Notes: generated by a model from the sequence alone, not told the origin. Positions 1 to 64,000 are shown, counted from the first letter of the stretch. The stretch: DNA of 64,000 bases from Candidatus Magasanikbacteria bacterium RIFCSPHIGHO2_01_FULL_33_34 (GCA_001782825.1 MFPS01000007.1:20487-84486); one strand, 5' to 3'. Numbers and translations are program-made.

Positions 1-314
1 TTTATCTCTCCACGACTAGCTTTCATTTGTACCCTATCCTGTTCTGCATAAGAAAGTGTACTATTCAAATATGCCGATGCCACACCATTCACCTGCAATG
101 AGTCCACCTGATCTTTCATCAACGCCACAAGGGGTGAAATCACCAATGTAAGCCCTTTGAGCTTTATAGCCGGCAATTGATAACATAAAGACTTTCCACC
201 ACCGGTTTGCATCAAAACAAAGGCATCAGAACCAGTCAGAACAGTATTGATAATATCTTCCTGAAGCGGAAGAAACTTGTCATAACCAAAGTGAGTTTTG
301 AGAGTCGTGAGCAT
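1..314 (-). CDS. recQ: ATP-dependent DNA helicase RecQ, N-terminal part (gene continues past window start)
   Basis: Minus-strand translation from ATG (312-314) reads MLTTLKTHFGYDKFLPLQEDIINTVLTGSDAFVLMQTGGGKSLCY..., the RecQ N-terminus with Walker A TGGGKS. It is absent from the ORF track because it runs off the window edge. Confidence 0.75.
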   Translation of the reverse strand, partial: MLTTLKTHFGYDKFLPLQEDIINTVLTGSDAFVLMQTGGGKSLCYQLPAIKLKGLTLVISPLVALMKDQVDSLQVNGVASAYLNSTLSYAEQDRVQMKASRGEI

Positions 315-426
315 AAATTATATAATGGATAATTTATATAATTTACACTAATCTAGAATTAAATTCAAATCCTGCCGACAGGTAAAAAAGAAATAAAAAG
401 AATAATTATTCTAAAAATTTATTTGA

Positions 427-510
427 TAATTATTATTTTTACGGATTCATTTGTTACAACAAACAAATGCCTCGGAGCCCGCAGGCGAGAATGAGTAAAA
501 ATAATAATTA
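427..510. repeat. Structured intergenic repeat, copy A: 16-bp perfect inverted repeat (427-442 / 495-510) closing a conserved GC-rich ~52-nt core
   Basis: taattattatttttac and gtaaaaataataatta are exact reverse complements. The core acggattcatttg..caaatgcctcggagccc..aggcgagaat-gagt recurs at 24162-24240. It is GC-rich in an AT-rich spacer between tspO and recQ. Confidence 0.6.
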
Positions 511-531
511 CCAAATAAATGCAATATTTTT

Positions 532-987
532 TTAATTCAAATACCAAAGTGAATAATTAAGCACAGTAGCGAAAGTTACCCAGAGTAAATATGGCATCAA
601 CAAATAAGCTGAGGTTTTTTTTATTTTCCAAAACCTAATTATCAAAACTACAATTAAACAAAGAAGAATAACTATATTTATCAAAGCTAATCCAGGATTT
701 CTCAGACCAAAAAATACCATAGTCCAGATGGCATTGAAAAATAAATGTGTCCAAAACAACCAAAAATCTTTTGTCTTACCAACTTTCTGCCAAATCAAAT
801 AAATACTTATTCCCATTAAAAAATACAATGTGACCCAGACCGGACCAAACAACCAATTTGGTGGTGAGAAAGATGGTTTTACTAAAGTTGTATACCAAGT
901 TGGTATGGCTGAAACTGTGAAAAATGAACCAATAATCCCGGTCAATTGAGGTAAAATAAGAGAAATAGATAAGCGTTTGTAATTCAT
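532..987 (-). CDS. tspO: TspO/MBR tryptophan-rich sensory membrane protein
   Basis: 151 aa, 5 TM, Trp-rich. Motif PSFSPPNWLFGPVWVTLY and WNxxFF are typical of the TspO/MBR family. Confidence 0.75.
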   Translation of the reverse strand: MNYKRLSISLILPQLTGIIGSFFTVSAIPTWYTTLVKPSFSPPNWLFGPVWVTLYFLMGISIYLIWQKVGKTKDFWLFWTHLFFNAIWTMVFFGLRNPGLALINIVILLCLIVVLIIRFWKIKKTSAYLLMPYLLWVTFATVLNYSLWYLN

Positions 988-1026
988 AATATTTTTTAAA
1001 AAATTTATTTATTTTTACTATTAAGA

Positions 1027-1629
1027 CTATTCAATCATAGAATTGACCATCTTCAATAACTCTATATTATCTATCAGAGCATCATCAGTCATAGTACTAT
1101 TACCAACAGTAATTAATATATTATCTATAAAAAATCTGTACTCCAGTATGCCCAAACTCAACTGTATTTCTACATTAGTCCCAGGTATTTTATCCTTTCC
1201 TTTGACTACGTCTCCACCCATCATCACTGCTTCTATCCCATTTTTCAATTCTACTTTTTTATAAGGAAATTTACTTTGACTATCCAGATATTTATTTTTC
1301 TCGGTCGTAGTCATTTTTCTTTCAAATATATCTATTCTGGACATCTTTAAGTTATTGTACAAAAATTGAAACCTGTCCCCGTCACCGCTTGGCCCCATCG
1401 CGGGATTCAAATAAAAATCTTTTGGTATATAAGTCGGTAAAATTAAATCAAAATTTATATTATCTTGAGCTTCAAATTCTGCGAGTACACTCAAAGCAGT
1501 CTTCTCACTCTCGACTAATCCTTCCTTTACCTGCTCTGGCTTAAGCATTTTTATATAGGCAAAATAACCACCGACCATCAAAATTATAATCAACATTAAA
1601 CCAACTGTAATAGAACCTTTGTTATTCAT
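1027..1629 (-). CDS. Hypothetical protein with N-terminal membrane anchor
   Basis: 200-aa ORF with an N-terminal hydrophobic segment; I recognise no family. Confidence 0.4.
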   Translation of the reverse strand: MNNKGSITVGLMLIIILMVGGYFAYIKMLKPEQVKEGLVESEKTALSVLAEFEAQDNINFDLILPTYIPKDFYLNPAMGPSGDGDRFQFLYNNLKMSRIDIFERKMTTTEKNKYLDSQSKFPYKKVELKNGIEAVMMGGDVVKGKDKIPGTNVEIQLSLGILEYRFFIDNILITVGNSTMTDDALIDNIELLKMVNSMIE

Positions 1630-1642
1630 AAAATATTTTTTA

Positions 1643-3067
1643 TTATTTATTTATTCTTCTTTTATTATAATACCACGCTGCCAAACCGGTTGTCAGTGGA
1701 ACAGCTAATACCAAAGCAATACTACCAACAAGCATTCGCACTATTTCTTCCATTATAATTTCACTATTCAACACCAACCATACCGGACCTTCATACAGTT
1801 TAAATAATAATAGTAATGGCAATGAAGCGCCGGTATAAGCCAATATAAGAGTATTTGTCAATGAAATTATATGCTCACGTCCAACTGATGATGCGCGAGT
1901 AAATAATTCACGAAAATTGAAAGTTTGATTGGCATTGTGGAGTTCTTCTACCACTGCAGCCTGAGCAGTGGTAATATCATCGAGCACTCCAAGCGTACCG
2001 ATAATAATACCCGCCAAGAGAATACCTTGTAGATTAAATATTTTTCCTTCAGCACTTTGCAAAAATAAAGCTTCTTCACTACCAAGACCAAATATATGCA
2101 TAATATTGGTAAAAAACATTGACATAAGTAATGCTATAAAAATGGTTATCAATGTACTTACAAAAGCAATAACAGTACGAGAACGAAATCCATGAGCAAC
2201 AAAAAGTGAAACAGTTGCAATAACAAGCGTACCTACAAATCCAACCATAAGCGCATTTTGTCCATCAATTATTCTGGGTACTATAAACCAAATAATAACC
2301 ACAAAACTAATCAAAAGGCCAATAAGAGAACGCACACCTGCCCATCTAGCCAACACCAAGACTAAAAAAATAAAAATTCCTAATAAAATCCAAAGTGAAT
2401 TAAGCCTATAAATATCATTTAAATAATATGACTCTTCACCATCAAAAACATTTTTACCTACAATAATTTTGTCCGATTTTTCCAATCTGACACTGCCGGG
2501 GCTACCTTCAGCAATCTCAAAATCCAATTCTAATTTTTTGCCTTTTTCCGGACCATTTATAATCTCTACCGCTATGTGTTGAACCAAAATTGCCCGCCCA
2601 TATTCCACAATCATATCCTCAGTTGGTTCGTCTATAACCACCGCTCGATAAAAAGTATCTGGTTGTACTGACGGCACTTCCGGATTATAAATATCAATCT
2701 GTTCATCAGCCATCACATTTTGAGAAAAAAATATGCCAAAAAATGCCAATAATACTATACTGGTAATAAAATATTTTTTGTGTGAATTATTTTTTATAAT
2801 TTTCATCTTTTCTTTCTTGGATAATTTTTTAATACTAGATTCTGCTTTGGAGGCCAGTGATCTATTTTTAAATTTTTTACAATAAACAAGTTTAACCGGT
2901 CGACGTCCCCGAGTATACTTTGCGCCCAATTCTGTTGAATTATGCTCTTTGATTCTTCTTTCCAAATCTGTAGTAATACCAGTATACAAAGTCCCATCAG
3001 AACATTTAACAATATATAAACTATACATAGTATGTATTATATCAAAAATACCAACAAAAAACATCAA
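1643..3067 (-). CDS. GIY-YIG nuclease domain (YhbQ/UPF0213-like) fused in frame to a YibE/F-family polytopic membrane protein
   Basis: The N-terminus MYSLYIVKCSDGTLYTGITTDLERRIKEHN...RPVKLVY is a classic small GIY-YIG. The C-terminal half has about 8 TM and the GVLDDITTAQAAV motif of YibE/F. There is no stop between the parts. Confidence 0.6.
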   Translation of the reverse strand: MMFFVGIFDIIHTMYSLYIVKCSDGTLYTGITTDLERRIKEHNSTELGAKYTRGRRPVKLVYCKKFKNRSLASKAESSIKKLSKKEKMKIIKNNSHKKYFITSIVLLAFFGIFFSQNVMADEQIDIYNPEVPSVQPDTFYRAVVIDEPTEDMIVEYGRAILVQHIAVEIINGPEKGKKLELDFEIAEGSPGSVRLEKSDKIIVGKNVFDGEESYYLNDIYRLNSLWILLGIFIFLVLVLARWAGVRSLIGLLISFVVIIWFIVPRIIDGQNALMVGFVGTLVIATVSLFVAHGFRSRTVIAFVSTLITIFIALLMSMFFTNIMHIFGLGSEEALFLQSAEGKIFNLQGILLAGIIIGTLGVLDDITTAQAAVVEELHNANQTFNFRELFTRASSVGREHIISLTNTLILAYTGASLPLLLLFKLYEGPVWLVLNSEIIMEEIVRMLVGSIALVLAVPLTTGLAAWYYNKRRINK

Positions 3068-3217
3068 AACAAAAATAGTCCCAATGGACTATTTTTGTAA
3101 GATACAAAAAACCATCTCCCAATTATATTTTCAAAAATTTAAAAACATAATTAGTTGGAGATGGTTTTTCAATCCTTCTCCAAAAATATTCTAATATAAA
3201 AAAGAAAGACAATCAAA

Positions 3218-3547
3218 TTACCCCCGATTAATTTTCTCATTAACTCTTTTAGCCCAAATGATCCACCTTTCAACCTCCAACCAAGGTAGGCCATGTGGAA
3301 CTGGAAAATCCAACCTATGTGCTAATTTTTTGAGAAGCATGATAAGCGCTATAACTTCATTCTCCTCAAGAACACCAGAAAAAGTACGTGGTAATAGTTC
3401 CAAATGACGTAAAGCTACTGGAAAAGCTTTATAAGCTTCAACACAAAGCTTTTCCACAACTGCTGAACGTTCAATTTCCCTAGTTAAATTACTGCCACAA
3501 TAATTAATATCTTCTATAAACCTAAAAAGATGAGACTCAATACACAT
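3218..3547 (-). CDS. Hypothetical small all-alpha protein, possible HEPN-like (Rx6H motif)
   Basis: 109 aa; C-terminal AHRLDFPVPH fits the Rx4-6H HEPN signature. GC is slightly above local background. Weak call. Confidence 0.3.
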   Translation of the reverse strand: MCIESHLFRFIEDINYCGSNLTREIERSAVVEKLCVEAYKAFPVALRHLELLPRTFSGVLEENEVIALIMLLKKLAHRLDFPVPHGLPWLEVERWIIWAKRVNEKINRG

Positions 3548-3663
3548 GGTCTATCTCCTTAAAAGTCAACTATATAAAAATTACTATAAAAAATAATAAT
3601 AGTCAATAGTGACTGATCTAGACAAAATTACACTTTAATTTATATAAATTATTGATAATTTGA

Positions 3664-4788
3664 CTACTTGGATAATTCTTCTACTATTTGGTTTCTTATA
3701 CCCTCGTGCTCTTTATAATCTTTAACACCTAGTCTTTCCTTAGTATAACCAAAAAATAATTTATTTATAACACTTGGTTTTTTACTTGCTAACTTATTTA
3801 ATTCTGACAAGACTTCAGCATCTCCATATCTTTCAATTATCCTTTGCACTATTTCTGGATAATCCACACCATTTTTTTGTTTCATAGTTGCAGATATTGA
3901 AATTATCAAATCAACCAAATCTCTAGCTTTCTGTTCATTCAAAGGAACGTCTTCATTATAAGAAACTTCTGGATCACATATATGAATATTTTGATCTTTA
4001 TCAATAATCATATTAGGCAATATCAACTCACCCCAAGCTATACCCTTATTATGGATCTCTTTTACCTTGTCTACAATCTTGTCTGTAATTACCATTAATT
4101 TTTCACTATCCACATCCTCTGCAAATTCACACTCTCCCCAATCATCAACTTTATCTCTATTTGCATAAAGATCATACAAATTAACATTAGGTATATAATC
4201 AAGGACAATTGTATTATCAGATTCATTTGGTATAACAGGAATTTGACTTTTTCTTTCAAATTGACTCTTCCATTCTCCTGATTTTGCCTTTCTCATCTTA
4301 CAACCAGTAAAACGCTTCATTAAACTATCTAACCCTCTATGAACAGAAGAACCAGCATAATTTTTAATTAAAAACATTTTTCTTCCACTTGGTAAAACCA
4401 CTATTTTAGTTTGGGTACTAAAATTAGCAACCTTAGAATCATACTCTGTAGCGGTTTTATTTCCTTTCAAAATAGCTGGTGCTTGAAATCTAGTCTCCTT
4501 TTGTAATTTTTCCAACTCTGCTCTCAGAAAATCCCTATCATCATCTTCCAAAGGATCATACAACTGAATATCTGTTTGCGATCCAGATGCACCTTCTGTG
4601 GTTAATTCATCTATTTTACCCCTAACTTTTTTTTCTGAATCTTTGTCAGCTTTAACACCCTCTTCAACAATACTCTCAAGATCTTCAGAGTCATTTTTTA
4701 CACCAACATCAACATCCATTGGTTTTTCTACTCCTTTTACATAATCATACTCTGGCACACGTTCCCATTTTGGTTTATCTTCTGACAT
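3664..4788 (-). CDS. Atypical protein kinase-fold protein (RIO/Bud32/Kdo-kinase/APH-like) with acidic N-terminal extension
   Basis: FLIKNY (beta3 Lys), IVLDYIPNVNLYDLY (hinge) and IHNKGIAWGELILPNMIIDKDQNIHICDPE (catalytic loop plus DFG-like, with catalytic Asp replaced by Glu in WGEL). Assigned by motifs only. Confidence 0.45.
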   Translation of the reverse strand: MSEDKPKWERVPEYDYVKGVEKPMDVDVGVKNDSEDLESIVEEGVKADKDSEKKVRGKIDELTTEGASGSQTDIQLYDPLEDDDRDFLRAELEKLQKETRFQAPAILKGNKTATEYDSKVANFSTQTKIVVLPSGRKMFLIKNYAGSSVHRGLDSLMKRFTGCKMRKAKSGEWKSQFERKSQIPVIPNESDNTIVLDYIPNVNLYDLYANRDKVDDWGECEFAEDVDSEKLMVITDKIVDKVKEIHNKGIAWGELILPNMIIDKDQNIHICDPEVSYNEDVPLNEQKARDLVDLIISISATMKQKNGVDYPEIVQRIIERYGDAEVLSELNKLASKKPSVINKLFFGYTKERLGVKDYKEHEGIRNQIVEELSK

Positions 4789-4845
4789 ATTATTATTTAA
4801 TAAATTTTATTACAAATATAATAGCACAATATCTCTAAAATAAAA

Positions 4846-5601
4846 CTACTTACTCTTTATAATACGATCTAATCTAGATGAATTTGGATTATCTCTATTA
4901 CTATAAAAACCAACACTTAAAGCATCATTAGATAATCTAGATACAAATTCATTATATTCATTTTTATCTATACCTTCTTTCGGTAAACCAACTGGACTTA
5001 AATATGTATCCCATAAACTTAACAACTTAACAAAAGTTTCTTTACTTATAATTTGTGTATCTCTAGTTTTTTGTACCAAATCAACCACGCCATCTTCTTT
5101 TACCACCATAAGTTGCATCATATCTTCCTTTGAAAAATGAACAAATAAATCCTGCAAAGAAAAAGAATATTCTGACGGATGAGAATGAATAGCAGATACA
5201 ATTTTATCCATCCTAATCACATACAACCCTGATGGGGAAATAGTTTCTTTTTGTTTAACCGGAGCATCTATACCAACTGAATTAGAGTCACCTTCATTAA
5301 TGGGACCTAACAAAACATTATCATCTGTATCCATCACGACTGCTATTGAATATTCTCTATTATTAGAATATGTCAAATATTTTAATTCTTTAGCTAATTC
5401 ATCAATTGAAAAACCATCATCAAATTCATCTACATCAACATTAGCATCTGACATAACTTTTATTTTTTCACCTATATCAATATTTTTTGGTAATTCTTCA
5501 AAAGAAGGTAACCCATCTTTTTTATATTTTTTTAATAAATCAACAAGGTTTGTTGAATTAACCACTTCTCTAATAGGCTCTCCTTCTCTTTTATTTATCA
5601 T
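4846..5601 (-). CDS. RadC-like JAB/MPN (DUF2466-like) domain protein with N- and C-terminal extensions
   Basis: REYSIAVVMDTDDNVL ... AIHSHPSEYSFSLQD matches the RadC-type E...HxHPS...SxxD metal-binding signature; one residue short of the canonical x7 spacing. Confidence 0.45.
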   Translation of the reverse strand: MINKREGEPIREVVNSTNLVDLLKKYKKDGLPSFEELPKNIDIGEKIKVMSDANVDVDEFDDGFSIDELAKELKYLTYSNNREYSIAVVMDTDDNVLLGPINEGDSNSVGIDAPVKQKETISPSGLYVIRMDKIVSAIHSHPSEYSFSLQDLFVHFSKEDMMQLMVVKEDGVVDLVQKTRDTQIISKETFVKLLSLWDTYLSPVGLPKEGIDKNEYNEFVSRLSNDALSVGFYSNRDNPNSSRLDRIIKSK

Positions 5602-5624
5602 ATAAATTATAATAAAATTAATTG

Positions 5625-5695
5625 CAGGCGAGGTAGGAATCGAACCTACGACGAAGGTTTTGGAGACCCTAGTGATACCATTTCACCACTCGCCC
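5625..5695 (-). tRNA. tRNA-Trp (anticodon CCA)
   Basis: Minus-strand cloverleaf: acceptor GGGCGAG/CTCGCCT, D-stem GTGA/TCAC, anticodon stem AGGGT/ACCTT with loop CTCCAAA, T-arm GTAGG-TTCGATT-CCTAC. Confidence 0.8.
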
Positions 5696-5699
5696 ATTA

Positions 5700-5733
5700 T
5701 TTTTTAAAACATCCCCTTTATAGGGGATATTTT
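5700..5733 (-). terminator. Rho-independent terminator downstream of rpmG
   Basis: ATCCCC-tttata-GGGGAT hairpin followed by a T-rich run on the minus strand. Confidence 0.5.
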
Positions 5734-5736
5734 ATC

Positions 5737-5892
5737 TTATTTTGTTTCCTTATGCAAGGTATGATTTTTACAGAATTTACAGAATTTTCTCAGCTCCAAT
5801 CTTTCTTTCAAAGTCTTTTTATTTTTCTTGGAAAAATAATTAGTATGCTTACATTCTTTGCATTCCATCTTAATCAAGTTATCTTGTGACAT
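5737..5892 (-). CDS. rpmG: 50S ribosomal protein L33
   Basis: Minus-strand [54 protein letters not shown] (51 aa) with the two CxxC pairs of L33. It is below the ORF-track size cutoff. Confidence 0.85.
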
Positions 5893-5921
5893 ATGTATAT
5901 TTCTAATAATTACGTGGCTAC

Positions 5922-5950
5922 ACTATACCATATATAGCCAATTTTGTCAA
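5922..5950 (-). promoter_or_regulatory. Sigma70-like promoter for rpmG
   Basis: Minus strand TTGACA-17-TATAGT, about 25 nt upstream of the rpmG ATG. Confidence 0.5.
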
Positions 5951-5956
5951 TAAATG

Positions 5957-6029
5957 AGCCGTTGTCGGGGATTGAACCCGAGACCTCATCCTTACCATGG
6001 ATGTGCTCTACCAACTGAGCTACAACGGC
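5957..6029 (-). tRNA. tRNA-Thr (anticodon GGU)
   Basis: Acceptor GCCGTTG/CAACGGC, anticodon stem CATCC/GGATG with loop ATGGTAA, T-arm TCGGG-TTCAATC-CCCGA. Confidence 0.85.
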
Positions 6030-6143
6030 ATAGTATTACTCCAACTATATACTTTTATTAAACTTACTTAATTTTAGCATTAACTAAAGCGAAGTTGGTC
6101 CAACTACCTGCCCGCCTCTGGTGGGAGCTATGTTGGTATAAAT

Positions 6144-6170
6144 AAAAGTGGGTTTAGTTTACCCACTTTT
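6144..6170 (-). terminator. Rho-independent terminator after mscS
   Basis: GTGGGT-aaactaa-ACCCAC hairpin followed by TTTTATTT on the minus strand. Confidence 0.6.
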
Positions 6171-6188
6171 ATTGATTTAGTCAATGTT

Positions 6189-7256
6189 TTATTTCTGTAT
6201 ATGTAATGTCTGGGTAGGATAAGCAAACTCTATTTTCTCTGTTTCAAATGCCTTATATATAGCCAAATTTATTTCTTGTTGAGTATCCATATATTTATTA
6301 TAATCTGGACTTTTTACAAAATATACTATTTCAAAACTCAAACTAGAATCCTCATAATTTTTGAAATGACATCTATCAAATTTAGCCAACTTACTATTAT
6401 CAATTATTTCCCTTATAATTTTTGGAATTTTTTCTAACTTGTCCGAAGAAGTCCCATATACTACACCCAGCTTGAAAGATATACGCCTAGTCTCCATTCT
6501 TTTGAGATTTTGAACACGGGCAGTGGTTAATTCTTGATTGGATATAATAAGCTCTTCACCTTGCAAGCTCTTTATTCTCGTAGTTTTTAAACCAATCTTT
6601 TGTACAGTACCCATATCTGTCCCCACTATTATAAAGTCGCCTATTTGAAATGGCTTGTCAATAAAAATTGAAAATGAACTGAATATATCAGTCAATATAT
6701 TTTGCATTGCCAAAGCAATTGCCAATCCACCAATACCAAGACTAGCAATAATAGAATTCACATTCACTCCATAATTGGACAAAATCAATATAATAGCCAA
6801 AACACCAAAACCAAGCAAAACAAAATTCTTAAGAATCCTCATCATATTGCGTACATGATTTTTTTCTTCTTCTGTTTTTAATTTTCTGGTATGTAAATCA
6901 ATCAAGTAATCAAATAGACGACCAAAAGAACGAATCACTTCAAATGCCAAGATTACAAAAAATACAAAATTAACTATTTTGTCTGCTAATTCTGGAAAAT
7001 TCAAAAACCTATAGCCAATATATACCGCCACCATAAAATATAGTGGTGGCTTGATGCTAGAAACAATACCTACTGCCACATCATCAACATCAGTCACAGT
7101 CTTTTCGGCCAATGATCTTAGTTTTCTCAATACTAATGATTGAAAAATCATCAATATGGTCATTGATGCAACCAGTATAAAACCTGCAATAGTAAATTGC
7201 CACAATGAATTGCCAAAATATGAAATACTTTTTAAAAATTCAATTATCTCAATCAT
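6189..7256 (-). CDS. mscS: Small-conductance mechanosensitive channel, MscS family
   Basis: N-terminal TMs then the MscS beta-domain region IGGLAIALAMQNILTDIFSSFSIFIDKPFQIGDFI...GTVQKIGLKTTRIKSLQGEELIISNQ. Confidence 0.8.
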   Translation of the reverse strand: MIEIIEFLKSISYFGNSLWQFTIAGFILVASMTILMIFQSLVLRKLRSLAEKTVTDVDDVAVGIVSSIKPPLYFMVAVYIGYRFLNFPELADKIVNFVFFVILAFEVIRSFGRLFDYLIDLHTRKLKTEEEKNHVRNMMRILKNFVLLGFGVLAIILILSNYGVNVNSIIASLGIGGLAIALAMQNILTDIFSSFSIFIDKPFQIGDFIIVGTDMGTVQKIGLKTTRIKSLQGEELIISNQELTTARVQNLKRMETRRISFKLGVVYGTSSDKLEKIPKIIREIIDNSKLAKFDRCHFKNYEDSSLSFEIVYFVKSPDYNKYMDTQQEINLAIYKAFETEKIEFAYPTQTLHIQK

Positions 7257-7291
7257 GTTGATAATACTTAATCTTTAATTAATTTATTATA

Positions 7292-8173
7292 TCATTTTTG
7301 ACAATTTTCACAAAATACTGTACCTCGTCCAGATAATCTTATTTTTAATAAAATATTTTTACACTTTTTACATTCTTGACCACCTCGACCATAAACTTGC
7401 AAATATTTCACATAATTCCCTTTTTTACCATCTGCATCAACATAATTATTAAAAGTTGTTCCTCTATTTTCAACTGCTTTTTTTAATACAATTTCTATAT
7501 GTTTATACAACATTTCAATTTCATTTTTGTTCAAATTAACCACAGATTTATCAGGTCTAACACCAGAAACAAAACAAATTTCATCTACATAAATATTACC
7601 AATGCCAGCAATCAATTTTTGATTTAACAAAATTGCTTTCAAACTAATTCTTTTATTTTTAAAAATATTTTCAAAATTATTCAAAGTAAAATTTTCTGTA
7701 AAGGGTTCTATACCAAAATTACTAACAATGCTTTCTCTTACAGCTTTTGATCCAACTTTCATATAACCAAAAACTCGCATATCATTGAAATATAATTTTG
7801 ATTTATCTCTAAAAGTAATAATTACTCGAGCATATTTATCCACTCTTTCTAACTCATTTGTTATATTTGGCTTTTTTCCCCATTCTTCACTATGTCCACC
7901 AGCCACCACAATATTACCCTGCACATAAATAAGCTGTCCTGTCATTTTCAAATGAACAAACAAAAAATTTTTTTCATCAGCTAGTTCAAAAATAATCAAT
8001 TTTCCAATACGTCCAATATTGATTATTTTGTTATTTTTTAAAATATTTAAAAAACTCTGCTTACTTCCTTGAACAGTTTTTTTATTCAAAATATCTATAT
8101 TAACAATTTTTTTGTTAATAATTTTCTTCTGCAAATCTCGTCTAATTGTTTCTACTTCTGGCAATTCTGGCAT
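7292..8173 (-). CDS. mutM: Formamidopyrimidine-DNA glycosylase (Fpg/Nei family)
   Basis: N-terminal MPELPEVE (catalytic Pro2/Glu3), H2TH region, C-terminal zinc finger CKKC...CENC. Confidence 0.75.
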   Translation of the reverse strand: MPELPEVETIRRDLQKKIINKKIVNIDILNKKTVQGSKQSFLNILKNNKIINIGRIGKLIIFELADEKNFLFVHLKMTGQLIYVQGNIVVAGGHSEEWGKKPNITNELERVDKYARVIITFRDKSKLYFNDMRVFGYMKVGSKAVRESIVSNFGIEPFTENFTLNNFENIFKNKRISLKAILLNQKLIAGIGNIYVDEICFVSGVRPDKSVVNLNKNEIEMLYKHIEIVLKKAVENRGTTFNNYVDADGKKGNYVKYLQVYGRGGQECKKCKNILLKIRLSGRGTVFCENCQK

Positions 8174-8249
8174 ATAATCAAAAACCTACTGACTTCACTA
8201 TTAAAATATATCTCATTATACCTCATATAAAAACCAATGCAAACATCAA

Positions 8250-8274
8250 AAAAACACTTAAAAAAGTGTTTTTT
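8250..8274. terminator. Bidirectional hairpin terminator
   Basis: aaaaacactt-aaaaa-agtgtttttt: perfect 9-bp stem flanked by A/T runs on both sides. Confidence 0.5.
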
Positions 8275-8345
8275 GTGGGCCGAGAAGGATTTACCCCTCG
8301 GGGCATAAACTCCTGCCTGCCGGCAGGCAGGTCTCATCCTTCTCT
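8275..8345 (-). other. Partial duplicate of the tRNA-Tyr 3' end carrying the 20-bp palindrome CCTGCCTGCCGGCAGGCAGG (8312-8331)
   Basis: 8275-8291 (gtgggccgagaaggatt) is identical to 8396-8412, the T-stem/acceptor 3' end of the adjacent tRNA-Tyr. The gagaaggat / atccttctc arms form a hairpin that encloses the palindrome. Confidence 0.55.
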
Positions 8346-8396
8346 CTACAAAAAATAAATACTTACATATTTATTCCAAAATATTTTATTTAAATG

Positions 8397-8478
8397 TGGG
8401 CCGAGAAGGATTCGAACCTTCGAAGGCTGAGCCAGCGGATTTACAGTCCGCCCCAGTTGACCGCTTTGGTATCGACCC
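8397..8478 (-). tRNA. tRNA-Tyr (anticodon GUA), type II with long variable arm
   Basis: Acceptor GGGTCGA/TCGGCCC, anticodon stem GCGGA/TCCGC with loop CTGTAAA, long variable arm, T-arm GAAGG-TTCGAAT-CCTTC. Confidence 0.85.
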
Positions 8479-8733
8479 GTTTATAACTTTTTACAATTAA
8501 CAGTTAACATTTGACTAAGTGGAATGTAACTTTTTTATAAAACCACCTAATTGCTTAACTATACTTTCTGCATCTGACACTAATAATTTATATTCATCTA
8601 CTTCAATTATTTTTAAATCTGACATTATAATCCTTTTATAAAAAATTTTTGCCTGAACATACACTGGAAAATCCAAAAACCTAAACGTCACCATAGTTAA
8701 TTGTTAATTGTCAAATATCAATTGTTGTTGTAG

Positions 8734-8806
8734 AGCCACCTGTCGGATTCGAACCGACGACCTGCGGTTTACAAAACCGATGCTCTACCAACTGAGCTAA
8801 GGTGGC
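8734..8806 (-). tRNA. tRNA-Thr (anticodon UGU)
   Basis: Acceptor GCCACCT/AGGTGGC, D-arm GCTC-AGTTGGTA-GAGC, anticodon loop TTTGTAA, T-arm GTCGG-TTCGAAT-CCGAC. Confidence 0.8.
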
Positions 8807-8882
8807 GTATATTTAAAATAATCAAATTGACTTACATTTTAACAAATTATTCTAAAAAAAGCAAGAACCTACATGTTAGTAA

Positions 8883-9794
8883 TTAAATATTAGAAATTCT
8901 ATCCTTAAAAGCTGATAATTTATTATTTTCTGGATTTGTCATCCTAAGCTTTTCATACGCATCTAATGCTTTATCCTTCTCCCCTGTCATTATACTCAAC
9001 TCAGTAAGCATATCTAGATATTTTGGATTTTGTGGTTCCAACTCAATTGCTTGCTCAATTGCCACCAATCCTGTCTGATATTCTGCCATACTCTCAAGTA
9101 ACTCTGCTAATTTTGCAAATCTATTGGCATGGCTATCGTCAATCAATACTGATCTCTGATAATAATCAATAGCATTTTTATTATCACCCATTTCAATACT
9201 TAAATCACCCAAACTTATCAAAACATCACCATCATTTGGATTCAATTGCAATATAAATTCATACGTTTGCTTGGCTTGTTCAATTTGTTCTTGCTTCAAA
9301 TATACATCAGCCAATCCTCTATATGCTTCTACATTTTTTGCATCAATCCTAATTGCTGTTATATATTTGTTTTCAGCAGTTTCATAATCTCCATTATTCA
9401 TAGCAATATTACCATCATGAATCAATGAAAATAAATCCAATTTTTTCTTTTCCTTGTCCTCTTTTGTGTCTTTTGCTTCTTTTATTTCTACAACTTTTTT
9501 ATCTTCATGCTCAACACGAGTAGTCAATTTTGTCACATAATCTCTAAAACTAGTTTGTACTTTACCAAATTTTGCTGTAGCTGGCTTCAATTTATTGAGC
9601 CAATTCTTTTTAGATATTTCTGTATTTTCTTCTACTCTTTTTTTCAATACTTCATCTTTTTTTCTTCCAGCTTTTACTTCTGGTATATTATCAACATCCA
9701 AAACAGTCAACTGTGGAAATTTTCTCACAACTATAACAATAATAACCGCAAGCGGAACAATTATCAATACAAAAGAAAGTAAACTATAATTCAT
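8883..9794 (-). CDS. Tetratricopeptide-repeat protein with N-terminal TM anchor
   Basis: N-terminal hydrophobic helix, Lys/Glu-rich linker, then repeated A..Y..A/..G TPR-like motifs (AYRGLADVYLKQ, AIDYYQRSVLID). Confidence 0.6.
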   Translation of the reverse strand: MNYSLLSFVLIIVPLAVIIVIVVRKFPQLTVLDVDNIPEVKAGRKKDEVLKKRVEENTEISKKNWLNKLKPATAKFGKVQTSFRDYVTKLTTRVEHEDKKVVEIKEAKDTKEDKEKKKLDLFSLIHDGNIAMNNGDYETAENKYITAIRIDAKNVEAYRGLADVYLKQEQIEQAKQTYEFILQLNPNDGDVLISLGDLSIEMGDNKNAIDYYQRSVLIDDSHANRFAKLAELLESMAEYQTGLVAIEQAIELEPQNPKYLDMLTELSIMTGEKDKALDAYEKLRMTNPENNKLSAFKDRISNI

Positions 9795-9803
9795 AAATAT
9801 TTG

Positions 9804-10544
9804 CTATTTTTTATATTCAATATCCAAAATTTTCAAAAAATCATCGCTCTTGACAGATGCACCGCCAACCAACAATCCATCTATCATTTCATAATCCAAA
9901 TATGAAGTAGCATTATCAACATTAACACTACCACCATAAAGTATCTTCGCCTCACCCTTTATATAATTTTTAATTTCTAATTTTAACCACCCATGTATAT
10001 CATCTGCATCAGCCGGCAGACATGGTGTGCCAGTCCCTATTGCCCAAACTGGTTCATAAGCAAAAATAATATTCTCAGCATTTATATCAATACCTTCCAA
10101 TGCTTTCATCAATTGTTTTTTCAAACGATATTGAATTTTGTCCTCATCTCTATCTGCTTGTGTCTCACCAATACACAAAACCGGTATTAACCCTGCGTCC
10201 AATACTGCTTCAAGTTTTTTTCTAACAAGCTCATTAGTTTCACCAAAAATATGTCTTCTCTCAGAATGACCAACCAACACATACTTGCAACCAACATCAG
10301 CCAATATGTGTGCTGAAACTTCTCCAGTATAAGCCCCCTTTGAAACCCACGCACAATTCTGCGCACCGATATTTACCTTATTATTAAGTTTAGTACTAAC
10401 TTCCAAAAAAGATAATAAACTTGGAAAAACCGCTACTTCATAAGTATCATTTTTTTTAATTTTTTTTGATAATACATTTGCCAAATCAATAGATTCTTTG
10501 TGATCCAAATACATTTTCCAATTGCCAAATATATATTTTTTCAT
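9804..10544 (-). CDS. tpiA: Triosephosphate isomerase
   Basis: GNWKMY, GHSERR, AYEPVWAIGTG and GGSV motifs. Confidence 0.9.
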   Translation of the reverse strand: MKKYIFGNWKMYLDHKESIDLANVLSKKIKKNDTYEVAVFPSLLSFLEVSTKLNNKVNIGAQNCAWVSKGAYTGEVSAHILADVGCKYVLVGHSERRHIFGETNELVRKKLEAVLDAGLIPVLCIGETQADRDEDKIQYRLKKQLMKALEGIDINAENIIFAYEPVWAIGTGTPCLPADADDIHGWLKLEIKNYIKGEAKILYGGSVNVDNATSYLDYEMIDGLLVGGASVKSDDFLKILDIEYKK

Positions 10545-10555
10545 ATTAATTTGTA

Positions 10556-11812
10556 TTAAAAAATTACTTGTGAAGCATCCACGTCCCCGATAATTGCTAC
10601 TCTCATCTTGTTTGTATTATAAACCTTTTTAGCCAGTTTTTGAATCTGATCTTGAGTAACACCTTCGGTTTCCTTTAATAATTCTTCGGGCGACTTTATC
10701 TTGCGCGCAAATAATGCTTGTTTGGCATAAAAACTAGCTACTGTGCTAGAATTCTCCATTGCCAAACTCATTCTACCTCTAAAATTAGTTTTTGCATCTT
10801 TTAATTCTTGATCAGTCACACCCTTGTCTATCAATTTTTCCAATTCTTGTTTAACCACTACAATCGCTTTATTTATATTTTTTGCCTCAAGTCCTGCGCT
10901 AATATGCATATACCCCGTATCACGAAAATTCTCCGTACCACTGCTAATACTATATGCCAAACCCCGTCTTTCACGAATCTGAATAAACAAACGAGAGCTC
11001 ATAGATCCACCCAAAATATTATTCATTACCGAAGCTATAGGATTTTGATTATCATTGTATTCAAAACCTGGAAATCCCAAAATCATCTGGACTTGATCTG
11101 TACTCTTTCTTTCAACTTTCAATCTACTATCTCGAGCATCGTCTCCATAACCAAATGGCTTAAATGATTTTGAAGGTTTGAATTGACTCTTTTCTTGGCC
11201 AAAATATTTTTCAATAAGTTTTTTTATATTTTCATTTATATGCCCGGCTACCACAACGGTTGCATTGCTTGGATCATAATATTTTTTCTTGTATGCAAGT
11301 ACATCTGTACGCTCAAAATTCATAACATTTTCTTCAGTACCACCAATATCCCAACCCAATGGACCACTATACATCAATTCCTCAAATACATTATCAATAT
11401 TCATAATCGGATTATCTTTGTACATCCTCAATTCTTCAACTATTACCGGCTTTTCTCTTTCCATTTCTTTAGGATCAAAAATAGAATTGTACAACATATC
11501 AGACAATATATCTAAACTCTTTTCAACATAATTACAATCTGTTTTTATATAGTATCCAGTATTTTCTTTACTAGTAAAAGCATTATATTCAGCCCCCAAT
11601 CTATCAATCTCACGAGTCAAAATTAAAGTATTTTTTCTCTTCTTTGTACCTTTAAACATAAGGTGTTCAATATAATGAGAAACACCATTCATTTTTTTTG
11701 ATTCATATCGTGACCCAACTGGATATACTACCAAAACAGTTACAGAATGAGTATTGTCCTGTGGTATCAAAACAATATTAGCCTTATTATCCAACTGATA
11801 TAATTCATGCAT
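10556..11812 (-). CDS. M16-family zinc metallopeptidase (insulinase-like)
   Basis: Inverted zincin motif HYIEHLMFKGT (HxxEH) near the N-terminus; ~420 aa, the typical M16 length. Confidence 0.75.
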   Translation of the reverse strand: MHELYQLDNKANIVLIPQDNTHSVTVLVVYPVGSRYESKKMNGVSHYIEHLMFKGTKKRKNTLILTREIDRLGAEYNAFTSKENTGYYIKTDCNYVEKSLDILSDMLYNSIFDPKEMEREKPVIVEELRMYKDNPIMNIDNVFEELMYSGPLGWDIGGTEENVMNFERTDVLAYKKKYYDPSNATVVVAGHINENIKKLIEKYFGQEKSQFKPSKSFKPFGYGDDARDSRLKVERKSTDQVQMILGFPGFEYNDNQNPIASVMNNILGGSMSSRLFIQIRERRGLAYSISSGTENFRDTGYMHISAGLEAKNINKAIVVVKQELEKLIDKGVTDQELKDAKTNFRGRMSLAMENSSTVASFYAKQALFARKIKSPEELLKETEGVTQDQIQKLAKKVYNTNKMRVAIIGDVDASQVIF

Positions 11813-11815
11813 ATA

Positions 11816-13183
11816 TTATTTGAATTTTTCTAATAAATAAACTTCCAATTCTTCAATTGCAATTCGCTCTTGCGCCATAGTATCACGATCACGTATAGTC
11901 ACCATTTTGTCTTCCAATGAATCAAAGTCAACTGTTACACAATAAGGCGTACCAATCTCGTCTTGTCTACGATAACGCTTGCCAATACTACCGGTTTCAT
12001 CATATTGTGTCATGAAATTTTTCCTTATCTTATCTTGGATTTCATGAGTAAGGTTTTGTAAAGGTTCTTTTTTACTCAGTGGCAAAAAAGCAACTTTAAT
12101 CGGTGCAAGTCTCTTGTCTAAACGCAAAACCACTTCTTTTTCATGTTTAGATTTGTCTTCACCACTTCGTGTCTCCACTTCCTCATAAGCATTCAACAAA
12201 AATGCCAAAGTCGCCCGATCAGCCCCATCTGATGTTTCAATAATATATGGAGTATATTCTTCGCCAGTTTCTTGATCTTTGTATTTTAAATTTTGTCCAC
12301 TAAATTTTTCATGCTGAGTCAAATCCCATTCACCACGATTGTGAATACCAGCCAACTCTTTAAATCCCATACCAGGATAATCAAACTCAATATCCCAAGC
12401 CTCTTTGGCATAATGAGCAAGTTCGTCCCCTTCGTGTTCGTGAAAACGAAGACTTTCTTTCTTTATTCCATAATCAATATACCATTGTATTCGCGCTTCT
12501 TTCCATTCTTTAAAAATCTTTTTTGCATCAGATGGATGCACAAAATATTGTTGCTCCATTTGTTCAAACTCACGCGTTCTAAATGTAAAATTTCCTGGTG
12601 TTATTTCATTTCTAAACGCCTTACCAATTTGTGCCACTCCAAATGGCATTTTTTTTCTCATTGACTGAGAAATATTCAAAAAATTAACATAAATTCCTTG
12701 GCAAGTTTCTGGGCGTAAATATATTTCATTACCGTCACCTTCTACTGCTCCCATTTGTGTTTTGAACATCAAATTAAACCGTCTGATATCAGTTAATTCT
12801 CCACTACAATCTGGACATTTTGATTCATTTTTGTGACCAGGGGTAAAATCAGGCTTCATACCATTGGCCTGAAGTATATGATCAGCTCGCCAACGTTTCT
12901 TGCATTTTTTACAATCTACCAATGGATCAGTAAAATTAGCCAGATGACCACTAGCTTCCCATATTTTTGGGTGCATCAAAATTGAGCTATCAAGCCCAAC
13001 CACATCATCTCTCTCTTGAACCATAGATTTCCACCAAGCTTTTTTTACATTGTTTTTCAATTCAACTCCAAGAGGGCCGTAATCATAACAAGATGAAAGG
13101 CCACCATAAATTTCAGATGATTGAAAAATAAAACCACGCCTCTTGGCTAAACCTACAATATGTTCTAATGATTCTTGTTTCAT
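11816..13183 (-). CDS. glyQS: Glycine--tRNA ligase (dimeric class II GlyQS type)
   Basis: 455 aa; N-terminus RRGFIFQSSEIYGGLSSCYDYGPLGVELKNN and class II motifs. A Gly-specific T-box lies immediately upstream. Confidence 0.85.
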   Translation of the reverse strand: MKQESLEHIVGLAKRRGFIFQSSEIYGGLSSCYDYGPLGVELKNNVKKAWWKSMVQERDDVVGLDSSILMHPKIWEASGHLANFTDPLVDCKKCKKRWRADHILQANGMKPDFTPGHKNESKCPDCSGELTDIRRFNLMFKTQMGAVEGDGNEIYLRPETCQGIYVNFLNISQSMRKKMPFGVAQIGKAFRNEITPGNFTFRTREFEQMEQQYFVHPSDAKKIFKEWKEARIQWYIDYGIKKESLRFHEHEGDELAHYAKEAWDIEFDYPGMGFKELAGIHNRGEWDLTQHEKFSGQNLKYKDQETGEEYTPYIIETSDGADRATLAFLLNAYEEVETRSGEDKSKHEKEVVLRLDKRLAPIKVAFLPLSKKEPLQNLTHEIQDKIRKNFMTQYDETGSIGKRYRRQDEIGTPYCVTVDFDSLEDKMVTIRDRDTMAQERIAIEELEVYLLEKFK

Positions 13184-13199
13184 ATTATTAAATATTATA

Positions 13200-13362
13200 G
13201 CAAATTTTAGTAAAAAGAAAAAGACCTTTTGTTTAGGTCTTGGGTCCCATTAATTTGGGAGGTTCCACCCAAGTTTCTTGTCAAACAACAAGACACTTTT
13301 TGATTTTTGTACTAATTCCGAAAGCGCCACCTTTCATCAATATTAGTCTCTATATATTATCC
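13200..13362 (-). promoter_or_regulatory. T-box riboswitch leader (glycine specifier) of glyQS
   Basis: Minus strand: AGAGA box; GGC within GGUGGCGC specifier region; CUUGGG-[UGGAACC bulge]-UCCCAaauuaaUGGGA-CCCAAG antiterminator; competing AAGACC-uaaacaaaa-GGUCUU + U-tract terminator. Confidence 0.65.
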
Positions 13363-13809
13363 TCATTTTGCCTCTGTGTCAAGCAAAATAGTTACTGGTC
13401 CATCATTTAGTAATCCCACTTCCATATTTGCGCCAAATTCCCCTGTTTCTACTTTTATACCCTTATCTCTCAACTTTTGTACAAAATAATTATACAAATT
13501 TTCTGCTTTCTCTCCTGATGCGGCAGCCATAAAACTTGGTCTATTTCCTTTGGTAGAGTCCGCATACAAAGTAAATTGCGAGACTACCAAAATCTGCCCA
13601 CCAATATCTAATAAACTTTCATTCATCTTTCCATCAATATCATCAAAAATCCTCATCTTTATAATTTTTTCTACCAAATAATCAGCCTGATTCTCTTTAT
13701 CATTCTGACCTACCCCAACAAACAACAATAATCCGCCAGAGATTTCTCCGACGGATTTATTATTTACTTTTACAGACACATTCTTTACTCTTTGCAAAAC
13801 CACTCGCAT
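13363..13809 (-). CDS. dtd: D-aminoacyl-tRNA deacylase
   Basis: MRVVLQRV start, SQFTLYAD and NDGPVT motifs; 148 aa. Confidence 0.85.
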   Translation of the reverse strand: MRVVLQRVKNVSVKVNNKSVGEISGGLLLFVGVGQNDKENQADYLVEKIIKMRIFDDIDGKMNESLLDIGGQILVVSQFTLYADSTKGNRPSFMAAASGEKAENLYNYFVQKLRDKGIKVETGEFGANMEVGLLNDGPVTILLDTEAK

Positions 13810-13810
13810 A

Positions 13811-14359
13811 TTAGACTGTGTTTATTTCTTTTTCTTTTTCTTCGCCAATTTCTTTTATCTTTTCATTATATTCTTTGACAATCTTTTCCAATGCATCAAT
13901 ATTTTTATACCTTTCATCTTCTGTTATATCTTTTGCTTTTTCACCATCCTCAATACCTTTTTTAATCTCATCACGAATTTGTCTGACTGATATTCTTGCA
14001 ATTTCCAATTTTTGATGTAAAACTTTTATTAATTCAACCCTTCTATCTTGTGTCAAATCAGGTAAAGGCAAACGCAAAAGCTTACCATCATTTACTGCAT
14101 TAACACCAATTTGTGATTTGTTAATAGCCACTTCAATAGCTTGCAAAACTGATTTGTCCCATGGTTCCACAGTCAATGTTTTAGCATCGGCTACCGAAAT
14201 TGAAGCCAAAGATTTCAAAGGTTGCTTGACACCATAAGCCTCTACTGTGATATCTTCAACCAATGCTGGTGTTGCCCTGCCAGTTCTCAATGTTGATAAT
14301 TCTCCTTTAAAGTGTTCTATCACTTTACTAAATTGTTCATTATAATTTTCTGATAACAT
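13811..14359 (-). CDS. frr: Ribosome recycling factor
   Basis: 182 aa; RRF-like sequence with the conserved Arg/Lys-rich coiled region. Confidence 0.85.
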   Translation of the reverse strand: MLSENYNEQFSKVIEHFKGELSTLRTGRATPALVEDITVEAYGVKQPLKSLASISVADAKTLTVEPWDKSVLQAIEVAINKSQIGVNAVNDGKLLRLPLPDLTQDRRVELIKVLHQKLEIARISVRQIRDEIKKGIEDGEKAKDITEDERYKNIDALEKIVKEYNEKIKEIGEEKEKEINTV

Positions 14360-14369
14360 ATTTTATTAA

Positions 14370-15464
14370 TTATTTCTTTTGTGGTATTTTTGTAAACCCT
14401 AGATACAAAACATTGTCTTTGTCTGGGTGCATATATAATATTGAAGGCAATTGATTTGAAGGTAATTTATTGGTTATCCAATTTTTTCCTCCATCAACTG
14501 ATTTGTAAAAAGTTGATCTATTGCCCACTGTAGCCGTATAATAAATCTCATCAACATTTTTTGGACTCACATAAAATCCAAAAATGTGTGTACTGCCTGC
14601 TGGGGTTATTAATTCAACCGGTTGCCAAGAATCTCCACTATCAGTGGAATATAATATACCAAAAGTAGAAATCCAATACAATCTACCTGCCACTTCTGGA
14701 TGTAAAACAAATCTTCTAAATGCATAAGCCTCTCTATATTCTTTCATAGTGACTTTCAATGACTCCCAATTTGCACCCGCATCCTTTGACCTCATCATAC
14801 CTTGAGATTTGGTAATAATATAAAAGACATCTTTTTGTAATTTGTCAGCCACTATATCCACCAATTCTATTTTTGGAAATCTCTGTAATGTATGCCAGCT
14901 TGTTCCATTGTCTGTACTTTCAATTAAGTCTCCATTATTTAATACTGCAAGTACTTGATTTGATACAAAAGGATTAACAGTAATAGAAACTATACGAGTA
15001 TTTGCACGAGACTCCCGATACAACTCAATCCATGATCTATTACAATCATCAGACTTGAGTATTTTACTTCCATTTGAAACATAAATACCACACTTATTTT
15101 CTGGATCAACTGCAATAGCATAAACTGCGCCTTTCTTCAAATCGCCCTCTGGCTGTTGCCAACTAGCACCTTCATCATATGAATAAAAAAATCCATTATC
15201 CGGAGTTGCCCAATAAAGTGCTGACGCATCCTGAGGATCTGTAAATATTTTGTACACATCAACTGTGGAAATATTTTTTACGCCTGCAATTGTTGGCAAA
15301 AGTGAGATTTGTTTCCAATTCACCCCTTTATCTTCTGATAAAAACATACCAGCTGGTCCTTGTGGCACCTCAACATTTTGAGCACCACCAAAAGAAACAC
15401 AACCAGCACCAACCAATGCAATTGTGATTGATATCAAACCCAGATACAATGAAATTTTCTTCAT
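14370..15464 (-). CDS. Lipoprotein with BNR/Ycf48-like beta-propeller repeats
   Basis: Lipobox LVGAGC at the N-terminus; repeated S-x-D-x-G-x-x-W motifs (DKGVNW, DEGASW, DNGTSW, DSGDSW, DGGKNW). Confidence 0.6.
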   Translation of the reverse strand: MKKISLYLGLISITIALVGAGCVSFGGAQNVEVPQGPAGMFLSEDKGVNWKQISLLPTIAGVKNISTVDVYKIFTDPQDASALYWATPDNGFFYSYDEGASWQQPEGDLKKGAVYAIAVDPENKCGIYVSNGSKILKSDDCNRSWIELYRESRANTRIVSITVNPFVSNQVLAVLNNGDLIESTDNGTSWHTLQRFPKIELVDIVADKLQKDVFYIITKSQGMMRSKDAGANWESLKVTMKEYREAYAFRRFVLHPEVAGRLYWISTFGILYSTDSGDSWQPVELITPAGSTHIFGFYVSPKNVDEIYYTATVGNRSTFYKSVDGGKNWITNKLPSNQLPSILYMHPDKDNVLYLGFTKIPQKK

Positions 15465-15500
15465 ATAATTTACAGAATTACTTTTTAAAAATAAATTTAT

Positions 15501-16436
15501 TTAAGGAATATCTAATAAAATTTGTTCTACTAAAATACGTGGATGGATATTATTTTCTAACTGAATTCTTGCATTACCCAATTTATTCATTATTTTTAAT
15601 ATAGTTTTATCACAAACTTTCAATTTTAATTTTGTCTCAATCAAACCATTGTTACTATGCAATAAACCTCTCAATACATTTTGCCAAATATTCAACCCTA
15701 TAATCAAATTTTCTCTGGCAACTATATGATCAACTTTATCTCCAAAAATATCCTCAATCTTTTCTAATTTTTCATAAAATGGTCTATTGAACAATGTTAT
15801 AAATCTAACTATTTCTTTTTTGTATTCTTCAAAACTTTCATTATTCATCATCCAATTTATAGCAAGCCCCGGCAAGCCACCACTCAATCTGACTATCTGA
15901 TCCACCAAATTTTCATTACCACCCATATCCAAAAGTTTATTTTTGATAAGTTGCTTACTCACAATATTGAAATTAATTATCTGGCATCGAGATTGAATAG
16001 TGGGTAAAAGTAATTCGTAATTTCTAGTTATTATAAATAATACTGTTTTTCCTTTTGGTTCCTCCAATGTTTTTAATATAACATTTGCAGAATTATTGTT
16101 CAATTTTTCAGCATTGTTAATAATTGCCACTTTATAACCTGCCAAAAAACCCTTTTGGCTCAAAAAAATTCTCAAATCTCTTATCTGCTCAACATCTATA
16201 TTTTTTTTTAATTTATCTGTGTTTTTATTTATCTCTTGATCTACCACAATGTAATCTGGTTGTGTTGTCAATTTTTCTACTTCTACTCCAAAAAGTTTAG
16301 CAGCTATATTTTCTGCAACCAATTTTTTACCCAAATGATCTGGTCCAGAAAAAATATAAGCATGGCTCAAATTATCAGTTTCAACCACTTTATCAAAATA
16401 ATTCAATATTTTATCATGTCCAATAACACTAATCAT
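15501..16436 (-). CDS. holB: DNA polymerase III delta-prime subunit
   Basis: AAA+-like N-terminus HAYIFSGPDHLGKKLVAENIAAKLFG and an SRC-like region (TIQSRCQIINF). Confidence 0.7.
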   Translation of the reverse strand: MISVIGHDKILNYFDKVVETDNLSHAYIFSGPDHLGKKLVAENIAAKLFGVEVEKLTTQPDYIVVDQEINKNTDKLKKNIDVEQIRDLRIFLSQKGFLAGYKVAIINNAEKLNNNSANVILKTLEEPKGKTVLFIITRNYELLLPTIQSRCQIINFNIVSKQLIKNKLLDMGGNENLVDQIVRLSGGLPGLAINWMMNNESFEEYKKEIVRFITLFNRPFYEKLEKIEDIFGDKVDHIVARENLIIGLNIWQNVLRGLLHSNNGLIETKLKLKVCDKTILKIMNKLGNARIQLENNIHPRILVEQILLDIP

Positions 16437-16453
16437 AGCAAAATTATATCACA

Positions 16454-17605
16454 TTAAGCGCTCATCAACAACACCAATGTTTCTTCTGCACATTTATCCC
16501 AAGAAAAATCCTTCACCCTAACCATTCCTTTTTGAATTTGTTTTTTGCAAATATCAGTATTATCTAACAAGGTTGAAATTGTTTTTGCTATATCCCACAC
16601 ATCTTGTGGATCTACATAAAGACATGCATCTGAACCAATTTCTTCCAGACTTGAACCACTCGACGCAACTACCGAAACACCACTCGCCATTGCATCCAAA
16701 ACTGGCAAACCAAAACCTTCACACAATGATGGAAATACAAACACCTCTGCGCCTTTGAGAATATATCTCAAATCTTCTGGCTCAACATAACCTGGGGAAA
16801 TTATTTTTTCCTTATATTGACTTTTGTTTATTGTTTTCAAAATATCATTGTAACCATAACCAGGCAAACCTACCAATACCAAACTCATTTCACCAACTTT
16901 AGTTTTTTGGGCAATATGATTAAAGGCTTGAACAATTCTCTTGGTATTTTTCTTTTCCTCCAATCGTCCGATACTCAAAATATATGGCTGTTTTATATTA
17001 TATTTTTTTAAAATGTTTGCAATATTTTCATCACCATTTACAATATTATATCTCTCATCATAACCATGATACAAAACTTTTATTTTACTAGCATACTGCT
17101 CAGTCTTCAAGCTCAATAACTCATTTTTTGTAAAATTACTTGGCACAATAATCTTCCATAATTTTTTTAAAGCAATTTTTGCTGACCAGATAGTATAAAA
17201 TCTTTGAAAAACACTATAACTCTTGGGAAATCGCAAAGCAGCAATATCATGAATTGTCATAACAGTTTTTCTAGGTCTAACAATTGGAAACACATGAGCA
17301 GGTACAAAAAGAACATCTGGTGGATTAATCAACATTTCATAACTCAATCTTATTTGTGTCCAAAAACGTTTTGGTGGCCAATATAAAACTTTTGAACTCC
17401 AGTTTGATGGTAACTCTGCTATCTCTCCTTCCAACTTTTCTCTTGAATATAAAACAAACTGAACATCTTTACCAGTTTGTGAAGAAATATTTATTTTTTT
17501 TAAATTTTGTATTAAATGCCACGCATACCATTCCACTCCAGTCTTATTTTTATTATTTGCACGCGACGCATCAATGCCAATTGTTAGTTTATAGTTCATA
17601 GCCAA
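16454..17605 (-). CDS. Glycosyltransferase family 4 (GT-B, retaining)
   Basis: C-terminal EX7E-type motif FVFPSLCEGFGLPVLDAMASGVSVV. Confidence 0.75.
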   Translation of the reverse strand: MAMNYKLTIGIDASRANNKNKTGVEWYAWHLIQNLKKINISSQTGKDVQFVLYSREKLEGEIAELPSNWSSKVLYWPPKRFWTQIRLSYEMLINPPDVLFVPAHVFPIVRPRKTVMTIHDIAALRFPKSYSVFQRFYTIWSAKIALKKLWKIIVPSNFTKNELLSLKTEQYASKIKVLYHGYDERYNIVNGDENIANILKKYNIKQPYILSIGRLEEKKNTKRIVQAFNHIAQKTKVGEMSLVLVGLPGYGYNDILKTINKSQYKEKIISPGYVEPEDLRYILKGAEVFVFPSLCEGFGLPVLDAMASGVSVVASSGSSLEEIGSDACLYVDPQDVWDIAKTISTLLDNTDICKKQIQKGMVRVKDFSWDKCAEETLVLLMSA

Positions 17606-17679
17606 TAGCCAATAGCCTGTGATTTAATTATTATATTTCCTAATTATAAATCTATTAGCTCCGAACTATTGGCTCCGAA

Positions 17680-18687
17680 CTATTTTGTGGCCATTATACT
17701 CCTCTTGTAACTATCTAAATTTTCTAAGGCAATACCAGTTCCTTTTGCTACACAAAGCAATGGTTCATCTGCTACATAACATGGTACACCTGTAGCTTGT
17801 GCAATTAACTCATCCAAATTACGAAGCTGACTTGAACCACCAGACATTATTATCCCCTTGTCCATTACATCAGCTGATAATTCAGGTGGTGTTTTATACA
17901 AAACTTCTTTGACTGCTTCTATCAACCCTTCCATATCATGTTGTAAAGCCTCTGTAGTATCATCTGAAGAAACTAATAATGTTCTTGGTAATCCTGATAT
18001 AACATCTCGTCCTTTTACTTCCAAAGTTAAAGGCCTATCAATAAACATAGCTGATCCAACTTTGATTTTTATGTCTTCGGATGTTCTGTCTCCCACAGCT
18101 AAACCATGTTTGCGTCTAATATATTCTGCAATAGAAGCATCAAATCTGGTTCCACCGATTCGTACTGATCCACATGAAACAATCCCACCCAAAGAAATCA
18201 CGGCTATTTCTGCAGTCCCTCCACCAATATCAATTATCATATGACCAGATGCAGATCCAATTGGAATATCAGCCCCAATCGCCGCAACAATCGGTTCTTT
18301 GATTATATAAGCAGCTCGTGCACCAGCTGCCATCGCTGCATCAATCACAGCTCGGCGCTCAGTTGATGTAATACCAGCCGGTACAGCAATCATAACTTCA
18401 GGCCTAAAAAGACGAAAACCACCAAGCGCTTTGTTTATAAAATAACGCAACATTGCTTCAGTTGTATGATAATTTGCAATTACACCATCTTTTAAAGGTC
18501 GTTCTGCTATAATCGTATCTGGTGTTCTACCAATCATATCTTTTGCTTCAATCCCCACAGCCAACACCTTCTTGTCTTCCTTAGAAATAGCCACAACTGA
18601 TGGTTCATTAATCACAATACCCCGCTTTGGCACATGAACCAAAACATTAGTCGTACCCAAATCAATTGCAACTTTTTTAATCCACAT
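17680..18687 (-). CDS. mreB: Rod-shape-determining actin homologue MreB
   Basis: 335 aa; IDLGTTNVLVHV...NEPSVVAI phosphate-1 motif and DIGGGTAEIAVISLGG phosphate-2 motif. Confidence 0.85.
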   Translation of the reverse strand: MWIKKVAIDLGTTNVLVHVPKRGIVINEPSVVAISKEDKKVLAVGIEAKDMIGRTPDTIIAERPLKDGVIANYHTTEAMLRYFINKALGGFRLFRPEVMIAVPAGITSTERRAVIDAAMAAGARAAYIIKEPIVAAIGADIPIGSASGHMIIDIGGGTAEIAVISLGGIVSCGSVRIGGTRFDASIAEYIRRKHGLAVGDRTSEDIKIKVGSAMFIDRPLTLEVKGRDVISGLPRTLLVSSDDTTEALQHDMEGLIEAVKEVLYKTPPELSADVMDKGIIMSGGSSQLRNLDELIAQATGVPCYVADEPLLCVAKGTGIALENLDSYKRSIMATK

Positions 18688-18797
18688 ACATTATATCTAA
18701 AAACTAAATCAATTAAAGTTTTAACCTATCTACATTATAACAATACAACCTAATAGTCAAACCAAATGAACAATAAAATTGTTCTTTACTTAATATA

Positions 18798-20282
18798 TTA
18801 TTTTCTCTTTTTTTGAGACACATTAAATCCCAAATACTTACCAAACATCAAATGAGTAACTGCATCAATCGCCGGTATAGCACTGACAAATATCATTGAA
18901 AATGGCAAAAGAATCCATTGTAAAACTACGGTAATATATCTGTGCTTTGGATGAGATTGTGGGACTTTTGGTAATAATGGAAAACTCAGTAATGCAGATA
19001 ATAACAAACCAATCATCGCCCCAGTAATCAAATACTGCAACAAAAATGGAGCATTAAAATACAATGCACTTTGTTTTATAGAATCTGACGCAATCATAAG
19101 TGGTAGACGCGGTAAAAATGTAATAATTATGGCCACCAATGCCCATGACCATTTGCCCTCCCATTCATTCCATATCCATTTAATTTTTTTTCTAAGGGGT
19201 ATTAATTTTCCTTTCTTTTGAAATTCCCAAATCAAATATGGAACATGCTCCACTCCCCAAGCCCAACGTCTTTGTTGTTTATACAAATTTTTAATACTTA
19301 CCCACCAATTATCATCGCGAACCGTATCCATTGAAACTGCTATATACATTGGTGTTACTTTATAATTGCCATTATAAGCTAGAAAACATTGATAGAATAT
19401 TCTTGAATCCTCACTAACAATTCTTTTATCATGAAAACCTGCGTCTACCAATGCCCGAAAACTCATTGAATGAGATGAAAAAGTAACCAATGAATCTTGT
19501 TGAGCCAAAGCTGTCATCAACCAAAAAGTAGTACCAAAAGCCATCACACGCAACACTGCTGGAGACTCCCACATATTGTTATTATACAATGCAACTGGCT
19601 GATATGAAGTTTTGGTTGGATCAGGATTTGTGCAATACAAATATGTGAGATAACTAAAATAATATTTATCACACACGGTATCTATATCAAATATAGTTAC
19701 TATAATATTTTCATATGACCAACCTTTCTCATCAACATATACTTGCATTTTTCTCTCAGCAAAATGCATATTTGAACCTTTACCAGGAATTTCATCCAAT
19801 AAATCTTTTGGATGCATTATACACACAACATTATCAAACTGATCTCCAAAAAATTCTTTTGTTTTTGCAGATATATTTTCAAAATTTTCCTGTTTTTTTT
19901 CTTCTCCGGCAATTATTAATGTAAATTTATTTTTGTCATACACTGATTCTACTATACTACTAATAGCTGGCTTTACTACATCCCACTCTTCATTATAGAC
20001 AGTCAAAAAAATCAAATGTCTTTTATCTTCTACATTATCAAGTGTTTTTATTTTGGCAAACCAATCTATTTTTTTAGTCTTTTTTAATCGTACCCACGCT
20101 ATAACCAGATAAACAGAAAAATTAAAAACTTTCAAAACCCAATATATATCATATATAATAATAAAATATACCAATGATAATGGTCTGGTAAAAGTCAAAA
20201 AAAACATCAAAAAAATAGACAGCCAAATAGACAATCCTGGTAAAATCTCATAAATTCTATACTTGTGATAATCTGACAACAT
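18798..20282 (-). CDS. Processive family-2 glycosyltransferase (cellulose/chitin-synthase-like) with flanking TM segments
   Basis: DxD (FDIDT), SEDS and the QxxRW motif (YKQQRRWAWG); N- and C-terminal TM helices. Confidence 0.6.
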   Translation of the reverse strand: MLSDYHKYRIYEILPGLSIWLSIFLMFFLTFTRPLSLVYFIIIYDIYWVLKVFNFSVYLVIAWVRLKKTKKIDWFAKIKTLDNVEDKRHLIFLTVYNEEWDVVKPAISSIVESVYDKNKFTLIIAGEEKKQENFENISAKTKEFFGDQFDNVVCIMHPKDLLDEIPGKGSNMHFAERKMQVYVDEKGWSYENIIVTIFDIDTVCDKYYFSYLTYLYCTNPDPTKTSYQPVALYNNNMWESPAVLRVMAFGTTFWLMTALAQQDSLVTFSSHSMSFRALVDAGFHDKRIVSEDSRIFYQCFLAYNGNYKVTPMYIAVSMDTVRDDNWWVSIKNLYKQQRRWAWGVEHVPYLIWEFQKKGKLIPLRKKIKWIWNEWEGKWSWALVAIIITFLPRLPLMIASDSIKQSALYFNAPFLLQYLITGAMIGLLLSALLSFPLLPKVPQSHPKHRYITVVLQWILLPFSMIFVSAIPAIDAVTHLMFGKYLGFNVSQKKRK

Positions 20283-20332
20283 ACTATCTATATAATAAAT
20301 TTAAATTTATTTACTTCAACTAAAAAACTTCA

Positions 20333-20707
20333 TCAACCAATATTAGGTTCAGACGAATATTTTGCAGAAACATATTGCCCAACAGGAATTTTATCAATCT
20401 CAGATATTAATTCTTGAACATTATCAATTTGATTTTTATTAATCGACATTATTGGTATTTGCAAAGCATATCCAAATGTATTAGCGACCACTGCCGATAT
20501 TCTAGTATTAGTAAAACTTCCTTCGCCTACTACCACCATAATTCCTTTTAATTTATTTTTGTCACACTTGTTGTCAACCAAAAAAGTATCCATTGACTCC
20601 AACAACTCACGATTCCGCCCATTATATTTAGTCTCAACCAAACTATCTTTATCAAAAAGAGCCAATTGTATTATGTCATATTCTGAAAGATTGATTAGTA
20701 TATACAT
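20333..20707 (-). CDS. tsaB: tRNA t6A biosynthesis protein TsaB (short form)
   Basis: VVVGEGSFTNTRISAVVANTFGYALQIPIMSIN matches the TsaB/YeaZ N-terminal ASKHA half; only 124 aa. Confidence 0.65.
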   Translation of the reverse strand: MYILINLSEYDIIQLALFDKDSLVETKYNGRNRELLESMDTFLVDNKCDKNKLKGIMVVVGEGSFTNTRISAVVANTFGYALQIPIMSINKNQIDNVQELISEIDKIPVGQYVSAKYSSEPNIG

Positions 20708-20712
20708 AAAAT

Positions 20713-21303
20713 CTAAACGCCTAATTTATTTATCACCTTGACATGTGGCGCTTCAAAAATAGAAAACAAAAATTTATCCATAACATGACGCCTATCAACA
20801 AACTCTTTTTCTGTAAAAATAGTATACCTGATCTCAAAACCAAATTCTTTTTCGTATTTGTCTATCATTCGTGCAATCGTCTTTTCTTTGATATCACCAG
20901 CAATCAACATATCAGCCGGCACTGATTTGGCTCCAGTAAATTGCCCACTCAAAATAAGTAATTTAACATCACCTACTTTTTCTACTAATTCACTTGTAAA
21001 CTGAACTTCACCCAATGCATGCTCTTTTATAAGTAATGCATGCATCTCTGAATACAAAATAGACTCTTTGTTTAAAGTATAATACTTTCTCAATTTTTCG
21101 CCACTCTTGCCGTCTCCAGATACATTTTTTATTTCCTTTATCAAAGTTGATTTTAATAATAAGTCTAACTCTCTCCTCACAGCATTAATCTGCACATCAA
21201 GTAAGCGAGTTAACTCCCGAACATAAAAAAGTGTATCTTGCTTTCTGAAAAATATCTTAAGTAATTTTAATCTGGTTTTTGAACCAAAAATATGTTCAAG
21301 CAT
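20713..21303 (-). CDS. Winged-HTH protein with C-terminal minimal nucleotidyltransferase-like region (putative regulator)
   Basis: N-terminal KTRLKLLKIFFRK...YVRELTRLL (wHTH-like); C-terminal LILSGQFTGAKSVPADMLIAGD resembles the MNT GS...D.D motif. Divergent to the 21421 gene. Confidence 0.35.
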   Translation of the reverse strand: MLEHIFGSKTRLKLLKIFFRKQDTLFYVRELTRLLDVQINAVRRELDLLLKSTLIKEIKNVSGDGKSGEKLRKYYTLNKESILYSEMHALLIKEHALGEVQFTSELVEKVGDVKLLILSGQFTGAKSVPADMLIAGDIKEKTIARMIDKYEKEFGFEIRYTIFTEKEFVDRRHVMDKFLFSIFEAPHVKVINKLGV

Positions 21304-21420
21304 AATAATTAATCATTTAAAGGTACACCCAGTTATTTATACTCTATATTTTATCACAGAAATAACTAAATTTTACCTTGTTAGTATTTTTGAAATATAG
21401 TATAATTGTCTTAGACTAAA

Positions 21421-23553
21421 ATGTCAAAGTGTATGGTAGAATTGCAAGAATTTTTTGTAGAAGGTGGAGACGCCAAAAAATCCCACGTTTTACTACATAT
21501 TACTGAACCAACTGGCCCTTATGAAGAGGAAAACAAAGGGTATTTTTTTGCATTGGCAGAAATAAATAATGGAAACGAAGAACAAATTCAACTTTTGCAA
21601 CAAATGATAGATGATATTGAAACTGGCTATTATGAAAACAAAGATACCGACAACAAAGACTCATTTGAATTAACACTAGAATACATAAATAGACGAGGTC
21701 ATCTATTATTAGACAAAAATAATAGCAAATTCAACTGTGTCATTGGAACCATAAAAAAAGGCAAACTATCATTTAGTTATCACGGCAATCCATCCATAAA
21801 AGTTATTTTTGTAAAAAATGACAAATATCAATTGCATGATATTTTAGAACAAGAAGCAGAAGCATCTGATCAATTGTTCTCTGCCATAATGCAAGGTGAA
21901 ATAAAAGAAAATGACTTTTTTTATATTGCAACACCCCATGTAAATAACCATATTTCAGACAGACAATTACTAAATACTTTATCAGCTAGGACCACAAAAC
22001 AAAGTTCAGAATATATCCAAAAGATTCTATCATTTTTGCGTGACAGTCTATCCTATGGTGGACTAATAATGTTTATGCCACCAAACGACAAGCGCATCAA
22101 ACCACTAAACAAAGAAATCAATGAAAACGAAGATCTTGCAGAAGAAAAAATAACTAAACCTACCACTATATCTCCACCAGAAAAAAAGGATGACTCAGAA
22201 ACCAACTACAGACCAAGAGAAGAAAAAGAATATGACTCTGTCTTTAATATGATATTAGTTAACTTTGGCAGAGCGCTGGTGTTACTTTTGTCTACCATCC
22301 TAAAAATAATAAAAGGATTTTTTGTTTTTATTGGCAAAAGTTTATTAAGCTTATTTATAATAATAACCAACAAAGGCGGACAGAGGGCCATGGTCATTCA
22401 ATCCATTCACGAATCAATCAATGCAAAAAAAACTTACCTAAAAAATCTACCTCTCATAAGTAAAATTTTGTTCATATTGACCATAATACTTGCAGTTATT
22501 TTTACTGGAAGCATAATTTATTTTAAAATTATGAACAATATAGAAAAACAACAACAAGATTATACACATCAGGTACAAGCAATTACCGACAAAAAAACCG
22601 CTGCTGAGGCAAGCATGATTTATGAAGATGACAAAAAAGCTTTTGAACTCCTCAAAGAAGCAGAAGATTTGATAAATAAACTTCCAATGAAAAATCAAGC
22701 ACAAGAAAATACCAAACTTCAACTAGCTTCTGAAATACTTTCAAACTTAAAAATACTCCAAAATTTAAATACAGTAAACACAGAAGTTGTGGCTGATTTT
22801 TCTGCAGAACAAGCTTCAGCACAAACAACAAAACTTGCTCGCATCAATGACACTATTATAGCTTATGGTCCAGATGATTTGTTTATATATATGTACAATA
22901 TAAATACAGGATCTGTAGAAAAAAAAGATCATCAAACCATACCAAACCTCACAAAAGCAAATACACCAAAAGAACAAGATAAAATTGTTTTCCTTACAAA
23001 TGACAATGGACTAGCATTTTACTCTCCTGAATCAGGCGTAATTACTACCAAAGAACTACCAACAACAGAAGGTTCATCAATTTCAGATGTATTTGTATAT
23101 AGTCAAAAACTCTATACTATGGATACAGCTCACAATAAAATCTACAAACACAATCCCACCCAACTTGGTTACGACAAAGGTAGCTCATGGCTCAAAGGTG
23201 ATATAGACATTAACGATGGTGTTTCATTAGCAGTAGATGGAGATTTGTTTTTACTAAAATCAAATGGAGAAATCCTCAAATTTACTTCTGGTCAACAACA
23301 AGAATTTACCATCACTGGACTAGATCCAGCTCTTGATAAACCAACCACAATTTGGACATACAACAACTTAAAATACTTGTACATACTAGAGCCCACAAAC
23401 AAACGAGTTGTGGTCCTAAATAAAACTGGTCAAATGATGCAACAATATACATCTGACTCATGGCAAAACCCAACTGGAATGGTAGTAGACGAAGAAAAAA
23501 AAGTTGTCTATGTTCTAGACAACAACAAAATACATAGATTCGGCATTCAATAA
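21421..23553 (+). CDS. Large hypothetical membrane protein: cytoplasmic N-domain, TM segments, coiled coil, C-terminal beta-propeller-like repeats
   Basis: 710 aa; hydrophobic segments around aa 270-370; repeated ~45-aa units near the C-terminus (NKIYKH.. / NKIHRF..). No family recognised. Confidence 0.45.
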   Translation: MSKCMVELQEFFVEGGDAKKSHVLLHITEPTGPYEEENKGYFFALAEINNGNEEQIQLLQQMIDDIETGYYENKDTDNKDSFELTLEYINRRGHLLLDKNNSKFNCVIGTIKKGKLSFSYHGNPSIKVIFVKNDKYQLHDILEQEAEASDQLFSAIMQGEIKENDFFYIATPHVNNHISDRQLLNTLSARTTKQSSEYIQKILSFLRDSLSYGGLIMFMPPNDKRIKPLNKEINENEDLAEEKITKPTTISPPEKKDDSETNYRPREEKEYDSVFNMILVNFGRALVLLLSTILKIIKGFFVFIGKSLLSLFIIITNKGGQRAMVIQSIHESINAKKTYLKNLPLISKILFILTIILAVIFTGSIIYFKIMNNIEKQQQDYTHQVQAITDKKTAAEASMIYEDDKKAFELLKEAEDLINKLPMKNQAQENTKLQLASEILSNLKILQNLNTVNTEVVADFSAEQASAQTTKLARINDTIIAYGPDDLFIYMYNINTGSVEKKDHQTIPNLTKANTPKEQDKIVFLTNDNGLAFYSPESGVITTKELPTTEGSSISDVFVYSQKLYTMDTAHNKIYKHNPTQLGYDKGSSWLKGDIDINDGVSLAVDGDLFLLKSNGEILKFTSGQQQEFTITGLDPALDKPTTIWTYNNLKYLYILEPTNKRVVVLNKTGQMMQQYTSDSWQNPTGMVVDEEKKVVYVLDNNKIHRFGIQ

Positions 23554-23562
23554 TAAAACTGA

Positions 23563-24129
23563 CTAATTAGTCGGTTTTTTTATTTTTCTAAATTCAATTA
23601 CTTTCAAAATTACAAACAAAGCAAAAATTAATGCGTATTTTACAACTTCTTGTTTTGTAAGCGCTACATGCACAAAAGCCGCAAACATCACAAAATATGC
23701 AGAATAATGAAGCTTTTTCCAATTCTTTTTCAATTTTTTGATAGCATAATTATTGGCCGTAAGAGTCAAAATTGTCATACCTAGTCCTGCCACCAATCCC
23801 CAATAAATTGGTGTCCCCAAACTTCCCCAATATTCTGGTTTGTAAAATTGATACATATAATTCATACCAGCAAAATGGAAAAAAAATAACCAAAAATTTA
23901 ATACTCCCAATTCACGCCTATACGAAACAATTTTCCAAAATATTTTTAATTTGAATATCGCAGCCAGTGGCTTAACAAAAAGAATCACACCCAACAAATA
24001 CAATGCACTCTGTCCGAGTAATTTAAAAAACTCCAAACTTTTAATTTGTGTTGCCAATATTAACAGAAACACTGGCGTTAAATAATAAATCAATAAATGA
24101 GTAATCTTTCTAAACTTTATTTGCATCAT
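23563..24129 (-). CDS. MsrQ/YedZ-like ferric-reductase-type heme-binding membrane protein
   Basis: 6 TM; RRELGVLNFWLFFFHFAGM and KKLHYSAYFVMFAAFVHV align with the conserved His-bearing helices of MsrQ. No msrP partner nearby. Confidence 0.5.
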   Translation of the reverse strand: MMQIKFRKITHLLIYYLTPVFLLILATQIKSLEFFKLLGQSALYLLGVILFVKPLAAIFKLKIFWKIVSYRRELGVLNFWLFFFHFAGMNYMYQFYKPEYWGSLGTPIYWGLVAGLGMTILTLTANNYAIKKLKKNWKKLHYSAYFVMFAAFVHVALTKQEVVKYALIFALFVILKVIEFRKIKKPTN

Positions 24130-24146
24130 ATTATAATATTAAATAT

Positions 24147-24255
24147 AATGGGAATTATTATGAACGGATTCATTTGCCCCAACAGACAAATGCCTCGGAG
24201 CCCAAGGCGAGAATCCTGCCTGCCGGCAGGCAGGGAGTGAATAATAATTCCCATT
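24147..24255. repeat. Structured intergenic repeat, copy B: 15-bp perfect inverted repeat (24147-24161 / 24241-24255) closing the same GC-rich core plus the inserted 20-bp palindrome (24215-24234)
   Basis: aatgggaattattat / ataataattcccatt are exact reverse complements. The core is shared with copy A except for CCTGCCTGCCGGCAGGCAGG inserted between gagaat and gagt. Confidence 0.6.
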
Positions 24256-24293
24256 ATATTTATATTTATATTTTAACAAAAAAATTACAAAAC

Positions 24294-24324
24294 AAAAAGA
24301 CCCTTTACTAAAAGGGTCTTTTTG
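24294..24324 (-). terminator. Rho-independent terminator of rplJL operon
   Basis: AAGACCC-tttactaaa-AGGGTCTT hairpin with a flanking T-run. Confidence 0.65.
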
Positions 24325-24333
24325 AAAACGAAT

Positions 24334-24747
24334 TTATTTCAAAACTACTTTACCACCAGCTTCTTCAATCTTCTTTTTCATTTCTTCAGCTTCTGCTTTA
24401 GCAACATTTTCTTTGACAACTTTTGGAGCGCTGTCAACCAATGTTTTAGCATCAGCCAAACCAAGACCAGTCAATTCTTTAACTACCTTGATAACCGCTA
24501 TTTTTGTTCCACCTGCTTCAGTCAACTCAACTGTAAATTCAGTTTTTTCTGCTGATTCACCACCGGCTTCACCACCACCAACAGCTGGAGCTGCCATCAT
24601 TGCCATTGGGGCTGCAGCGCTAACTCCAAATTTTTCTTCTAGAACTTTAACTAGTTCTGAAAGATCAAGTACTGACATTTTTTCAACTTCCTCAACCAAG
24701 GATTTGAACTTTGCTGGTACTTCTACATCTTTTTTTTCTTCTGACAT
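24334..24747 (-). CDS. rplL: 50S ribosomal protein L7/L12
   Basis: 137 aa; Ala-rich flexible hinge and C-terminal domain [22 protein letters not shown]. Confidence 0.9.
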
Positions 24748-24759
24748 ATATTTATATTA

Positions 24760-25290
24760 TTATACTTTAGATTCTTTAATTCCATTTAGAACATTCACCA
24801 AACCACGCAAATTTCCAGCCAATACATTTACAAAGCCAGAAATAGGCGCATTCAATGTGCCAACCAACTGACCAAGCATTTGTTGCTTGTTTGGCAATTG
24901 TGACAATTCAGTTACTTTGACAGCATCAATATATTTACCTTCTAATAACCCACCAAATACACTAACAACTTTGTGAGTTTTAGCAAATTTAGCAACAGTT
25001 TGAGCCGGCGCAACTTCATCTTCGTTTCCAAAGACTACTGCTACTCCACCCTCATATGCTTTAGTATCAATATCATAACCTGCATCAGTCAAAGCCTTTT
25101 TAAGTAATGTCTTTTTACTAGCAACATAAGTAATATTTTGCTCGCGACATATACTGCGAAGCTCTTCAGATTCTAAAACCTTCAAACCTTGAAAGTTTGC
25201 AAAAACTACTGATTTGGAATTTTTGATACCATCAACCAATACTTGTAAACTTTGTTCTTTTTGTTGTTTTGTTTTTGCCATAATTTTCAA
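24760..25290 (-). CDS. rplJ: 50S ribosomal protein L10
   Basis: 176 aa immediately upstream of rplL; typical L10 N-terminal domain. Confidence 0.85.
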   Translation of the reverse strand: MKIMAKTKQQKEQSLQVLVDGIKNSKSVVFANFQGLKVLESEELRSICREQNITYVASKKTLLKKALTDAGYDIDTKAYEGGVAVVFGNEDEVAPAQTVAKFAKTHKVVSVFGGLLEGKYIDAVKVTELSQLPNKQQMLGQLVGTLNAPISGFVNVLAGNLRGLVNVLNGIKESKV

Positions 25291-25440
25291 TAAAAAACTG
25301 TGGTTTTCACCACAGACATCTTGGATATCCTCGACCTTTTATTTATTTAAAAAAATAAAGTTAGGATTACCTCGGTAGCTTATTAAGGGTTATACCCTGC
25401 TACTGTCTGCGGTTTGCCCCTAATTGGGACATATATTACG
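25291..25440 (-). promoter_or_regulatory. rplJ leader (L10-leader-like) with attenuator hairpin
   Basis: ~147-nt leader from the minus-strand promoter; CTGTGGTG-aaaa-CCACAG hairpin plus TTTTTTATT only 11 nt before the rplJ ATG. Confidence 0.45.
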
Positions 25441-25443
25441 CAT

Positions 25444-25472
25444 ATATTAACAAAATAGCTTAATCTTGTCAA
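25444..25472 (-). promoter_or_regulatory. Sigma70-like promoter of rplJL (minus strand)
   Basis: TTGACA-17-TAATAT on the minus strand. The -35 shares the palindromic cttgtcaag with a plus-strand promoter. Confidence 0.5.
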
Positions 25473-25497
25473 GTTTTGGTAATGTGTATAAATACTC

Positions 25498-25526
25498 TTG
25501 ACAAAACAAGGAAAATATAGTACATT
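25498..25526 (+). promoter_or_regulatory. Sigma70-like promoter for candidate sRNA
   Basis: TTGACA-17-TACATT. Confidence 0.4.
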
Positions 25527-25533
25527 GTTTCCA

Positions 25534-25651
25534 ACCTCATGAGACAGTGAGGGCAAAGCAAAAACAAGGAGCAATTCACCATGAAAAGCGTCCAAGCAGG
25601 TTTTGCCTAGCTACGAGGTACAGGCCCAGTCAAACGGGCCTTTTCTATTTT
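25534..25651 (+). ncRNA. Candidate small structured RNA (~120 nt), identity unresolved (SRP/4.5S RNA is one possibility)
   Basis: Own promoter upstream and an intrinsic terminator GGCCC-agtcaaac-GGGCC-TTTTCTATTTT at 25621-25651. Nested helices (ACCTC..GAGGT, GGCAAA..TTTGCC); no credible ORF. Confidence 0.35.
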
Positions 25652-25657
25652 CTATAC

Positions 25658-25686
25658 TTGACTAAACCAACAAAAAATAGTATAAT
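25658..25686 (+). promoter_or_regulatory. Consensus sigma70 promoter of tRNA-Glu
   Basis: TTGACT-17-TATAAT, about 20 nt upstream of the tRNA. Confidence 0.6.
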
Positions 25687-25707
25687 TTTCTCGTTATCCA
25701 AAAAAAT

Positions 25708-25782
25708 GGCCCTATCGTCTAGTGGTTAGGACATCAGGTTTTCATCCTGGTAACAGGGGTTCGATTCCCCTTAGGGCTACCA
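25708..25782 (+). tRNA. tRNA-Glu (anticodon UUC), CCA encoded
   Basis: Acceptor GGCCCTA/TAGGGCT, anticodon stem TCAGG/CCTGG with loop TTTTCAT, T-arm AGGGG-TTCGATT-CCCCT, 3' ACCA. Confidence 0.85.
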
Positions 25783-25832
25783 AAACAACGCCATCTTTAT
25801 AATGGAGTTGTTTTTTGTGATATAATTAAAAA

Positions 25833-26681
25833 ATGCAAAATAATAATAAAAAATTAATAGTCATTATTTTCTCAATATTAATAATTGTTTTATTAAATTG
25901 TTATTTTATTTTTCTCAAAAAAATCTATTCTTCTACCATGGTACGACAAACAACCCAGACTAAAAATAATGAAATACAGGCAACTGTCAAAATTGATATA
26001 ACCCCTGTAAAAGTACCAATTATTGTCTATCACAGCATAAAACCAATGAGCAACTACCCAACCCAAGACGAAAAAACTTTTACAGTTTCTCCGGAAATGT
26101 TTGAAAAACAGATGCAGTACTTAAATGAAAATAATTATACTACTATCACTTTTGATGATTTGTTTAATTATTTTCAAGGAAAAAAGTTACCAGAAAATCC
26201 TGTTATTATTAATTTTGATGATGGCTGGAAAAACCAATATACCCATGCTTTTCCAATACTCAAAAAAACAAATAATATTGCCACCTTTTATATCTTTACC
26301 AATGCCATAGACCATGAAAATTATTTATCTTGGGAACAAATAAAAGAAATGTCTGAGGCAAATATGGAATTTGGTGACCATAGCCACTACCATCCTTATC
26401 TTTGGAAAATAGAAGATCAAACTGAACTTGACAGAGAAATAATAAAAAGCAAAGAAATTATTGAAAAGCATTTAGGCAAAACAATCACCACTTTTGCTTA
26501 TCCATTTGGACTATATTCTTCTACTACTGTTGAAATGGTTAAAAAGGCTGGATTTACTACTGCACGAAGTTTTGATAAATGGGGTAATTACCATAGCAAA
26601 GATGATCTACTAACTTTAAGAAGTATTCAAATAACCAACAGTCTAAACAGCTTAATCAATGCTCTAGATTATGATAAATAA
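25833..26681 (+). CDS. Polysaccharide deacetylase (CE4/NodB homology domain) with N-terminal TM
   Basis: NFDDGW, conserved His motifs (HSHYHP) and FAYPFG, typical of CE4. Confidence 0.75.
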   Translation: MQNNNKKLIVIIFSILIIVLLNCYFIFLKKIYSSTMVRQTTQTKNNEIQATVKIDITPVKVPIIVYHSIKPMSNYPTQDEKTFTVSPEMFEKQMQYLNENNYTTITFDDLFNYFQGKKLPENPVIINFDDGWKNQYTHAFPILKKTNNIATFYIFTNAIDHENYLSWEQIKEMSEANMEFGDHSHYHPYLWKIEDQTELDREIIKSKEIIEKHLGKTITTFAYPFGLYSSTTVEMVKKAGFTTARSFDKWGNYHSKDDLLTLRSIQITNSLNSLINALDYDK

Positions 26682-26699
26682 TACATCCACCCAAAGCCC

Positions 26700-26728
26700 T
26701 TGACAAAAAGCTTATTTTGTGCTATAAT
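26700..26728 (+). promoter_or_regulatory. Consensus sigma70 promoter for the 26787 gene
   Basis: TTGACA-17-TATAAT, followed by a GGTACCTAT-cac-TATAGGTATC leader hairpin and an AAAGAAA RBS. Confidence 0.6.
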
Positions 26729-26786
26729 TTCAGGTTATTTAACGAGGTACCTATCACTATAGGTATCTTTTAAATTAAAGAAAATT

Positions 26787-27404
26787 ATGATAAATAAGCC
26801 AAAAAATACCCTTAAAAAGCTAGTTACTACACTGTTTGCGATGACAGTCATTTTGTATCCATCACAAACCCATGCTAAAACTGATTTTTTTATCTTTTCT
26901 GGAATATTCAATATATTCAACACCACACAAACATTACTATCTTATTCCTCTGTCCCATATAATATAACCACCATATATGAGGACGCTAAGGAAAAAATAG
27001 ATGAAGAAAAAATGGAAAAAAATGAAGATAAAGAACAAGCACAAAGAATAGATGAATACTTTAAAAAACGCGATATGCCATTGGCAGGCTACGGCAAAAC
27101 ATTTGTTGACTCTGCCAAAAAGTATAATATCGACCCTCGTCTTTTGGCCGCCATTGGCGTCCGTGAATCATCTGGAGGAAAGCGCTTGATGAATAATAAT
27201 CCGTTTGGTTGGGGAGGAGCTCTAATCAAATTTAAAGATTTTTCTGAAGCAATTGATGTGGTATCAATGAACTTGGGTGGACATAATCCTAATACAGCCA
27301 AATATTATAAAGATGCTGATACTATGGAAAAACTCTGGTATTATAATGGTACAGTGATACCAACTTACCCAGAAGAAGTGATAGCTATAATGGAAATGAT
27401 GTAA
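26787..27404 (+). CDS. Secreted GH73-like peptidoglycan hydrolase (glucosaminidase domain)
   Basis: Signal peptide; LLAAIGVRESSGG and NNPFGWGG resemble the GH73 AIxESxxG / NNxFG motifs. Confidence 0.5.
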   Translation: MINKPKNTLKKLVTTLFAMTVILYPSQTHAKTDFFIFSGIFNIFNTTQTLLSYSSVPYNITTIYEDAKEKIDEEKMEKNEDKEQAQRIDEYFKKRDMPLAGYGKTFVDSAKKYNIDPRLLAAIGVRESSGGKRLMNNNPFGWGGALIKFKDFSEAIDVVSMNLGGHNPNTAKYYKDADTMEKLWYYNGTVIPTYPEEVIAIMEMM

Positions 27405-27432
27405 TAAAAAACGGCTAAAAACCGTTTTTTAT
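27405..27432 (+). terminator. Rho-independent terminator
   Basis: AAACGG-ctaaaa-CCGTTT hairpin followed by TTTTATT. Confidence 0.55.
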
Positions 27433-27511
27433 TACATTGAAATTTTAAAACTCTGCTATCACATTTTGATTATTTTTTATTTGGACTTTATGTAATTTTA
27501 TATAAAAGATT

Positions 27512-27540
27512 TTGACAATTATAAAATTTAAGTTTATTAT
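27512..27540 (+). promoter_or_regulatory. Sigma70-like promoter for the 27570 gene
   Basis: TTGACA-17-TATTAT. Confidence 0.5.
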
Positions 27541-27569
27541 TAACTATATATTTATCAATTTTAACCTTT

Positions 27570-28589
27570 ATGAGTAATGAATTAATAAAAAGACCTCCAA
27601 GCGAAGTTTCGTTAACCAATCAACCAACTAACCTAGCAACTCCAGATTCATTGGCAACCAATTTAGAAAAAAAAGAACAAAGAGAACGGCAATTTCCACC
27701 TATTGTTGATATGTATAAAACTTTGGAAAGAATAAGAGAAACAGGTAATAGCCGAGCTAATATCCAGGGCATAGCTAGCAACGGCGAAGTACAAATAGAC
27801 ACAAATTTTGAAAAATTAGGTCCAATAATTAAAGAATATAATGATCTTGTTGATAACAAAAAACGATATGATACCATAGTAAATTTAGAAAGTTATCCAG
27901 AAATTAACGAAATCACAAATCCAGAACAAGAGTGGCATAAAATTTATAAAGAACATGATGAATTATTACATTTTAATTTTGGTGATTTAAAAATTTCTCT
28001 TGAAGGTGCCACAACCTACTCTATAAATGATGATAGTTATGATAGGTGGTCAATAAGACAACTAGCAAACAGCCCTTCTGAAGCCAATAATCCCAATTAT
28101 GTTTTTTCTATACAAGAAAAAAATGAACCAGCTTTTCGAGTACAAGTAAATCCAGATGGAAATGTAAAAATATTAGATACCAACAGACAAAATATATATT
28201 TAGATGCAGAAACAAATAGAAAAACAAACAAACCTGAAACAAAGGTAGAAAAAATTGTTTCACAAACCAGACATGTGCATGAAGAAATTCCTATAAGTTT
28301 ATGGAAAATACTAGCCAAATTAAGTGCTTGGAAAGGTTTCAAAGCGCTTATAGGGATTTATAAACCAACTGAAAGTGTGTATTCTCATGATGAAGAAGAT
28401 ATAGTAAGTAAATATGAATATGTACCAAATGCACCTATTGGTGGTCCCAATATCAATCTTAAACTAGATCCAAAAAGACCTGACAAATTTCAAATGGCCA
28501 CAATACTACTAAATTTATTAAAAGAAGGTATGAACAATTTGCAAAAAGCAGAGGCCAAAATGACTGACATACCGTTTGTAAAAAAATAA
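27570..28589 (+). CDS. Hypothetical protein
   Basis: 339-aa ORF preceded by a consensus promoter; no recognised family. Confidence 0.5.
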   Translation: MSNELIKRPPSEVSLTNQPTNLATPDSLATNLEKKEQRERQFPPIVDMYKTLERIRETGNSRANIQGIASNGEVQIDTNFEKLGPIIKEYNDLVDNKKRYDTIVNLESYPEINEITNPEQEWHKIYKEHDELLHFNFGDLKISLEGATTYSINDDSYDRWSIRQLANSPSEANNPNYVFSIQEKNEPAFRVQVNPDGNVKILDTNRQNIYLDAETNRKTNKPETKVEKIVSQTRHVHEEIPISLWKILAKLSAWKGFKALIGIYKPTESVYSHDEEDIVSKYEYVPNAPIGGPNINLKLDPKRPDKFQMATILLNLLKEGMNNLQKAEAKMTDIPFVKK

Positions 28590-28619
28590 AATCCATAAAA
28601 TAACTACTATATTCTACAT

Positions 28620-29207
28620 ATGTCTAAACTAGATTCTATCCGTGAAATAAACACAGACTTTAAAAATGATAAACCAATAAATTTTGAAGAATTTAATTTT
28701 TCAGATATTATGTGGAAAAATATTTCAGATAAAAGAAATACAGCAGAAATAAAAATGATTATCGACAATAAAACATACAATTGTAAACTTGTAAACAATA
28801 GAGACAATCGCGCAATACGAATAAGTTTTGATTTATTTGATGATGAAAATGAGCTAGATCATATTTTGTGGGGAGATATTAATTTTGATGCAGATACTAA
28901 CAATCCTGATAGTGAAGTTAATGTCAGAATTTCTAGAGAAAAAATTACAAATGAAAACGATAAAAAAAATTCACTTCCAGCCGGTACTGGCATTATTCTT
29001 TATCAAAAAATATTAGACTATATCAAAGAAGAAGCCAAACAATACAAAAAAGGCTTACTGCATAGAGTAATCCATGAACCGAGTCTAGGACTTGATCCAC
29101 AAAAATGGAATAAAATTTTTGAACCACTACTAACAGAAAAAGGTTATAAAAAAATTACAGATGGTGAATGGGAACATTTGTATGAAGGAACAGACGATAA
29201 AAGCTAA
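28620..29207 (+). CDS. Hypothetical protein (weak GNAT-like motif)
   Basis: 195 aa; PAGTGIILYQKI faintly resembles the acetyl-CoA-binding motif A. Weak. Confidence 0.4.
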   Translation: MSKLDSIREINTDFKNDKPINFEEFNFSDIMWKNISDKRNTAEIKMIIDNKTYNCKLVNNRDNRAIRISFDLFDDENELDHILWGDINFDADTNNPDSEVNVRISREKITNENDKKNSLPAGTGIILYQKILDYIKEEAKQYKKGLLHRVIHEPSLGLDPQKWNKIFEPLLTEKGYKKITDGEWEHLYEGTDDKS

Positions 29208-29254
29208 ACTCAATTTTGTTTAAGATGTTTAATAAATCAATATACTCTATAACA

Positions 29255-29285
29255 AATTAAAATCCCCTAGTTTGGGGATTTTAAT
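29255..29285. terminator. Bidirectional hairpin terminator
   Basis: AAAATCCCC-tagtttg-GGGATTTT with A/T runs on both sides. Confidence 0.55.
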
Positions 29286-29381
29286 TTGTTATATTTACTT
29301 CGGAGCACCAGTCAAACCGATAAACTCAGTTGTACTGGTGCGTAGCTCCGAAGTAACGGAGACTACTTGTTGAAAGAGTAT

Positions 29382-29567
29382 CTACCTCCTCTTGTTGTTG
29401 ACCTCCTGCTTCAAGTCCTTCGGTGGCAAGCCATCGCCACCGTTCCGCTTGCCGACGAAGACACCCCGCCGACAGGCGTCCCTCTGGCTCTTGGAATGAA
29501 GCCACTTGCCACGGCAATAGGGACAAGCGTTGTCCCTCTTGACATTGTTCTGGTTGTAAGAAGCCAT
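29382..29567 (-). CDS. Small (61 aa) CPYC-containing basic protein encoded in a GC-rich islet
   Basis: Strong SD (AAAGGAGA) 7 nt before the ATG; MASYNQNNVKRDNACPYCRGKWLHSKSQRDACRRG.... Codon usage (AAG, AGG, GAC, GGC) is unlike every neighbour. A long hairpin follows at 29296-29355. Confidence 0.4.
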   Translation of the reverse strand: MASYNQNNVKRDNACPYCRGKWLHSKSQRDACRRGVFVGKRNGGDGLPPKDLKQEVNNKRR

Positions 29568-29786
29568 CTCGAATCTCCTTTCCCTTTGTCTATACAGTTA
29601 TTGCAAATACAAAAGAATAAAAAATTCTAACATATTTAAGTACTTTTGTCAATATTATTATGGGGATAATTTCACACCTATCCCATCAAAACATAATATG
29701 TCATCCCTGCGTAGGCTGGGATCCAGTAATTCATTATTTTACAATATAGACAATACACACTATTTTTCCAGTTCTAATTACAAATT

Positions 29787-29815
29787 TTGACTAGACCATT
29801 TACTTTGTATATAAT
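29787..29815 (+). promoter_or_regulatory. Consensus sigma70 promoter of tsaD
   Basis: TTGACT-17-TATAAT. It lies inside the track ORF 5' extension, so the true start is the ATG at 29826 (very short leader). Confidence 0.55.
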
Positions 29816-29825
29816 GGTTGTGAAT

Positions 29826-30836
29826 ATGCATATACTAGGGATTGAATCATCTTGCGACGATACATCTGTCGCATTAGTTGAAGCCACTGAAAATGGCTTT
29901 GTTGTGGTATCAGAAAAGACCTCAAGCCAAATTGAAGTTCACAAAAAATATGGTGGTGTCATCCCTGAAATAGCCGGACGAATGCATGCAGAAAACATTA
30001 TCCCCGTAGTAGAAGAAGTAATGAAAAACCAAAATAAACCAGATGTAGTTGCCGTCACATCAGGCCCTGGACTCATCACTGGCCTTTTGGTTGGAGTAGA
30101 GACTGGAAAAACCTTATCAAATTTATGGAATATCCCCCTTGTCAGTGTAAACCATATAGATGGACATATCCACTCAGTAGAGCTCAAAGCCGAAAAAACT
30201 ACAATAGAATTTCCAGCCATTTGTCTAGTAGTTAGTGGTGGTCACACTGAACTACTTCTCATGACAAATCACAATAAATTTGAACTACTTGGCAAAACCC
30301 GTGATGATGCATCTGGAGAAACTTTTGATAAAGTTGCCAAACTGATTGGCTTTGAATATCCCGGTGGTGCCAAAATATCCAAAGAAGCTGAAAATGGCAA
30401 TCCTAAAGCAATTGATTTCCCTCGCCCGATGATCCAAACCGGTTATGAATTTAGTTTTGCTGGCCTTAAAACTTCTGCACTTTATTGGTTGCGCGACAAT
30501 CCAAAATTCAATAAACAAGATTTTTGCGCCAGTTTTGAAACAGCCATAGTTGATGTCCTAACTACTAAAACAATCAGGTCCATAAAAGAATTTAATCCAA
30601 AAACTGTCATACTCGCAGGCGGAGTCAGCGCAAACAAAAAACTTCGCGAAACACTCGGCCAAACAATTAATAAAACTAATGCCAAACTCCTAATACCTGA
30701 GATGAAATATACCATGGATAATGCAGCTATGATTGCTGTGGCTGGATATTACAAAACAATTAAAAATAATTATACAGATTGGAAGACTATTGAAGCTGAT
30801 CCAAATTGGAAAGTATACACAAATAATAATGAGTAA
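29826..30836 (+). CDS. tsaD: tRNA N6-adenosine threonylcarbamoyltransferase TsaD (Kae1/OSGEP family)
   Basis: MHILGIESSCDDTSVALV..., metal-binding His pair (HIDGHIHS) and GGVSAN motif. Start moved from 29787 to 29826 because of the promoter. Confidence 0.85.
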   Translation: MHILGIESSCDDTSVALVEATENGFVVVSEKTSSQIEVHKKYGGVIPEIAGRMHAENIIPVVEEVMKNQNKPDVVAVTSGPGLITGLLVGVETGKTLSNLWNIPLVSVNHIDGHIHSVELKAEKTTIEFPAICLVVSGGHTELLLMTNHNKFELLGKTRDDASGETFDKVAKLIGFEYPGGAKISKEAENGNPKAIDFPRPMIQTGYEFSFAGLKTSALYWLRDNPKFNKQDFCASFETAIVDVLTTKTIRSIKEFNPKTVILAGGVSANKKLRETLGQTINKTNAKLLIPEMKYTMDNAAMIAVAGYYKTIKNNYTDWKTIEADPNWKVYTNNNE

Positions 30837-30880
30837 ATAATAATGATAATCTCTAATTATTAATTAACCTCATAAAAAAT

Positions 30881-31825
30881 ATGACCCTGCGTATCATCGG
30901 TGGCACCAGTCACAAAAAATTTACTCAAAAAGTATGTGAACATCTTGGAGTTGAAGAAACAAAAACGACAATTCGCACTTTTAGTAATGACAATCAATTT
31001 GTCTCTATTGATGAACCAATCCGAGGCGACGATGTATTTATAATCCAAACCCAAGTGCCACCAGTAGACAAATACTTAATGGAATTATTTATGTTAATTC
31101 GCGCCTTGCGTAGCGCTTCTGCTGGCAAAATTACTGTAGTATTCCCATACATGCCTTATGTGCGTTCTGACAAAAAAGATCAAGCTCGGATTTCTCTCAC
31201 TGCTCGTTTAATAGCAGATCTACTAGAATCAGCTGGCGCAGATCATGCCCTAATTATGGATTTACATTCTCCTCAAGTACAAGGATTCTTTTCCTTCCCT
31301 TGTGATCATTTGATTGCTGCGCCAGAAATTATAAAATATTTGAAAGAAAATTGGGATTTGGAAAATTATTGTCTAGTAGCTGGTGATGCTGGAGCAGCCA
31401 AAATGCTAAAGATATATGCTGATGGATTAAACTTGCCAGTAGCAATTATGGATAAACGCAGAGATGGCAACGATGAAAAAGTAACCATAAAAGGCGTAAT
31501 CGGGGATGTACAAAACAAAAAAGTTCTTATCATAGATGATGAAACTCAAAGCGGTGGTACACTCATCAAAGATGCAGAATATTTGCTACAACACGCTGGC
31601 GCCAAATCTGTTGACGCTTGTGTCGTTCATCCTGCACTTGGGCCTGAAGCTGATGAAAAATTAAATAACTCACCCATTGAAAGATTCCTCACTACAGACA
31701 CCATCCCTACTGAAAATCACAATCTTAAAAACCATGAGATAGTCTCTGTCACAAAAAAGTTTGCTGAATGTATTGATAGAATCCACAATAACAAGAGTAT
31801 CAAATCACTAAATGACCTAGACTAA
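30881..31825 (+). CDS. prs: Ribose-phosphate pyrophosphokinase
   Basis: 314 aa; PRPP-binding loop VLIIDDETQSGGTL and N-terminal Prs domain. Confidence 0.85.
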   Translation: MTLRIIGGTSHKKFTQKVCEHLGVEETKTTIRTFSNDNQFVSIDEPIRGDDVFIIQTQVPPVDKYLMELFMLIRALRSASAGKITVVFPYMPYVRSDKKDQARISLTARLIADLLESAGADHALIMDLHSPQVQGFFSFPCDHLIAAPEIIKYLKENWDLENYCLVAGDAGAAKMLKIYADGLNLPVAIMDKRRDGNDEKVTIKGVIGDVQNKKVLIIDDETQSGGTLIKDAEYLLQHAGAKSVDACVVHPALGPEADEKLNNSPIERFLTTDTIPTENHNLKNHEIVSVTKKFAECIDRIHNNKSIKSLNDLD

Positions 31826-34800
31826 GATCCAACTTCTATACGGTCCACCCCTAAAATACTTTTTATTTTGTCCTTCAACTCTATACATGGGTCAACAAAT
31901 GTTTGAGTTTTTATTATATTCCCATTTACTTGCATATATAATATATATGGCCCAGAATATTCTCCAAAAATCTCTTTAAGCTTCTGCGTGTGCTCTCTTA
32001 ATTCCTCTTTATTAATTTTTAATACCATATATTTTTCTTGTATTTTCTTCTTTGTAGAAGTTTCACCTAAAGCAAACAAACCTGCCACACCTTTTACATT
32101 CTCTTTATCCAATACATAGACTTTTTCAACAAACAATTTATTATCTCCGACTTCTCGTGGAGTTTTTGCTACCACACACACTACCGCCCCCACCACCCAC
32201 GAACTTTGTGTTTGCTCATATGTCTTTGGAAATACCAACAACTCCATATTACCACTCAAATCTTGAATAGATACAAACATCATTATTTTTCCTTTTTTGG
32301 TAATCATCTTTTTTAAACCTTCTATCACACCACCCACCACCACCATTTTATCTCTGTCATACTCTTCAATATCACACAAATCAACTGTAACATTTTTCAA
32401 AACTTCTTTATAAAAACTAAAAGGATGTGAAGAAACATAAAGCCCAAGCAAATCTTTTTCCCACAATAATTTTTCATCCATAGTTGCATTGTCAGCTTCT
32501 TTTAAGGTTACTTTATTATCAAATGAAATTGGCGTTCCAGAAAAAAGCGAATTCTGATTTGAAACACTTTTTTCACGAGAATCTTTTATAAAAAATAATA
32601 TATTCTCAATATTTGCCAACAATATTCCCCTATCAATTAAAAAACAATCCAATGCACCAGATTTTGCCATACTCTCAACCGACTTCTTGTTCAAATCTTT
32701 ATCTTTTACCCGCATCAAAAAATCTTCCAAACTCTGATATGTACCATTGTTTTTTCTTTCACGATAAATTACTTCACAAATATGCTCACCAACATTTTTG
32801 ATAGCAGACAAACCAAATCTAATCCTGCCTTTTTCACCCGGTTTTGAAACCATAGCAAAATTTCTAAAACTCTCATTAACATCCGGTGGCAATACTTCAA
32901 TATTCATCCGTTTGCATTCCTGCACAATCAAAGAAACTTTTTCGGCGTCCCCAAACTCAGCTTGCAAAACAGCCGCCATATATTGGACTGGATAATTGGC
33001 TTTCATATAGGCAGTCTGATAGGCTACTACACCATAACTAGCCGCATGCGCTTTGTTGAAACCATAAGCGGCAAAAGGTTCAATCGCCGTCCACATTTCA
33101 TCAATAATCTCTTTTTTTACTTTACCATATTCAGCACAACCTTGATAAAATTTTTCTTTTTGCTTGGCCATTTCTTCTGGAATTTTCTTGCCCATAGCCT
33201 TGCGAAATTTATCAGCTTCCATCCAATCATAGCCAGCCAATTCAATTGCCGTCAACATAACATCATCTTGATAAACCAATAATCCAAATGATGCTTGCAA
33301 AATATCTCTCAATCTCTCATCAAAAAAAGTAATATATTCTGGATGATATTTTCTCTTGATATATTCTGGAATTGATTCCATCGGCCCAGGACGATACAAC
33401 GCCACCATTGCCATAATATCGTCAATATTAGTCGGCTTTAACTCCTTTAGCCAACGTGTCATCCCAGAACCAGCCAATTGAAAAACACCCATTGTCTCTC
33501 CACGCGACAACATTTCAAAAGTTTTTTTATCATCATATGGCAGAGAATAAATATCTACTTTTTCTCCAGTAGTTTTTTCTACGAACTCTACTGCTTTACC
33601 CAAAATTGATAAATTCCGAATCCCCAAAAAATCATTTTTTAAAACTCCAGCAGATTCTACTGATTTCATTTCATATTGAGTCACTAATTTGTCTCCACCA
33701 GTTTCATATTGTACCGGTGTAAAATCAGTCAAATCTGTTGGCGAAATCACTACACCAGCGGCATGAATAGAAGTATGACGAGCGCAACCTTCTACTTTTT
33801 GCGCCAAATTCAAAAGCTTCTTTACATCTGGATTAGTTTCATACAATTTTTTCAAATCTGGCTCTTCTTTCAAAGCACGTTCAATCGTCATCGCAAAGCC
33901 TTGTGAACCCATAGGAATTAATTTGGCCACTTGGTCACAAAAATTGTATGAAAACCCAAGAGTACGGCCAACATCACGCACACTAGCGCGCGCTGCCATC
34001 GTTCCAAAAGTAATAATCTGCGCCACTTTATCTTTGCCGTATTTGTCCGTCACATATTTGATCATATCGTCTCGCCTATCATCAGCAAAGTCTGTATCCA
34101 CATCGGGTGGACTAGGACGAAACGGATTCAAAAATCTTTCAAACGGAAGTTTGAATCGCATCGGATCAACTGTGGTAATCCCAATGACATATGATACCAA
34201 TGAACCCGCTGCTGAACCACGAGTTGATTCTACAATCCCATTTGATTTGGCATACTTCACATAATCAGCTACACACAAAAAATATGGCGCATACCCTTTT
34301 GTCTTGATAATATCTAATTCATAATCCAATCTATCGTCCACTTCTTTACTTCGCGACATAAATTTCTCAACATTTGCATATGCCAATCTTCTCAACTCTT
34401 CATCATAGGTAATACCTTCTGGCAACTCTACTGGCGCAAAATGCCAATTGTCTAACTCTATTTCAATATTGATTCTATCAGCTATTTTGCCAGTATTTTC
34501 AATCGCCTCAGGCACATGCCTAAATCTAGAAGCAATATCTTCTTCAAAATTTAATGACCTATCAACTTGACGAAAATCTTCTCTACTCATTTGGTCCACT
34601 CGCCAACCATTACTAATACATCGCAAAACATCTTGAGCCTCAGCATCATCAGTATGCAAATAATGCACATCTCGTGTTACTACTAATGGAATACCAGTAT
34701 CTTTGGACAACTGAATCATTTTGGTATTCACATCTATCTGCCCTTCAATAGCCGGATGATCTTGCAATTCCAAATAAAAATTATTATCACCAAAAACTTT

Positions 34801-35292
34801 ATTATAATATTCTGCAACTTTTTTGGCTTCTGCCAATTTATTTTGTTTCAAGAGTTGAGATACTTCACCTCTGATGTCGCCTGACAAAGCAATAATATTT
34901 TTTGCATATTTTTCTATTGTAGCTCTATCTATTCTCGGCCGACCATCAAAATATCCATCAGTCTGACCAAATGAACAAAGTTTGATCAAATTCCTATAAC
35001 CATCATAATTTTCGGCAAGCAAAATCAAAGAATGATACTCTTTATCAATTTGAGGATCTTTATCTGACATTTTTCTAGGACACACATATGCCTCCATGCC
35101 AATAATCGGTTTTATACCTTCTGCCAAACAAGTTTTGTAGAATTCAATAGCCCCATACATTACTCCAGAATCAGTCAAAGCAATAGCCTCAAAACCATTT
35201 TTTTTGGCATATTGAACAAGCGGTTTAATCCTGACCAAACCATCGAGCAATGAATAATGTGAGTGTATATGTAGATGAGTAAACTTTCCCAT
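31822..35292 (-). CDS. dnaE: DNA polymerase III alpha subunit
   Basis: 1156 aa; N-terminal PHP domain (HLHIHSHYSLLDGL), palm/fingers motifs and OB-fold. Confidence 0.9.
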   Translation of the reverse strand: MGKFTHLHIHSHYSLLDGLVRIKPLVQYAKKNGFEAIALTDSGVMYGAIEFYKTCLAEGIKPIIGMEAYVCPRKMSDKDPQIDKEYHSLILLAENYDGYRNLIKLCSFGQTDGYFDGRPRIDRATIEKYAKNIIALSGDIRGEVSQLLKQNKLAEAKKVAEYYNKVFGDNNFYLELQDHPAIEGQIDVNTKMIQLSKDTGIPLVVTRDVHYLHTDDAEAQDVLRCISNGWRVDQMSREDFRQVDRSLNFEEDIASRFRHVPEAIENTGKIADRINIEIELDNWHFAPVELPEGITYDEELRRLAYANVEKFMSRSKEVDDRLDYELDIIKTKGYAPYFLCVADYVKYAKSNGIVESTRGSAAGSLVSYVIGITTVDPMRFKLPFERFLNPFRPSPPDVDTDFADDRRDDMIKYVTDKYGKDKVAQIITFGTMAARASVRDVGRTLGFSYNFCDQVAKLIPMGSQGFAMTIERALKEEPDLKKLYETNPDVKKLLNLAQKVEGCARHTSIHAAGVVISPTDLTDFTPVQYETGGDKLVTQYEMKSVESAGVLKNDFLGIRNLSILGKAVEFVEKTTGEKVDIYSLPYDDKKTFEMLSRGETMGVFQLAGSGMTRWLKELKPTNIDDIMAMVALYRPGPMESIPEYIKRKYHPEYITFFDERLRDILQASFGLLVYQDDVMLTAIELAGYDWMEADKFRKAMGKKIPEEMAKQKEKFYQGCAEYGKVKKEIIDEMWTAIEPFAAYGFNKAHAASYGVVAYQTAYMKANYPVQYMAAVLQAEFGDAEKVSLIVQECKRMNIEVLPPDVNESFRNFAMVSKPGEKGRIRFGLSAIKNVGEHICEVIYRERKNNGTYQSLEDFLMRVKDKDLNKKSVESMAKSGALDCFLIDRGILLANIENILFFIKDSREKSVSNQNSLFSGTPISFDNKVTLKEADNATMDEKLLWEKDLLGLYVSSHPFSFYKEVLKNVTVDLCDIEEYDRDKMVVVGGVIEGLKKMITKKGKIMMFVSIQDLSGNMELLVFPKTYEQTQSSWVVGAVVCVVAKTPREVGDNKLFVEKVYVLDKENVKGVAGLFALGETSTKKKIQEKYMVLKINKEELREHTQKLKEIFGEYSGPYILYMQVNGNIIKTQTFVDPCIELKDKIKSILGVDRIEVGS

Positions 35293-35382
35293 AGTGGGTG
35301 TATATTATATGAAATAGTGGCAAAAATCAAATCAAAAAATAGACTTTAAACTCGCCTATTTCTGTTGTTCAATATAGGTTAA

Positions 35383-35559
35383 TTATTTTTTCCAATCACT
35401 TAAAACTATATTTTTACCTCTTTTTTTTACCACAACTTTTTGTTTTTCTTTCCACTTTAAATCTCGTACAATATCAATTGGTAAAGTCAAACCAATACTT
35501 TTATTACCAATTCTAGTTAATTTTCTCACATTTTTATCCTCTAATTTTCTTCTAGACAT
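35383..35559 (-). CDS. AbrB/MazE (SpoVT_AbrB) swapped-hairpin DNA-binding protein, 58 aa
   Basis: Minus-strand ORF MSRRKLEDKNVRKLTRIGNKSIGLTLPIDIVRDLKWKEKQKVVVKKRGKNIVLSDWKK. Absent from the ORF track (<60 aa). Confidence 0.5.
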   Translation of the reverse strand: MSRRKLEDKNVRKLTRIGNKSIGLTLPIDIVRDLKWKEKQKVVVKKRGKNIVLSDWKK

Positions 35560-35589
35560 ATTTTAAAAAATACTTATTTAAATACCTAT

Positions 35590-35787
35590 TTAAAGTAAAA
35601 TATAATCATAAAAAATATAAAAACCATTACAACTTTTAACTACACTCTTTCTTAATTTATATATATCATCTTTTGTTAATAGATTTACAATATCATCTTT
35701 AGTGATCATTCTTTCCTTAAGAAAATTAAGAGAATTTGTGTTTTCTCTAGCAATATCTAAAATTTCTTGTAATATTTTTTCACTCAT
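35590..35787 (-). CDS. Hypothetical small protein, upstream partner of the AbrB-like gene
   Basis: 65-aa ORF 30 nt upstream of the AbrB-like gene, same strand, in a very AT-rich 750-bp gap. Confidence 0.3.
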   Translation of the reverse strand: MSEKILQEILDIARENTNSLNFLKERMITKDDIVNLLTKDDIYKLRKSVVKSCNGFYIFYDYILL

Positions 35788-35989
35788 AATCTAACTTATT
35801 TTACTAAACTAATCCTATCAACAAAAAATTATTAATCAATAATTTTATTTTTACTTATTATAATGTTTTGATAAACACAATAAAATCCATCAATAAAATT
35901 TACTTTATTACTTAACATAATCATTTTAAAATTATATTTTGCATATTATAATAATACCATATTTAAAACTCTAATAAAAATCTATAAAT

Positions 35990-36020
35990 CAAAAGGGTCG
36001 TGTTTCCACGACCCTTAAAA
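35990..36020. terminator. Bidirectional hairpin terminator
   Basis: GGGTCGTG-tttc-CACGACCC flanked by A/T runs. Confidence 0.55.
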
Positions 36021-36043
36021 GTAGCTTTTGTTTTTGTGTTTTA

Positions 36044-36868
36044 TCACACAGCTATCATTTGCTTTTCCCCCTTGGATGAATTAATTAAGCCAAAGCCATT
36101 ATTCATGAACATCTCTCCTCTGATGTCTAGATTCATGTCGTCCACCACCCTCAGGACGGCATTGTATGCGTCGGATACCCGACGACTTTTGGCATCCAAC
36201 GTCTCCGTCGAATACCTGTGGTTCAGTTTCTGAGAAATGTCTTCGTAGTACATCGCTGGGTGAGGTATCTCGTAGAAACTAACATCTGCTCTCCCGTTCC
36301 AAACACGTAACAAGAGTTCGATGGGAATTCCATACCTCTCCACGATCAAATGTGGAGCTACGAGCTCAACATGCTCTATCCTGAATCCCATAAACCCTGT
36401 ACGTACATCCGAAAGTGCAACTCCTGTGATGGCTTTAAACACGCTCGAAAACGTGATATTAAGGATCAACCTGTCCAACGGAGTACTGGACTGATCAGAT
36501 TCAGGGTGAAACCTGGAGCAGGTCACGACGTCGTGATGACTCAAGAGTCTGTAAACCCTAGGAATCAACTCAATATCGTGTTGTCCGTCGGCGTCGAACT
36601 TGATCACATGACTTGCGTTGCCGTCTTGTACGATCTTTTGTAACCCCACTTTAGTCGCAGCACCGACCCCCATATTATGGGGCAGTACAATTACGTTATC
36701 GGTGAATTCCCTTGCAATTTCTGCACTTCTATCCTCCGACCCGTCGTCGACTATGTACAGTCTAGTCTTGACCCCATCGATTTTGACTGGAATCCGTGCC
36801 AAGATCTCGCCCAACGTCTCCTGTTCGTTGAAAATTGGGCTGAACAGTGCGATCTCATTGTTCATCAA
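36044..36868 (-). CDS. Family-2 glycosyltransferase (DPM1/polyprenyl-phosphate glycosyltransferase-like), compositionally foreign
   Basis: IVDDGSEDRS and DADGQHD motifs. GC visibly much higher than neighbours (runs like cgtcgtccaccaccctcaggacggc). Confidence 0.7.
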   Translation of the reverse strand: MMNNEIALFSPIFNEQETLGEILARIPVKIDGVKTRLYIVDDGSEDRSAEIAREFTDNVIVLPHNMGVGAATKVGLQKIVQDGNASHVIKFDADGQHDIELIPRVYRLLSHHDVVTCSRFHPESDQSSTPLDRLILNITFSSVFKAITGVALSDVRTGFMGFRIEHVELVAPHLIVERYGIPIELLLRVWNGRADVSFYEIPHPAMYYEDISQKLNHRYSTETLDAKSRRVSDAYNAVLRVVDDMNLDIRGEMFMNNGFGLINSSKGEKQMIAV

Positions 36869-36945
36869 TGAAAAACCTTTCTCTGTGAAATTTGCTTATC
36901 TTCACCAAAAAATATCTTTATAGCTACTTTTTGCTACAGACAAAC

Positions 36946-37686
36946 TTACAAATATTGTTCCAATCTAGTTAATTGTTCTGGTGTATTAGCACCTAATGCC
37001 TGAAAATATTCTAAAATCTCAAAAGAAGAAATCACCTGTTTTTGAGATGAGGCCAATTTAGGAAGATCAGTAATATAATACTCTTGAGATGCATTAGTGT
37101 TTCCAAGTTTACTCAAGTTAGAACATAACCACCTTGAATCAAAGCAATAATAACTTACATTAACTTCTGTTATTTCTTTTTGTTTGTCAGTGGCGTCTTT
37201 ATATTCAATTATTTCTACAATTTTCCCATTCTCATCTCTTACTATTCTTCCTGAATGTAAAAATTGAGAAAATACTCCTTCAAAATTTGGTACTTTTACA
37301 GTTCCAATAGTAACAATAGCTGATGTTTCCTTATGTATTTCAACAATTTTCTTCAAAGTTTCTGCTTTAATAAGAGGGTGATCACCAGGAAGTATAAAAA
37401 TATTTTTAGAACCTTCCTTGTCAATATAATCTCTCGCACATGAAACAGCATGGCCAGTACCCAACTGTTTATCTTGAATAATATAAGTAGTACTTTCCCC
37501 TTCCAGACATCTACGTACTTGCTCATGACCATAACCAACAACTGTTATTGGTTTTGGAGAAATAGAAATAGCTTCCTCAAATACATACTTTAACATTGGT
37601 TTATTTGCCAATTCATGTAATACTTTAGGTTTATCTGAATTCATTCTTGTGCCTTTTCCTGCGGCTAAAATTAATACTTGATCCAT
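36946..37686 (-). CDS. Sugar-phosphate nucleotidyltransferase (GlmU N-domain / MobA-like fold)
   Basis: N-terminal LILAAGKGTRM nucleotide-binding motif; 246 aa. Confidence 0.65.
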   Translation of the reverse strand: MDQVLILAAGKGTRMNSDKPKVLHELANKPMLKYVFEEAISISPKPITVVGYGHEQVRRCLEGESTTYIIQDKQLGTGHAVSCARDYIDKEGSKNIFILPGDHPLIKAETLKKIVEIHKETSAIVTIGTVKVPNFEGVFSQFLHSGRIVRDENGKIVEIIEYKDATDKQKEITEVNVSYYCFDSRWLCSNLSKLGNTNASQEYYITDLPKLASSQKQVISSFEILEYFQALGANTPEQLTRLEQYL

Positions 37687-37691
37687 AAAAT

Positions 37692-40600
37692 TTACTTTAT
37701 TTCTTCTAACAAATAATTATCAAACTCTACATCCATAAAATCTGTTCTAATTCCAGAGTAACCTTTCTTAGTGATTGCTGCCCCACCAAAACTCTCCCCA
37801 TCATCAAAAACTTGTACCGCTTGTTTCCAAGTTCCACTATCTGTTTTTGTAAAAAGGGTAATTTCAACACCATTATCTTTATTTTTTATTTCACTTCTTA
37901 CACCAATCCATTTTTCTTTAGTTAACAAACTTGTATTTGTTTCCCTATTATAAGTACCATCTAATATCTTTTCAGATGCAAGTGTGTAATATTTACCATT
38001 TATTTTCTTTTTTATAACTGCATTACCATCTACCCTTATACCTGCATAATACAAATTATTTTGATCTAAATACCTACTAAACAACAATAAGGCATTTGAT
38101 TCATATCTATGTTCACTTTTACTTAAATTGTCTTCAATAACCTTAAAATAAACTTCTTGTTGATAATTTAATAGTTTATTTTTATTTATTAATCTAAAAA
38201 TATTCTGAGAATGATAACCATCATCAGTTTCATCAGAATTATATTCATTATATTTTATTCTCCATTTATCATCCTCTGACAACTCACCTTGTAGAGTCAT
38301 GCCAACACCATCTTCATTTATAAAATAAGAACCTGAATTAACCCACCAATTTTCACTAACACTCTTTTCCATACTACCAACCTCTTCTAATCTACCAGCC
38401 ACACTAAAATCATCTGAAAAACTAAAAGCACTCACAAACAGATTATATATCTTTTTAATTATGTTATTTTTCTCGACTTTTATATCCAACACAATCTCAG
38501 TTGGGACATATTCTTTTATAACAAGATCAATTACAGATTCATTGTTACTCTCATCTAACTCGCTTAATGTCTTTACGGGTATATCTTGTTTTGAAATAAT
38601 GTCCATTAGCTTCTCAAAATTATCTACTGGATATCCTTCATCATCTTCTTGTGATATTTTTATTCTATGAAAAGTTAAAAACAAAGTTGTGTTATATTTC
38701 TTAGCATCTCTTACTGCCAAATCAATAGCTGATACTGGTGTGTCATCATATACTGAAAAAGTTTTAACACCATATGGGTCAGCAAATGGATACACTTCTG
38801 GAGAATTAATTGTTGTTCTAGCAAATTTGTAATACTTAGAAAGTATATTCTTTATCTCTTCATTTGTGGCACCATGTGGATATATGTACCAATTAGGTGC
38901 AGAGTTTATATCATTATCTTCTAAATACTTAAGACCGCCAACAACGTCTCTTTCATAATCACTTAAATTATTTTTATCGTAATAATAAGTTACTGCATTT
39001 CTATGGTGAGTAGAATGATTTACCATATTCCAATCATCCTCATTTTGAAGTTTCTTCAAATCATCTAAATATAAATAATTAGTATTTATACCTGGACGAT
39101 CTGCAATAACTGCTATATTACCCTTGATACCATGTTCTCTCATTATGTCTGCAGCTTTTAATACTGTCTTGTGCCCATCATCAAACACAATCACAACAGA
39201 ACCACCTTCCTGCTCAGGAATAGTATATAGTCCATCTAAAAATATTTTAGGGTAAGCCCCATTGTTTGTAGTAGACCTAAATTTAATACTATCAATTTTA
39301 GACCAGTCGAACCCAGGCTCCCCAAATCTCCATTGGCCACCTCTTTCACGTACACCACTTTTTCCTATACTTATATCTAACCACTCTTCATTATATTCGT
39401 ATCTGTAAGGGTTCAAAAGACTAAAAGAAGCATAATTATTCCAATTATCGTTTGACAATAATATAGAGGCACCAACAGCATTCATTGCATTTTCAATTTT
39501 CATTCTTAACCAAAGATTACTATGTGACAAATCAATAGTTTTTTTAATTTCAGCTTCTGGCTTCATACCAGTTAATATAAGTCCTGTATCATCAAAATAA
39601 CTATACACATAATCATCAGAAGAGTTTAAATTCCAATTTTCAAATCTATTAAATGATAAAATTTGTTTCTTATCTGCAGAATTAATTTCATTATTTGAAA
39701 CATTTATAATTTCCTCTTCACCTAACATTGTCTCAACATTAATATTGTAAACTTTTTTACCTGTACTTATTTCAATATTTTTATTATCCTTATCAATTTT
39801 TGTGACCAAATTATTATCAATATCGCCTATTGTTATAAGTGTGGCAAAAAATGCATTACTATTTTCTTGTTTATAAGAAACAGAATAACAAGGTACTTTT
39901 TCCTCATATACAAAAGAACACCAACCATCTACAGGTTCTTCCTGTCCTTTAATAGTACCTACAGTAGTCCCATTATCTATTAATTGACGTATGTTGAAAT
40001 CAACTTTTTTACCCTTAACATTCAACTTAAGATTATTAACATCTATTTCTGCGTCTGGATTCAAATGAAATTTTTGTTCATATACATGATCCTCCCCAGA
40101 GATCAAACTGTCCAAAACTAACACTAAATCATCTTCTAACAAAACTACAGCCCTACTATGTTCAACACCATCATTCAAGTTTTGAGAAGCAGTTTGGTAT
40201 GAGTATTCATCATCCTCAAAAAAAGTAATAGCAATAGCAGAACCAACTTTTTGATCCTTTCCATCCACTACAACTGTATTATGCGCACTTGTGCCATGAA
40301 AATAATCCTTATACTTACCTTCTTCATAAGTGTACAAACCAGAGTCACCAATTAATACTTGACTCTGACTATACAAAACAAAGTTCAAAGCATCTAAATC
40401 ACTATGTTCAGTTCTATAAGGACCAATATCAAAAATTATTTGAGTTTGTTTTTCAAAATCATCGCCCTTCCCCCAACCAGAACGCATAATTGTTTGTCCA
40501 GAAACTGGATAGTATATACTTTTATTTGATGGTTCCTTACCATCTTCACCCCTTGTTAAAACATATAAAAATTCATCATCTTGTTTTGATATATCTTTAT

Positions 40601-41675
40601 ATTCTCTAGAAAAATTAATTTCTCTATCTAAAGAAGCACCAATAATAGGAATTCTTAAATTTGGATGTAATATGTATGTAGCATATGAAATTGTTTTATC
40701 TATTTTACTTTCAAACTCACTACTTAATTCTATATCATTATCTTTTGCATAATTATATATCTCCCAATACTTTTCCATTGCGTAAAAGTGATAATAAGGA
40801 GAATTTTCTACTAAAATACCATCCCCATCTACAATATCAGCGATACCGCTATTTAATCTGCGTTTAGAAATTTCTAACCATTTACCACCATCATCTAATT
40901 CAGGAAAATTAACAGCCAAAACTAAAAGAGCTGTCGCTTGGTTTATACCATGATTATATTCTGCTTCATAATGGTTATTATCTAGTAAAAAATCGCCATG
41001 CACCTTAATAGATTTCAATAATTTTGTACTCAACTCATAAGATAACTGATTATGTTCCCTTAACTTATACCAGCTATTTGTTAAAACCATAGATCTAAAG
41101 GCAACAGCATGATAATCTTCCCAAGATTGCTCTTTTTCCATTCCAACATCAGCAAAACTCTCTAGTATGTCTTTTAATTCATTAAAATATTCTTCATTTT
41201 CGGTTTCTATACCAGCATACAATAAATGTCTTGTATGTCTAAGACTATAAAACATAAAACGCCAATATCTTTCATCAAAAGGATCTTCTTCCCAAGTTAT
41301 CTCATCTTCAATTTTGAAATCTTCGTATCTATCTATTTGATAAATATCCTCCAAATATTTATCAGCAACTTCAATACTACCTTTATCCAAAAAAGAATAA
41401 GCAATTTCTCTACCCTTACCAGTTTTTGGATAATTATCAAATATATCTTTCCATACTGAAGACTCAATATCTTTACTTCTACATATATACCCACCAGAGA
41501 TTCTTAAACGAACTTCATTATCTCCACATTTTAATCTTAAATCTTGTACAAAGTCTACAACATTATTAACTAACGTCTTAGTGCTTGTATAAAAATACCT
41601 ACCAAAGATAATCAATATAACCACAGTAGCTATCAATAAAAATATTTTTTCAATTGTTTTTATTCTCTTGACCAT
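37692..41675 (-). CDS. Giant (1327 aa) membrane-anchored polysaccharide-modifying protein: heparinase II/III-like lyase domains + CE4 polysaccharide deacetylase + extra beta-rich domains
   Basis: N-terminal TM; alpha/alpha-toroid region with the HFYAMEKYWE and HGTSAHNTVVVDGKDQ heparinase II/III signatures; NodB domain VIVFDDGHKT...NHSTHH; ~300-aa C-terminal beta-rich tail. Confidence 0.6.
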   Translation of the reverse strand: MVKRIKTIEKIFLLIATVVILIIFGRYFYTSTKTLVNNVVDFVQDLRLKCGDNEVRLRISGGYICRSKDIESSVWKDIFDNYPKTGKGREIAYSFLDKGSIEVADKYLEDIYQIDRYEDFKIEDEITWEEDPFDERYWRFMFYSLRHTRHLLYAGIETENEEYFNELKDILESFADVGMEKEQSWEDYHAVAFRSMVLTNSWYKLREHNQLSYELSTKLLKSIKVHGDFLLDNNHYEAEYNHGINQATALLVLAVNFPELDDGGKWLEISKRRLNSGIADIVDGDGILVENSPYYHFYAMEKYWEIYNYAKDNDIELSSEFESKIDKTISYATYILHPNLRIPIIGASLDREINFSREYKDISKQDDEFLYVLTRGEDGKEPSNKSIYYPVSGQTIMRSGWGKGDDFEKQTQIIFDIGPYRTEHSDLDALNFVLYSQSQVLIGDSGLYTYEEGKYKDYFHGTSAHNTVVVDGKDQKVGSAIAITFFEDDEYSYQTASQNLNDGVEHSRAVVLLEDDLVLVLDSLISGEDHVYEQKFHLNPDAEIDVNNLKLNVKGKKVDFNIRQLIDNGTTVGTIKGQEEPVDGWCSFVYEEKVPCYSVSYKQENSNAFFATLITIGDIDNNLVTKIDKDNKNIEISTGKKVYNINVETMLGEEEIINVSNNEINSADKKQILSFNRFENWNLNSSDDYVYSYFDDTGLILTGMKPEAEIKKTIDLSHSNLWLRMKIENAMNAVGASILLSNDNWNNYASFSLLNPYRYEYNEEWLDISIGKSGVRERGGQWRFGEPGFDWSKIDSIKFRSTTNNGAYPKIFLDGLYTIPEQEGGSVVIVFDDGHKTVLKAADIMREHGIKGNIAVIADRPGINTNYLYLDDLKKLQNEDDWNMVNHSTHHRNAVTYYYDKNNLSDYERDVVGGLKYLEDNDINSAPNWYIYPHGATNEEIKNILSKYYKFARTTINSPEVYPFADPYGVKTFSVYDDTPVSAIDLAVRDAKKYNTTLFLTFHRIKISQEDDEGYPVDNFEKLMDIISKQDIPVKTLSELDESNNESVIDLVIKEYVPTEIVLDIKVEKNNIIKKIYNLFVSAFSFSDDFSVAGRLEEVGSMEKSVSENWWVNSGSYFINEDGVGMTLQGELSEDDKWRIKYNEYNSDETDDGYHSQNIFRLINKNKLLNYQQEVYFKVIEDNLSKSEHRYESNALLLFSRYLDQNNLYYAGIRVDGNAVIKKKINGKYYTLASEKILDGTYNRETNTSLLTKEKWIGVRSEIKNKDNGVEITLFTKTDSGTWKQAVQVFDDGESFGGAAITKKGYSGIRTDFMDVEFDNYLLEEIK

Positions 41676-43027
41676 ATCATTTTTTTAATAGTTGCAGCTG
41701 AATAGAATATAAGCCAACTTAATACTAATGTTGAAAATAAACTCATAAGTGGTCTATACATGTATATATGTGAACCCTTGTCTTCTGCTTTACATGCTAA
41801 TGAGAATGAAAAGCCTATGATAAATATCCCTGCCAAATATATAATTGCTGAATAAATATCACCAACTAAAGGCATATAAACAAGATGCCTTATGGCAATA
41901 AATGGACCCGCCCATACAAAAAGTATATGCAAATAATAGTTTGTAGCCACAATAGGATGTTTTTTCCAATAAAATTCACCCGTAAAAAACATGTTTCTTA
42001 TAAAACTCTTTTTCCAACGAACCTGCTGTTTTATTACTGCTCTAAAAGTTTCTGGGACATTTGTTAAAGCTCTTGCAGATTTACAATATATAATTCTCCA
42101 AGATTGTGGAGGGTAAGTTTTTTTCAAGAAAGGAGAACCAGCATATTTTTTCTTTAATCTTTTATCAAGTTCATTAGAACCTAAAACAAATCCAGTCAAA
42201 GTACGATCAGTTGCAAACCTAAATTCCTGGCCAAAAAAACTATCGTGTTGCCACGCAGGTATATAATTATATATAGCAGAACGACGAAATACCGCTAATG
42301 GTCCTGATACACAACTTACTGCACTAAAAACACTCTCAAAAGCTTTTCTTACTGAGAATTGCCCTTCGTACCAAGAGTCTTGTATTTTTGTTATTAAATT
42401 CTTTTTTCCATTCAAAGCTCTACAATGACCACTTACACCACCCACATCAGGATTTGCTTGAAAGATTGTAACTATTCTTTCAATAGCATCTGGAGCAAGT
42501 ACTGAATCACTATCTGAAAATGCAAAGACCTCTCCTTTGGCCACAAGCATACCTTCAGCAAGTGCACGCTTTTTACCAACATTTTTATCTAATTTTATAA
42601 TTTTAACGTTTTTATTTTTCGAATATTTATCTACTAAAACCTTTCTTGTATTATCTGTACTTGCGTCATCTATAATTATAATCTCCTGATTTTTGTAAGT
42701 TTGTCCAAGAAAAGAATCTACACATTGAACTATAACATCTTCTTCATTATGTACAGCAACAAGGGAACTAACAAATAAACTTGGAATCTTATTTTTCTTT
42801 TTTAAATATTTTTTTGCTTCAATATATGGATCAGAATAAAAACGAAAAGCCACTACGAAGGTAATTAATAATACTAAAGTAACCAAAAGGCCATATACAT
42901 ATATAAATATATTACCCCTATCTACAAACAAAAGTTTGGCTAAAAATAATACCAAAATCACTATAATAACCACGTACATTATAGATATATAATCCCCTAG
43001 TGTTTTTTTACTCTTTTTAGCAGGCAT
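41660..43027 (-). CDS. Processive GT2 polysaccharide synthase (PgaC/IcaA/NodC/HAS-like) with N- and C-terminal TM bundles
   Basis: IIDDASTDNT, FSDSDS and QQVRWKKS (QxxRW) motifs. The stop overlaps the start of the 1327-aa gene by 16 nt. Confidence 0.7.
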   Translation of the reverse strand: MPAKKSKKTLGDYISIMYVVIIVILVLFLAKLLFVDRGNIFIYVYGLLVTLVLLITFVVAFRFYSDPYIEAKKYLKKKNKIPSLFVSSLVAVHNEEDVIVQCVDSFLGQTYKNQEIIIIDDASTDNTRKVLVDKYSKNKNVKIIKLDKNVGKKRALAEGMLVAKGEVFAFSDSDSVLAPDAIERIVTIFQANPDVGGVSGHCRALNGKKNLITKIQDSWYEGQFSVRKAFESVFSAVSCVSGPLAVFRRSAIYNYIPAWQHDSFFGQEFRFATDRTLTGFVLGSNELDKRLKKKYAGSPFLKKTYPPQSWRIIYCKSARALTNVPETFRAVIKQQVRWKKSFIRNMFFTGEFYWKKHPIVATNYYLHILFVWAGPFIAIRHLVYMPLVGDIYSAIIYLAGIFIIGFSFSLACKAEDKGSHIYMYRPLMSLFSTLVLSWLIFYSAATIKKMIWSRE

Positions 43028-43433
43028 AAATAAGACTTACAGTCTATTAATTATATGACTGCATAACCTACCACAAAATATAATTTTTGTCAAATATCTG
43101 TATAGTTAATATTCCTTATGTATCCCTTTTAGACATAATTGATAAATTATGTACTCAATAACATAAATTTAGTGTTCAAAAAAGGTATATATGAACACAT
43201 TATTTATCCACAGTTCACAGTTTAGCAACCGCTTGGTATAAATAAAAAAAACTGGTATAATGCCAGTAGGTTAATTCTTCATATATTTTTATGAGGGGAG
43301 CTAAAAAATCATTTTAAATTTTAAAGCCATTTTTTGATAGGCTATTTTTTGTCTCATTTCTACACTTGACAAAAAATACTAAATATGATAATGTTGCAAC
43401 CATTTAATCAAAGTACTTTTTATCATCTAATAG

Positions 43434-43506
43434 TGCCATCTAGTGGGATTGAACCACTACCTCAGGCTTAGCGGGCTCGCGTTCTATCCAGTTAAACTAA
43501 GATGAC
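43434..43506 (-). tRNA. tRNA-like gene, atypical (anticodon-loop reading GCU with C33 and no long variable arm); possibly a pseudogene or unusual tRNA
   Basis: Good acceptor (GTCATCT/AGATGGC), D-arm with GG, T-arm AGTGG-TTCAATC-CCACT. Anticodon stem CGAGC/GCCTG has one mismatch and the loop is CCGCTAA. Confidence 0.4.
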
Positions 43507-43565
43507 ACAATTAGATGATAAAGGGTATTTTAATCCTTTACAATTCCCCTTGCCTCTTGTGAGAG

Positions 43566-43847
43566 GTAGGACGAAAATTATTTTATAGAATTACGAGTTT
43601 TGTTTTGCGACTGGCTCGTTTTTCTTTTTAATTAAATTATTCTCATCTTTTTGTTTTTTCTTTTTGTGTTTTTTCGGTAATAGTAGATATATTGTGTTTT
43701 TGGCATATCTCCATATTTTTCCATCTTTGACAGTAAAATTACATAATGTAAAATTACCACAAGGTGATGGAAAGCACCTTTTCGGCGACCCAGTAATTGG
43801 GTGTACTAATATTTCCATAGTTTTCATTTTTCATTTCGTCCTACACC
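43566..43847. repeat. ~280-bp segment bounded by 11-12-bp inverted repeats (ggtaggacgaaa / tttcgtcctacc-like) enclosing the 78-aa ORF
   Basis: 43568-43578 taggacgaaaa is the reverse complement of 43834-43844. GC is higher than surroundings. It sits next to the tRNA-like gene. Confidence 0.3.
43591..43827 (-). CDS. Hypothetical Lys-rich small protein inside the IR-bounded segment
   Basis: 78-aa ORF; no recognised family. Confidence 0.25.
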   Translation of the reverse strand: MKTMEILVHPITGSPKRCFPSPCGNFTLCNFTVKDGKIWRYAKNTIYLLLPKKHKKKKQKDENNLIKKKNEPVAKQNS

Positions 43848-44124
43848 GTGCACAAAAGACAAGAGGGATTGTAAAGGTCTATCACAACAAAAAAAGCTCA
43901 ATGAATGTCACCTAACACCTAACCTACGTTTTTAACGCGTAGAATAGACTGTGTTTGCATACTACAATCCTGTCCTTTCAGTCAGGTATAGTATGGCATT
44001 CATTGAACCTTCTTTTAATTACGTTAAAATAAATAGTACAAGAATTATAGTATGCATCTATAACTATAACACATACACTTTTTTTTGCAAATAGCTTATT
44101 GCTATATGTGGATAAAATAAATTA

Positions 44125-44625
44125 CTACTGTGTAATTTCTGGATGTTCTTCTAAATATTTATCTCTAATATAAACACCCAAAGTTGGAGATATATTTTCT
44201 AGACTCCTACTTGGGTTATTGTATTGATAAATTTTCAAAAATTCCATATAAGGCTCATCATACAGTGTAACCACTGACTTTATTGAACTGTTCTCAACAT
44301 CAAATTTTAATTTTGGGTTTTCATTATCTATAAACCTAAAAAAAACTTCTTTATTTTTTTCAAACACATTGTCAAAACCAATTTCTTTAATGAAATTTTT
44401 ACCTTTTTCTGTGAGTTGAAACGGACTAAAAGTCTGCAATTCTGAAGGATCAAATTTTGTATGGTTTTTCATTAAATACTTGCAAACAACATCTAGATTT
44501 ATTTTTGTTTTATCTGATGTTTCTTTTAAGTTATCTAAAATCTGGAGTTTTCTTCCAATATAGATAAAAGCCCCTAAGACAGACACTATCCCTATCGTAG
44601 AGATTATTTGAAATGGAGAAAACAT
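44125..44625 (-). CDS. Hypothetical membrane-anchored protein (start trimmed to internal Met)
   Basis: The track ORF 44125..44802 overlaps the transposase gene by 72 nt. Met60 (MFSPFQIISTIGIV, a TM helix) is the more likely start. Confidence 0.4.
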   Translation of the reverse strand: MFSPFQIISTIGIVSVLGAFIYIGRKLQILDNLKETSDKTKINLDVVCKYLMKNHTKFDPSELQTFSPFQLTEKGKNFIKEIGFDNVFEKNKEVFFRFIDNENPKLKFDVENSSIKSVVTLYDEPYMEFLKIYQYNNPSRSLENISPTLGVYIRDKYLEEHPEITQ

Positions 44626-44639
44626 AAATTTCAATTTAT

Positions 44640-45720
44640 ATGTTGAAGTATTTTTATATTGATAGTATACTACAACAACTATGAAAAAACAACAAGCCCA
44701 AACTCCATTCCACAATCTACTAAAAAAGATTATTTCTTCACGACCGCAGAAAGCAAAGAAGCGAAGCGTAGCCTGTCGTTGCCTCGGTTGTTCCAATGCC
44801 AAACAAACTGGTCAAGATAACTCTGCAACTGCTCCTGCGAAATAGATTTGTATGTGCCTCGCAAAGAGGCTTTTACATGTTTCCAAAACCATTCTACATG
44901 GTTTATGTGTATGTCCCCCCGGGCATATTCTTTTTTTGAGTGATTAACGCTTTCTCGGTGGTATTCTTTGCTGGCGTTATCATAGCGGTTGCTCTCGTCT
45001 GTTAGAAGTCTGGTATTTTCAATTTGCACATTATCTTTCAAAAAACCATCAATCGTTTTGGCGGTTAGATTTGGTACTTTCTTGGCTCTCATGTCACCCT
45101 CACGCTCAATGGCGGCGATAACCTTAGCTTTACTTGCCATAACATCAGAATAGTTTTTATTATATTTTCCGCCATTGCCTTTACCGCCAAAAAACGCCTC
45201 GTCCATTTCCACATTGCCTCGCAGTGGGGTTGTGTCTTGCCCTATACTATCTCTGATTTGCTTTAATACCCTATAAGCGGTCTTATAGGTAACATTTAGC
45301 TGTCTTTGCATTTCTTTAGCTGATATACCTGATTTGGCGTTTGAGAATATCAAAATAGCATGAAACCATTGTTTTAGAGGTAAATGGGACTTTTCAAAAA
45401 TGCTGTCTGTCATTGGGGCGATTTGATACCTGCATTTTGAGCATTGATATTGTTTACGCCCTGTTAGCCTAACTCGTCCCTTTTTGTCTATTGTGGTCTT
45501 AAATAGAGGATTATATTCACCGCCACAAGCGCACTCCTTTGTATGTGATAGGCTGAATAGATAGTCTAGGCATGCCTCGTCAGTAGGGAAATCATGCTCT
45601 AGGTCTGTTCTGCCATAATAGTCTTGTTTTGCCATATTGTTATATTTAATTGATTATGTTGTAAGTATAACATAGACTAATTATGTTGTAAAGGGATACA
45701 TGTGTAATATTCAAGAATTA
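44640..45720 (-). mobile_element. IS1595-like insertion sequence (approximate bounds)
   Basis: A single transposase ORF with atypical composition. Terminal inverted repeats were not confidently located by eye. Confidence 0.4.
44730..45635 (-). CDS. IS1595-family (ISXO2-like) DDE transposase
   Basis: N-terminal zinc ribbon (CACGG...CSKCRY) followed by HTH and DDE region. GC and codon usage are higher than the host background. Confidence 0.7.
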   Translation of the reverse strand: MAKQDYYGRTDLEHDFPTDEACLDYLFSLSHTKECACGGEYNPLFKTTIDKKGRVRLTGRKQYQCSKCRYQIAPMTDSIFEKSHLPLKQWFHAILIFSNAKSGISAKEMQRQLNVTYKTAYRVLKQIRDSIGQDTTPLRGNVEMDEAFFGGKGNGGKYNKNYSDVMASKAKVIAAIEREGDMRAKKVPNLTAKTIDGFLKDNVQIENTRLLTDESNRYDNASKEYHRESVNHSKKEYARGDIHINHVEWFWKHVKASLRGTYKSISQEQLQSYLDQFVWHWNNRGNDRLRFASLLSAVVKK

Positions 45721-45744
45721 TGACATCTAAAATATTAATAAAAT

Positions 45745-45782
45745 AAAAACTATTGGCCAATATATTGACCAATAGTTTTTAT
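45745..45782 (-). terminator. Hairpin terminator after the epimerase gene
   Basis: aaaaactattggccaata / tattgaccaatagttttt near-perfect palindrome. Confidence 0.5.
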
Positions 45783-45787
45783 CTTTT

Positions 45788-46738
45788 TTATTCCAAACCC
45801 CAATCTCTCTTCAATTCTGCAATCCCATCTTCAAATTTTATAGTTGGTTCCCAACCAAGAAGTTCTTTGGCTTTGGTTGTATCGGCTTCACTGCGTCTTG
45901 GGTCGCCTGGTCTCTCTGGTATATTCATAGTCTCGCCACCGATTAGACGCGCCAATTCATTGACTGATTTGCATTGACCATACCCAGCATTGATCACTTC
46001 ACCTTTGCCGACTTTGTCAGATGTCATCGCCAATAAATTTGCCCTAGCCACATCAGCCACATGGGTATAATCCCGATAATACTCCCCATCCCCACAAATC
46101 GTCATTGGCTCGCCTTTGGCTCTTTGTTTGAGGAATTTACCCACTACCAATGCATAAGCTCCTTCTGGGTCAATATATGGCCCATACACATTGAAATAGC
46201 GAAGTGATACTGTCTCAAAACCATAAAGCTCACTAAACAATCGGCAATACATCTCGCCTGTATATTTATGGAGCGCATAGGGGCTGATCGGGTTACCACA
46301 CATATCTTCTCTCAATTTTTCATTATCATTGCCACCATAGACAGATGACGAAGAGCTAAACACAAATCTTTTGACACCAGCATCGCGCGCGCCTACCAAC
46401 AGAGTCAGGGTTCCATTTACATTATTATCATTGGTTTCAATCGGATGCTCAATAGAATATGGCACACGTGGTATCGCTGCCAGATGAAATACGCCATCAA
46501 TACCCACCATAGCGCGCTTCACATCCTCCATATTGCGAATATCCCCTTCTATATATTCAACACCCTTTTGGATCCTATCATCTTTTTTGCCAGCGCTAAA
46601 ATTATCCAAAACACGAACTTTATGTCCATCACTCAAAAGTTTAATAACAATATTTGTGCCAATAAATCCAGCGCCACCGGTAACCAAATATTTCTTAGCC
46701 AATAGTTCAGAGCCAATAGGTTGTGCTTGATTGTTCAT
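45788..46738 (-). CDS. NAD-dependent nucleotide-sugar 4-epimerase (GalE/UDP-glucuronate epimerase-like extended SDR)
   Basis: TGGAGFIG Rossmann motif, YxxxK catalytic pair (YALHKY). Confidence 0.75.
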   Translation of the reverse strand: MNNQAQPIGSELLAKKYLVTGGAGFIGTNIVIKLLSDGHKVRVLDNFSAGKKDDRIQKGVEYIEGDIRNMEDVKRAMVGIDGVFHLAAIPRVPYSIEHPIETNDNNVNGTLTLLVGARDAGVKRFVFSSSSSVYGGNDNEKLREDMCGNPISPYALHKYTGEMYCRLFSELYGFETVSLRYFNVYGPYIDPEGAYALVVGKFLKQRAKGEPMTICGDGEYYRDYTHVADVARANLLAMTSDKVGKGEVINAGYGQCKSVNELARLIGGETMNIPERPGDPRRSEADTTKAKELLGWEPTIKFEDGIAELKRDWGLE

Positions 46739-46785
46739 AGTATTAGGTTTTAATTTTCTTATTTTGCTTATTCTGCCTATTCTGC

Positions 46786-48180
46786 TTAATTTGCTGATTC
46801 GCCTTTTATAAAAGGACTACCAATAGCGACAATATCAAATCCGGCTTTTTGCAATTCTTCATATCTGTGTTGCAAAATTCTACGCCCATCCATTATCAAA
46901 GTTTTATTATCAACTCCATCAATAATAGCATCAGCAAGACTACGAAATTGTGGCCAGTCAGTTGCAATAATTATTATATCAGAATCTTTAATCGCTTCAA
47001 ATTCACTAGTACAATATTTTATCTTGTCTGATTCAGGAAAATCATATTTAAACAAATCAGCTCCTTCTGGATCATACAATTGCATTTTTTCTACTCCATT
47101 TTCTTCCAAATGGCGGACAATATTTATACTTGGCGAATTACGAGTATCATTGGTATCTTTTTTGAAAGATAATCCAACAATAGCGACTTTCTTTCCACTC
47201 CAATCTACATTGGCATCATTTTTGGCTCGGCTCAAAAATAATTCTAATTGCCTTTTGTTTGCCAAATAAGTTTCATTGACAAGCACAGCATTTTGACCAG
47301 CTGTTTGTAATTGATGTGACAAAGAACGCGCGTCTTTTATAAAACAACTACCACCGGCATAAAGACTATCATAAAATCCCCAATTGCCAATTCTCTTGTC
47401 ACTAGTCATTATTCCTCGTAAATTTTCAAACTGCAAATCAGAAAAAGCTTCAGCCGTACGGCCAATCACATCAAAACATACCGCAAGTCTATTAAACAAA
47501 TAGAAATTTGCCAAAAGTTTTCCAGCGGCCGCTTCTTTTGGATTTACTTCAATATATTTAACCGTTGCTGAATCATAAAAACGCTGATACATCTTGCGCA
47601 TTATTTCAAAATCTTTTTCATTCCATGCACCAACCACCACTCTATCCGGACGAATTGATCCAACGATAGCTTGACCTTCAACCAAAAATTCTGGATTAGA
47701 GACAACCCCATAATTTTTTACTCCATATTTATCCATTATTTCTTGTGTCTTATCAACCATTGCAATTGGCACTGTACTTTTGTTTACAATCACTACATAT
47801 CTATCTTGCTTTCCACCATTTCGTTTAGCAAGATTTTCTCCCAAAGCTTCAGCGGCAGAATTATAATATTCCAAATTACTTTCCCCAGTTTCCCCTATCT
47901 CTGGAGTTGGTAAGCACATAAAAATAGCATCAACTGTATCCAAAAAATCAATTACCCGAGAATAATCAGTGGTAAATTCAATCCTATCTTTGTGACGAAT
48001 TAACAAATCACCTAAACCATCTTCAAAAATAACTGCTTCAATTACATCACGATCCCCTGACCCCAAAGCTTTTATTTTCTTTTCATCAATATCATAAACA
48101 AGCACATTGTGCCCACTATCAGCCGAAACAGCAGCCGAGCATGCGCCTACAAAACCTGAGCCAATATATAGAATATTCAT
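46786..48180 (-). CDS. ugd: UDP-glucose / UDP-N-acetyl-hexosamine 6-dehydrogenase family
   Basis: IGSGFVG N-terminal Rossmann motif, catalytic GGSCFIKD, 464 aa. Confidence 0.75.
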   Translation of the reverse strand: MNILYIGSGFVGACSAAVSADSGHNVLVYDIDEKKIKALGSGDRDVIEAVIFEDGLGDLLIRHKDRIEFTTDYSRVIDFLDTVDAIFMCLPTPEIGETGESNLEYYNSAAEALGENLAKRNGGKQDRYVVIVNKSTVPIAMVDKTQEIMDKYGVKNYGVVSNPEFLVEGQAIVGSIRPDRVVVGAWNEKDFEIMRKMYQRFYDSATVKYIEVNPKEAAAGKLLANFYLFNRLAVCFDVIGRTAEAFSDLQFENLRGIMTSDKRIGNWGFYDSLYAGGSCFIKDARSLSHQLQTAGQNAVLVNETYLANKRQLELFLSRAKNDANVDWSGKKVAIVGLSFKKDTNDTRNSPSINIVRHLEENGVEKMQLYDPEGADLFKYDFPESDKIKYCTSEFEAIKDSDIIIIATDWPQFRSLADAIIDGVDNKTLIMDGRRILQHRYEELQKAGFDIVAIGSPFIKGESAN

Positions 48181-48240
48181 ATAATTTACTTAAAGGTTAT
48201 AAAACCTATTTTAGCCTATAGAGATATTTTTTTCAAGTCA

Positions 48241-48269
48241 TTGACAAAAGCCATGTATTTGAGTAATAT
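48241..48269 (+). promoter_or_regulatory. Sigma70-like promoter followed by a 14-bp inverted-repeat operator-like element (48275-48310)
   Basis: TTGACA-17-TAATAT, then atgtttctttttga-N8-tcaaaaagaaacat and a second hairpin cctaga-tttt-tctagg before the RBS. Confidence 0.5.
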
Positions 48270-48352
48270 ATCTCATGTTTCTTTTTGAAAAAATTCTCAA
48301 AAAGAAACATTGACAAACACTTCCTAGATTTTCTAGGAGAAAAGAGCTAAAA

Positions 48353-49303
48353 ATGCCAAAAACGATCAAAGAAATAACTGTTGAAGAAATTGGTAATATT
48401 TGGTTAAATCAAGGTACAGTAGATGCTAATGATCTGCCATTACGCACACCATACCAATTGCATAATCTACCCAAACTAATGCAAGCAACATTGTGTGCCC
48501 AAAGATATGCTCCAAATTGTGAACGAAGACTCACATTTGCCATAGAAGAAGGACATTTCTTGAGGCGTATGGGAACATTAGCAACAAACATAGAGGCAAA
48601 AGTTGCTCTAAATATCGCTTTGGAACAAATCAAAAAGTTACCAAATACAGAATCACGTAAAACACGCTTAATGGAATTGGCACACTATCACCTATGTTGG
48701 GTGAACTACAATCTGGGTGAGTTCGCCATGGCATCTGTTCATGCAGTGGGTACAGCTCAATGCTCCTCTAAATACCAATTGAGTAGTTCAGCAGATAATG
48801 CCTTTTTCATTACTTTGGATGCATACGTTGGTGCTAGTGATAGAACAACAATTTATTACCATAGATTCATACAAAAAGCCTATAGTGCCGTATATGATCT
48901 AGAATCCCCAACCGAAGAGGCCAATCGCATTTACCAAAGATGTGTACTTGCTTCTATTATACCAAATATTGTAGATTCAAATCTGCAAAAAGATGTCTTA
49001 AATAAACTCCTTGCTCGTACACTAAATGGCAATATTGACCATAATGCTTTTGCCGATGTAGCACATGTATGCTTGGCTTATTTGCTACTTGAAGAAGGTA
49101 AGACAGAACAAGCATATAGCCTTCTAGAAGTAGGTACAGCAGGTAATATAATTGACGCTTCGGCTTTTGCCTTATTCATAAAACTGAAGGCTACAATTCT
49201 CCTTGGAATGAAAGAAGAAAAAGAAAAACTCATACAACTGATTAATGATTTCAATGGAGGTTTAGGAGGTCATATCTTCAAAATTGCAGCCTACCGGCTG
49301 TAA
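48353..49303 (+). CDS. Hypothetical alpha-helical protein with moderately foreign composition
   Basis: 316 aa, good SD (AGGAGAAAAG). GC is higher than the core genes. No family recognised. Confidence 0.5.
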   Translation: MPKTIKEITVEEIGNIWLNQGTVDANDLPLRTPYQLHNLPKLMQATLCAQRYAPNCERRLTFAIEEGHFLRRMGTLATNIEAKVALNIALEQIKKLPNTESRKTRLMELAHYHLCWVNYNLGEFAMASVHAVGTAQCSSKYQLSSSADNAFFITLDAYVGASDRTTIYYHRFIQKAYSAVYDLESPTEEANRIYQRCVLASIIPNIVDSNLQKDVLNKLLARTLNGNIDHNAFADVAHVCLAYLLLEEGKTEQAYSLLEVGTAGNIIDASAFALFIKLKATILLGMKEEKEKLIQLINDFNGGLGGHIFKIAAYRL

Positions 49304-49324
49304 CACTTCAACCAAAACTGGTTT

Positions 49325-49360
49325 GAAACAACCCCGACTATACTGTAGTAAGTCGGGGTT
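49325..49360 (+). terminator. Rho-independent terminator
   Basis: AACCCCGACT-atactgtagta-AGTCGGGGTTTTT. Confidence 0.65.
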
Positions 49361-49436
49361 TTTGCATATCACATACTTGACAAACTCAATATACTTGTGC
49401 TATTATGACACGTTGGTATTTCCAATTGGGGGGAAC

Positions 49437-49769
49437 TTGATAAACGCTACCGTAAAGCACTGGAAACTCTTGATCGAGTCATCCAGCAAAGAGGATATAA
49501 CAAAACTAAACTGGACAAGAGAGGATAGAAGAGATTTCGAAAAAATCTCTGTGGCACTAGGTGTAGTCATAGTCTCTTTCACAAGAGAAGTCTACCCTAT
49601 TGTATTTTCTGAAAGAAGAAAAAGGGAAAGAAGAGAAAATCTAAGAAAAGCGCTTATGGCGCACCAAAGTTTATCAAGAAGTGTTCAAAATGCTCTAGAT
49701 CCAGATGGCTATATGAACAAAATTATGGCCAGAATGGAACTAGAAGAAAGGATTCAAGGAAACCAATAA
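49437..49769 (+). CDS. Hypothetical Arg/Glu-rich protein (putative TTG start)
   Basis: Promoter TTGACA-18-TATTAT at 49377-49406 lies inside the 5' part of track ORF 49284..49769. An in-frame TTG at 49437 follows a G-rich SD. Two tandem terminators follow at 49772-49850. Confidence 0.35.
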   Translation: MINATVKHWKLLIESSSKEDITKLNWTREDRRDFEKISVALGVVIVSFTREVYPIVFSERRKRERRENLRKALMAHQSLSRSVQNALDPDGYMNKIMARMELEERIQGNQ

Positions 49770-49929
49770 AAAACGAGGTCGTCCCCGCGACGACCTCAAA
49801 ACTCCACTACTTTTAAATTATTGAAATTAGTGGAGTTTTTTATTTTATACTAAAAAACAAAATAATATATAATCTATATACTAATTATAAAAAAATTGGC
49901 CAATTAATTGGCCAATTTTTTAAATCTTT

Positions 49930-50607
49930 TTAATACTCTACATCTTCCTTTGAAGTAATGAGGTGGACTTTTTCAACACCACTCATTCCGGATAGTTCAC
50001 GAACAAAATCTTCTTTTTTATTTTCATCCACAAAACTAGCATGATACGTCATCTCTGAAGCCTTGCCATCTCGTTTTGAATTGATATTCAAAAGCATACT
50101 GTTTTTAAGATGTTTTTTGAATACTGATTCAAATGAATTCCCAGCTCCTTCATCATGATTAACTACAAATGAAAGTAAATATTCGTGTTTTCTCATTGAA
50201 CCAAAGTTAATCTTATCCAAAATCAATATTATCAACAAAATCAAAACAGTTCCGATGACCGCAATACTATAACTGCCTGTTCCAACTGCCATACCAATAG
50301 CTAAAGCAAAGAATATATAACCAGTATCTTTAGTATCCTTAACAGCTGTACGAAATCTTATAATTGAAAAAGCTCCCAAAAGCCCAAAAGCTCTGGCAAG
50401 ACTATTGCCAATCACCATCATCACCACTGAAACAATCACACTCATCAACACCAAAGTAAAAACAAATGATTGTGAATAAGAAAGACCTTTGTGTGTTTTT
50501 TTGTATACCATTGCAATCACAAATGATAATACAAAAGTTAATACTATATTCAATACAATTTGTGACATTGAATATGTTACCGTTCCTCCTGAAAATAATT
50601 CAGCCAT
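49930..50607 (-). CDS. DUF4956-family membrane protein
   Basis: 4 TM N-terminal half plus soluble C-terminal half, with a conserved family motif. Adjacent to the VTC and CotH genes, as is typical for this family. Confidence 0.55.
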   Translation of the reverse strand: MAELFSGGTVTYSMSQIVLNIVLTFVLSFVIAMVYKKTHKGLSYSQSFVFTLVLMSVIVSVVMMVIGNSLARAFGLLGAFSIIRFRTAVKDTKDTGYIFFALAIGMAVGTGSYSIAVIGTVLILLIILILDKINFGSMRKHEYLLSFVVNHDEGAGNSFESVFKKHLKNSMLLNINSKRDGKASEMTYHASFVDENKKEDFVRELSGMSGVEKVHLITSKEDVEY

Positions 50608-50641
50608 ATATATATTTATTAATTAAAATTTAATTTTATTT

Positions 50642-51463
50642 TTATATTCCAAAAGCTCCATCTGCAACCATACCATTATTTAACATTTTCTCTCTGACAT
50701 CCATTATGCCTTTTGTTTGTGGAAACTCATATGCAGACAAACTTCCTGAAGCTTCAATCGCCTTGCAATACTTTGAATATGAAATCCTCTCCAAATCAAA
50801 TTCCCTTATTACTTCACTCACATAATGTGGCAATGAACCATTAAATTTGACTTCCATAACCGTATTATTCCCAGATACATCCTCAAAATCATTGCCTTCA
50901 TAAAATAGATTATCATTTTGCACTGCTTTGATATTTTTGTCAAAAGTAATTCTGAAATTATCATTATATCTACCAAGGTATGGCTCCCTATCATAATTTA
51001 TCAAAACTTTTGGACCGATTGATCGCAAATGTTGTTCCCACTCAAATTCTTTAATAATATTTTTTCTATTCTGATCACGAATCGCTACTGTGCTATGAAA
51101 ATCATCATTTTTTATGAGTTTATCATAATCATCTCTACTCATCAAAAATCTATCTTTCAATATTACCGTATCATGACGTCTCTTTATTTCAAAAAATGAA
51201 TACTTCATAAATTCACCATCATTTCTATAAGTTCTAAGTCTAATTTTTTTTCTTTTGAGTACGCCGTCAATTTTTTCTTTATAATAGAAAAAACCCGGAC
51301 TATCATAATACAAACTTATCACTTCATACATTCCATTTTTATTTTTTTCAACAAATGAATCTTTTTTGATATATGGCGCAATTCTTTTTTTAATTTCTAA
51401 TTCTAAATCAAAAGTAATTAAATACTTGAATTCAAAACGCTGAAAATGTAATTTTGGATTCAT
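50642..51463 (-). CDS. VTC-domain protein (CYTH-like triphosphate tunnel, polyphosphate-polymerase-like)
   Basis: N-terminal FQRFEFKYLI, the hallmark start of bacterial VTC-domain proteins; 273 aa. Confidence 0.6.
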   Translation of the reverse strand: MNPKLHFQRFEFKYLITFDLELEIKKRIAPYIKKDSFVEKNKNGMYEVISLYYDSPGFFYYKEKIDGVLKRKKIRLRTYRNDGEFMKYSFFEIKRRHDTVILKDRFLMSRDDYDKLIKNDDFHSTVAIRDQNRKNIIKEFEWEQHLRSIGPKVLINYDREPYLGRYNDNFRITFDKNIKAVQNDNLFYEGNDFEDVSGNNTVMEVKFNGSLPHYVSEVIREFDLERISYSKYCKAIEASGSLSAYEFPQTKGIMDVREKMLNNGMVADGAFGI

Positions 51464-51476
51464 AAATAAATTATCA

Positions 51477-54374
51477 CTACTTTAATTCATACACCAAACC
51501 GACTGGACCCTCATCAATCCTTATCCCCAAATATTGCTCCAAAATTCCAGAATCACCACCTGTTTTGAATTTCATACTAGCATATTCATCACTATTTGTA
51601 AAGGTATCAGTAAATGATGGCTCTTTATCAAAATTTCCTTCACCATCATAATTACCTTCCACATCACTGTTTGAAATATCTATCTTAGAAAACTTATCCA
51701 AAATAATACTCTCTTTATTATCCCAAATAATAGTATTATATACCTGTGCCATACCACCTCCAAAAATCTCTTTTTTCTTGTATTCATTTATACCAATATC
51801 ATTATTTATGATGATATTATTTATTATTATTGGTTCAGACAAATCCTTTACTTCTATACCAATATGACATCCATCCAATAAATTATTAAATATTATTGGA
51901 GTTGACTTCTCTCCAGAACTAATACACTTGTCACCAGAAGACCTAATTTTATTATAACGAATAAGTACTGGTGAACCTGATGTATCTACCGCATCATTAC
52001 CATTCTCCCTAAAATCATTATATTCTATAACCCCATCTGAAAAATCATAATCTATCGCATCAGCTGAATTAGCCACAAATAAATTATTAGCAACTGTACT
52101 AGATGCATATTTGATATTCAAAGCATCGTCCCCTGTAGCATTTTCAAATTTATTATATCTGAGAATACTATCAGCATGGTGAATGGCGAGCATTCCCGAG
52201 AAAAACGCCCCATTGACAGTTGACTCACCACCGCCAGAAAATTCTACATACTCAAACTCACTCAAACCATCATTATCAAGCACAGCAAAATTTTCACCCT
52301 TGCTATCAGCCTCACCACGAACATAAATTTTATTATTTTCTACTCCTTTTGCAATCACAGGACTATATGAAACAAAAGATGCATCCTGCACCAAATTTAT
52401 ATTAGCCCCAGGCAATATTGTTAATTTTGTATTTTTTGGAATTATCACATTTTGTGAAAAAATATGAAGTCCAACTGGCAATACAATACCACTATCATTC
52501 AAATAAAATTGTGGATTTTCTACAATAAATTCTTGGGGAGTTTTTGATATATCATAAAAATTTGTAAATTCTGTATTATCCACAAAAACACCTACCACAT
52601 CTTTTACTTTTTTATCTGTATATGAATTTACGACTTTTAATTCAACACTTTTCAAGTCATTTAATTTTATGTCCCCATTAGGTATTATAACAAAATCATA
52701 TTTCTGTTTTTCTGCACGAAATACATTAAAGGCATAAAGATTAACTCTCTCATTATTTTTATCAAATTTTGTTATTTTTGGCATCAAATCATACTTTTCA
52801 CAACCAACTTCAACTGTCATTTTAGCTTGATCTATTTGAGCTCCACTACTTGAGCACAACAACTGTCCATCCTTATACACATCAAAATTTTTTAATTCAA
52901 TATCTTCATTATACTCAAAAATTACTTTATCTAAATGCACAGGGGCAAAAGTCTTAAAACTAGCCACCTCCAAAGACAAATTACTATTATCATTACTATT
53001 TGATATTACAAATGAAGCTTCAGAATTTTCAAAAAGATATTTTATTTGATTAAAGTTTTTTGCTAGATCACTACGTGTAGAATTTACTTCTTGCGCAAAA
53101 AAATCATATGAATGTCGACGAATCGGATCATTGTAAAATACTTTTTGAACAGACTCAAATAATTCATCATAATGATTCAAATCATCTTCCAAATTTTTGT
53201 CATCCATAACATACTCCCATAACATAGCATTCCTTTTATGCATTATTTTTTCATTGCTAAACAATCTATCTACCAAAGGATTAGCAGTTGCTTCCAATGC
53301 ATAATCTAAACTTTCTGTTGTATGTTCATTATCATAAACATACACATCCCAAGGCAGAAAAATAAATTTGCCAATACTCTTATCAAAATATATGCGTGCA
53401 TTATGAGAATAATCTTGATGCCAACTACCAGCTAGCAAATTATGAATACTCCATTTATAAAAATTTTCTTCATCAAGAATATCAAAAATTCTTTTATAAA
53501 AAGTTTCATTGTCAGCATCGTTTAATAAAGAAATTAATAGACTGATTTGAGTATGCTCATTTTCTCTTTTAGAAGGATCAGACACATACTTCTGCCAATA
53601 ATTTTCATCCGTATACAAATGCTGTTGAAAAGTATCACCTTCACCATATAAATTAGCATCACCACTTAAATTATGTGACTCAACAAATTCTTTTGTAAAA
53701 TGTTCAACCTCCCAATAAAGCGCTTGTTTGTCTCCATTTATCTCTACGGCCACAAACTTACTGTCTGGGACTACTAAACCCATTTTTTCTGCCCTATAAT
53801 TATTAAATTCTTCAGCAAGATATCTTCTGTCAAGTGGAATAACCAAATTTATATCCTGTTTACCAAAAAATAAATCATCTTTTGAAAATCTAATCCTAAA
53901 AGACTTTTTTGGAAAAGTCCAATGTGGAGGTCCATTACCACGAAAACGAACTTTTACATCATAAACTCTACCTTCAAATGTAAACTTGGCTGGTACATAA
54001 TCTCTATTTTCATCAGCCAACCTATCATCAACACCATCTACATAACCAGGTGAATCCTTACGAGCTTCAAGATCAGGTATATTACTTTCCAATTTTTTCA
54101 AATTATCTTTAGATATATCTAGTTTATAAACTGGTAAACTACTTTCTGGAAATTTATGAAAAACATACTTCAAATCTTTAATACCATCTCTAGTATTAGT
54201 AGCCATTTGTACAATAAAACTAGGTAAAATTTTCTCTACTGATGCTTTGCCAGAACCACTAGCATATATAACAAAAAATACTGTACCTAAAATAATTGCC
54301 ACTAAACTCAAAAATATACTTAAATATGATAATTTAATGTATTTTTGCCATATTCTTTTGATTTTATCTTTCAT
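51477..54374 (-). CDS. Membrane-anchored CotH-family (atypical kinase) protein fused to a C-terminal right-handed parallel beta-helix
   Basis: N-terminal TM; CotH core (VKVRFRGNGPPHWTFPKKSFRIRF...INLVIPLDRRYLAEEFNNY...VAVEINGDKQALYWEVEHF); C-terminal tandem NNI/NNL/DG repeats typical of pectate-lyase-like beta-helices. Confidence 0.65.
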   Translation of the reverse strand: MKDKIKRIWQKYIKLSYLSIFLSLVAIILGTVFFVIYASGSGKASVEKILPSFIVQMATNTRDGIKDLKYVFHKFPESSLPVYKLDISKDNLKKLESNIPDLEARKDSPGYVDGVDDRLADENRDYVPAKFTFEGRVYDVKVRFRGNGPPHWTFPKKSFRIRFSKDDLFFGKQDINLVIPLDRRYLAEEFNNYRAEKMGLVVPDSKFVAVEINGDKQALYWEVEHFTKEFVESHNLSGDANLYGEGDTFQQHLYTDENYWQKYVSDPSKRENEHTQISLLISLLNDADNETFYKRIFDILDEENFYKWSIHNLLAGSWHQDYSHNARIYFDKSIGKFIFLPWDVYVYDNEHTTESLDYALEATANPLVDRLFSNEKIMHKRNAMLWEYVMDDKNLEDDLNHYDELFESVQKVFYNDPIRRHSYDFFAQEVNSTRSDLAKNFNQIKYLFENSEASFVISNSNDNSNLSLEVASFKTFAPVHLDKVIFEYNEDIELKNFDVYKDGQLLCSSSGAQIDQAKMTVEVGCEKYDLMPKITKFDKNNERVNLYAFNVFRAEKQKYDFVIIPNGDIKLNDLKSVELKVVNSYTDKKVKDVVGVFVDNTEFTNFYDISKTPQEFIVENPQFYLNDSGIVLPVGLHIFSQNVIIPKNTKLTILPGANINLVQDASFVSYSPVIAKGVENNKIYVRGEADSKGENFAVLDNDGLSEFEYVEFSGGGESTVNGAFFSGMLAIHHADSILRYNKFENATGDDALNIKYASSTVANNLFVANSADAIDYDFSDGVIEYNDFRENGNDAVDTSGSPVLIRYNKIRSSGDKCISSGEKSTPIIFNNLLDGCHIGIEVKDLSEPIIINNIIINNDIGINEYKKKEIFGGGMAQVYNTIIWDNKESIILDKFSKIDISNSDVEGNYDGEGNFDKEPSFTDTFTNSDEYASMKFKTGGDSGILEQYLGIRIDEGPVGLVYELK

Positions 54375-54382
54375 ATAATCTA

Positions 54383-56053
54383 CTAATTTATATTAAATTC
54401 AAATAATTGATCTGTATATTTATTCCTTATTAAAATTTTAACATCAAAATCTTCTTCATACCCAAAATCAATATTATCAATTTTTATATTTAATTGAGAA
54501 AAATTTAACTTAAAAGCCTTATAATAATCATTTATCACTGGATAAATCTCTTTTGGACTTGGCAATTGTATAAGTTCAATATCTGGTAAAATTTCTAAAT
54601 TAATTTGTTTCTCCGTTTCTTCGTCATTAGATAATATTTTAATTTTCTCAACAAAAAGAGGTGATAATGACCTTGTTTTTATGTTAAACACAAAATTATT
54701 GTCGCCCTCTCTGACAGATCCACTAAAATTAATATCATTAAAAAGATCTCTCATAGTCTCTACATTGCCCACGATCTTATCCCTATATACAGCCACTTCT
54801 TTATCAAAATCCTTATTTGCCCCCCTCCTTATATCATCCTGATAAAATGCAATTTTAGTATCATAATACAACTGGTCATAATATTCAAGTTCATCTTTTA
54901 AATTATTTTCATTACCTACATATTGCCACAATCTATAATTTCTCTCAGACATAAACTCTGGTATAGCCAAAATTTTATTAATCAATATGTTTGAATGTTC
55001 TTCAAAAAACATAGGATCAGACGAATCATCATCTATAGAAAACATTACAACATCAATAGGAATAAATTTAAACTTGCCCAATGAAGAATCAAAATAATAC
55101 CGTATATTATGACCCCAATCCTGATGCTGTCCAAATGCCAAAGCATTATGTATACTCCAAGAATAAAAACTATCCTTATCAACAATAGAAAATATATTTT
55201 CTTTAAATTCTTTTTCATCCGCATCATTTACTAAATATCTCAATAATTCCACTTCTGCAAAATTACCTTCTGCAAATCTTAAATCATTATTATACTTTTT
55301 AAAATTATCCAATGAATCAAACAAATTTCCATATGATGTATTATTGGTATATTCATCACTCTCCCCATAAAAATTAGCGTCACTACTCAACTGAGCAACT
55401 TCCAACATTTCTTTTTCATAATGCTCTACTGTCCAATAAACAGCCGGATCTTTTCCATTAATCCTAACTACTGAAAAAAAACTTCTTGGAACTGTCAAAC
55501 CTAGACGTTTTGCTCTATAATGATTAAATTGTTCAACTAAATATGATCTATCAAAAGGAACAATAAAATTTAAATTCTTTATTCCTAAAAATAAATTATC
55601 ATCAAATTGAATTCTCCATGATTTTTTATCCCACAACCAATGATTTTTTGAAACTCCTCTTTTTCTTATTTTTATTTTATATTCTCTATCACCATCTACA
55701 AACTCCGCATCTTCATAATTTTTATATTCATCAGTCAATTGTTCACTTTGTTTCGGTATTTCATTTCTAAGAGATTCTAATTTATCTTTATCTATTTTTA
55801 TATTGTATTCAGGAAGTCCATGCTCTACATTAATATATTTTAGATAAGACAAATTACGAATAGATTCTAAACTCTCTCTAGTATTAACCCTGATAAACGA
55901 TGGCACCTTGGATATAATCAACCACTTATCTGGCCCAGTTATATAAGCAAAAACAAAAATAAAAACTAAGCTAAGTGAAATTAAGCTTAGCAGTAAACTA
56001 AGCAGATTTTTTTCTAAAATTTTTTTAGATATTTTTTTAAAAAATTTTTTCAT
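54383..56053 (-). CDS. Membrane-anchored CotH-family protein (paralogue)
   Basis: N-terminal TM; the CotH core is paralogous to the upstream gene (IKIRKRGVSKNHWLWDKKSWRIQF...FIVPFDRSYLVEQFNHY...VVRINGKDPAVYWTVEHY). Confidence 0.65.
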   Translation of the reverse strand: MKKFFKKISKKILEKNLLSLLLSLISLSLVFIFVFAYITGPDKWLIISKVPSFIRVNTRESLESIRNLSYLKYINVEHGLPEYNIKIDKDKLESLRNEIPKQSEQLTDEYKNYEDAEFVDGDREYKIKIRKRGVSKNHWLWDKKSWRIQFDDNLFLGIKNLNFIVPFDRSYLVEQFNHYRAKRLGLTVPRSFFSVVRINGKDPAVYWTVEHYEKEMLEVAQLSSDANFYGESDEYTNNTSYGNLFDSLDNFKKYNNDLRFAEGNFAEVELLRYLVNDADEKEFKENIFSIVDKDSFYSWSIHNALAFGQHQDWGHNIRYYFDSSLGKFKFIPIDVVMFSIDDDSSDPMFFEEHSNILINKILAIPEFMSERNYRLWQYVGNENNLKDELEYYDQLYYDTKIAFYQDDIRRGANKDFDKEVAVYRDKIVGNVETMRDLFNDINFSGSVREGDNNFVFNIKTRSLSPLFVEKIKILSNDEETEKQINLEILPDIELIQLPSPKEIYPVINDYYKAFKLNFSQLNIKIDNIDFGYEEDFDVKILIRNKYTDQLFEFNIN

Positions 56054-56054
56054 A

Positions 56055-57863
56055 CTATCTTTTAATAGTAGTCTTTTCTTTCAATGTCTTTATTAATTCT
56101 GGATCCGTTTTATATTTCAAAGTACAATTGGCATTTATTTTTGCTACTTCAGGATTATTATCTAAATAATTAAAAAGTTCCTTGATAGAATATTCTTCAC
56201 CAGTCTGTTGAAAATATTCTTCTATTTTTTTAAACATTTCTAAATCTTCTGGATAATCTAAAGTCAAACGATAACCACGTATCAAATCCTTTGGCAAATC
56301 TACAAAATTTAATTTGAAATAATCAGGATTATTCCAAAAATAATATGACATATATTCAGAATAATCTGCGCTTGGAAAATACTTTTTTATTTTCCGCATA
56401 GCCCTTACATTCATTATTTCCAAATTAGCCCCAATAGCTGCTTCACGAGCATTTGTATAATCAGCTCCAGTTTCAAAATGAGATTTCAACAAAATTTGTG
56501 CAATATCATTTGAGATATACTGCATATCCCCTGTCACTCTCACCACCACATCAATTCCTCTTTTTTCAGCAACACCCAAATAACGCTCAATTACATCATC
56601 TGGATGTCCTTTATGAAAAATAACTTCATCAGAATAAGTATACTTTTCTAAAATAGCATCTTCATCTTCAGTTGAAGTTGCTAAAATTACCTCATCAACA
56701 TTTTCAAATTGCAAAGTATGCTTAATACATAGCTCAATTGAAGATATGTCCCCAATTGGTAAAATTGCCTTTTTAGGTAAGCGAGTTGATTTCATACGAC
56801 AAGCAATAATAGTAGCAATTTTTGCTTTTCTAAAATCCCTCTCTTCAAACCCTTCATTCTCTTGCTTATTTTTATCCAAAATACAAAAACTTCTTACCAA
56901 CTCCTCAATTTTATCAATAGTTATTCCAGTTGCAGGAGAACGCTTGAATGATAAATCATCTTGTAAAGATAAAAGTTGACCAGCTTCTAGATTGTGACCC
57001 GCTAAAGGTTTTTGTTTTGATTTATACAAATATTCTTTTTCATTTTCATTTACAAAAGGAATACTTGGCAAAAGCAAAGTTTTTTCTTTTTCATTTAAAA
57101 AAGTTTCCAAATTATTATTCTCTTTTAATAACTCTATGTATTTTCTATACATATCAATCTTAATACTAGATTGAAAATCATATTTTGTTTCTAGACTTGA
57201 ATGTCTAATATGCTTTTCTATAATATCTGCGCCAAAAAGAACCGCAACTACCGGCAAACGAATTGATTCTTCATCATTTGGATCCAAATGTTCTGTAAAA
57301 GAAATTCTATAATTTAATTTGTCTTTTATAATTTTTATTTTGTTCAATCCTGAATCTTCTAATTTAGTTGGATAACCTTGAAAACCGACCTGCACTATTA
57401 ATTCTTGAGGTTTTAATTCATTTTTTATTCTTTCAGCATAGTTTCTTATGTCCTCTATTCTATGACCAGCCACATTTACTACAACTTTTAATCTACTCAA
57501 ATCTAATTTAGACAAAGCAGTAAATAATTTTCTATTATCCAAGACTGATGTCTGAAACTTTAATCCATAAATATCTGACAAATTATCTTTTATAACTTCA
57601 ACTGAATAAATATCAAAAACATCAATCCAAATATCTTTTGTTTTTTTAGCCTCAATAAAAACCTCTTTCCATTCATCAAGTGTAAAAAATAATTCTTCAT
57701 ATACTGGATACCACTCAAAATCTTTTGTAGCAATTTCATCATACTTAAATGGCTGAAACTTCATACCAAAATTACCTTCAAATTCTGAAAATTCATTGAT
57801 CAAAGAAAGCAGATGCTCTTTGTCACCTCCATGAACATTTGCTAACTCCAAAATATTATACAT
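56055..57863 (-). CDS. Bifunctional nonulosonic-acid synthase (NeuB/PseI/SpsE-like) fused to acylneuraminate cytidylyltransferase (NeuA/SpsF-like)
   Basis: N-terminal TIM-barrel motifs (KFQPF, FTEHL, IEKHI) of the NeuB family. C-terminal CTP-transferase motifs (IIACRMKSTRLPKKA, VVRVTGD). Confidence 0.6.
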   Translation of the reverse strand: MYNILELANVHGGDKEHLLSLINEFSEFEGNFGMKFQPFKYDEIATKDFEWYPVYEELFFTLDEWKEVFIEAKKTKDIWIDVFDIYSVEVIKDNLSDIYGLKFQTSVLDNRKLFTALSKLDLSRLKVVVNVAGHRIEDIRNYAERIKNELKPQELIVQVGFQGYPTKLEDSGLNKIKIIKDKLNYRISFTEHLDPNDEESIRLPVVAVLFGADIIEKHIRHSSLETKYDFQSSIKIDMYRKYIELLKENNNLETFLNEKEKTLLLPSIPFVNENEKEYLYKSKQKPLAGHNLEAGQLLSLQDDLSFKRSPATGITIDKIEELVRSFCILDKNKQENEGFEERDFRKAKIATIIACRMKSTRLPKKAILPIGDISSIELCIKHTLQFENVDEVILATSTEDEDAILEKYTYSDEVIFHKGHPDDVIERYLGVAEKRGIDVVVRVTGDMQYISNDIAQILLKSHFETGADYTNAREAAIGANLEIMNVRAMRKIKKYFPSADYSEYMSYYFWNNPDYFKLNFVDLPKDLIRGYRLTLDYPEDLEMFKKIEEYFQQTGEEYSIKELFNYLDNNPEVAKINANCTLKYKTDPELIKTLKEKTTIKR

Positions 57864-57864
57864 A

Positions 57865-58503
57865 TTATTCTTCCTTATAAATTTTCAAAATGTATTTTTT
57901 ACCTTTATATTCAAAAAAAGCTGGATATTTTTCATTATCCACCACCCGCAACAAATTAAACTGTTCTGCTAAAGTCTTTTCTGTATCCAATTCACTATCT
58001 TCATCTGATCTTTTCTTATAAAAACTTTCCTCACCACTTTGTGGCTTACCATCAACACTTGGATATTTATCAACAAAGTCTAAAATCAGCTCATTTATTT
58101 TTTCACCCTGTTTTTGATGCAATTCTGATAAAAGTTCATGTCCTTCAAATTTAATTTGGTTTTGCATATAAATGTTACCTGCATCTACTGCGTCCACCGC
58201 CTCAAAAAGTGTATTAGTAATTTCTGATTTGCCTTCCAAAATAGACCATGTCATAGGCGACCAACCTTTACCATTTGGCAAATCACTAGAATGAACCACT
58301 AAACTAAGTTTACTAAGATCCCTAATTTCTTTTTTAATTATTTTTTCACAACTCAAAAAAAACGCCAACTCACCATTCTGTACCTCATCTATAGTGTGCA
58401 CCAAAAAAACCTCATGCCCTCTTTCTTCTAAAATATTTTTTAAATCTTTGGTATATTTATAAAACCAACTTTTTGGATTATCCATTAAAAGTGTAATCTT
58501 CAT
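57865..58503 (-). CDS. Formyltransferase-domain protein (sugar N-formyltransferase-like)
   Basis: HSSDLPNGKGWSPMTWSILEGKSEITNTLFEAVDAVDAGNI matches the Fmt-N HxSLLPxxRG...D signature. Confidence 0.6.
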   Translation of the reverse strand: MKITLLMDNPKSWFYKYTKDLKNILEERGHEVFLVHTIDEVQNGELAFFLSCEKIIKKEIRDLSKLSLVVHSSDLPNGKGWSPMTWSILEGKSEITNTLFEAVDAVDAGNIYMQNQIKFEGHELLSELHQKQGEKINELILDFVDKYPSVDGKPQSGEESFYKKRSDEDSELDTEKTLAEQFNLLRVVDNEKYPAFFEYKGKKYILKIYKEE

Positions 58504-58507
58504 AATA

Positions 58508-59269
58508 TTATTTTCTAAAAAAATCCATATTTTTTATATCATTTTCTAAATCCATTCCAACTTTAGGTGTCTCAAACACAAGAAATATATCTTTATCTTT
58601 TGCATATTTTTCTAGAATTTTATACACCCAAGAGACATCAAAATTAGCTTCGTACAAATTTCCATGTTCATCAATTGGATTATCAATACTGCAACCAGAA
58701 ATATGAAAATATTCTGGTTGTAAATCCTTCAAAGCTTCTTCAATACTATTTTTATAATCTAACTTATAATAAACACAAGCCTTTATAAATTTAGATATAT
58801 CTAAACATATCGGTTTTTGTTTATATATTTTTCTTAAATCATCCAAAGAGCCACCAAATTTTCTTAATTTACTATCAAACGGACTAACAATTGGCATACT
58901 CTCAATTAATATTCTAGGATCATCTATTTTTGCTAAATTTTCTTGAAATGATTCCCAATTATGTTCAACAGCTGGATGCACTATTATTCTCGGTGCATCA
59001 AAAAAATTACTCAATTCTATAGTCATATTCCAAGGTTTTTTCTGTTCTTCAGTAAGAAAAAAATTATGAAAACCTGCTTTGTCTAAATGACCAACATGAA
59101 CACCTTGGACTGACAGCTCTTTTAATTTGTTAAGTGCATCATAATCATGCTCAAACTCACTATTGCTATAAACTTCTGCAAAATCAAAATATCCTTTTTT
59201 ATATCTCTCAACGGCCTCATCAAAAAGATGCGTATTATTTGACCAAATTTTTAAACCATATTTTATCAT
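58508..59269 (-). CDS. Hypothetical protein, possible xylose-isomerase-like TIM barrel (sugar epimerase/isomerase)
   Basis: 253 aa; the alternating beta/alpha pattern and conserved His/Glu/Asp positions are suggestive only. Confidence 0.3.
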   Translation of the reverse strand: MIKYGLKIWSNNTHLFDEAVERYKKGYFDFAEVYSNSEFEHDYDALNKLKELSVQGVHVGHLDKAGFHNFFLTEEQKKPWNMTIELSNFFDAPRIIVHPAVEHNWESFQENLAKIDDPRILIESMPIVSPFDSKLRKFGGSLDDLRKIYKQKPICLDISKFIKACVYYKLDYKNSIEEALKDLQPEYFHISGCSIDNPIDEHGNLYEANFDVSWVYKILEKYAKDKDIFLVFETPKVGMDLENDIKNMDFFRK

Positions 59270-59363
59270 AAAAAATAAAAAACTAAGATTATTTACCTTA
59301 GTGTAGCAAAAAAAAATAAAAGATGCAAGATACTAAAAATAGAATTAATTTAAAATTTTTAGC

Positions 59364-60080
59364 TTATTTTAGCCAAAAATCTTTATTATTAAAATTATTC
59401 CATTTTAAAATAAATATACCTTTAGCAAAACGTAATAAAGTTTTCCAATTAGTGTTTGTAAAGCCACCTCTTCTCTGTTCCCATTTTATAGGAATTTCTA
59501 CTATTGGTACCCCATTCAAAAAACTCCAATACATTAATTCTACATCAAAAAACCCGTCATCGGATGGCATTTTAGGAATTTTATTCAAAACTTCTCTTGA
59601 AATAGCCTTTGGCGCAGCATTCAAATCAAGAGCTGGAATCTTGAGTATTGCCCTAACTAGCATATTATAAATAAAAGATATTCTCTCTCTTGTCTTACTT
59701 TCTCTATGTATTCTAGAGGCTTTTACCAATACACTACTATCCACTTGAGCATATTTAAATATTTTTATAACTTCAGAAACAGGCGCATATGAACCATTTG
59801 TATAGCATACATGTTCACCACATGCCTCCAATAACCCCTCTTTTATAGCAAAACCAAGACCACCTTTTTTAGTACGCACCTCCACAACATTGCTAATATC
59901 AGATCTATTTATAATCTTTTTTTCTTGATCTAATTTATTATCACCATTTATTACCAAAATTATCTCAAAACTATTTTCACCAAAAGCCTCTAATAAACCT
60001 TTGTGATGATCAAAAAGAACCTCTTCTATGTGGTCTTCTTTTGCAAGTAAAGGAATAACTAAACTAAATTTCTTTTCCAT
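59364..60080 (-). CDS. Family-2 glycosyltransferase (polyprenyl-phosphate sugar transferase-like)
   Basis: FSLVIPL start, DxD-like region and GT-A fold length (238 aa). Confidence 0.6.
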   Translation of the reverse strand: MEKKFSLVIPLLAKEDHIEEVLFDHHKGLLEAFGENSFEIILVINGDNKLDQEKKIINRSDISNVVEVRTKKGGLGFAIKEGLLEACGEHVCYTNGSYAPVSEVIKIFKYAQVDSSVLVKASRIHRESKTRERISFIYNMLVRAILKIPALDLNAAPKAISREVLNKIPKMPSDDGFFDVELMYWSFLNGVPIVEIPIKWEQRRGGFTNTNWKTLLRFAKGIFILKWNNFNNKDFWLK

Positions 60081-60131
60081 AACTACTATTCAAATTAAGT
60101 TATGTGATAATAGCATTATACATACAAAAAG

Positions 60132-61562
60132 TCAATCAGACAGATAACTTTTATCCTTTAGTTTTTTGTATAAAAAATTAAAGGAATAGGCAGTAAGTAT
60201 AAACATAAAAGGTTCAGTCGGTAATCTGTAACGGGCATTAGAAACAGGTCCAGTCAAACCTGCAAAAAAAGCAATCAAAGATAAAAAGAAAATAACAATA
60301 AATATTTTTTGTTTATCTTTTGATTTTATACTAATAAAAAAACTAAACAACAAAGACAGGCTGACTAAAAGCCATACAAAAGAACTCAAAATACTAGAAA
60401 TTATATAAGCATTACCAGTCTTCAAACCGTCAAAAATAAAAGTATTCAATTGTCTAAATTCTCCTTTTAAAATAAGACCACTTATATTTATTCCTTGAAA
60501 ATTGTTTGGATCAGGTGGATCTATTGCTGCAATATAATCACGGATACTATCACCCAGAAAAAAAGGCACAGTTTTGATTAAATGAAATATACTATACTCC
60601 CAAAAATTATCTTTTATATAGTTTAACCCTCTAGATTTTAATTCTTTAGTATTTTCTAATGATCTACGATTAAAATCTAGGTCATCCTTTGAATGTTGGA
60701 AAAAAAATTCAGTTGCTTCACGTAAACTAACATCATATTTATGAACATAAAAAAATGGTAAATGATTTTTCATCAAAACATACCCCGGCGTAGATGATAA
60801 AGTAAAAGTATTATATAATCTATAATTTCTATAAGACCAAGGAAATACCACAATAAAAAAACCAAACAAAAAAACAAATAAATAAATCACTGATAATCTT
60901 ATATTTTTGTTATTTTTCATATTATAAATAATATAAAAAATAACAAAAATTACCACAATATATTGTCCAACTGCTCTAGTTAAAGTCATCATACCCAAAA
61001 AGAGGCCAGTTATAAACCAAAGATAAATAGGTATTTTTTCTCTCTTTAGAGAATATAAAAATAAATAAACAGATAACAAAAGAAAAAATACAAAAAAAGT
61101 TTCAGATAAAACAAAAAAAGAATGATATATAGAACCAGGTTCAAATAGATAAAGTATAGCAGCAATCAAAGAAATGCGTTTATCAAAAAATAACAAACCT
61201 ATTTTATATATAATAACAACCGAAAAACCCAAAATAAATATCTGTATAAAAGTTATTGGATTTACACTACCAAACAAAAAAATTACAGAAGATAATATAA
61301 AAGGATAAGCCGGTGACCTAAAAGTCTCGTGTACAAGTTCACCTCTTGGATTTGGGTATATAAATTGTTTATACTCTAAAATATTTTCTGCTAAATCAAA
61401 ATATTCTTGAGAATCAGCGCTAGTAATTGGAAAATTTGTATTTTTTCCACCCAAAGCAAAAAAAATAATTAAAACCAAAACTGAAACCAAACAAGATGTA
61501 AAAAACAACAAAACCTCTACTCTATATTTTTTATATATATTTTTAACTACATTTTTGTCCAT
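60132..61562 (-). CDS. GT-C fold glycosyltransferase (ArnT/PMT family-39-like), polytopic
   Basis: ~11 TM; extracytoplasmic loop after TM1 with acidic residues; YxxxE/D-rich motif typical of lipid-linked sugar transferases. Confidence 0.5.
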   Translation of the reverse strand: MDKNVVKNIYKKYRVEVLLFFTSCLVSVLVLIIFFALGGKNTNFPITSADSQEYFDLAENILEYKQFIYPNPRGELVHETFRSPAYPFILSSVIFLFGSVNPITFIQIFILGFSVVIIYKIGLLFFDKRISLIAAILYLFEPGSIYHSFFVLSETFFVFFLLLSVYLFLYSLKREKIPIYLWFITGLFLGMMTLTRAVGQYIVVIFVIFYIIYNMKNNKNIRLSVIYLFVFLFGFFIVVFPWSYRNYRLYNTFTLSSTPGYVLMKNHLPFFYVHKYDVSLREATEFFFQHSKDDLDFNRRSLENTKELKSRGLNYIKDNFWEYSIFHLIKTVPFFLGDSIRDYIAAIDPPDPNNFQGINISGLILKGEFRQLNTFIFDGLKTGNAYIISSILSSFVWLLVSLSLLFSFFISIKSKDKQKIFIVIFFLSLIAFFAGLTGPVSNARYRLPTEPFMFILTAYSFNFLYKKLKDKSYLSD

Positions 61563-61645
61563 ATAACCATAAAAACATAATCATAGCATTTTAATACGAT
61601 ATATGCTATCATAATTTTGATTTTAATACTAATAAATAAAATAAA

Positions 61646-63244
61646 ATGTTTAAGGAAAAATTACCATCAAAATATAATATATTCCTAACCATAATTGGAA
61701 TATCCTTTTTTATTGGGATTTGGTATGCATTCCCTATGCTTGATGTTGTAGCAGATGAAAATTATTTTACAGGTAGCGTACTTCGGTCAATCCAAAATCA
61801 TACAATAATACCAGCTATGGGCGATGTGCCTTATGGAGTCATCACATACTTAGTCAATTATATTTTAATAGCTTTTTCTTTGATAGGTTTTCTTCTTTTT
61901 TTCAAATTTGATGTTTCTGCTTTAAAAGATTATCTAATCCAATCACCAGAATTTATATACATATTTCCTAGACTATTAAGTGCTATGCTAGGGATAGTAA
62001 TACTATTTACTCTAAATAATTTTTTAAAAAAGGAAGTAGAAGATATAAAATCTAAAATATTATTGTTGACTGTAACTTTTACAAACATGCTTACAGTTTT
62101 TATGTTGCACACAGGAAAAGTATGGATATTGAGTATGACATTCCTGACAATTTCCTTTTATTATTTATACAAAGCAATAGAATATAACCAAACACCAAAA
62201 TACAATATAAACAAATATATTTTTATAAGTATACTATGTAGCCTTCTTGCAACAATAAATTTTTCATTATTTGGTTTTTCACTAATAAATATATTAATTC
62301 TGTTATATTTATTTAGAAAAAACAAACAGATCCAAAAAAGTATAATAAAATATTCTTTTTTAGCAGGTCTTATTACAGCTATTTTCGCTTCTCTTACTTT
62401 TAAAGATATTACCAAATTGTTAGTAGATGTATTCACTTTTATGAATCCTGTGCTAGACAAAAATATAGTTGATACACGAATAAATTTAAGTATACCAGAA
62501 GAAATGTGGTTAAATATAAAAAAAATATTAGCCTTTTTCCCTATTCATATTATATTGATTTTACTATCAATAAAAAATAAAATTAAAAATAAAAAATTAT
62601 TTATACTCTCAATAATATATTTTATTGTATATTTTCTGTTTATTTCATCAATTGCAACCTGGCCAACAAAAATAGAGGCTTTTGCTAGATATATGTTCCC
62701 TTTTGGTTTTTTACTTACATTTATATTAATGTCCCTCAACATAAAATTTACAAAACTACATTATACACTTGGTGGAATATCAATAATATATTTTATTTTT
62801 GCAATGACATTTATTTCTATACCAACCAGCTACAATCTAACCAGAGATTGGATAATTGAAAATTTAAACCAAGACAAAACTATTGTAGTAAATAAAATCC
62901 ATGGTTTAGAATTACCTAAAAATAAAGATTCATATTATACATACCAAGACTATTATTGCGCTACAAAATGTAAAAATACCATAAAAAATAATATAAATAA
63001 TCATATAAAATATATAACCATAGACCTACACAGCAAAAAAGAAGACTATGAATCTTCTTACACTAACATATATTATATAACAAAAGAAAAATCTACTGAA
63101 TCAAATTTAAATTTAATAAAAAGCTTTGCAGAAGATGGGATAGATAATTTTGAATTAGACGGAAGAATGGGAAATTATTTTGATCTAGATTTTTTTAGAA
63201 TAAAAATGTTTGGTCCAGATATTTATATATACAAAAAAATTTAA
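61646..63244 (+). CDS. Polytopic membrane protein, probable GT-C-like glycosyltransferase
   Basis: 532 aa, >10 TM, loop composition similar to the neighbouring GT-C gene. Low specificity. Confidence 0.35.
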   Translation: MFKEKLPSKYNIFLTIIGISFFIGIWYAFPMLDVVADENYFTGSVLRSIQNHTIIPAMGDVPYGVITYLVNYILIAFSLIGFLLFFKFDVSALKDYLIQSPEFIYIFPRLLSAMLGIVILFTLNNFLKKEVEDIKSKILLLTVTFTNMLTVFMLHTGKVWILSMTFLTISFYYLYKAIEYNQTPKYNINKYIFISILCSLLATINFSLFGFSLINILILLYLFRKNKQIQKSIIKYSFLAGLITAIFASLTFKDITKLLVDVFTFMNPVLDKNIVDTRINLSIPEEMWLNIKKILAFFPIHIILILLSIKNKIKNKKLFILSIIYFIVYFLFISSIATWPTKIEAFARYMFPFGFLLTFILMSLNIKFTKLHYTLGGISIIYFIFAMTFISIPTSYNLTRDWIIENLNQDKTIVVNKIHGLELPKNKDSYYTYQDYYCATKCKNTIKNNINNHIKYITIDLHSKKEDYESSYTNIYYITKEKSTESNLNLIKSFAEDGIDNFELDGRMGNYFDLDFFRIKMFGPDIYIYKKI

Positions 63245-63246
63245 TC

Positions 63247-63813
63247 CTACAACTTAAAAATATCTGACTCTGGTTTATCCAGCCAACCATTAAAACTATT
63301 AGCATCTTTATCCCTATCAGAAATAATAGGATTTTTTATTGGCCAATTAATATCTAAAACGCTATCATTCCATAAAATATTAGATTCACCCTTTGGATTA
63401 TATGTAGTTGTATATTGATATTCAACTTCAGCAACATCACCCAATACACAGAAACCCGAAGCAAATCCTTCTGGCACATACATCAATGTTTTATTTTCTG
63501 CACTCATATCTTCTTTAACCCATTGACCAAGAGTTGGAGAATTTTTCCTAATATCAACAGCCACTACAAATGCATCCCCATTTATAATACGAATAAGCTT
63601 ACCTAATGGTTTATCATATTGAAAATGAAGACCCCGCAAAACACCAACACCAGATCGGCTATGATTTGTCTGCACAAAATTAAGATCTAATCCATTCTCT
63701 TTAAAAACATCTTTCCGAAAAACTTCCATAAAAAATCCGCGTTCATCACCTTTTACATCCGGTTGAATGATATACAATCCTTTTAGTTTTGTCTCCCTAA
63801 ACTCCATGCTCAT
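63247..63813 (-). CDS. rmlC: dTDP-4-dehydrorhamnose 3,5-epimerase
   Basis: RGLHFQ, cupin fold, 188 aa. Confidence 0.85.
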   Translation of the reverse strand: MSMEFRETKLKGLYIIQPDVKGDERGFFMEVFRKDVFKENGLDLNFVQTNHSRSGVGVLRGLHFQYDKPLGKLIRIINGDAFVVAVDIRKNSPTLGQWVKEDMSAENKTLMYVPEGFASGFCVLGDVAEVEYQYTTTYNPKGESNILWNDSVLDINWPIKNPIISDRDKDANSFNGWLDKPESDIFKL

Positions 63814-63816
63814 ATA

Positions 63817-64000
63817 TTAATACCATTTAGCTCTAGATTGCTTATCATAATGATCCTTAAACTCTTTTTTTTCTTTTATTTTTTTCCACCAATTTTGATT
63901 GTTTAAATACCATGAAACCACCTCACCCATATCTCTTTCCAAATTATAAGCTGGTTGCCAACCTAGTTTATTATATAATTTTTGACCATTAACTGCATAT
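63817..64000 (-). CDS. rmlB: dTDP-glucose 4,6-dehydratase, C-terminal part (start beyond window end)
   Basis: Minus-strand translation ...MGEVVSWYLNNQNWWKKIKEKKEFKDHYDKQSRAKWY* matches the RmlB C-terminus (WYxxNxxWW). Its stop lies 4 nt before the rmlC start. Confidence 0.65.
   Translation of the reverse strand, partial: YAVNGQKLYNKLGWQPAYNLERDMGEVVSWYLNNQNWWKKIKEKKEFKDHYDKQSRAKWY

Follow-up and report, generated by a model that had tools for sequence, protein, structure and literature searches.

Organization of the locus

In a groundwater Candidatus Magasanikbacteria, one of the CPR bacteria, four genes follow one another on the minus strand between positions 49930 and 56053 of the window, which here means the whole stretch of 64,000 nucleotides that was analysed. 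They encode a DUF4956 membrane protein, a VTC domain protein and two CotH proteins, one of them fused to a beta-helix (Table 1). All lie well over their Pfam thresholds: 73.7 bits against a cutoff of 30.6 for DUF4956 (PF16316), 136 against 23 for VTC (PF09359), and 91.3 and 62.2 against 23.8 for CotH (PF08757) in the 965-aa fusion and the 556-aa paralogue, respectively. An ORF check reproduced the coordinates of the initial annotation exactly, and the same protein lengths appear in public gene calls of 24 metagenome contigs; the four consecutive genes and the three families that it had proposed are thus confirmed.

The genes are closely packed, with 34 nt between DUF4956 and VTC, 13 nt between VTC and the fusion, 8 nt between the fusion and the second CotH gene, and 1 nt between the latter and a NeuB-like fusion gene, which is probably part of the same operon. 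Two further genes, one of them formyltransferase-like, are spaced only 1–4 nt from the genes downstream and likely mark the start of the operon. A consensus scan found eight terminator-like sites, against 3.2 expected in shuffles, and the two strongest lie at the other end of the operon, 3′ of DUF4956.

Table 1. Features of the operon and of its flanks (window positions; approximate residue ranges are marked ~).
Feature	Position	Strand	Basis
Terminator region 3′ of DUF4956: palindromic hairpin 49890-49921; 10-bp GC-rich hairpin and T-run 49798-49774	49774..49921	-	Consensus scan
DUF4956 / MgtC-like membrane protein, 225 aa	49930..50607	-	PF16316, E=2e-20
VTC (triphosphate-tunnel) domain protein, stand-alone, 273 aa	50642..51463	-	PF09359, E=1.7e-39
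CotH::beta-helix fusion, membrane-anchored, 965 aa	51477..54374	-	Pfam CotH (E=1.1e-25) and Beta_helix/NosD; AF2 model; Foldseek PDB matches
Fusion: right-handed parallel beta-helix (aa ~620-900)	51675..52517	-	Pfam Beta_helix/NosD; Foldseek; invariant columns
Fusion: two beta-sandwich spacer modules (aa 452-598)	52581..53021	-	Model secondary structure; weak cohesin-like Foldseek matches
Fusion: CotH kinase-fold domain (aa ~80-450)	53025..54137	-	Foldseek; phmmer; conservation and loop alignments
Fusion: N-terminal signal-anchor helix (aa ~11-42) after Lys/Arg-rich N-terminus	54249..54344	-	Hydropathy; modelled helix 2-39
Second CotH paralogue, membrane-anchored, 556 aa	54383..56053	-	Pfam CotH, E=7.9e-17; 35% identity to fusion; motifs
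NeuB-family synthase::CTP_transf_3 cytidylyltransferase fusion, 602 aa	56055..57863	-	Pfam; PDB matches
Formyltransferase-like gene (212 aa) and 253-aa gene of no assigned family	57865..59269	-	Pfam Formyl_trans_N; gene spacing

The VTC protein and its membrane partner

The VTC protein contains nothing besides the VTC domain and, by hydropathy, lacks a transmembrane (TM) segment. The family profile matches the catalytic domain of yeast Vtc4 (3G3Q, E=3e-13) and scores more weakly against the inactive Vtc2/3. Published mutagenesis has identified nine Vtc4 residues that are required for polyphosphate synthesis. Six of them align directly with the VTC protein (K13=K200, R75=R264, R77=R266, K94=K281, Y157=Y359 and R159=R361, the Vtc4 residue second), and the other three (E204=E426, S230=S457 and K231=K458), which lie in a segment that is not significant alone, were mapped via alignment to Vtc3 E493, S526 and L527 and the published equivalence of K458 and L527. 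All nine are invariant in 18 VTC homologues. K458 is the single residue that separates Vtc4 from Vtc2/3 and is required for polymerase activity; its counterpart K231 is present here, while the non-catalytic Vtc2/3 have lost this Lys. Also retained is the first Glu of the tunnel motif (R-x-E-x-K, versus R-x-T-x-K in Vtc4). On these grounds the protein is predicted to be a cytoplasmic polyphosphate polymerase.

The DUF4956 protein, which has relatives in 6296 cluster representatives at E<=1e-3, comprises five TM helices followed by a C-terminal ACT-like domain. It carries the invariant motif GAFSxxRFR...KD (R84, R86, K93 and D94), in which R84 and R86 are 100% invariant and lie at the cytoplasmic end of TM3 in the predicted topology; conservation of these basic residues could be a mere effect of the positive-inside rule. 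Its architecture is that of the MgtC/SapB/YhiD family with the ACT-like C-terminal domain, but MgtC has neither the invariant GAFSxxRFR nor an obligate VTC gene partner. Membership in MgtC was rejected by the profile scores (PF02308, 25.3 bits against 31.4; NCBIfam NF007431, 48.9 against 214), and by sequence the protein is MgtC-like, not MgtC. No relation of DUF4956 to a Vtc1-type channel is detectable, and the listed homologues, the best 120 for VTC and the best 120 and 150 for DUF4956, include no VTC-DUF4956 fusion.

The CotH proteins

In both CotH proteins a Lys/Arg-rich N-terminus leads into a single hydrophobic helix. For the fusion, modelled by AF2 with a pLDDT of 88.6, the positive-inside rule points to an N-in, C-out topology, and this signal-anchor arrangement supports, as a prediction, the earlier proposal that the CotH domains are extracytoplasmic. 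The CotH domain of the model resembles Bacillus cereus CotH (5JDA; Foldseek E=1.2e-16, TM-score 0.81), and phmmer finds 5JD9 with E=1e-12. Eleven positions (G146, H151, W152, K156, K157, S158, N213, H319, N325, W342 and D343) are invariant in 20 homologues that reach down to 22% identity. Among them, N325 is the catalytic-loop Asn and D343 is the metal-binding Asp (D251 in Bacillus subtilis).

Are the CotH domains still enzymes? The catalytic loop of the fusion reads H319-Q320-D321-x-x-H-N325, and opposite the catalytic Asp228 of B. subtilis stands Q320 according to HMMER and hhalign or the invariant H319 according to MAFFT, D321 being conserved in only 14 of the 20 homologues. Both paralogues read H-Q-D, which would put Gln at this position on the first alignment, and as a D228Q mutant of CotH is inactive, the CotH domains could be pseudokinases. 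In contrast, the invariant Lys-Lys-Ser strand, N325 and D343 argue for an enzyme rather than a scaffold. To the question whether the kinase catalytic residues are conserved, the answer is yes for this set but not clearly so for the Asp228 position, and the altered loop hints at a chemistry unlike the Ser-kinase activity of Bacillus CotH.

The beta-helix was initially put at ~450 aa; the model gives about 280 aa (residues ~620-900), preceded by the two beta-sandwich modules (452-598). Its Foldseek matches include GH87 glucanases, the PL9 lyase Pel9A, the AlgG epimerase and PL6 alginate lyases, and also PfbA and a tailspike. A conserved Asp/Lys ladder (D749, D750, D772, D775, D777, D794, D797, D815, K816, E822 and K843) runs along it, although the Asp ladder may be a structural trait of PbH1 repeats. 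The glycan binding ascribed to this helix is a putative property, suggested by its fold similarity to polysaccharide enzymes.

The 556-aa paralogue is 35% identical to the fusion over about 490 aa (E=4e-90), which bears out the proposed duplication, and it would share the kinase fold of the fusion, as this identity extends across the domain. It has no beta-helix and keeps the H-Q-D-x-x-H-N loop, with P-I-D replacing P-W-D.

Glycan context and recurrence of the module

The NeuB-like fusion scores 44 bits against the Pfam NeuB profile (cutoff 22.1) and matches sialic acid synthase 6NCS (E=4e-7), 3G8R and 8H2C. It stays far under the NCBIfam equivalogs, with 45 bits against 399 for NeuB and 35 against 340 for PseI. 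Its other half (CTP_transf_3, 67 bits; cytidylyltransferase 6OEW, E=8e-22) appears to be a CMP-sugar synthetase, with no particular substrate implied. The only candidates in the window for upstream enzymes of a nonulosonic acid are the 212-aa formyltransferase-like protein, whose ArnA- and fmt-like NCBIfam matches are under the cutoffs, and a generic SDR epimerase/dehydratase. The sialic-acid-like sugar biosynthesis of the initial annotation can be kept as a putative assignment, to a NeuB-family::cytidylyltransferase fusion that passes Pfam but stays under the cutoff of the NeuB equivalog model. NeuB-like genes also lie beside the second CotH gene in two relatives (L042 and L007), and they accompany the triad only in Magasanikbacteria, so that the suggested link of the triad to nonulosonic-acid genes is confined to this lineage; what is conserved in relatives is a setting of surface-glycan genes in general. 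With the domain assignments, part of the CotH catalytic residues and this setting upheld, nothing that the initial annotation named as refuting its proposal applies outright. The neighbours enriched in 19 CPR-type loci are GT4, GT2, NDP-sugar epimerases, methyltransferases, deacetylases and carbamoyltransferases. For example, in one locus (L021), VTC-DUF4956 sits mid-operon with carbamoyltransferases on one side and a Wzx flippase, a deacetylase and a GT4 on the other, and CotH genes at both ends. The locus of the window also holds a UDP-glucose dehydrogenase and a heparinase-like protein, and a chitin-synthase-like GT2 lies about 7 kb from the triad.

DUF4956 adjoins VTC in 32 of 33 loci, the 33rd being cut short; in 30 of the 31 loci from different species it follows VTC immediately and in the same orientation, the median gap is 4 nt, and the two genes overlap in 14 loci. 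The third partner of the pair is consistently predicted to be extracytoplasmic. Of the 21 complete CPR-type loci, 15 carry a CotH or CotH::beta-helix gene immediately upstream of VTC, and another five have one at some other place in the locus. In gut bacteria a Cthe_2159 beta-helix protein is found in place of CotH, encoded with an N-terminal anchor directly after DUF4956 in 9 of 11 gut-type loci; between this family and the beta-helix of the fusion no homology can be detected by sequence (hhalign probability 7.8%). Across CPR lineages the CotH::beta-helix fusion belongs to the standard operon and is not special to the window, and the only lineage-specific part of the CotH set is the second paralogue, which is present only in Magasanikbacteria-type relatives (L007, L013 and L042). 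Kinase domains are decayed in some relatives (L014), and one is truncated in L013.

The neighbourhood had been described as recurrent but functionally uncharacterised. It is recurrent; however, it has already been published as a Pel accessory module with first knock-outs. The genes cotH - polyphosphate polymerase - DUF4956 (- DUF4832) accompany the pelDEADAFG operons of Gram-positive bacteria as an accessory set (Whitfield et al., 2020; PMC7112168). In Streptococcus intermedius, where the equivalents are SIR_1592-1594, deletion of DUF4956 or CotH alters Pel levels and aggregation, with Pel amounts shifting in opposite directions, and deletion of VTC has no clear phenotype (mBio 2025; PMC12345266). 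The same study reported that the three-gene synteny was not found outside Pel loci. The triad does adjoin Pel operons, but it also occurs outside Pel loci, namely in the window, in many CPR loci, and on the Pseudobutyrivibrio and Planococcus plasmids, in these cultured bacteria within glycosyltransferase loci. A Pfam scan of 27.6-64 kb of the window (ORFs of at least 110 aa, or at least 80 aa beyond 44 kb, with three short ORFs overlapping annotated genes left out and several ORFs having no Pfam match) found neither Pel-specific families nor DUF4832 among the scanned genes.

A possible trans-envelope phosphate module and its alternatives

We consider it plausible, while holding the idea tentatively, that the operon is a single trans-envelope phosphate module which works for the surface-glycan locus around it. 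The soluble VTC protein, a Vtc4-type triphosphate-tunnel enzyme by homology and residue set, would polymerise phosphate from ATP. DUF4956 would then dock the polymerase and pass the nascent chain across the membrane, as gene adjacency, topology and conserved residues suggest, in analogy with the eukaryotic VTC complex and its TM channel lined by basic residues. Because ATP is unavailable outside the membrane, the anchored CotH-fold enzymes would use the exported phosphoanhydride to phosphorylate or polyphosphorylate the glycan or the surface proteins of the neighbouring genes, and the PL9/AlgG-like beta-helix of one of them would hold a probably acidic polysaccharide chain. If this is true, phosphate would be exported and would serve to modify the cell surface. 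To our knowledge, the CotH fold uses ATP only, which counts against such a module. In addition, the lack of a clear phenotype upon VTC deletion in S. intermedius, where deletions of its neighbours do have one, argues against a strict dependence on VTC-made polyphosphate in that organism.

Alternatively, the module may regulate polysaccharide synthesis: CotH would act as a Ser/Thr kinase on the glycan machinery or surface proteins and tune output without decorating anything, DUF4956 would be a metabolite sensor by virtue of its ACT-like domain, a fold typical of ligand-sensing domains, and VTC-made polyphosphate would be an intracellular phosphate or energy signal. Regulation by phosphorylation has indeed been suggested for Pel loci without c-di-GMP control (Whitfield et al., 2020; PMC7112168), the sole proven activity of CotH is Ser phosphorylation of proteins, the opposite shifts in Pel upon deletion of DUF4956 and CotH look regulatory, and two-component systems lie near gut-type loci. 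We nevertheless think it unlikely, if worth serious consideration: the kinase domains are predicted to be outside, without ATP and out of reach of cytoplasmic synthesis enzymes, the fusion to a polysaccharide-enzyme-like beta-helix and the exchange of CotH for a carbohydrate-binding beta-helix elsewhere point to the polymer as the target, and the VTC-DUF4956 pairing is far tighter than loose co-regulation requires. It is distinctly unlikely that polyphosphate is itself the exported product, a surface polyanion layer or 'pseudo-capsule' extruded by VTC/DUF4956, which beta-helix proteins would bind or anchor by cation bridges, as PL9-type helices bind polygalacturonate, and which CotH would do no more than cap or attach. 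This would fit the invariant core of all 31 loci, VTC, DUF4956 and an outward-facing beta-helix, CotH being dispensable in gut-type loci; Cthe_2159 proteins are PL9-lyase-like binders of acidic polysaccharide (PMC6712302), the window beta-helix also matches PL9, PL6 and AlgG, and the deacetylases that recur nearby would make cationic glycans that polyphosphate could cross-link. However, the fold common to the two beta-helix families may be a coincidence, given their hhalign score, polyphosphate binding by beta-helix proteins is hypothetical, and the strongly conserved CotH active-site residues suggest that catalysis is central in the CPR form.

CPR bacteria are commonly regarded as epibionts, and the CotH proteins might accordingly be extracellular protein kinases that act on host or partner cells, or on the cell's own S-layer, with scavenged ATP, the beta-helix being an adhesin and VTC/DUF4956 an unrelated phosphate-storage pair co-transcribed by chance. 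CotH is a protein kinase in Bacillus, and beta-helix proteins are often adhesins, as the PfbA and tailspike matches recall. We regard this as improbable, since the operon also occurs in Firmicutes, both free-living ones and those of the gut, and on plasmids that cultured bacteria carry, which indicates no epibiotic tie, and since the suggested phosphorylation of host proteins is unsupported; moreover, chance co-transcription is hard to credit when VTC-DUF4956 recurs with CotH or a beta-helix protein across phyla, and the canonical catalytic Asp is not conserved. Gln at the presumed catalytic-Asp position in both paralogues would suit a degenerate assembly in which the CotH proteins are structural or adhesive pseudokinases, VTC is a generic triphosphate-tunnel phosphohydrolase and the beta-helix is the sole enzyme, a lyase or epimerase of a uronic-acid glycan. 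The decayed and truncated kinase domains of L014 and L013, the resemblance of the beta-helix to AlgG, PL6 and PL9, and the UDP-glucose dehydrogenase and heparinase-like protein, which suggest a uronate-containing polymer, all fit this idea, but it is quite improbable in view of the 11 invariant CotH positions, Lys-Lys-Ser, N325 and D343 among them, and of the polymerase-specific K231 that the VTC protein keeps.

Comparison with known systems

The eukaryotic VTC complex (Vtc4/Vtc3/Vtc1) is a coupled polyphosphate polymerase-translocase, in which synthesis is coupled to translocation via a basic-residue-lined TM channel (PMC9911596; bioRxiv 10.1101/2023.01.27.525886). Its triphosphate-tunnel catalytic domain is homologous to the VTC protein, with an identical catalytic residue set; both systems have a genetically inseparable membrane partner with basic residues at the cytoplasmic face of the membrane, and in both the product presumably ends up on the non-cytoplasmic side, translocation being entirely hypothetical here. 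The window, however, has neither an SPX domain nor a fused or Vtc1-type (DUF202) TM domain, and the membrane partner is an unrelated MgtC-like protein of five TM helices with an ACT-like domain. Membership in the complex was rejected for this 273-aa, VTC-only protein with no TM segment and an MgtC-like rather than DUF202 neighbour; it is at most a functional analogue.

Bacillus CotH is a spore-coat Ser kinase (PDB 5JD9/5JDA; Nguyen et al., 2016; PMC7821199) that acts with ATP in the mother-cell cytoplasm, whereas the CotH proteins here are predicted to be membrane-anchored and outward-facing. The fold, the RG...KKS strand, the loop Asn and the metal-binding Asp are shared. The loop here is one residue longer, with Gln at D228 and an invariant His two residues before a semi-conserved Asp, and beta-sandwich and beta-helix modules are added.

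The NELoc-2 operon of Clostridium perfringens has the order VTC-DUF4956-CotH-hypothetical-HEAT-glycosyltransferase (PMC2879425). There and on a Planococcus maritimus plasmid the triad adjoins a chitin-synthase-like membrane glycosyltransferase, as a GT2 accompanies it in the window; unlike the window, both have the order VTC-DUF4956-CotH, lack the beta-helix fusion and carry HEAT-repeat and 690-aa partners.

The Pel accessory module differs in that CotH is fused to FN3 instead of a beta-helix, whereas the operon of the window, in a CPR bacterium, has the order CotH-VTC-DUF4956, a duplicated CotH and no DUF4832 hydrolase among the scanned genes. In both, the same three families stand side by side in an exopolysaccharide locus, CotH is predicted to be secreted or anchored with a C-terminal non-catalytic module, and for the Pel module too DUF4956 has been described as MgtC-like, with TM segments and an ACT domain.

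Organization of the gene cluster

The initial annotation described four consecutive minus-strand genes for a DUF4956 protein, a VTC protein and two CotH proteins, and this arrangement is confirmed by the open reading frames, Pfam matches and public gene calls, which yield identical protein lengths on 24 public contigs. A Candidatus Magasanikbacteria MAG from Rifle groundwater encodes VTC and DUF4956 proteins with 100% identity to those of the window. The minus strand from 61562 down to 49930 carries nine genes, and the gaps between the last seven of them (59269 to 49930) are only 1-34 nt. Three genes lie immediately upstream of the four: one for a 602-aa NeuB-family::CTP_transf_3 fusion, one that is formyltransferase-like and one unknown. 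The region's strongest terminator-like hairpins lie after the DUF4956 stop codon. A promoter scan gave 77 matches versus 79 in shuffled sequence, with no excess. Anti-phage defence was considered and rejected, as PADLOC returned no match to the four proteins. The feature is real and, as had been proposed, system-like.

Coordinates of the features in the window and in the compared loci (L-numbers, loci from other genomes or plasmids)
Feature	Location	Strand	Support
CotH, 556 aa	54383-56053	-	Pfam E=7.9e-17
CotH + Beta_helix/NosD, 965 aa	51477-54374	-	Pfam E=1.1e-25
VTC, 273 aa	50642-51463	-	Pfam E=1.7e-39
DUF4956, 225 aa	49930-50607	-	Pfam E=2e-20
NeuB-like synthase fused to cytidylyltransferase	56055-57863	-	
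Ribosomal protein L10 leader	25282-25430	-	Rfam RF00557, 54 bits
Heparinase II/III::polysaccharide deacetylase fusion, 1327 aa	37692-41675		
Chitin/hyaluronan-synthase-like membrane GT2	41660-43027		
IS1595-family transposase	44730-45635		
532-aa protein with ~13 hydrophobic segments	61646-63244	+	
NeuB-like synthase and cytidylyltransferase, separate adjacent genes	L007:3468-5211		
Magasanikbacteria fusion with kinase-domain fragment	L013:7740-9992		
Peregrinibacteria CotH::beta-helix protein	L014:837-4625		
Glycan assembly operon with module	L021:3815-20699		
Buchananbacteria homologue of the 532-aa protein	L022:2-1942		439 bits
Tandem-CotH protein ('archaeon')	L023:458-3781		
Tandem-CotH protein ('Gammaproteobacteria')	L027:6620-9973		
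Gut-type module, example	L031:4142-7181		
Gut-type module, example	L038:9974-13259		
Pseudobutyrivibrio xylanivorans pNP95 triad	L040:5545-8684		
Planococcus maritimus plasmid: VTC, DUF4956, CotH, hypothetical, HEAT-repeat gene, glycosyltransferase	L045:4470-12824		

Proteins of the module

A profile of 18 VTC homologues matches the catalytic domain of yeast Vtc4 (3G3Q) with E=3e-13, and the non-catalytic Vtc2/3 score lower; this profile was needed, since single-sequence PDB searches with VTC and with the 556-aa CotH paralogue gave no match. According to published mutagenesis, polyphosphate (polyP) synthesis requires K200, R264, R266, K281, Y359, R361, S457, K458 and the Mn-binding E426 of Vtc4, of which only K458 is replaced in Vtc2/3 (by Leu/Ile). 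In the HMMER alignment, K13, R75, R77, K94, Y157 and R159 of the window protein correspond to Vtc4 K200, R264, R266, K281, Y359 and R361. With a C-terminal sub-profile, a segment that is not significant by itself, E204 and S230-K231 align with Vtc3 E493 and S526-L527, the equivalents of Vtc4 E426 and S457-K458, so that this alignment agrees with the published equivalence. All nine residues of the catalytic set are invariant across the bacterial VTC family. Because these residues are kept and both an SPX domain and a transmembrane segment are absent, the window protein is a stand-alone Vtc4-type catalytic domain, and polymerase activity can be predicted for it from its residues.

DUF4956 is uniformly about 225 aa long in a family of 6296 cluster representatives (50% identity clusters, E<=1e-3). 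The motif GAFSxxRFR is conserved in sets of 32 and 40 homologues, with R84 and R86 invariant in both and K93 and D94 invariant in the 32-sequence set. The structural model places R84 and R86 where TM3 ends, on what the positive-inside rule predicts to be the cytoplasmic face. No VTC-DUF4956 fusion, which would have been Rosetta-stone evidence, occurs among the matches listed (the best 120 for VTC, and the best 120 and 150 for DUF4956).

The two CotH proteins, which share 35% identity over ~490 aa, are indeed paralogous. Each has a Lys/Arg-rich start followed by a single hydrophobic helix, so the predicted topology is N-in, C-out, and most of each protein would lie beyond the membrane. A model of the 965-aa protein (pLDDT 88.6) comprises the anchor helix, the CotH domain (~80-450), two beta-sandwich modules (452-598) and a right-handed beta-helix. 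Pfam and the model both support the proposed CotH::beta-helix fusion; the modelled helix spans ~620-900 and is thus shorter than the ~450 aa first assigned to it. The kinase domain matches Bacillus cereus CotH (Foldseek E=1.2e-16, TM 0.81), and the beta-helix matches GH87 glucanases, PL9 pectate lyase, AlgG epimerase, PL6 alginate lyases and tailspikes.

Are the kinase residues conserved, as the initial annotation asked? In B. subtilis CotH, D228 is catalytic and D251 binds metal, and a D228Q mutant is inactive (PMC7821199). The B. cereus chain, in which the two positions are likewise 23 residues apart, was used for the mapping. Across 20 homologues, the most distant at 22% identity, the invariant residues are G146, H151, W152, K156, K157, S158, N213, H319, N325, W342 and D343, the last being the counterpart of D251. 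The counterpart of D228, however, is Q320 by HMMER and hhalign or the invariant H319 by MAFFT; D321, beside Q320, is present in 14/20 homologues, and the loop H-Q-D-x-x-H-N is common to both window paralogues. Judging from these residues, the active site is conserved but remodelled, as the invariant residues are kept while the catalytic Asp position is occupied by Gln or His.

Some related proteins depart from this pattern. Neither the KKS strand nor the W-D motif is present in the Peregrinibacteria protein of L014, whose kinase domain therefore looks degenerate, and in the Magasanikbacteria locus L013 the fusion retains a fragment of the kinase domain only while a separate CotH paralogue is intact. 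Such patterns suggest a division of labour between CotH paralogues. Two proteins of 1107-1117 aa, from an 'archaeon' (L023) and a 'Gammaproteobacteria' record (L027), have two tandem CotH domains and then a beta-helix, thereby combining in one protein what the window has as two CotH genes.

Recurrence of the module

A VTC-seeded genome scan recovered 33 loci from different species. It used an 8-sequence alignment, no stretch of the 18-sequence alignment being conserved enough to seed the scan, and because the 8-sequence patterns favour CPR-like sequences, the set of 33 is a biased sample. DUF4956 occurs in 32 of the 33 loci, the exception being a 1.5-kb fragment. The gene pairing is obligate and tight: in 30/31 loci DUF4956 lies no more than 40 nt downstream of VTC in the same orientation, with a median gap of 4 nt and an overlap in 14.

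Twenty-two loci, 21 complete and the 1.5-kb fragment (L034), are of the CPR type, with record titles of Magasanik-, Sacchari-, Niyogi-, Peregrini-, Kuenen- and Buchananbacteria and Parcubacteria, together with one 'archaeon', several 'Gammaproteobacteria' and a few unclassified 'bacterium' or Patescibacteria entries. Among the complete ones, 15/21 have a CotH-family or beta-helix ORF as the immediate upstream neighbour of VTC and 1/21 as its immediate downstream neighbour, and 4/21 have CotH elsewhere in the locus. As 13 of the 15 upstream ORFs are CotH::beta-helix fusions (~750-1260 aa, truncated ones counted), the fusion is the usual form of the CPR operon. The triad is therefore recurrent, as had been stated: VTC with DUF4956 in all loci but the fragment, and a CotH or beta-helix ORF near VTC in most complete CPR-type loci. 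A second CotH paralogue was found only in the close relatives L007, L013 and L042, in each case preceded, as in the window, by a gene for a NeuB-like protein, a cytidylyltransferase or both.

The other eleven loci (L028-L033 and L035-L039), here called gut-type, come from gut Clostridia, Erysipelotrichaceae, Muribaculaceae, Bacilli, 'Tenericutes' and animal-associated Saccharibacteria. No CotH was found in them with a CPR-trained CotH profile, and CotH is outside their 25 commonest neighbour families. Instead, DUF4956 is immediately followed, in 9 of 10 loci tested, by a gene for a Cthe_2159 protein (PF14262) with a hydrophobic N-terminal start; two-component systems are frequent neighbours. 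Members of the Cthe_2159 family adopt a PL9-like beta-helix, and both cellulose and polygalacturonate are bound by them (PMC6712302). A comparison with the fused beta-helix found no sequence homology (hhalign probability 7.8%), the fold class alone being in common, and a shared origin is not claimed. Since the gut-type form swaps CotH for a Cthe_2159 beta-helix, the constant core is VTC, DUF4956 and a beta-helix protein predicted to face outward, with CotH in one branch.

Glycan context

The window has a G+C content of ~31% and includes bacterial housekeeping genes; an otherwise ordinary L10 leader upstream of the L10/L12 genes confirms its bacterial origin. From ~36 kb through its end extends a glycan region with GT2 enzymes, one of them chitin-synthase-like, a nucleotidyltransferase, the heparinase II/III::deacetylase fusion, UDP-glucose dehydrogenase, an SDR epimerase, a PMT_2 glycosyltransferase and RmlC. 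The chitin/hyaluronan-synthase-like GT2, the heparinase::deacetylase fusion, the dehydrogenase and the epimerase are clustered (37692-43027 and 45788-48180) and look like a synthase-dependent system for a uronate-containing, partly deacetylated (GAG-like) polymer, unusual in a CPR genome. The region is divided at 43433-45635 by a tRNA-Ser (GCT), the IS1595 transposase and an overlapping 225-aa ORF, and G+C is 0.26-0.30 from ~50 kb onward versus 0.30-0.37 earlier; both features are compatible with a variable or acquired glycan island. The 532-aa protein encoded on the plus strand has no match in Pfam or NCBIfam. Its homologue in a Buchananbacteria MAG lies ~8 kb from that genome's VTC module, and it may be a Wzy/GT-C-like glycan enzyme travelling with the module.

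Classified with Pfam, 135 genes neighbouring the module in 19 CPR-type loci included 20 methyltransferases, 12 GT1/GT4, 9 NDP-sugar epimerases/dehydratases, 6 GT2, 5 ABC transporters, 5 polysaccharide deacetylases and 4 carbamoyltransferases; glycan genes are judged to be enriched beside the module from these raw counts, not against a background frequency. L021 shows most clearly how the module can lie inside a glycan assembly operon; in it VTC-DUF4956 is mid-operon and CotH genes stand at both ends. Its same-strand order is CotH, an OTCase-like and a NodU-type carbamoyltransferase and a GDSL enzyme on one flank, then VTC and DUF4956, and on the other a Wzx-type flippase, methyltransferase, B12-radical-SAM enzyme, deacetylase, GT4, two unknown genes and CotH. 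Of the neighbours first noticed as sialic-acid-like, NeuB-like genes accompany the module in Magasanikbacteria-type contigs but not in the other loci, and they are outside the 25 commonest neighbour families; a nonulosonic-acid link as a general property was accordingly rejected. The synthase and cytidylyltransferase are fused in the window and L042 and separate in L007.

Possible function and rival explanations

DUF4956 and bacterial VTC-domain proteins are large families of no known biochemical function. In the model favoured here, which is tentative, polyP would be made at the membrane by the Vtc4-type polymerase, moved outward by the MgtC-like partner DUF4956, by analogy with the basic-residue-lined channel of the yeast VTC complex, and used by the anchored CotH/beta-helix enzymes on a glycan, or on surface proteins, that the locus specifies. 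The main evidence against it includes the absence of a clear phenotype on VTC deletion in Streptococcus and the Gln at the canonical Asp position of the CotH kinase loop. The model has to be weighed against a degenerate pseudokinase accompanied by an active beta-helix, a regulatory kinase module, a protein kinase aimed at the host or the S-layer, and export of polyP as the product itself.

A more far-reaching version of the favoured model, which we consider unlikely, is that VTC and DUF4956 form a prokaryotic polyP synthase-translocase with an evolutionary origin separate from that of the eukaryotic VTC channel, and that its product donates phosphoryl groups to extracytoplasmic enzymes, the CotH-fold domains, with their invariant His and remodelled loop, being polyP-dependent glycan/surface phosphotransferases. 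If true, it would explain bacterial kinase chemistry in an ATP-free compartment.

Bacterial polyphosphate is classically credited to PPK1/PPK2; a Vtc4-type polymerase whose catalytic set is intact, and which always has a membrane partner and enzymes that face outward beside it, would constitute another polyP route, one that leads to a different destination. The favoured model, if true, would answer where secreted CotH-type kinases obtain their phosphoryl donor and would imply a new surface-glycan decoration that, in line with the Pel phenotypes, would influence charge, cation binding and aggregation. It would also open a way into the little-known envelope biology of CPR bacteria. The comparison supplies test points, namely cultured triad hosts and residues for mutation.

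Relation to known systems

Cultured carriers of the triad, which could serve as experimental hosts, include Pseudobutyrivibrio xylanivorans MA3014 (plasmid pNP95), Planococcus maritimus XJ11 and S. intermedius C1365; the first two species carry it on plasmids. On Pseudobutyrivibrio xylanivorans RefSeq plasmids, CotH, VTC and DUF4956 lie among GT61, GT2 and GT4 glycosyltransferases and acyltransferases, and the gene order of the Planococcus maritimus plasmid is the same as that of C. perfringens NELoc-2. Genes for CotH, a polyP polymerase, DUF4956 and DUF4832 are accessory genes of Gram-positive Pel operons (Whitfield et al., PMC7112168). In S. intermedius, deletion of the DUF4956 gene raises Pel levels and lowers aggregation, deletion of the CotH gene lowers both, and deletion of the VTC gene has no clear effect; the authors did not find triad synteny outside Pel loci (PMC12345266). 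The present comparison shows this synteny outside Pel loci as well and so corrects the published impression. Three results appear to be new relative to the literature searched: that the Vtc4 catalytic set is intact, that the catalytic loop of CotH is remodelled, and that gut bacteria have a VTC-DUF4956-Cthe_2159 form. The window feature belongs to a known, functionally uncharacterized kind, the CotH-VTC-DUF4956 module of exopolysaccharide loci, of which it is a distinct variant: it has a non-Pel context, the CPR-typical CotH::beta-helix fusion and a lineage-specific second CotH beside the NeuB-like::cytidylyltransferase gene.
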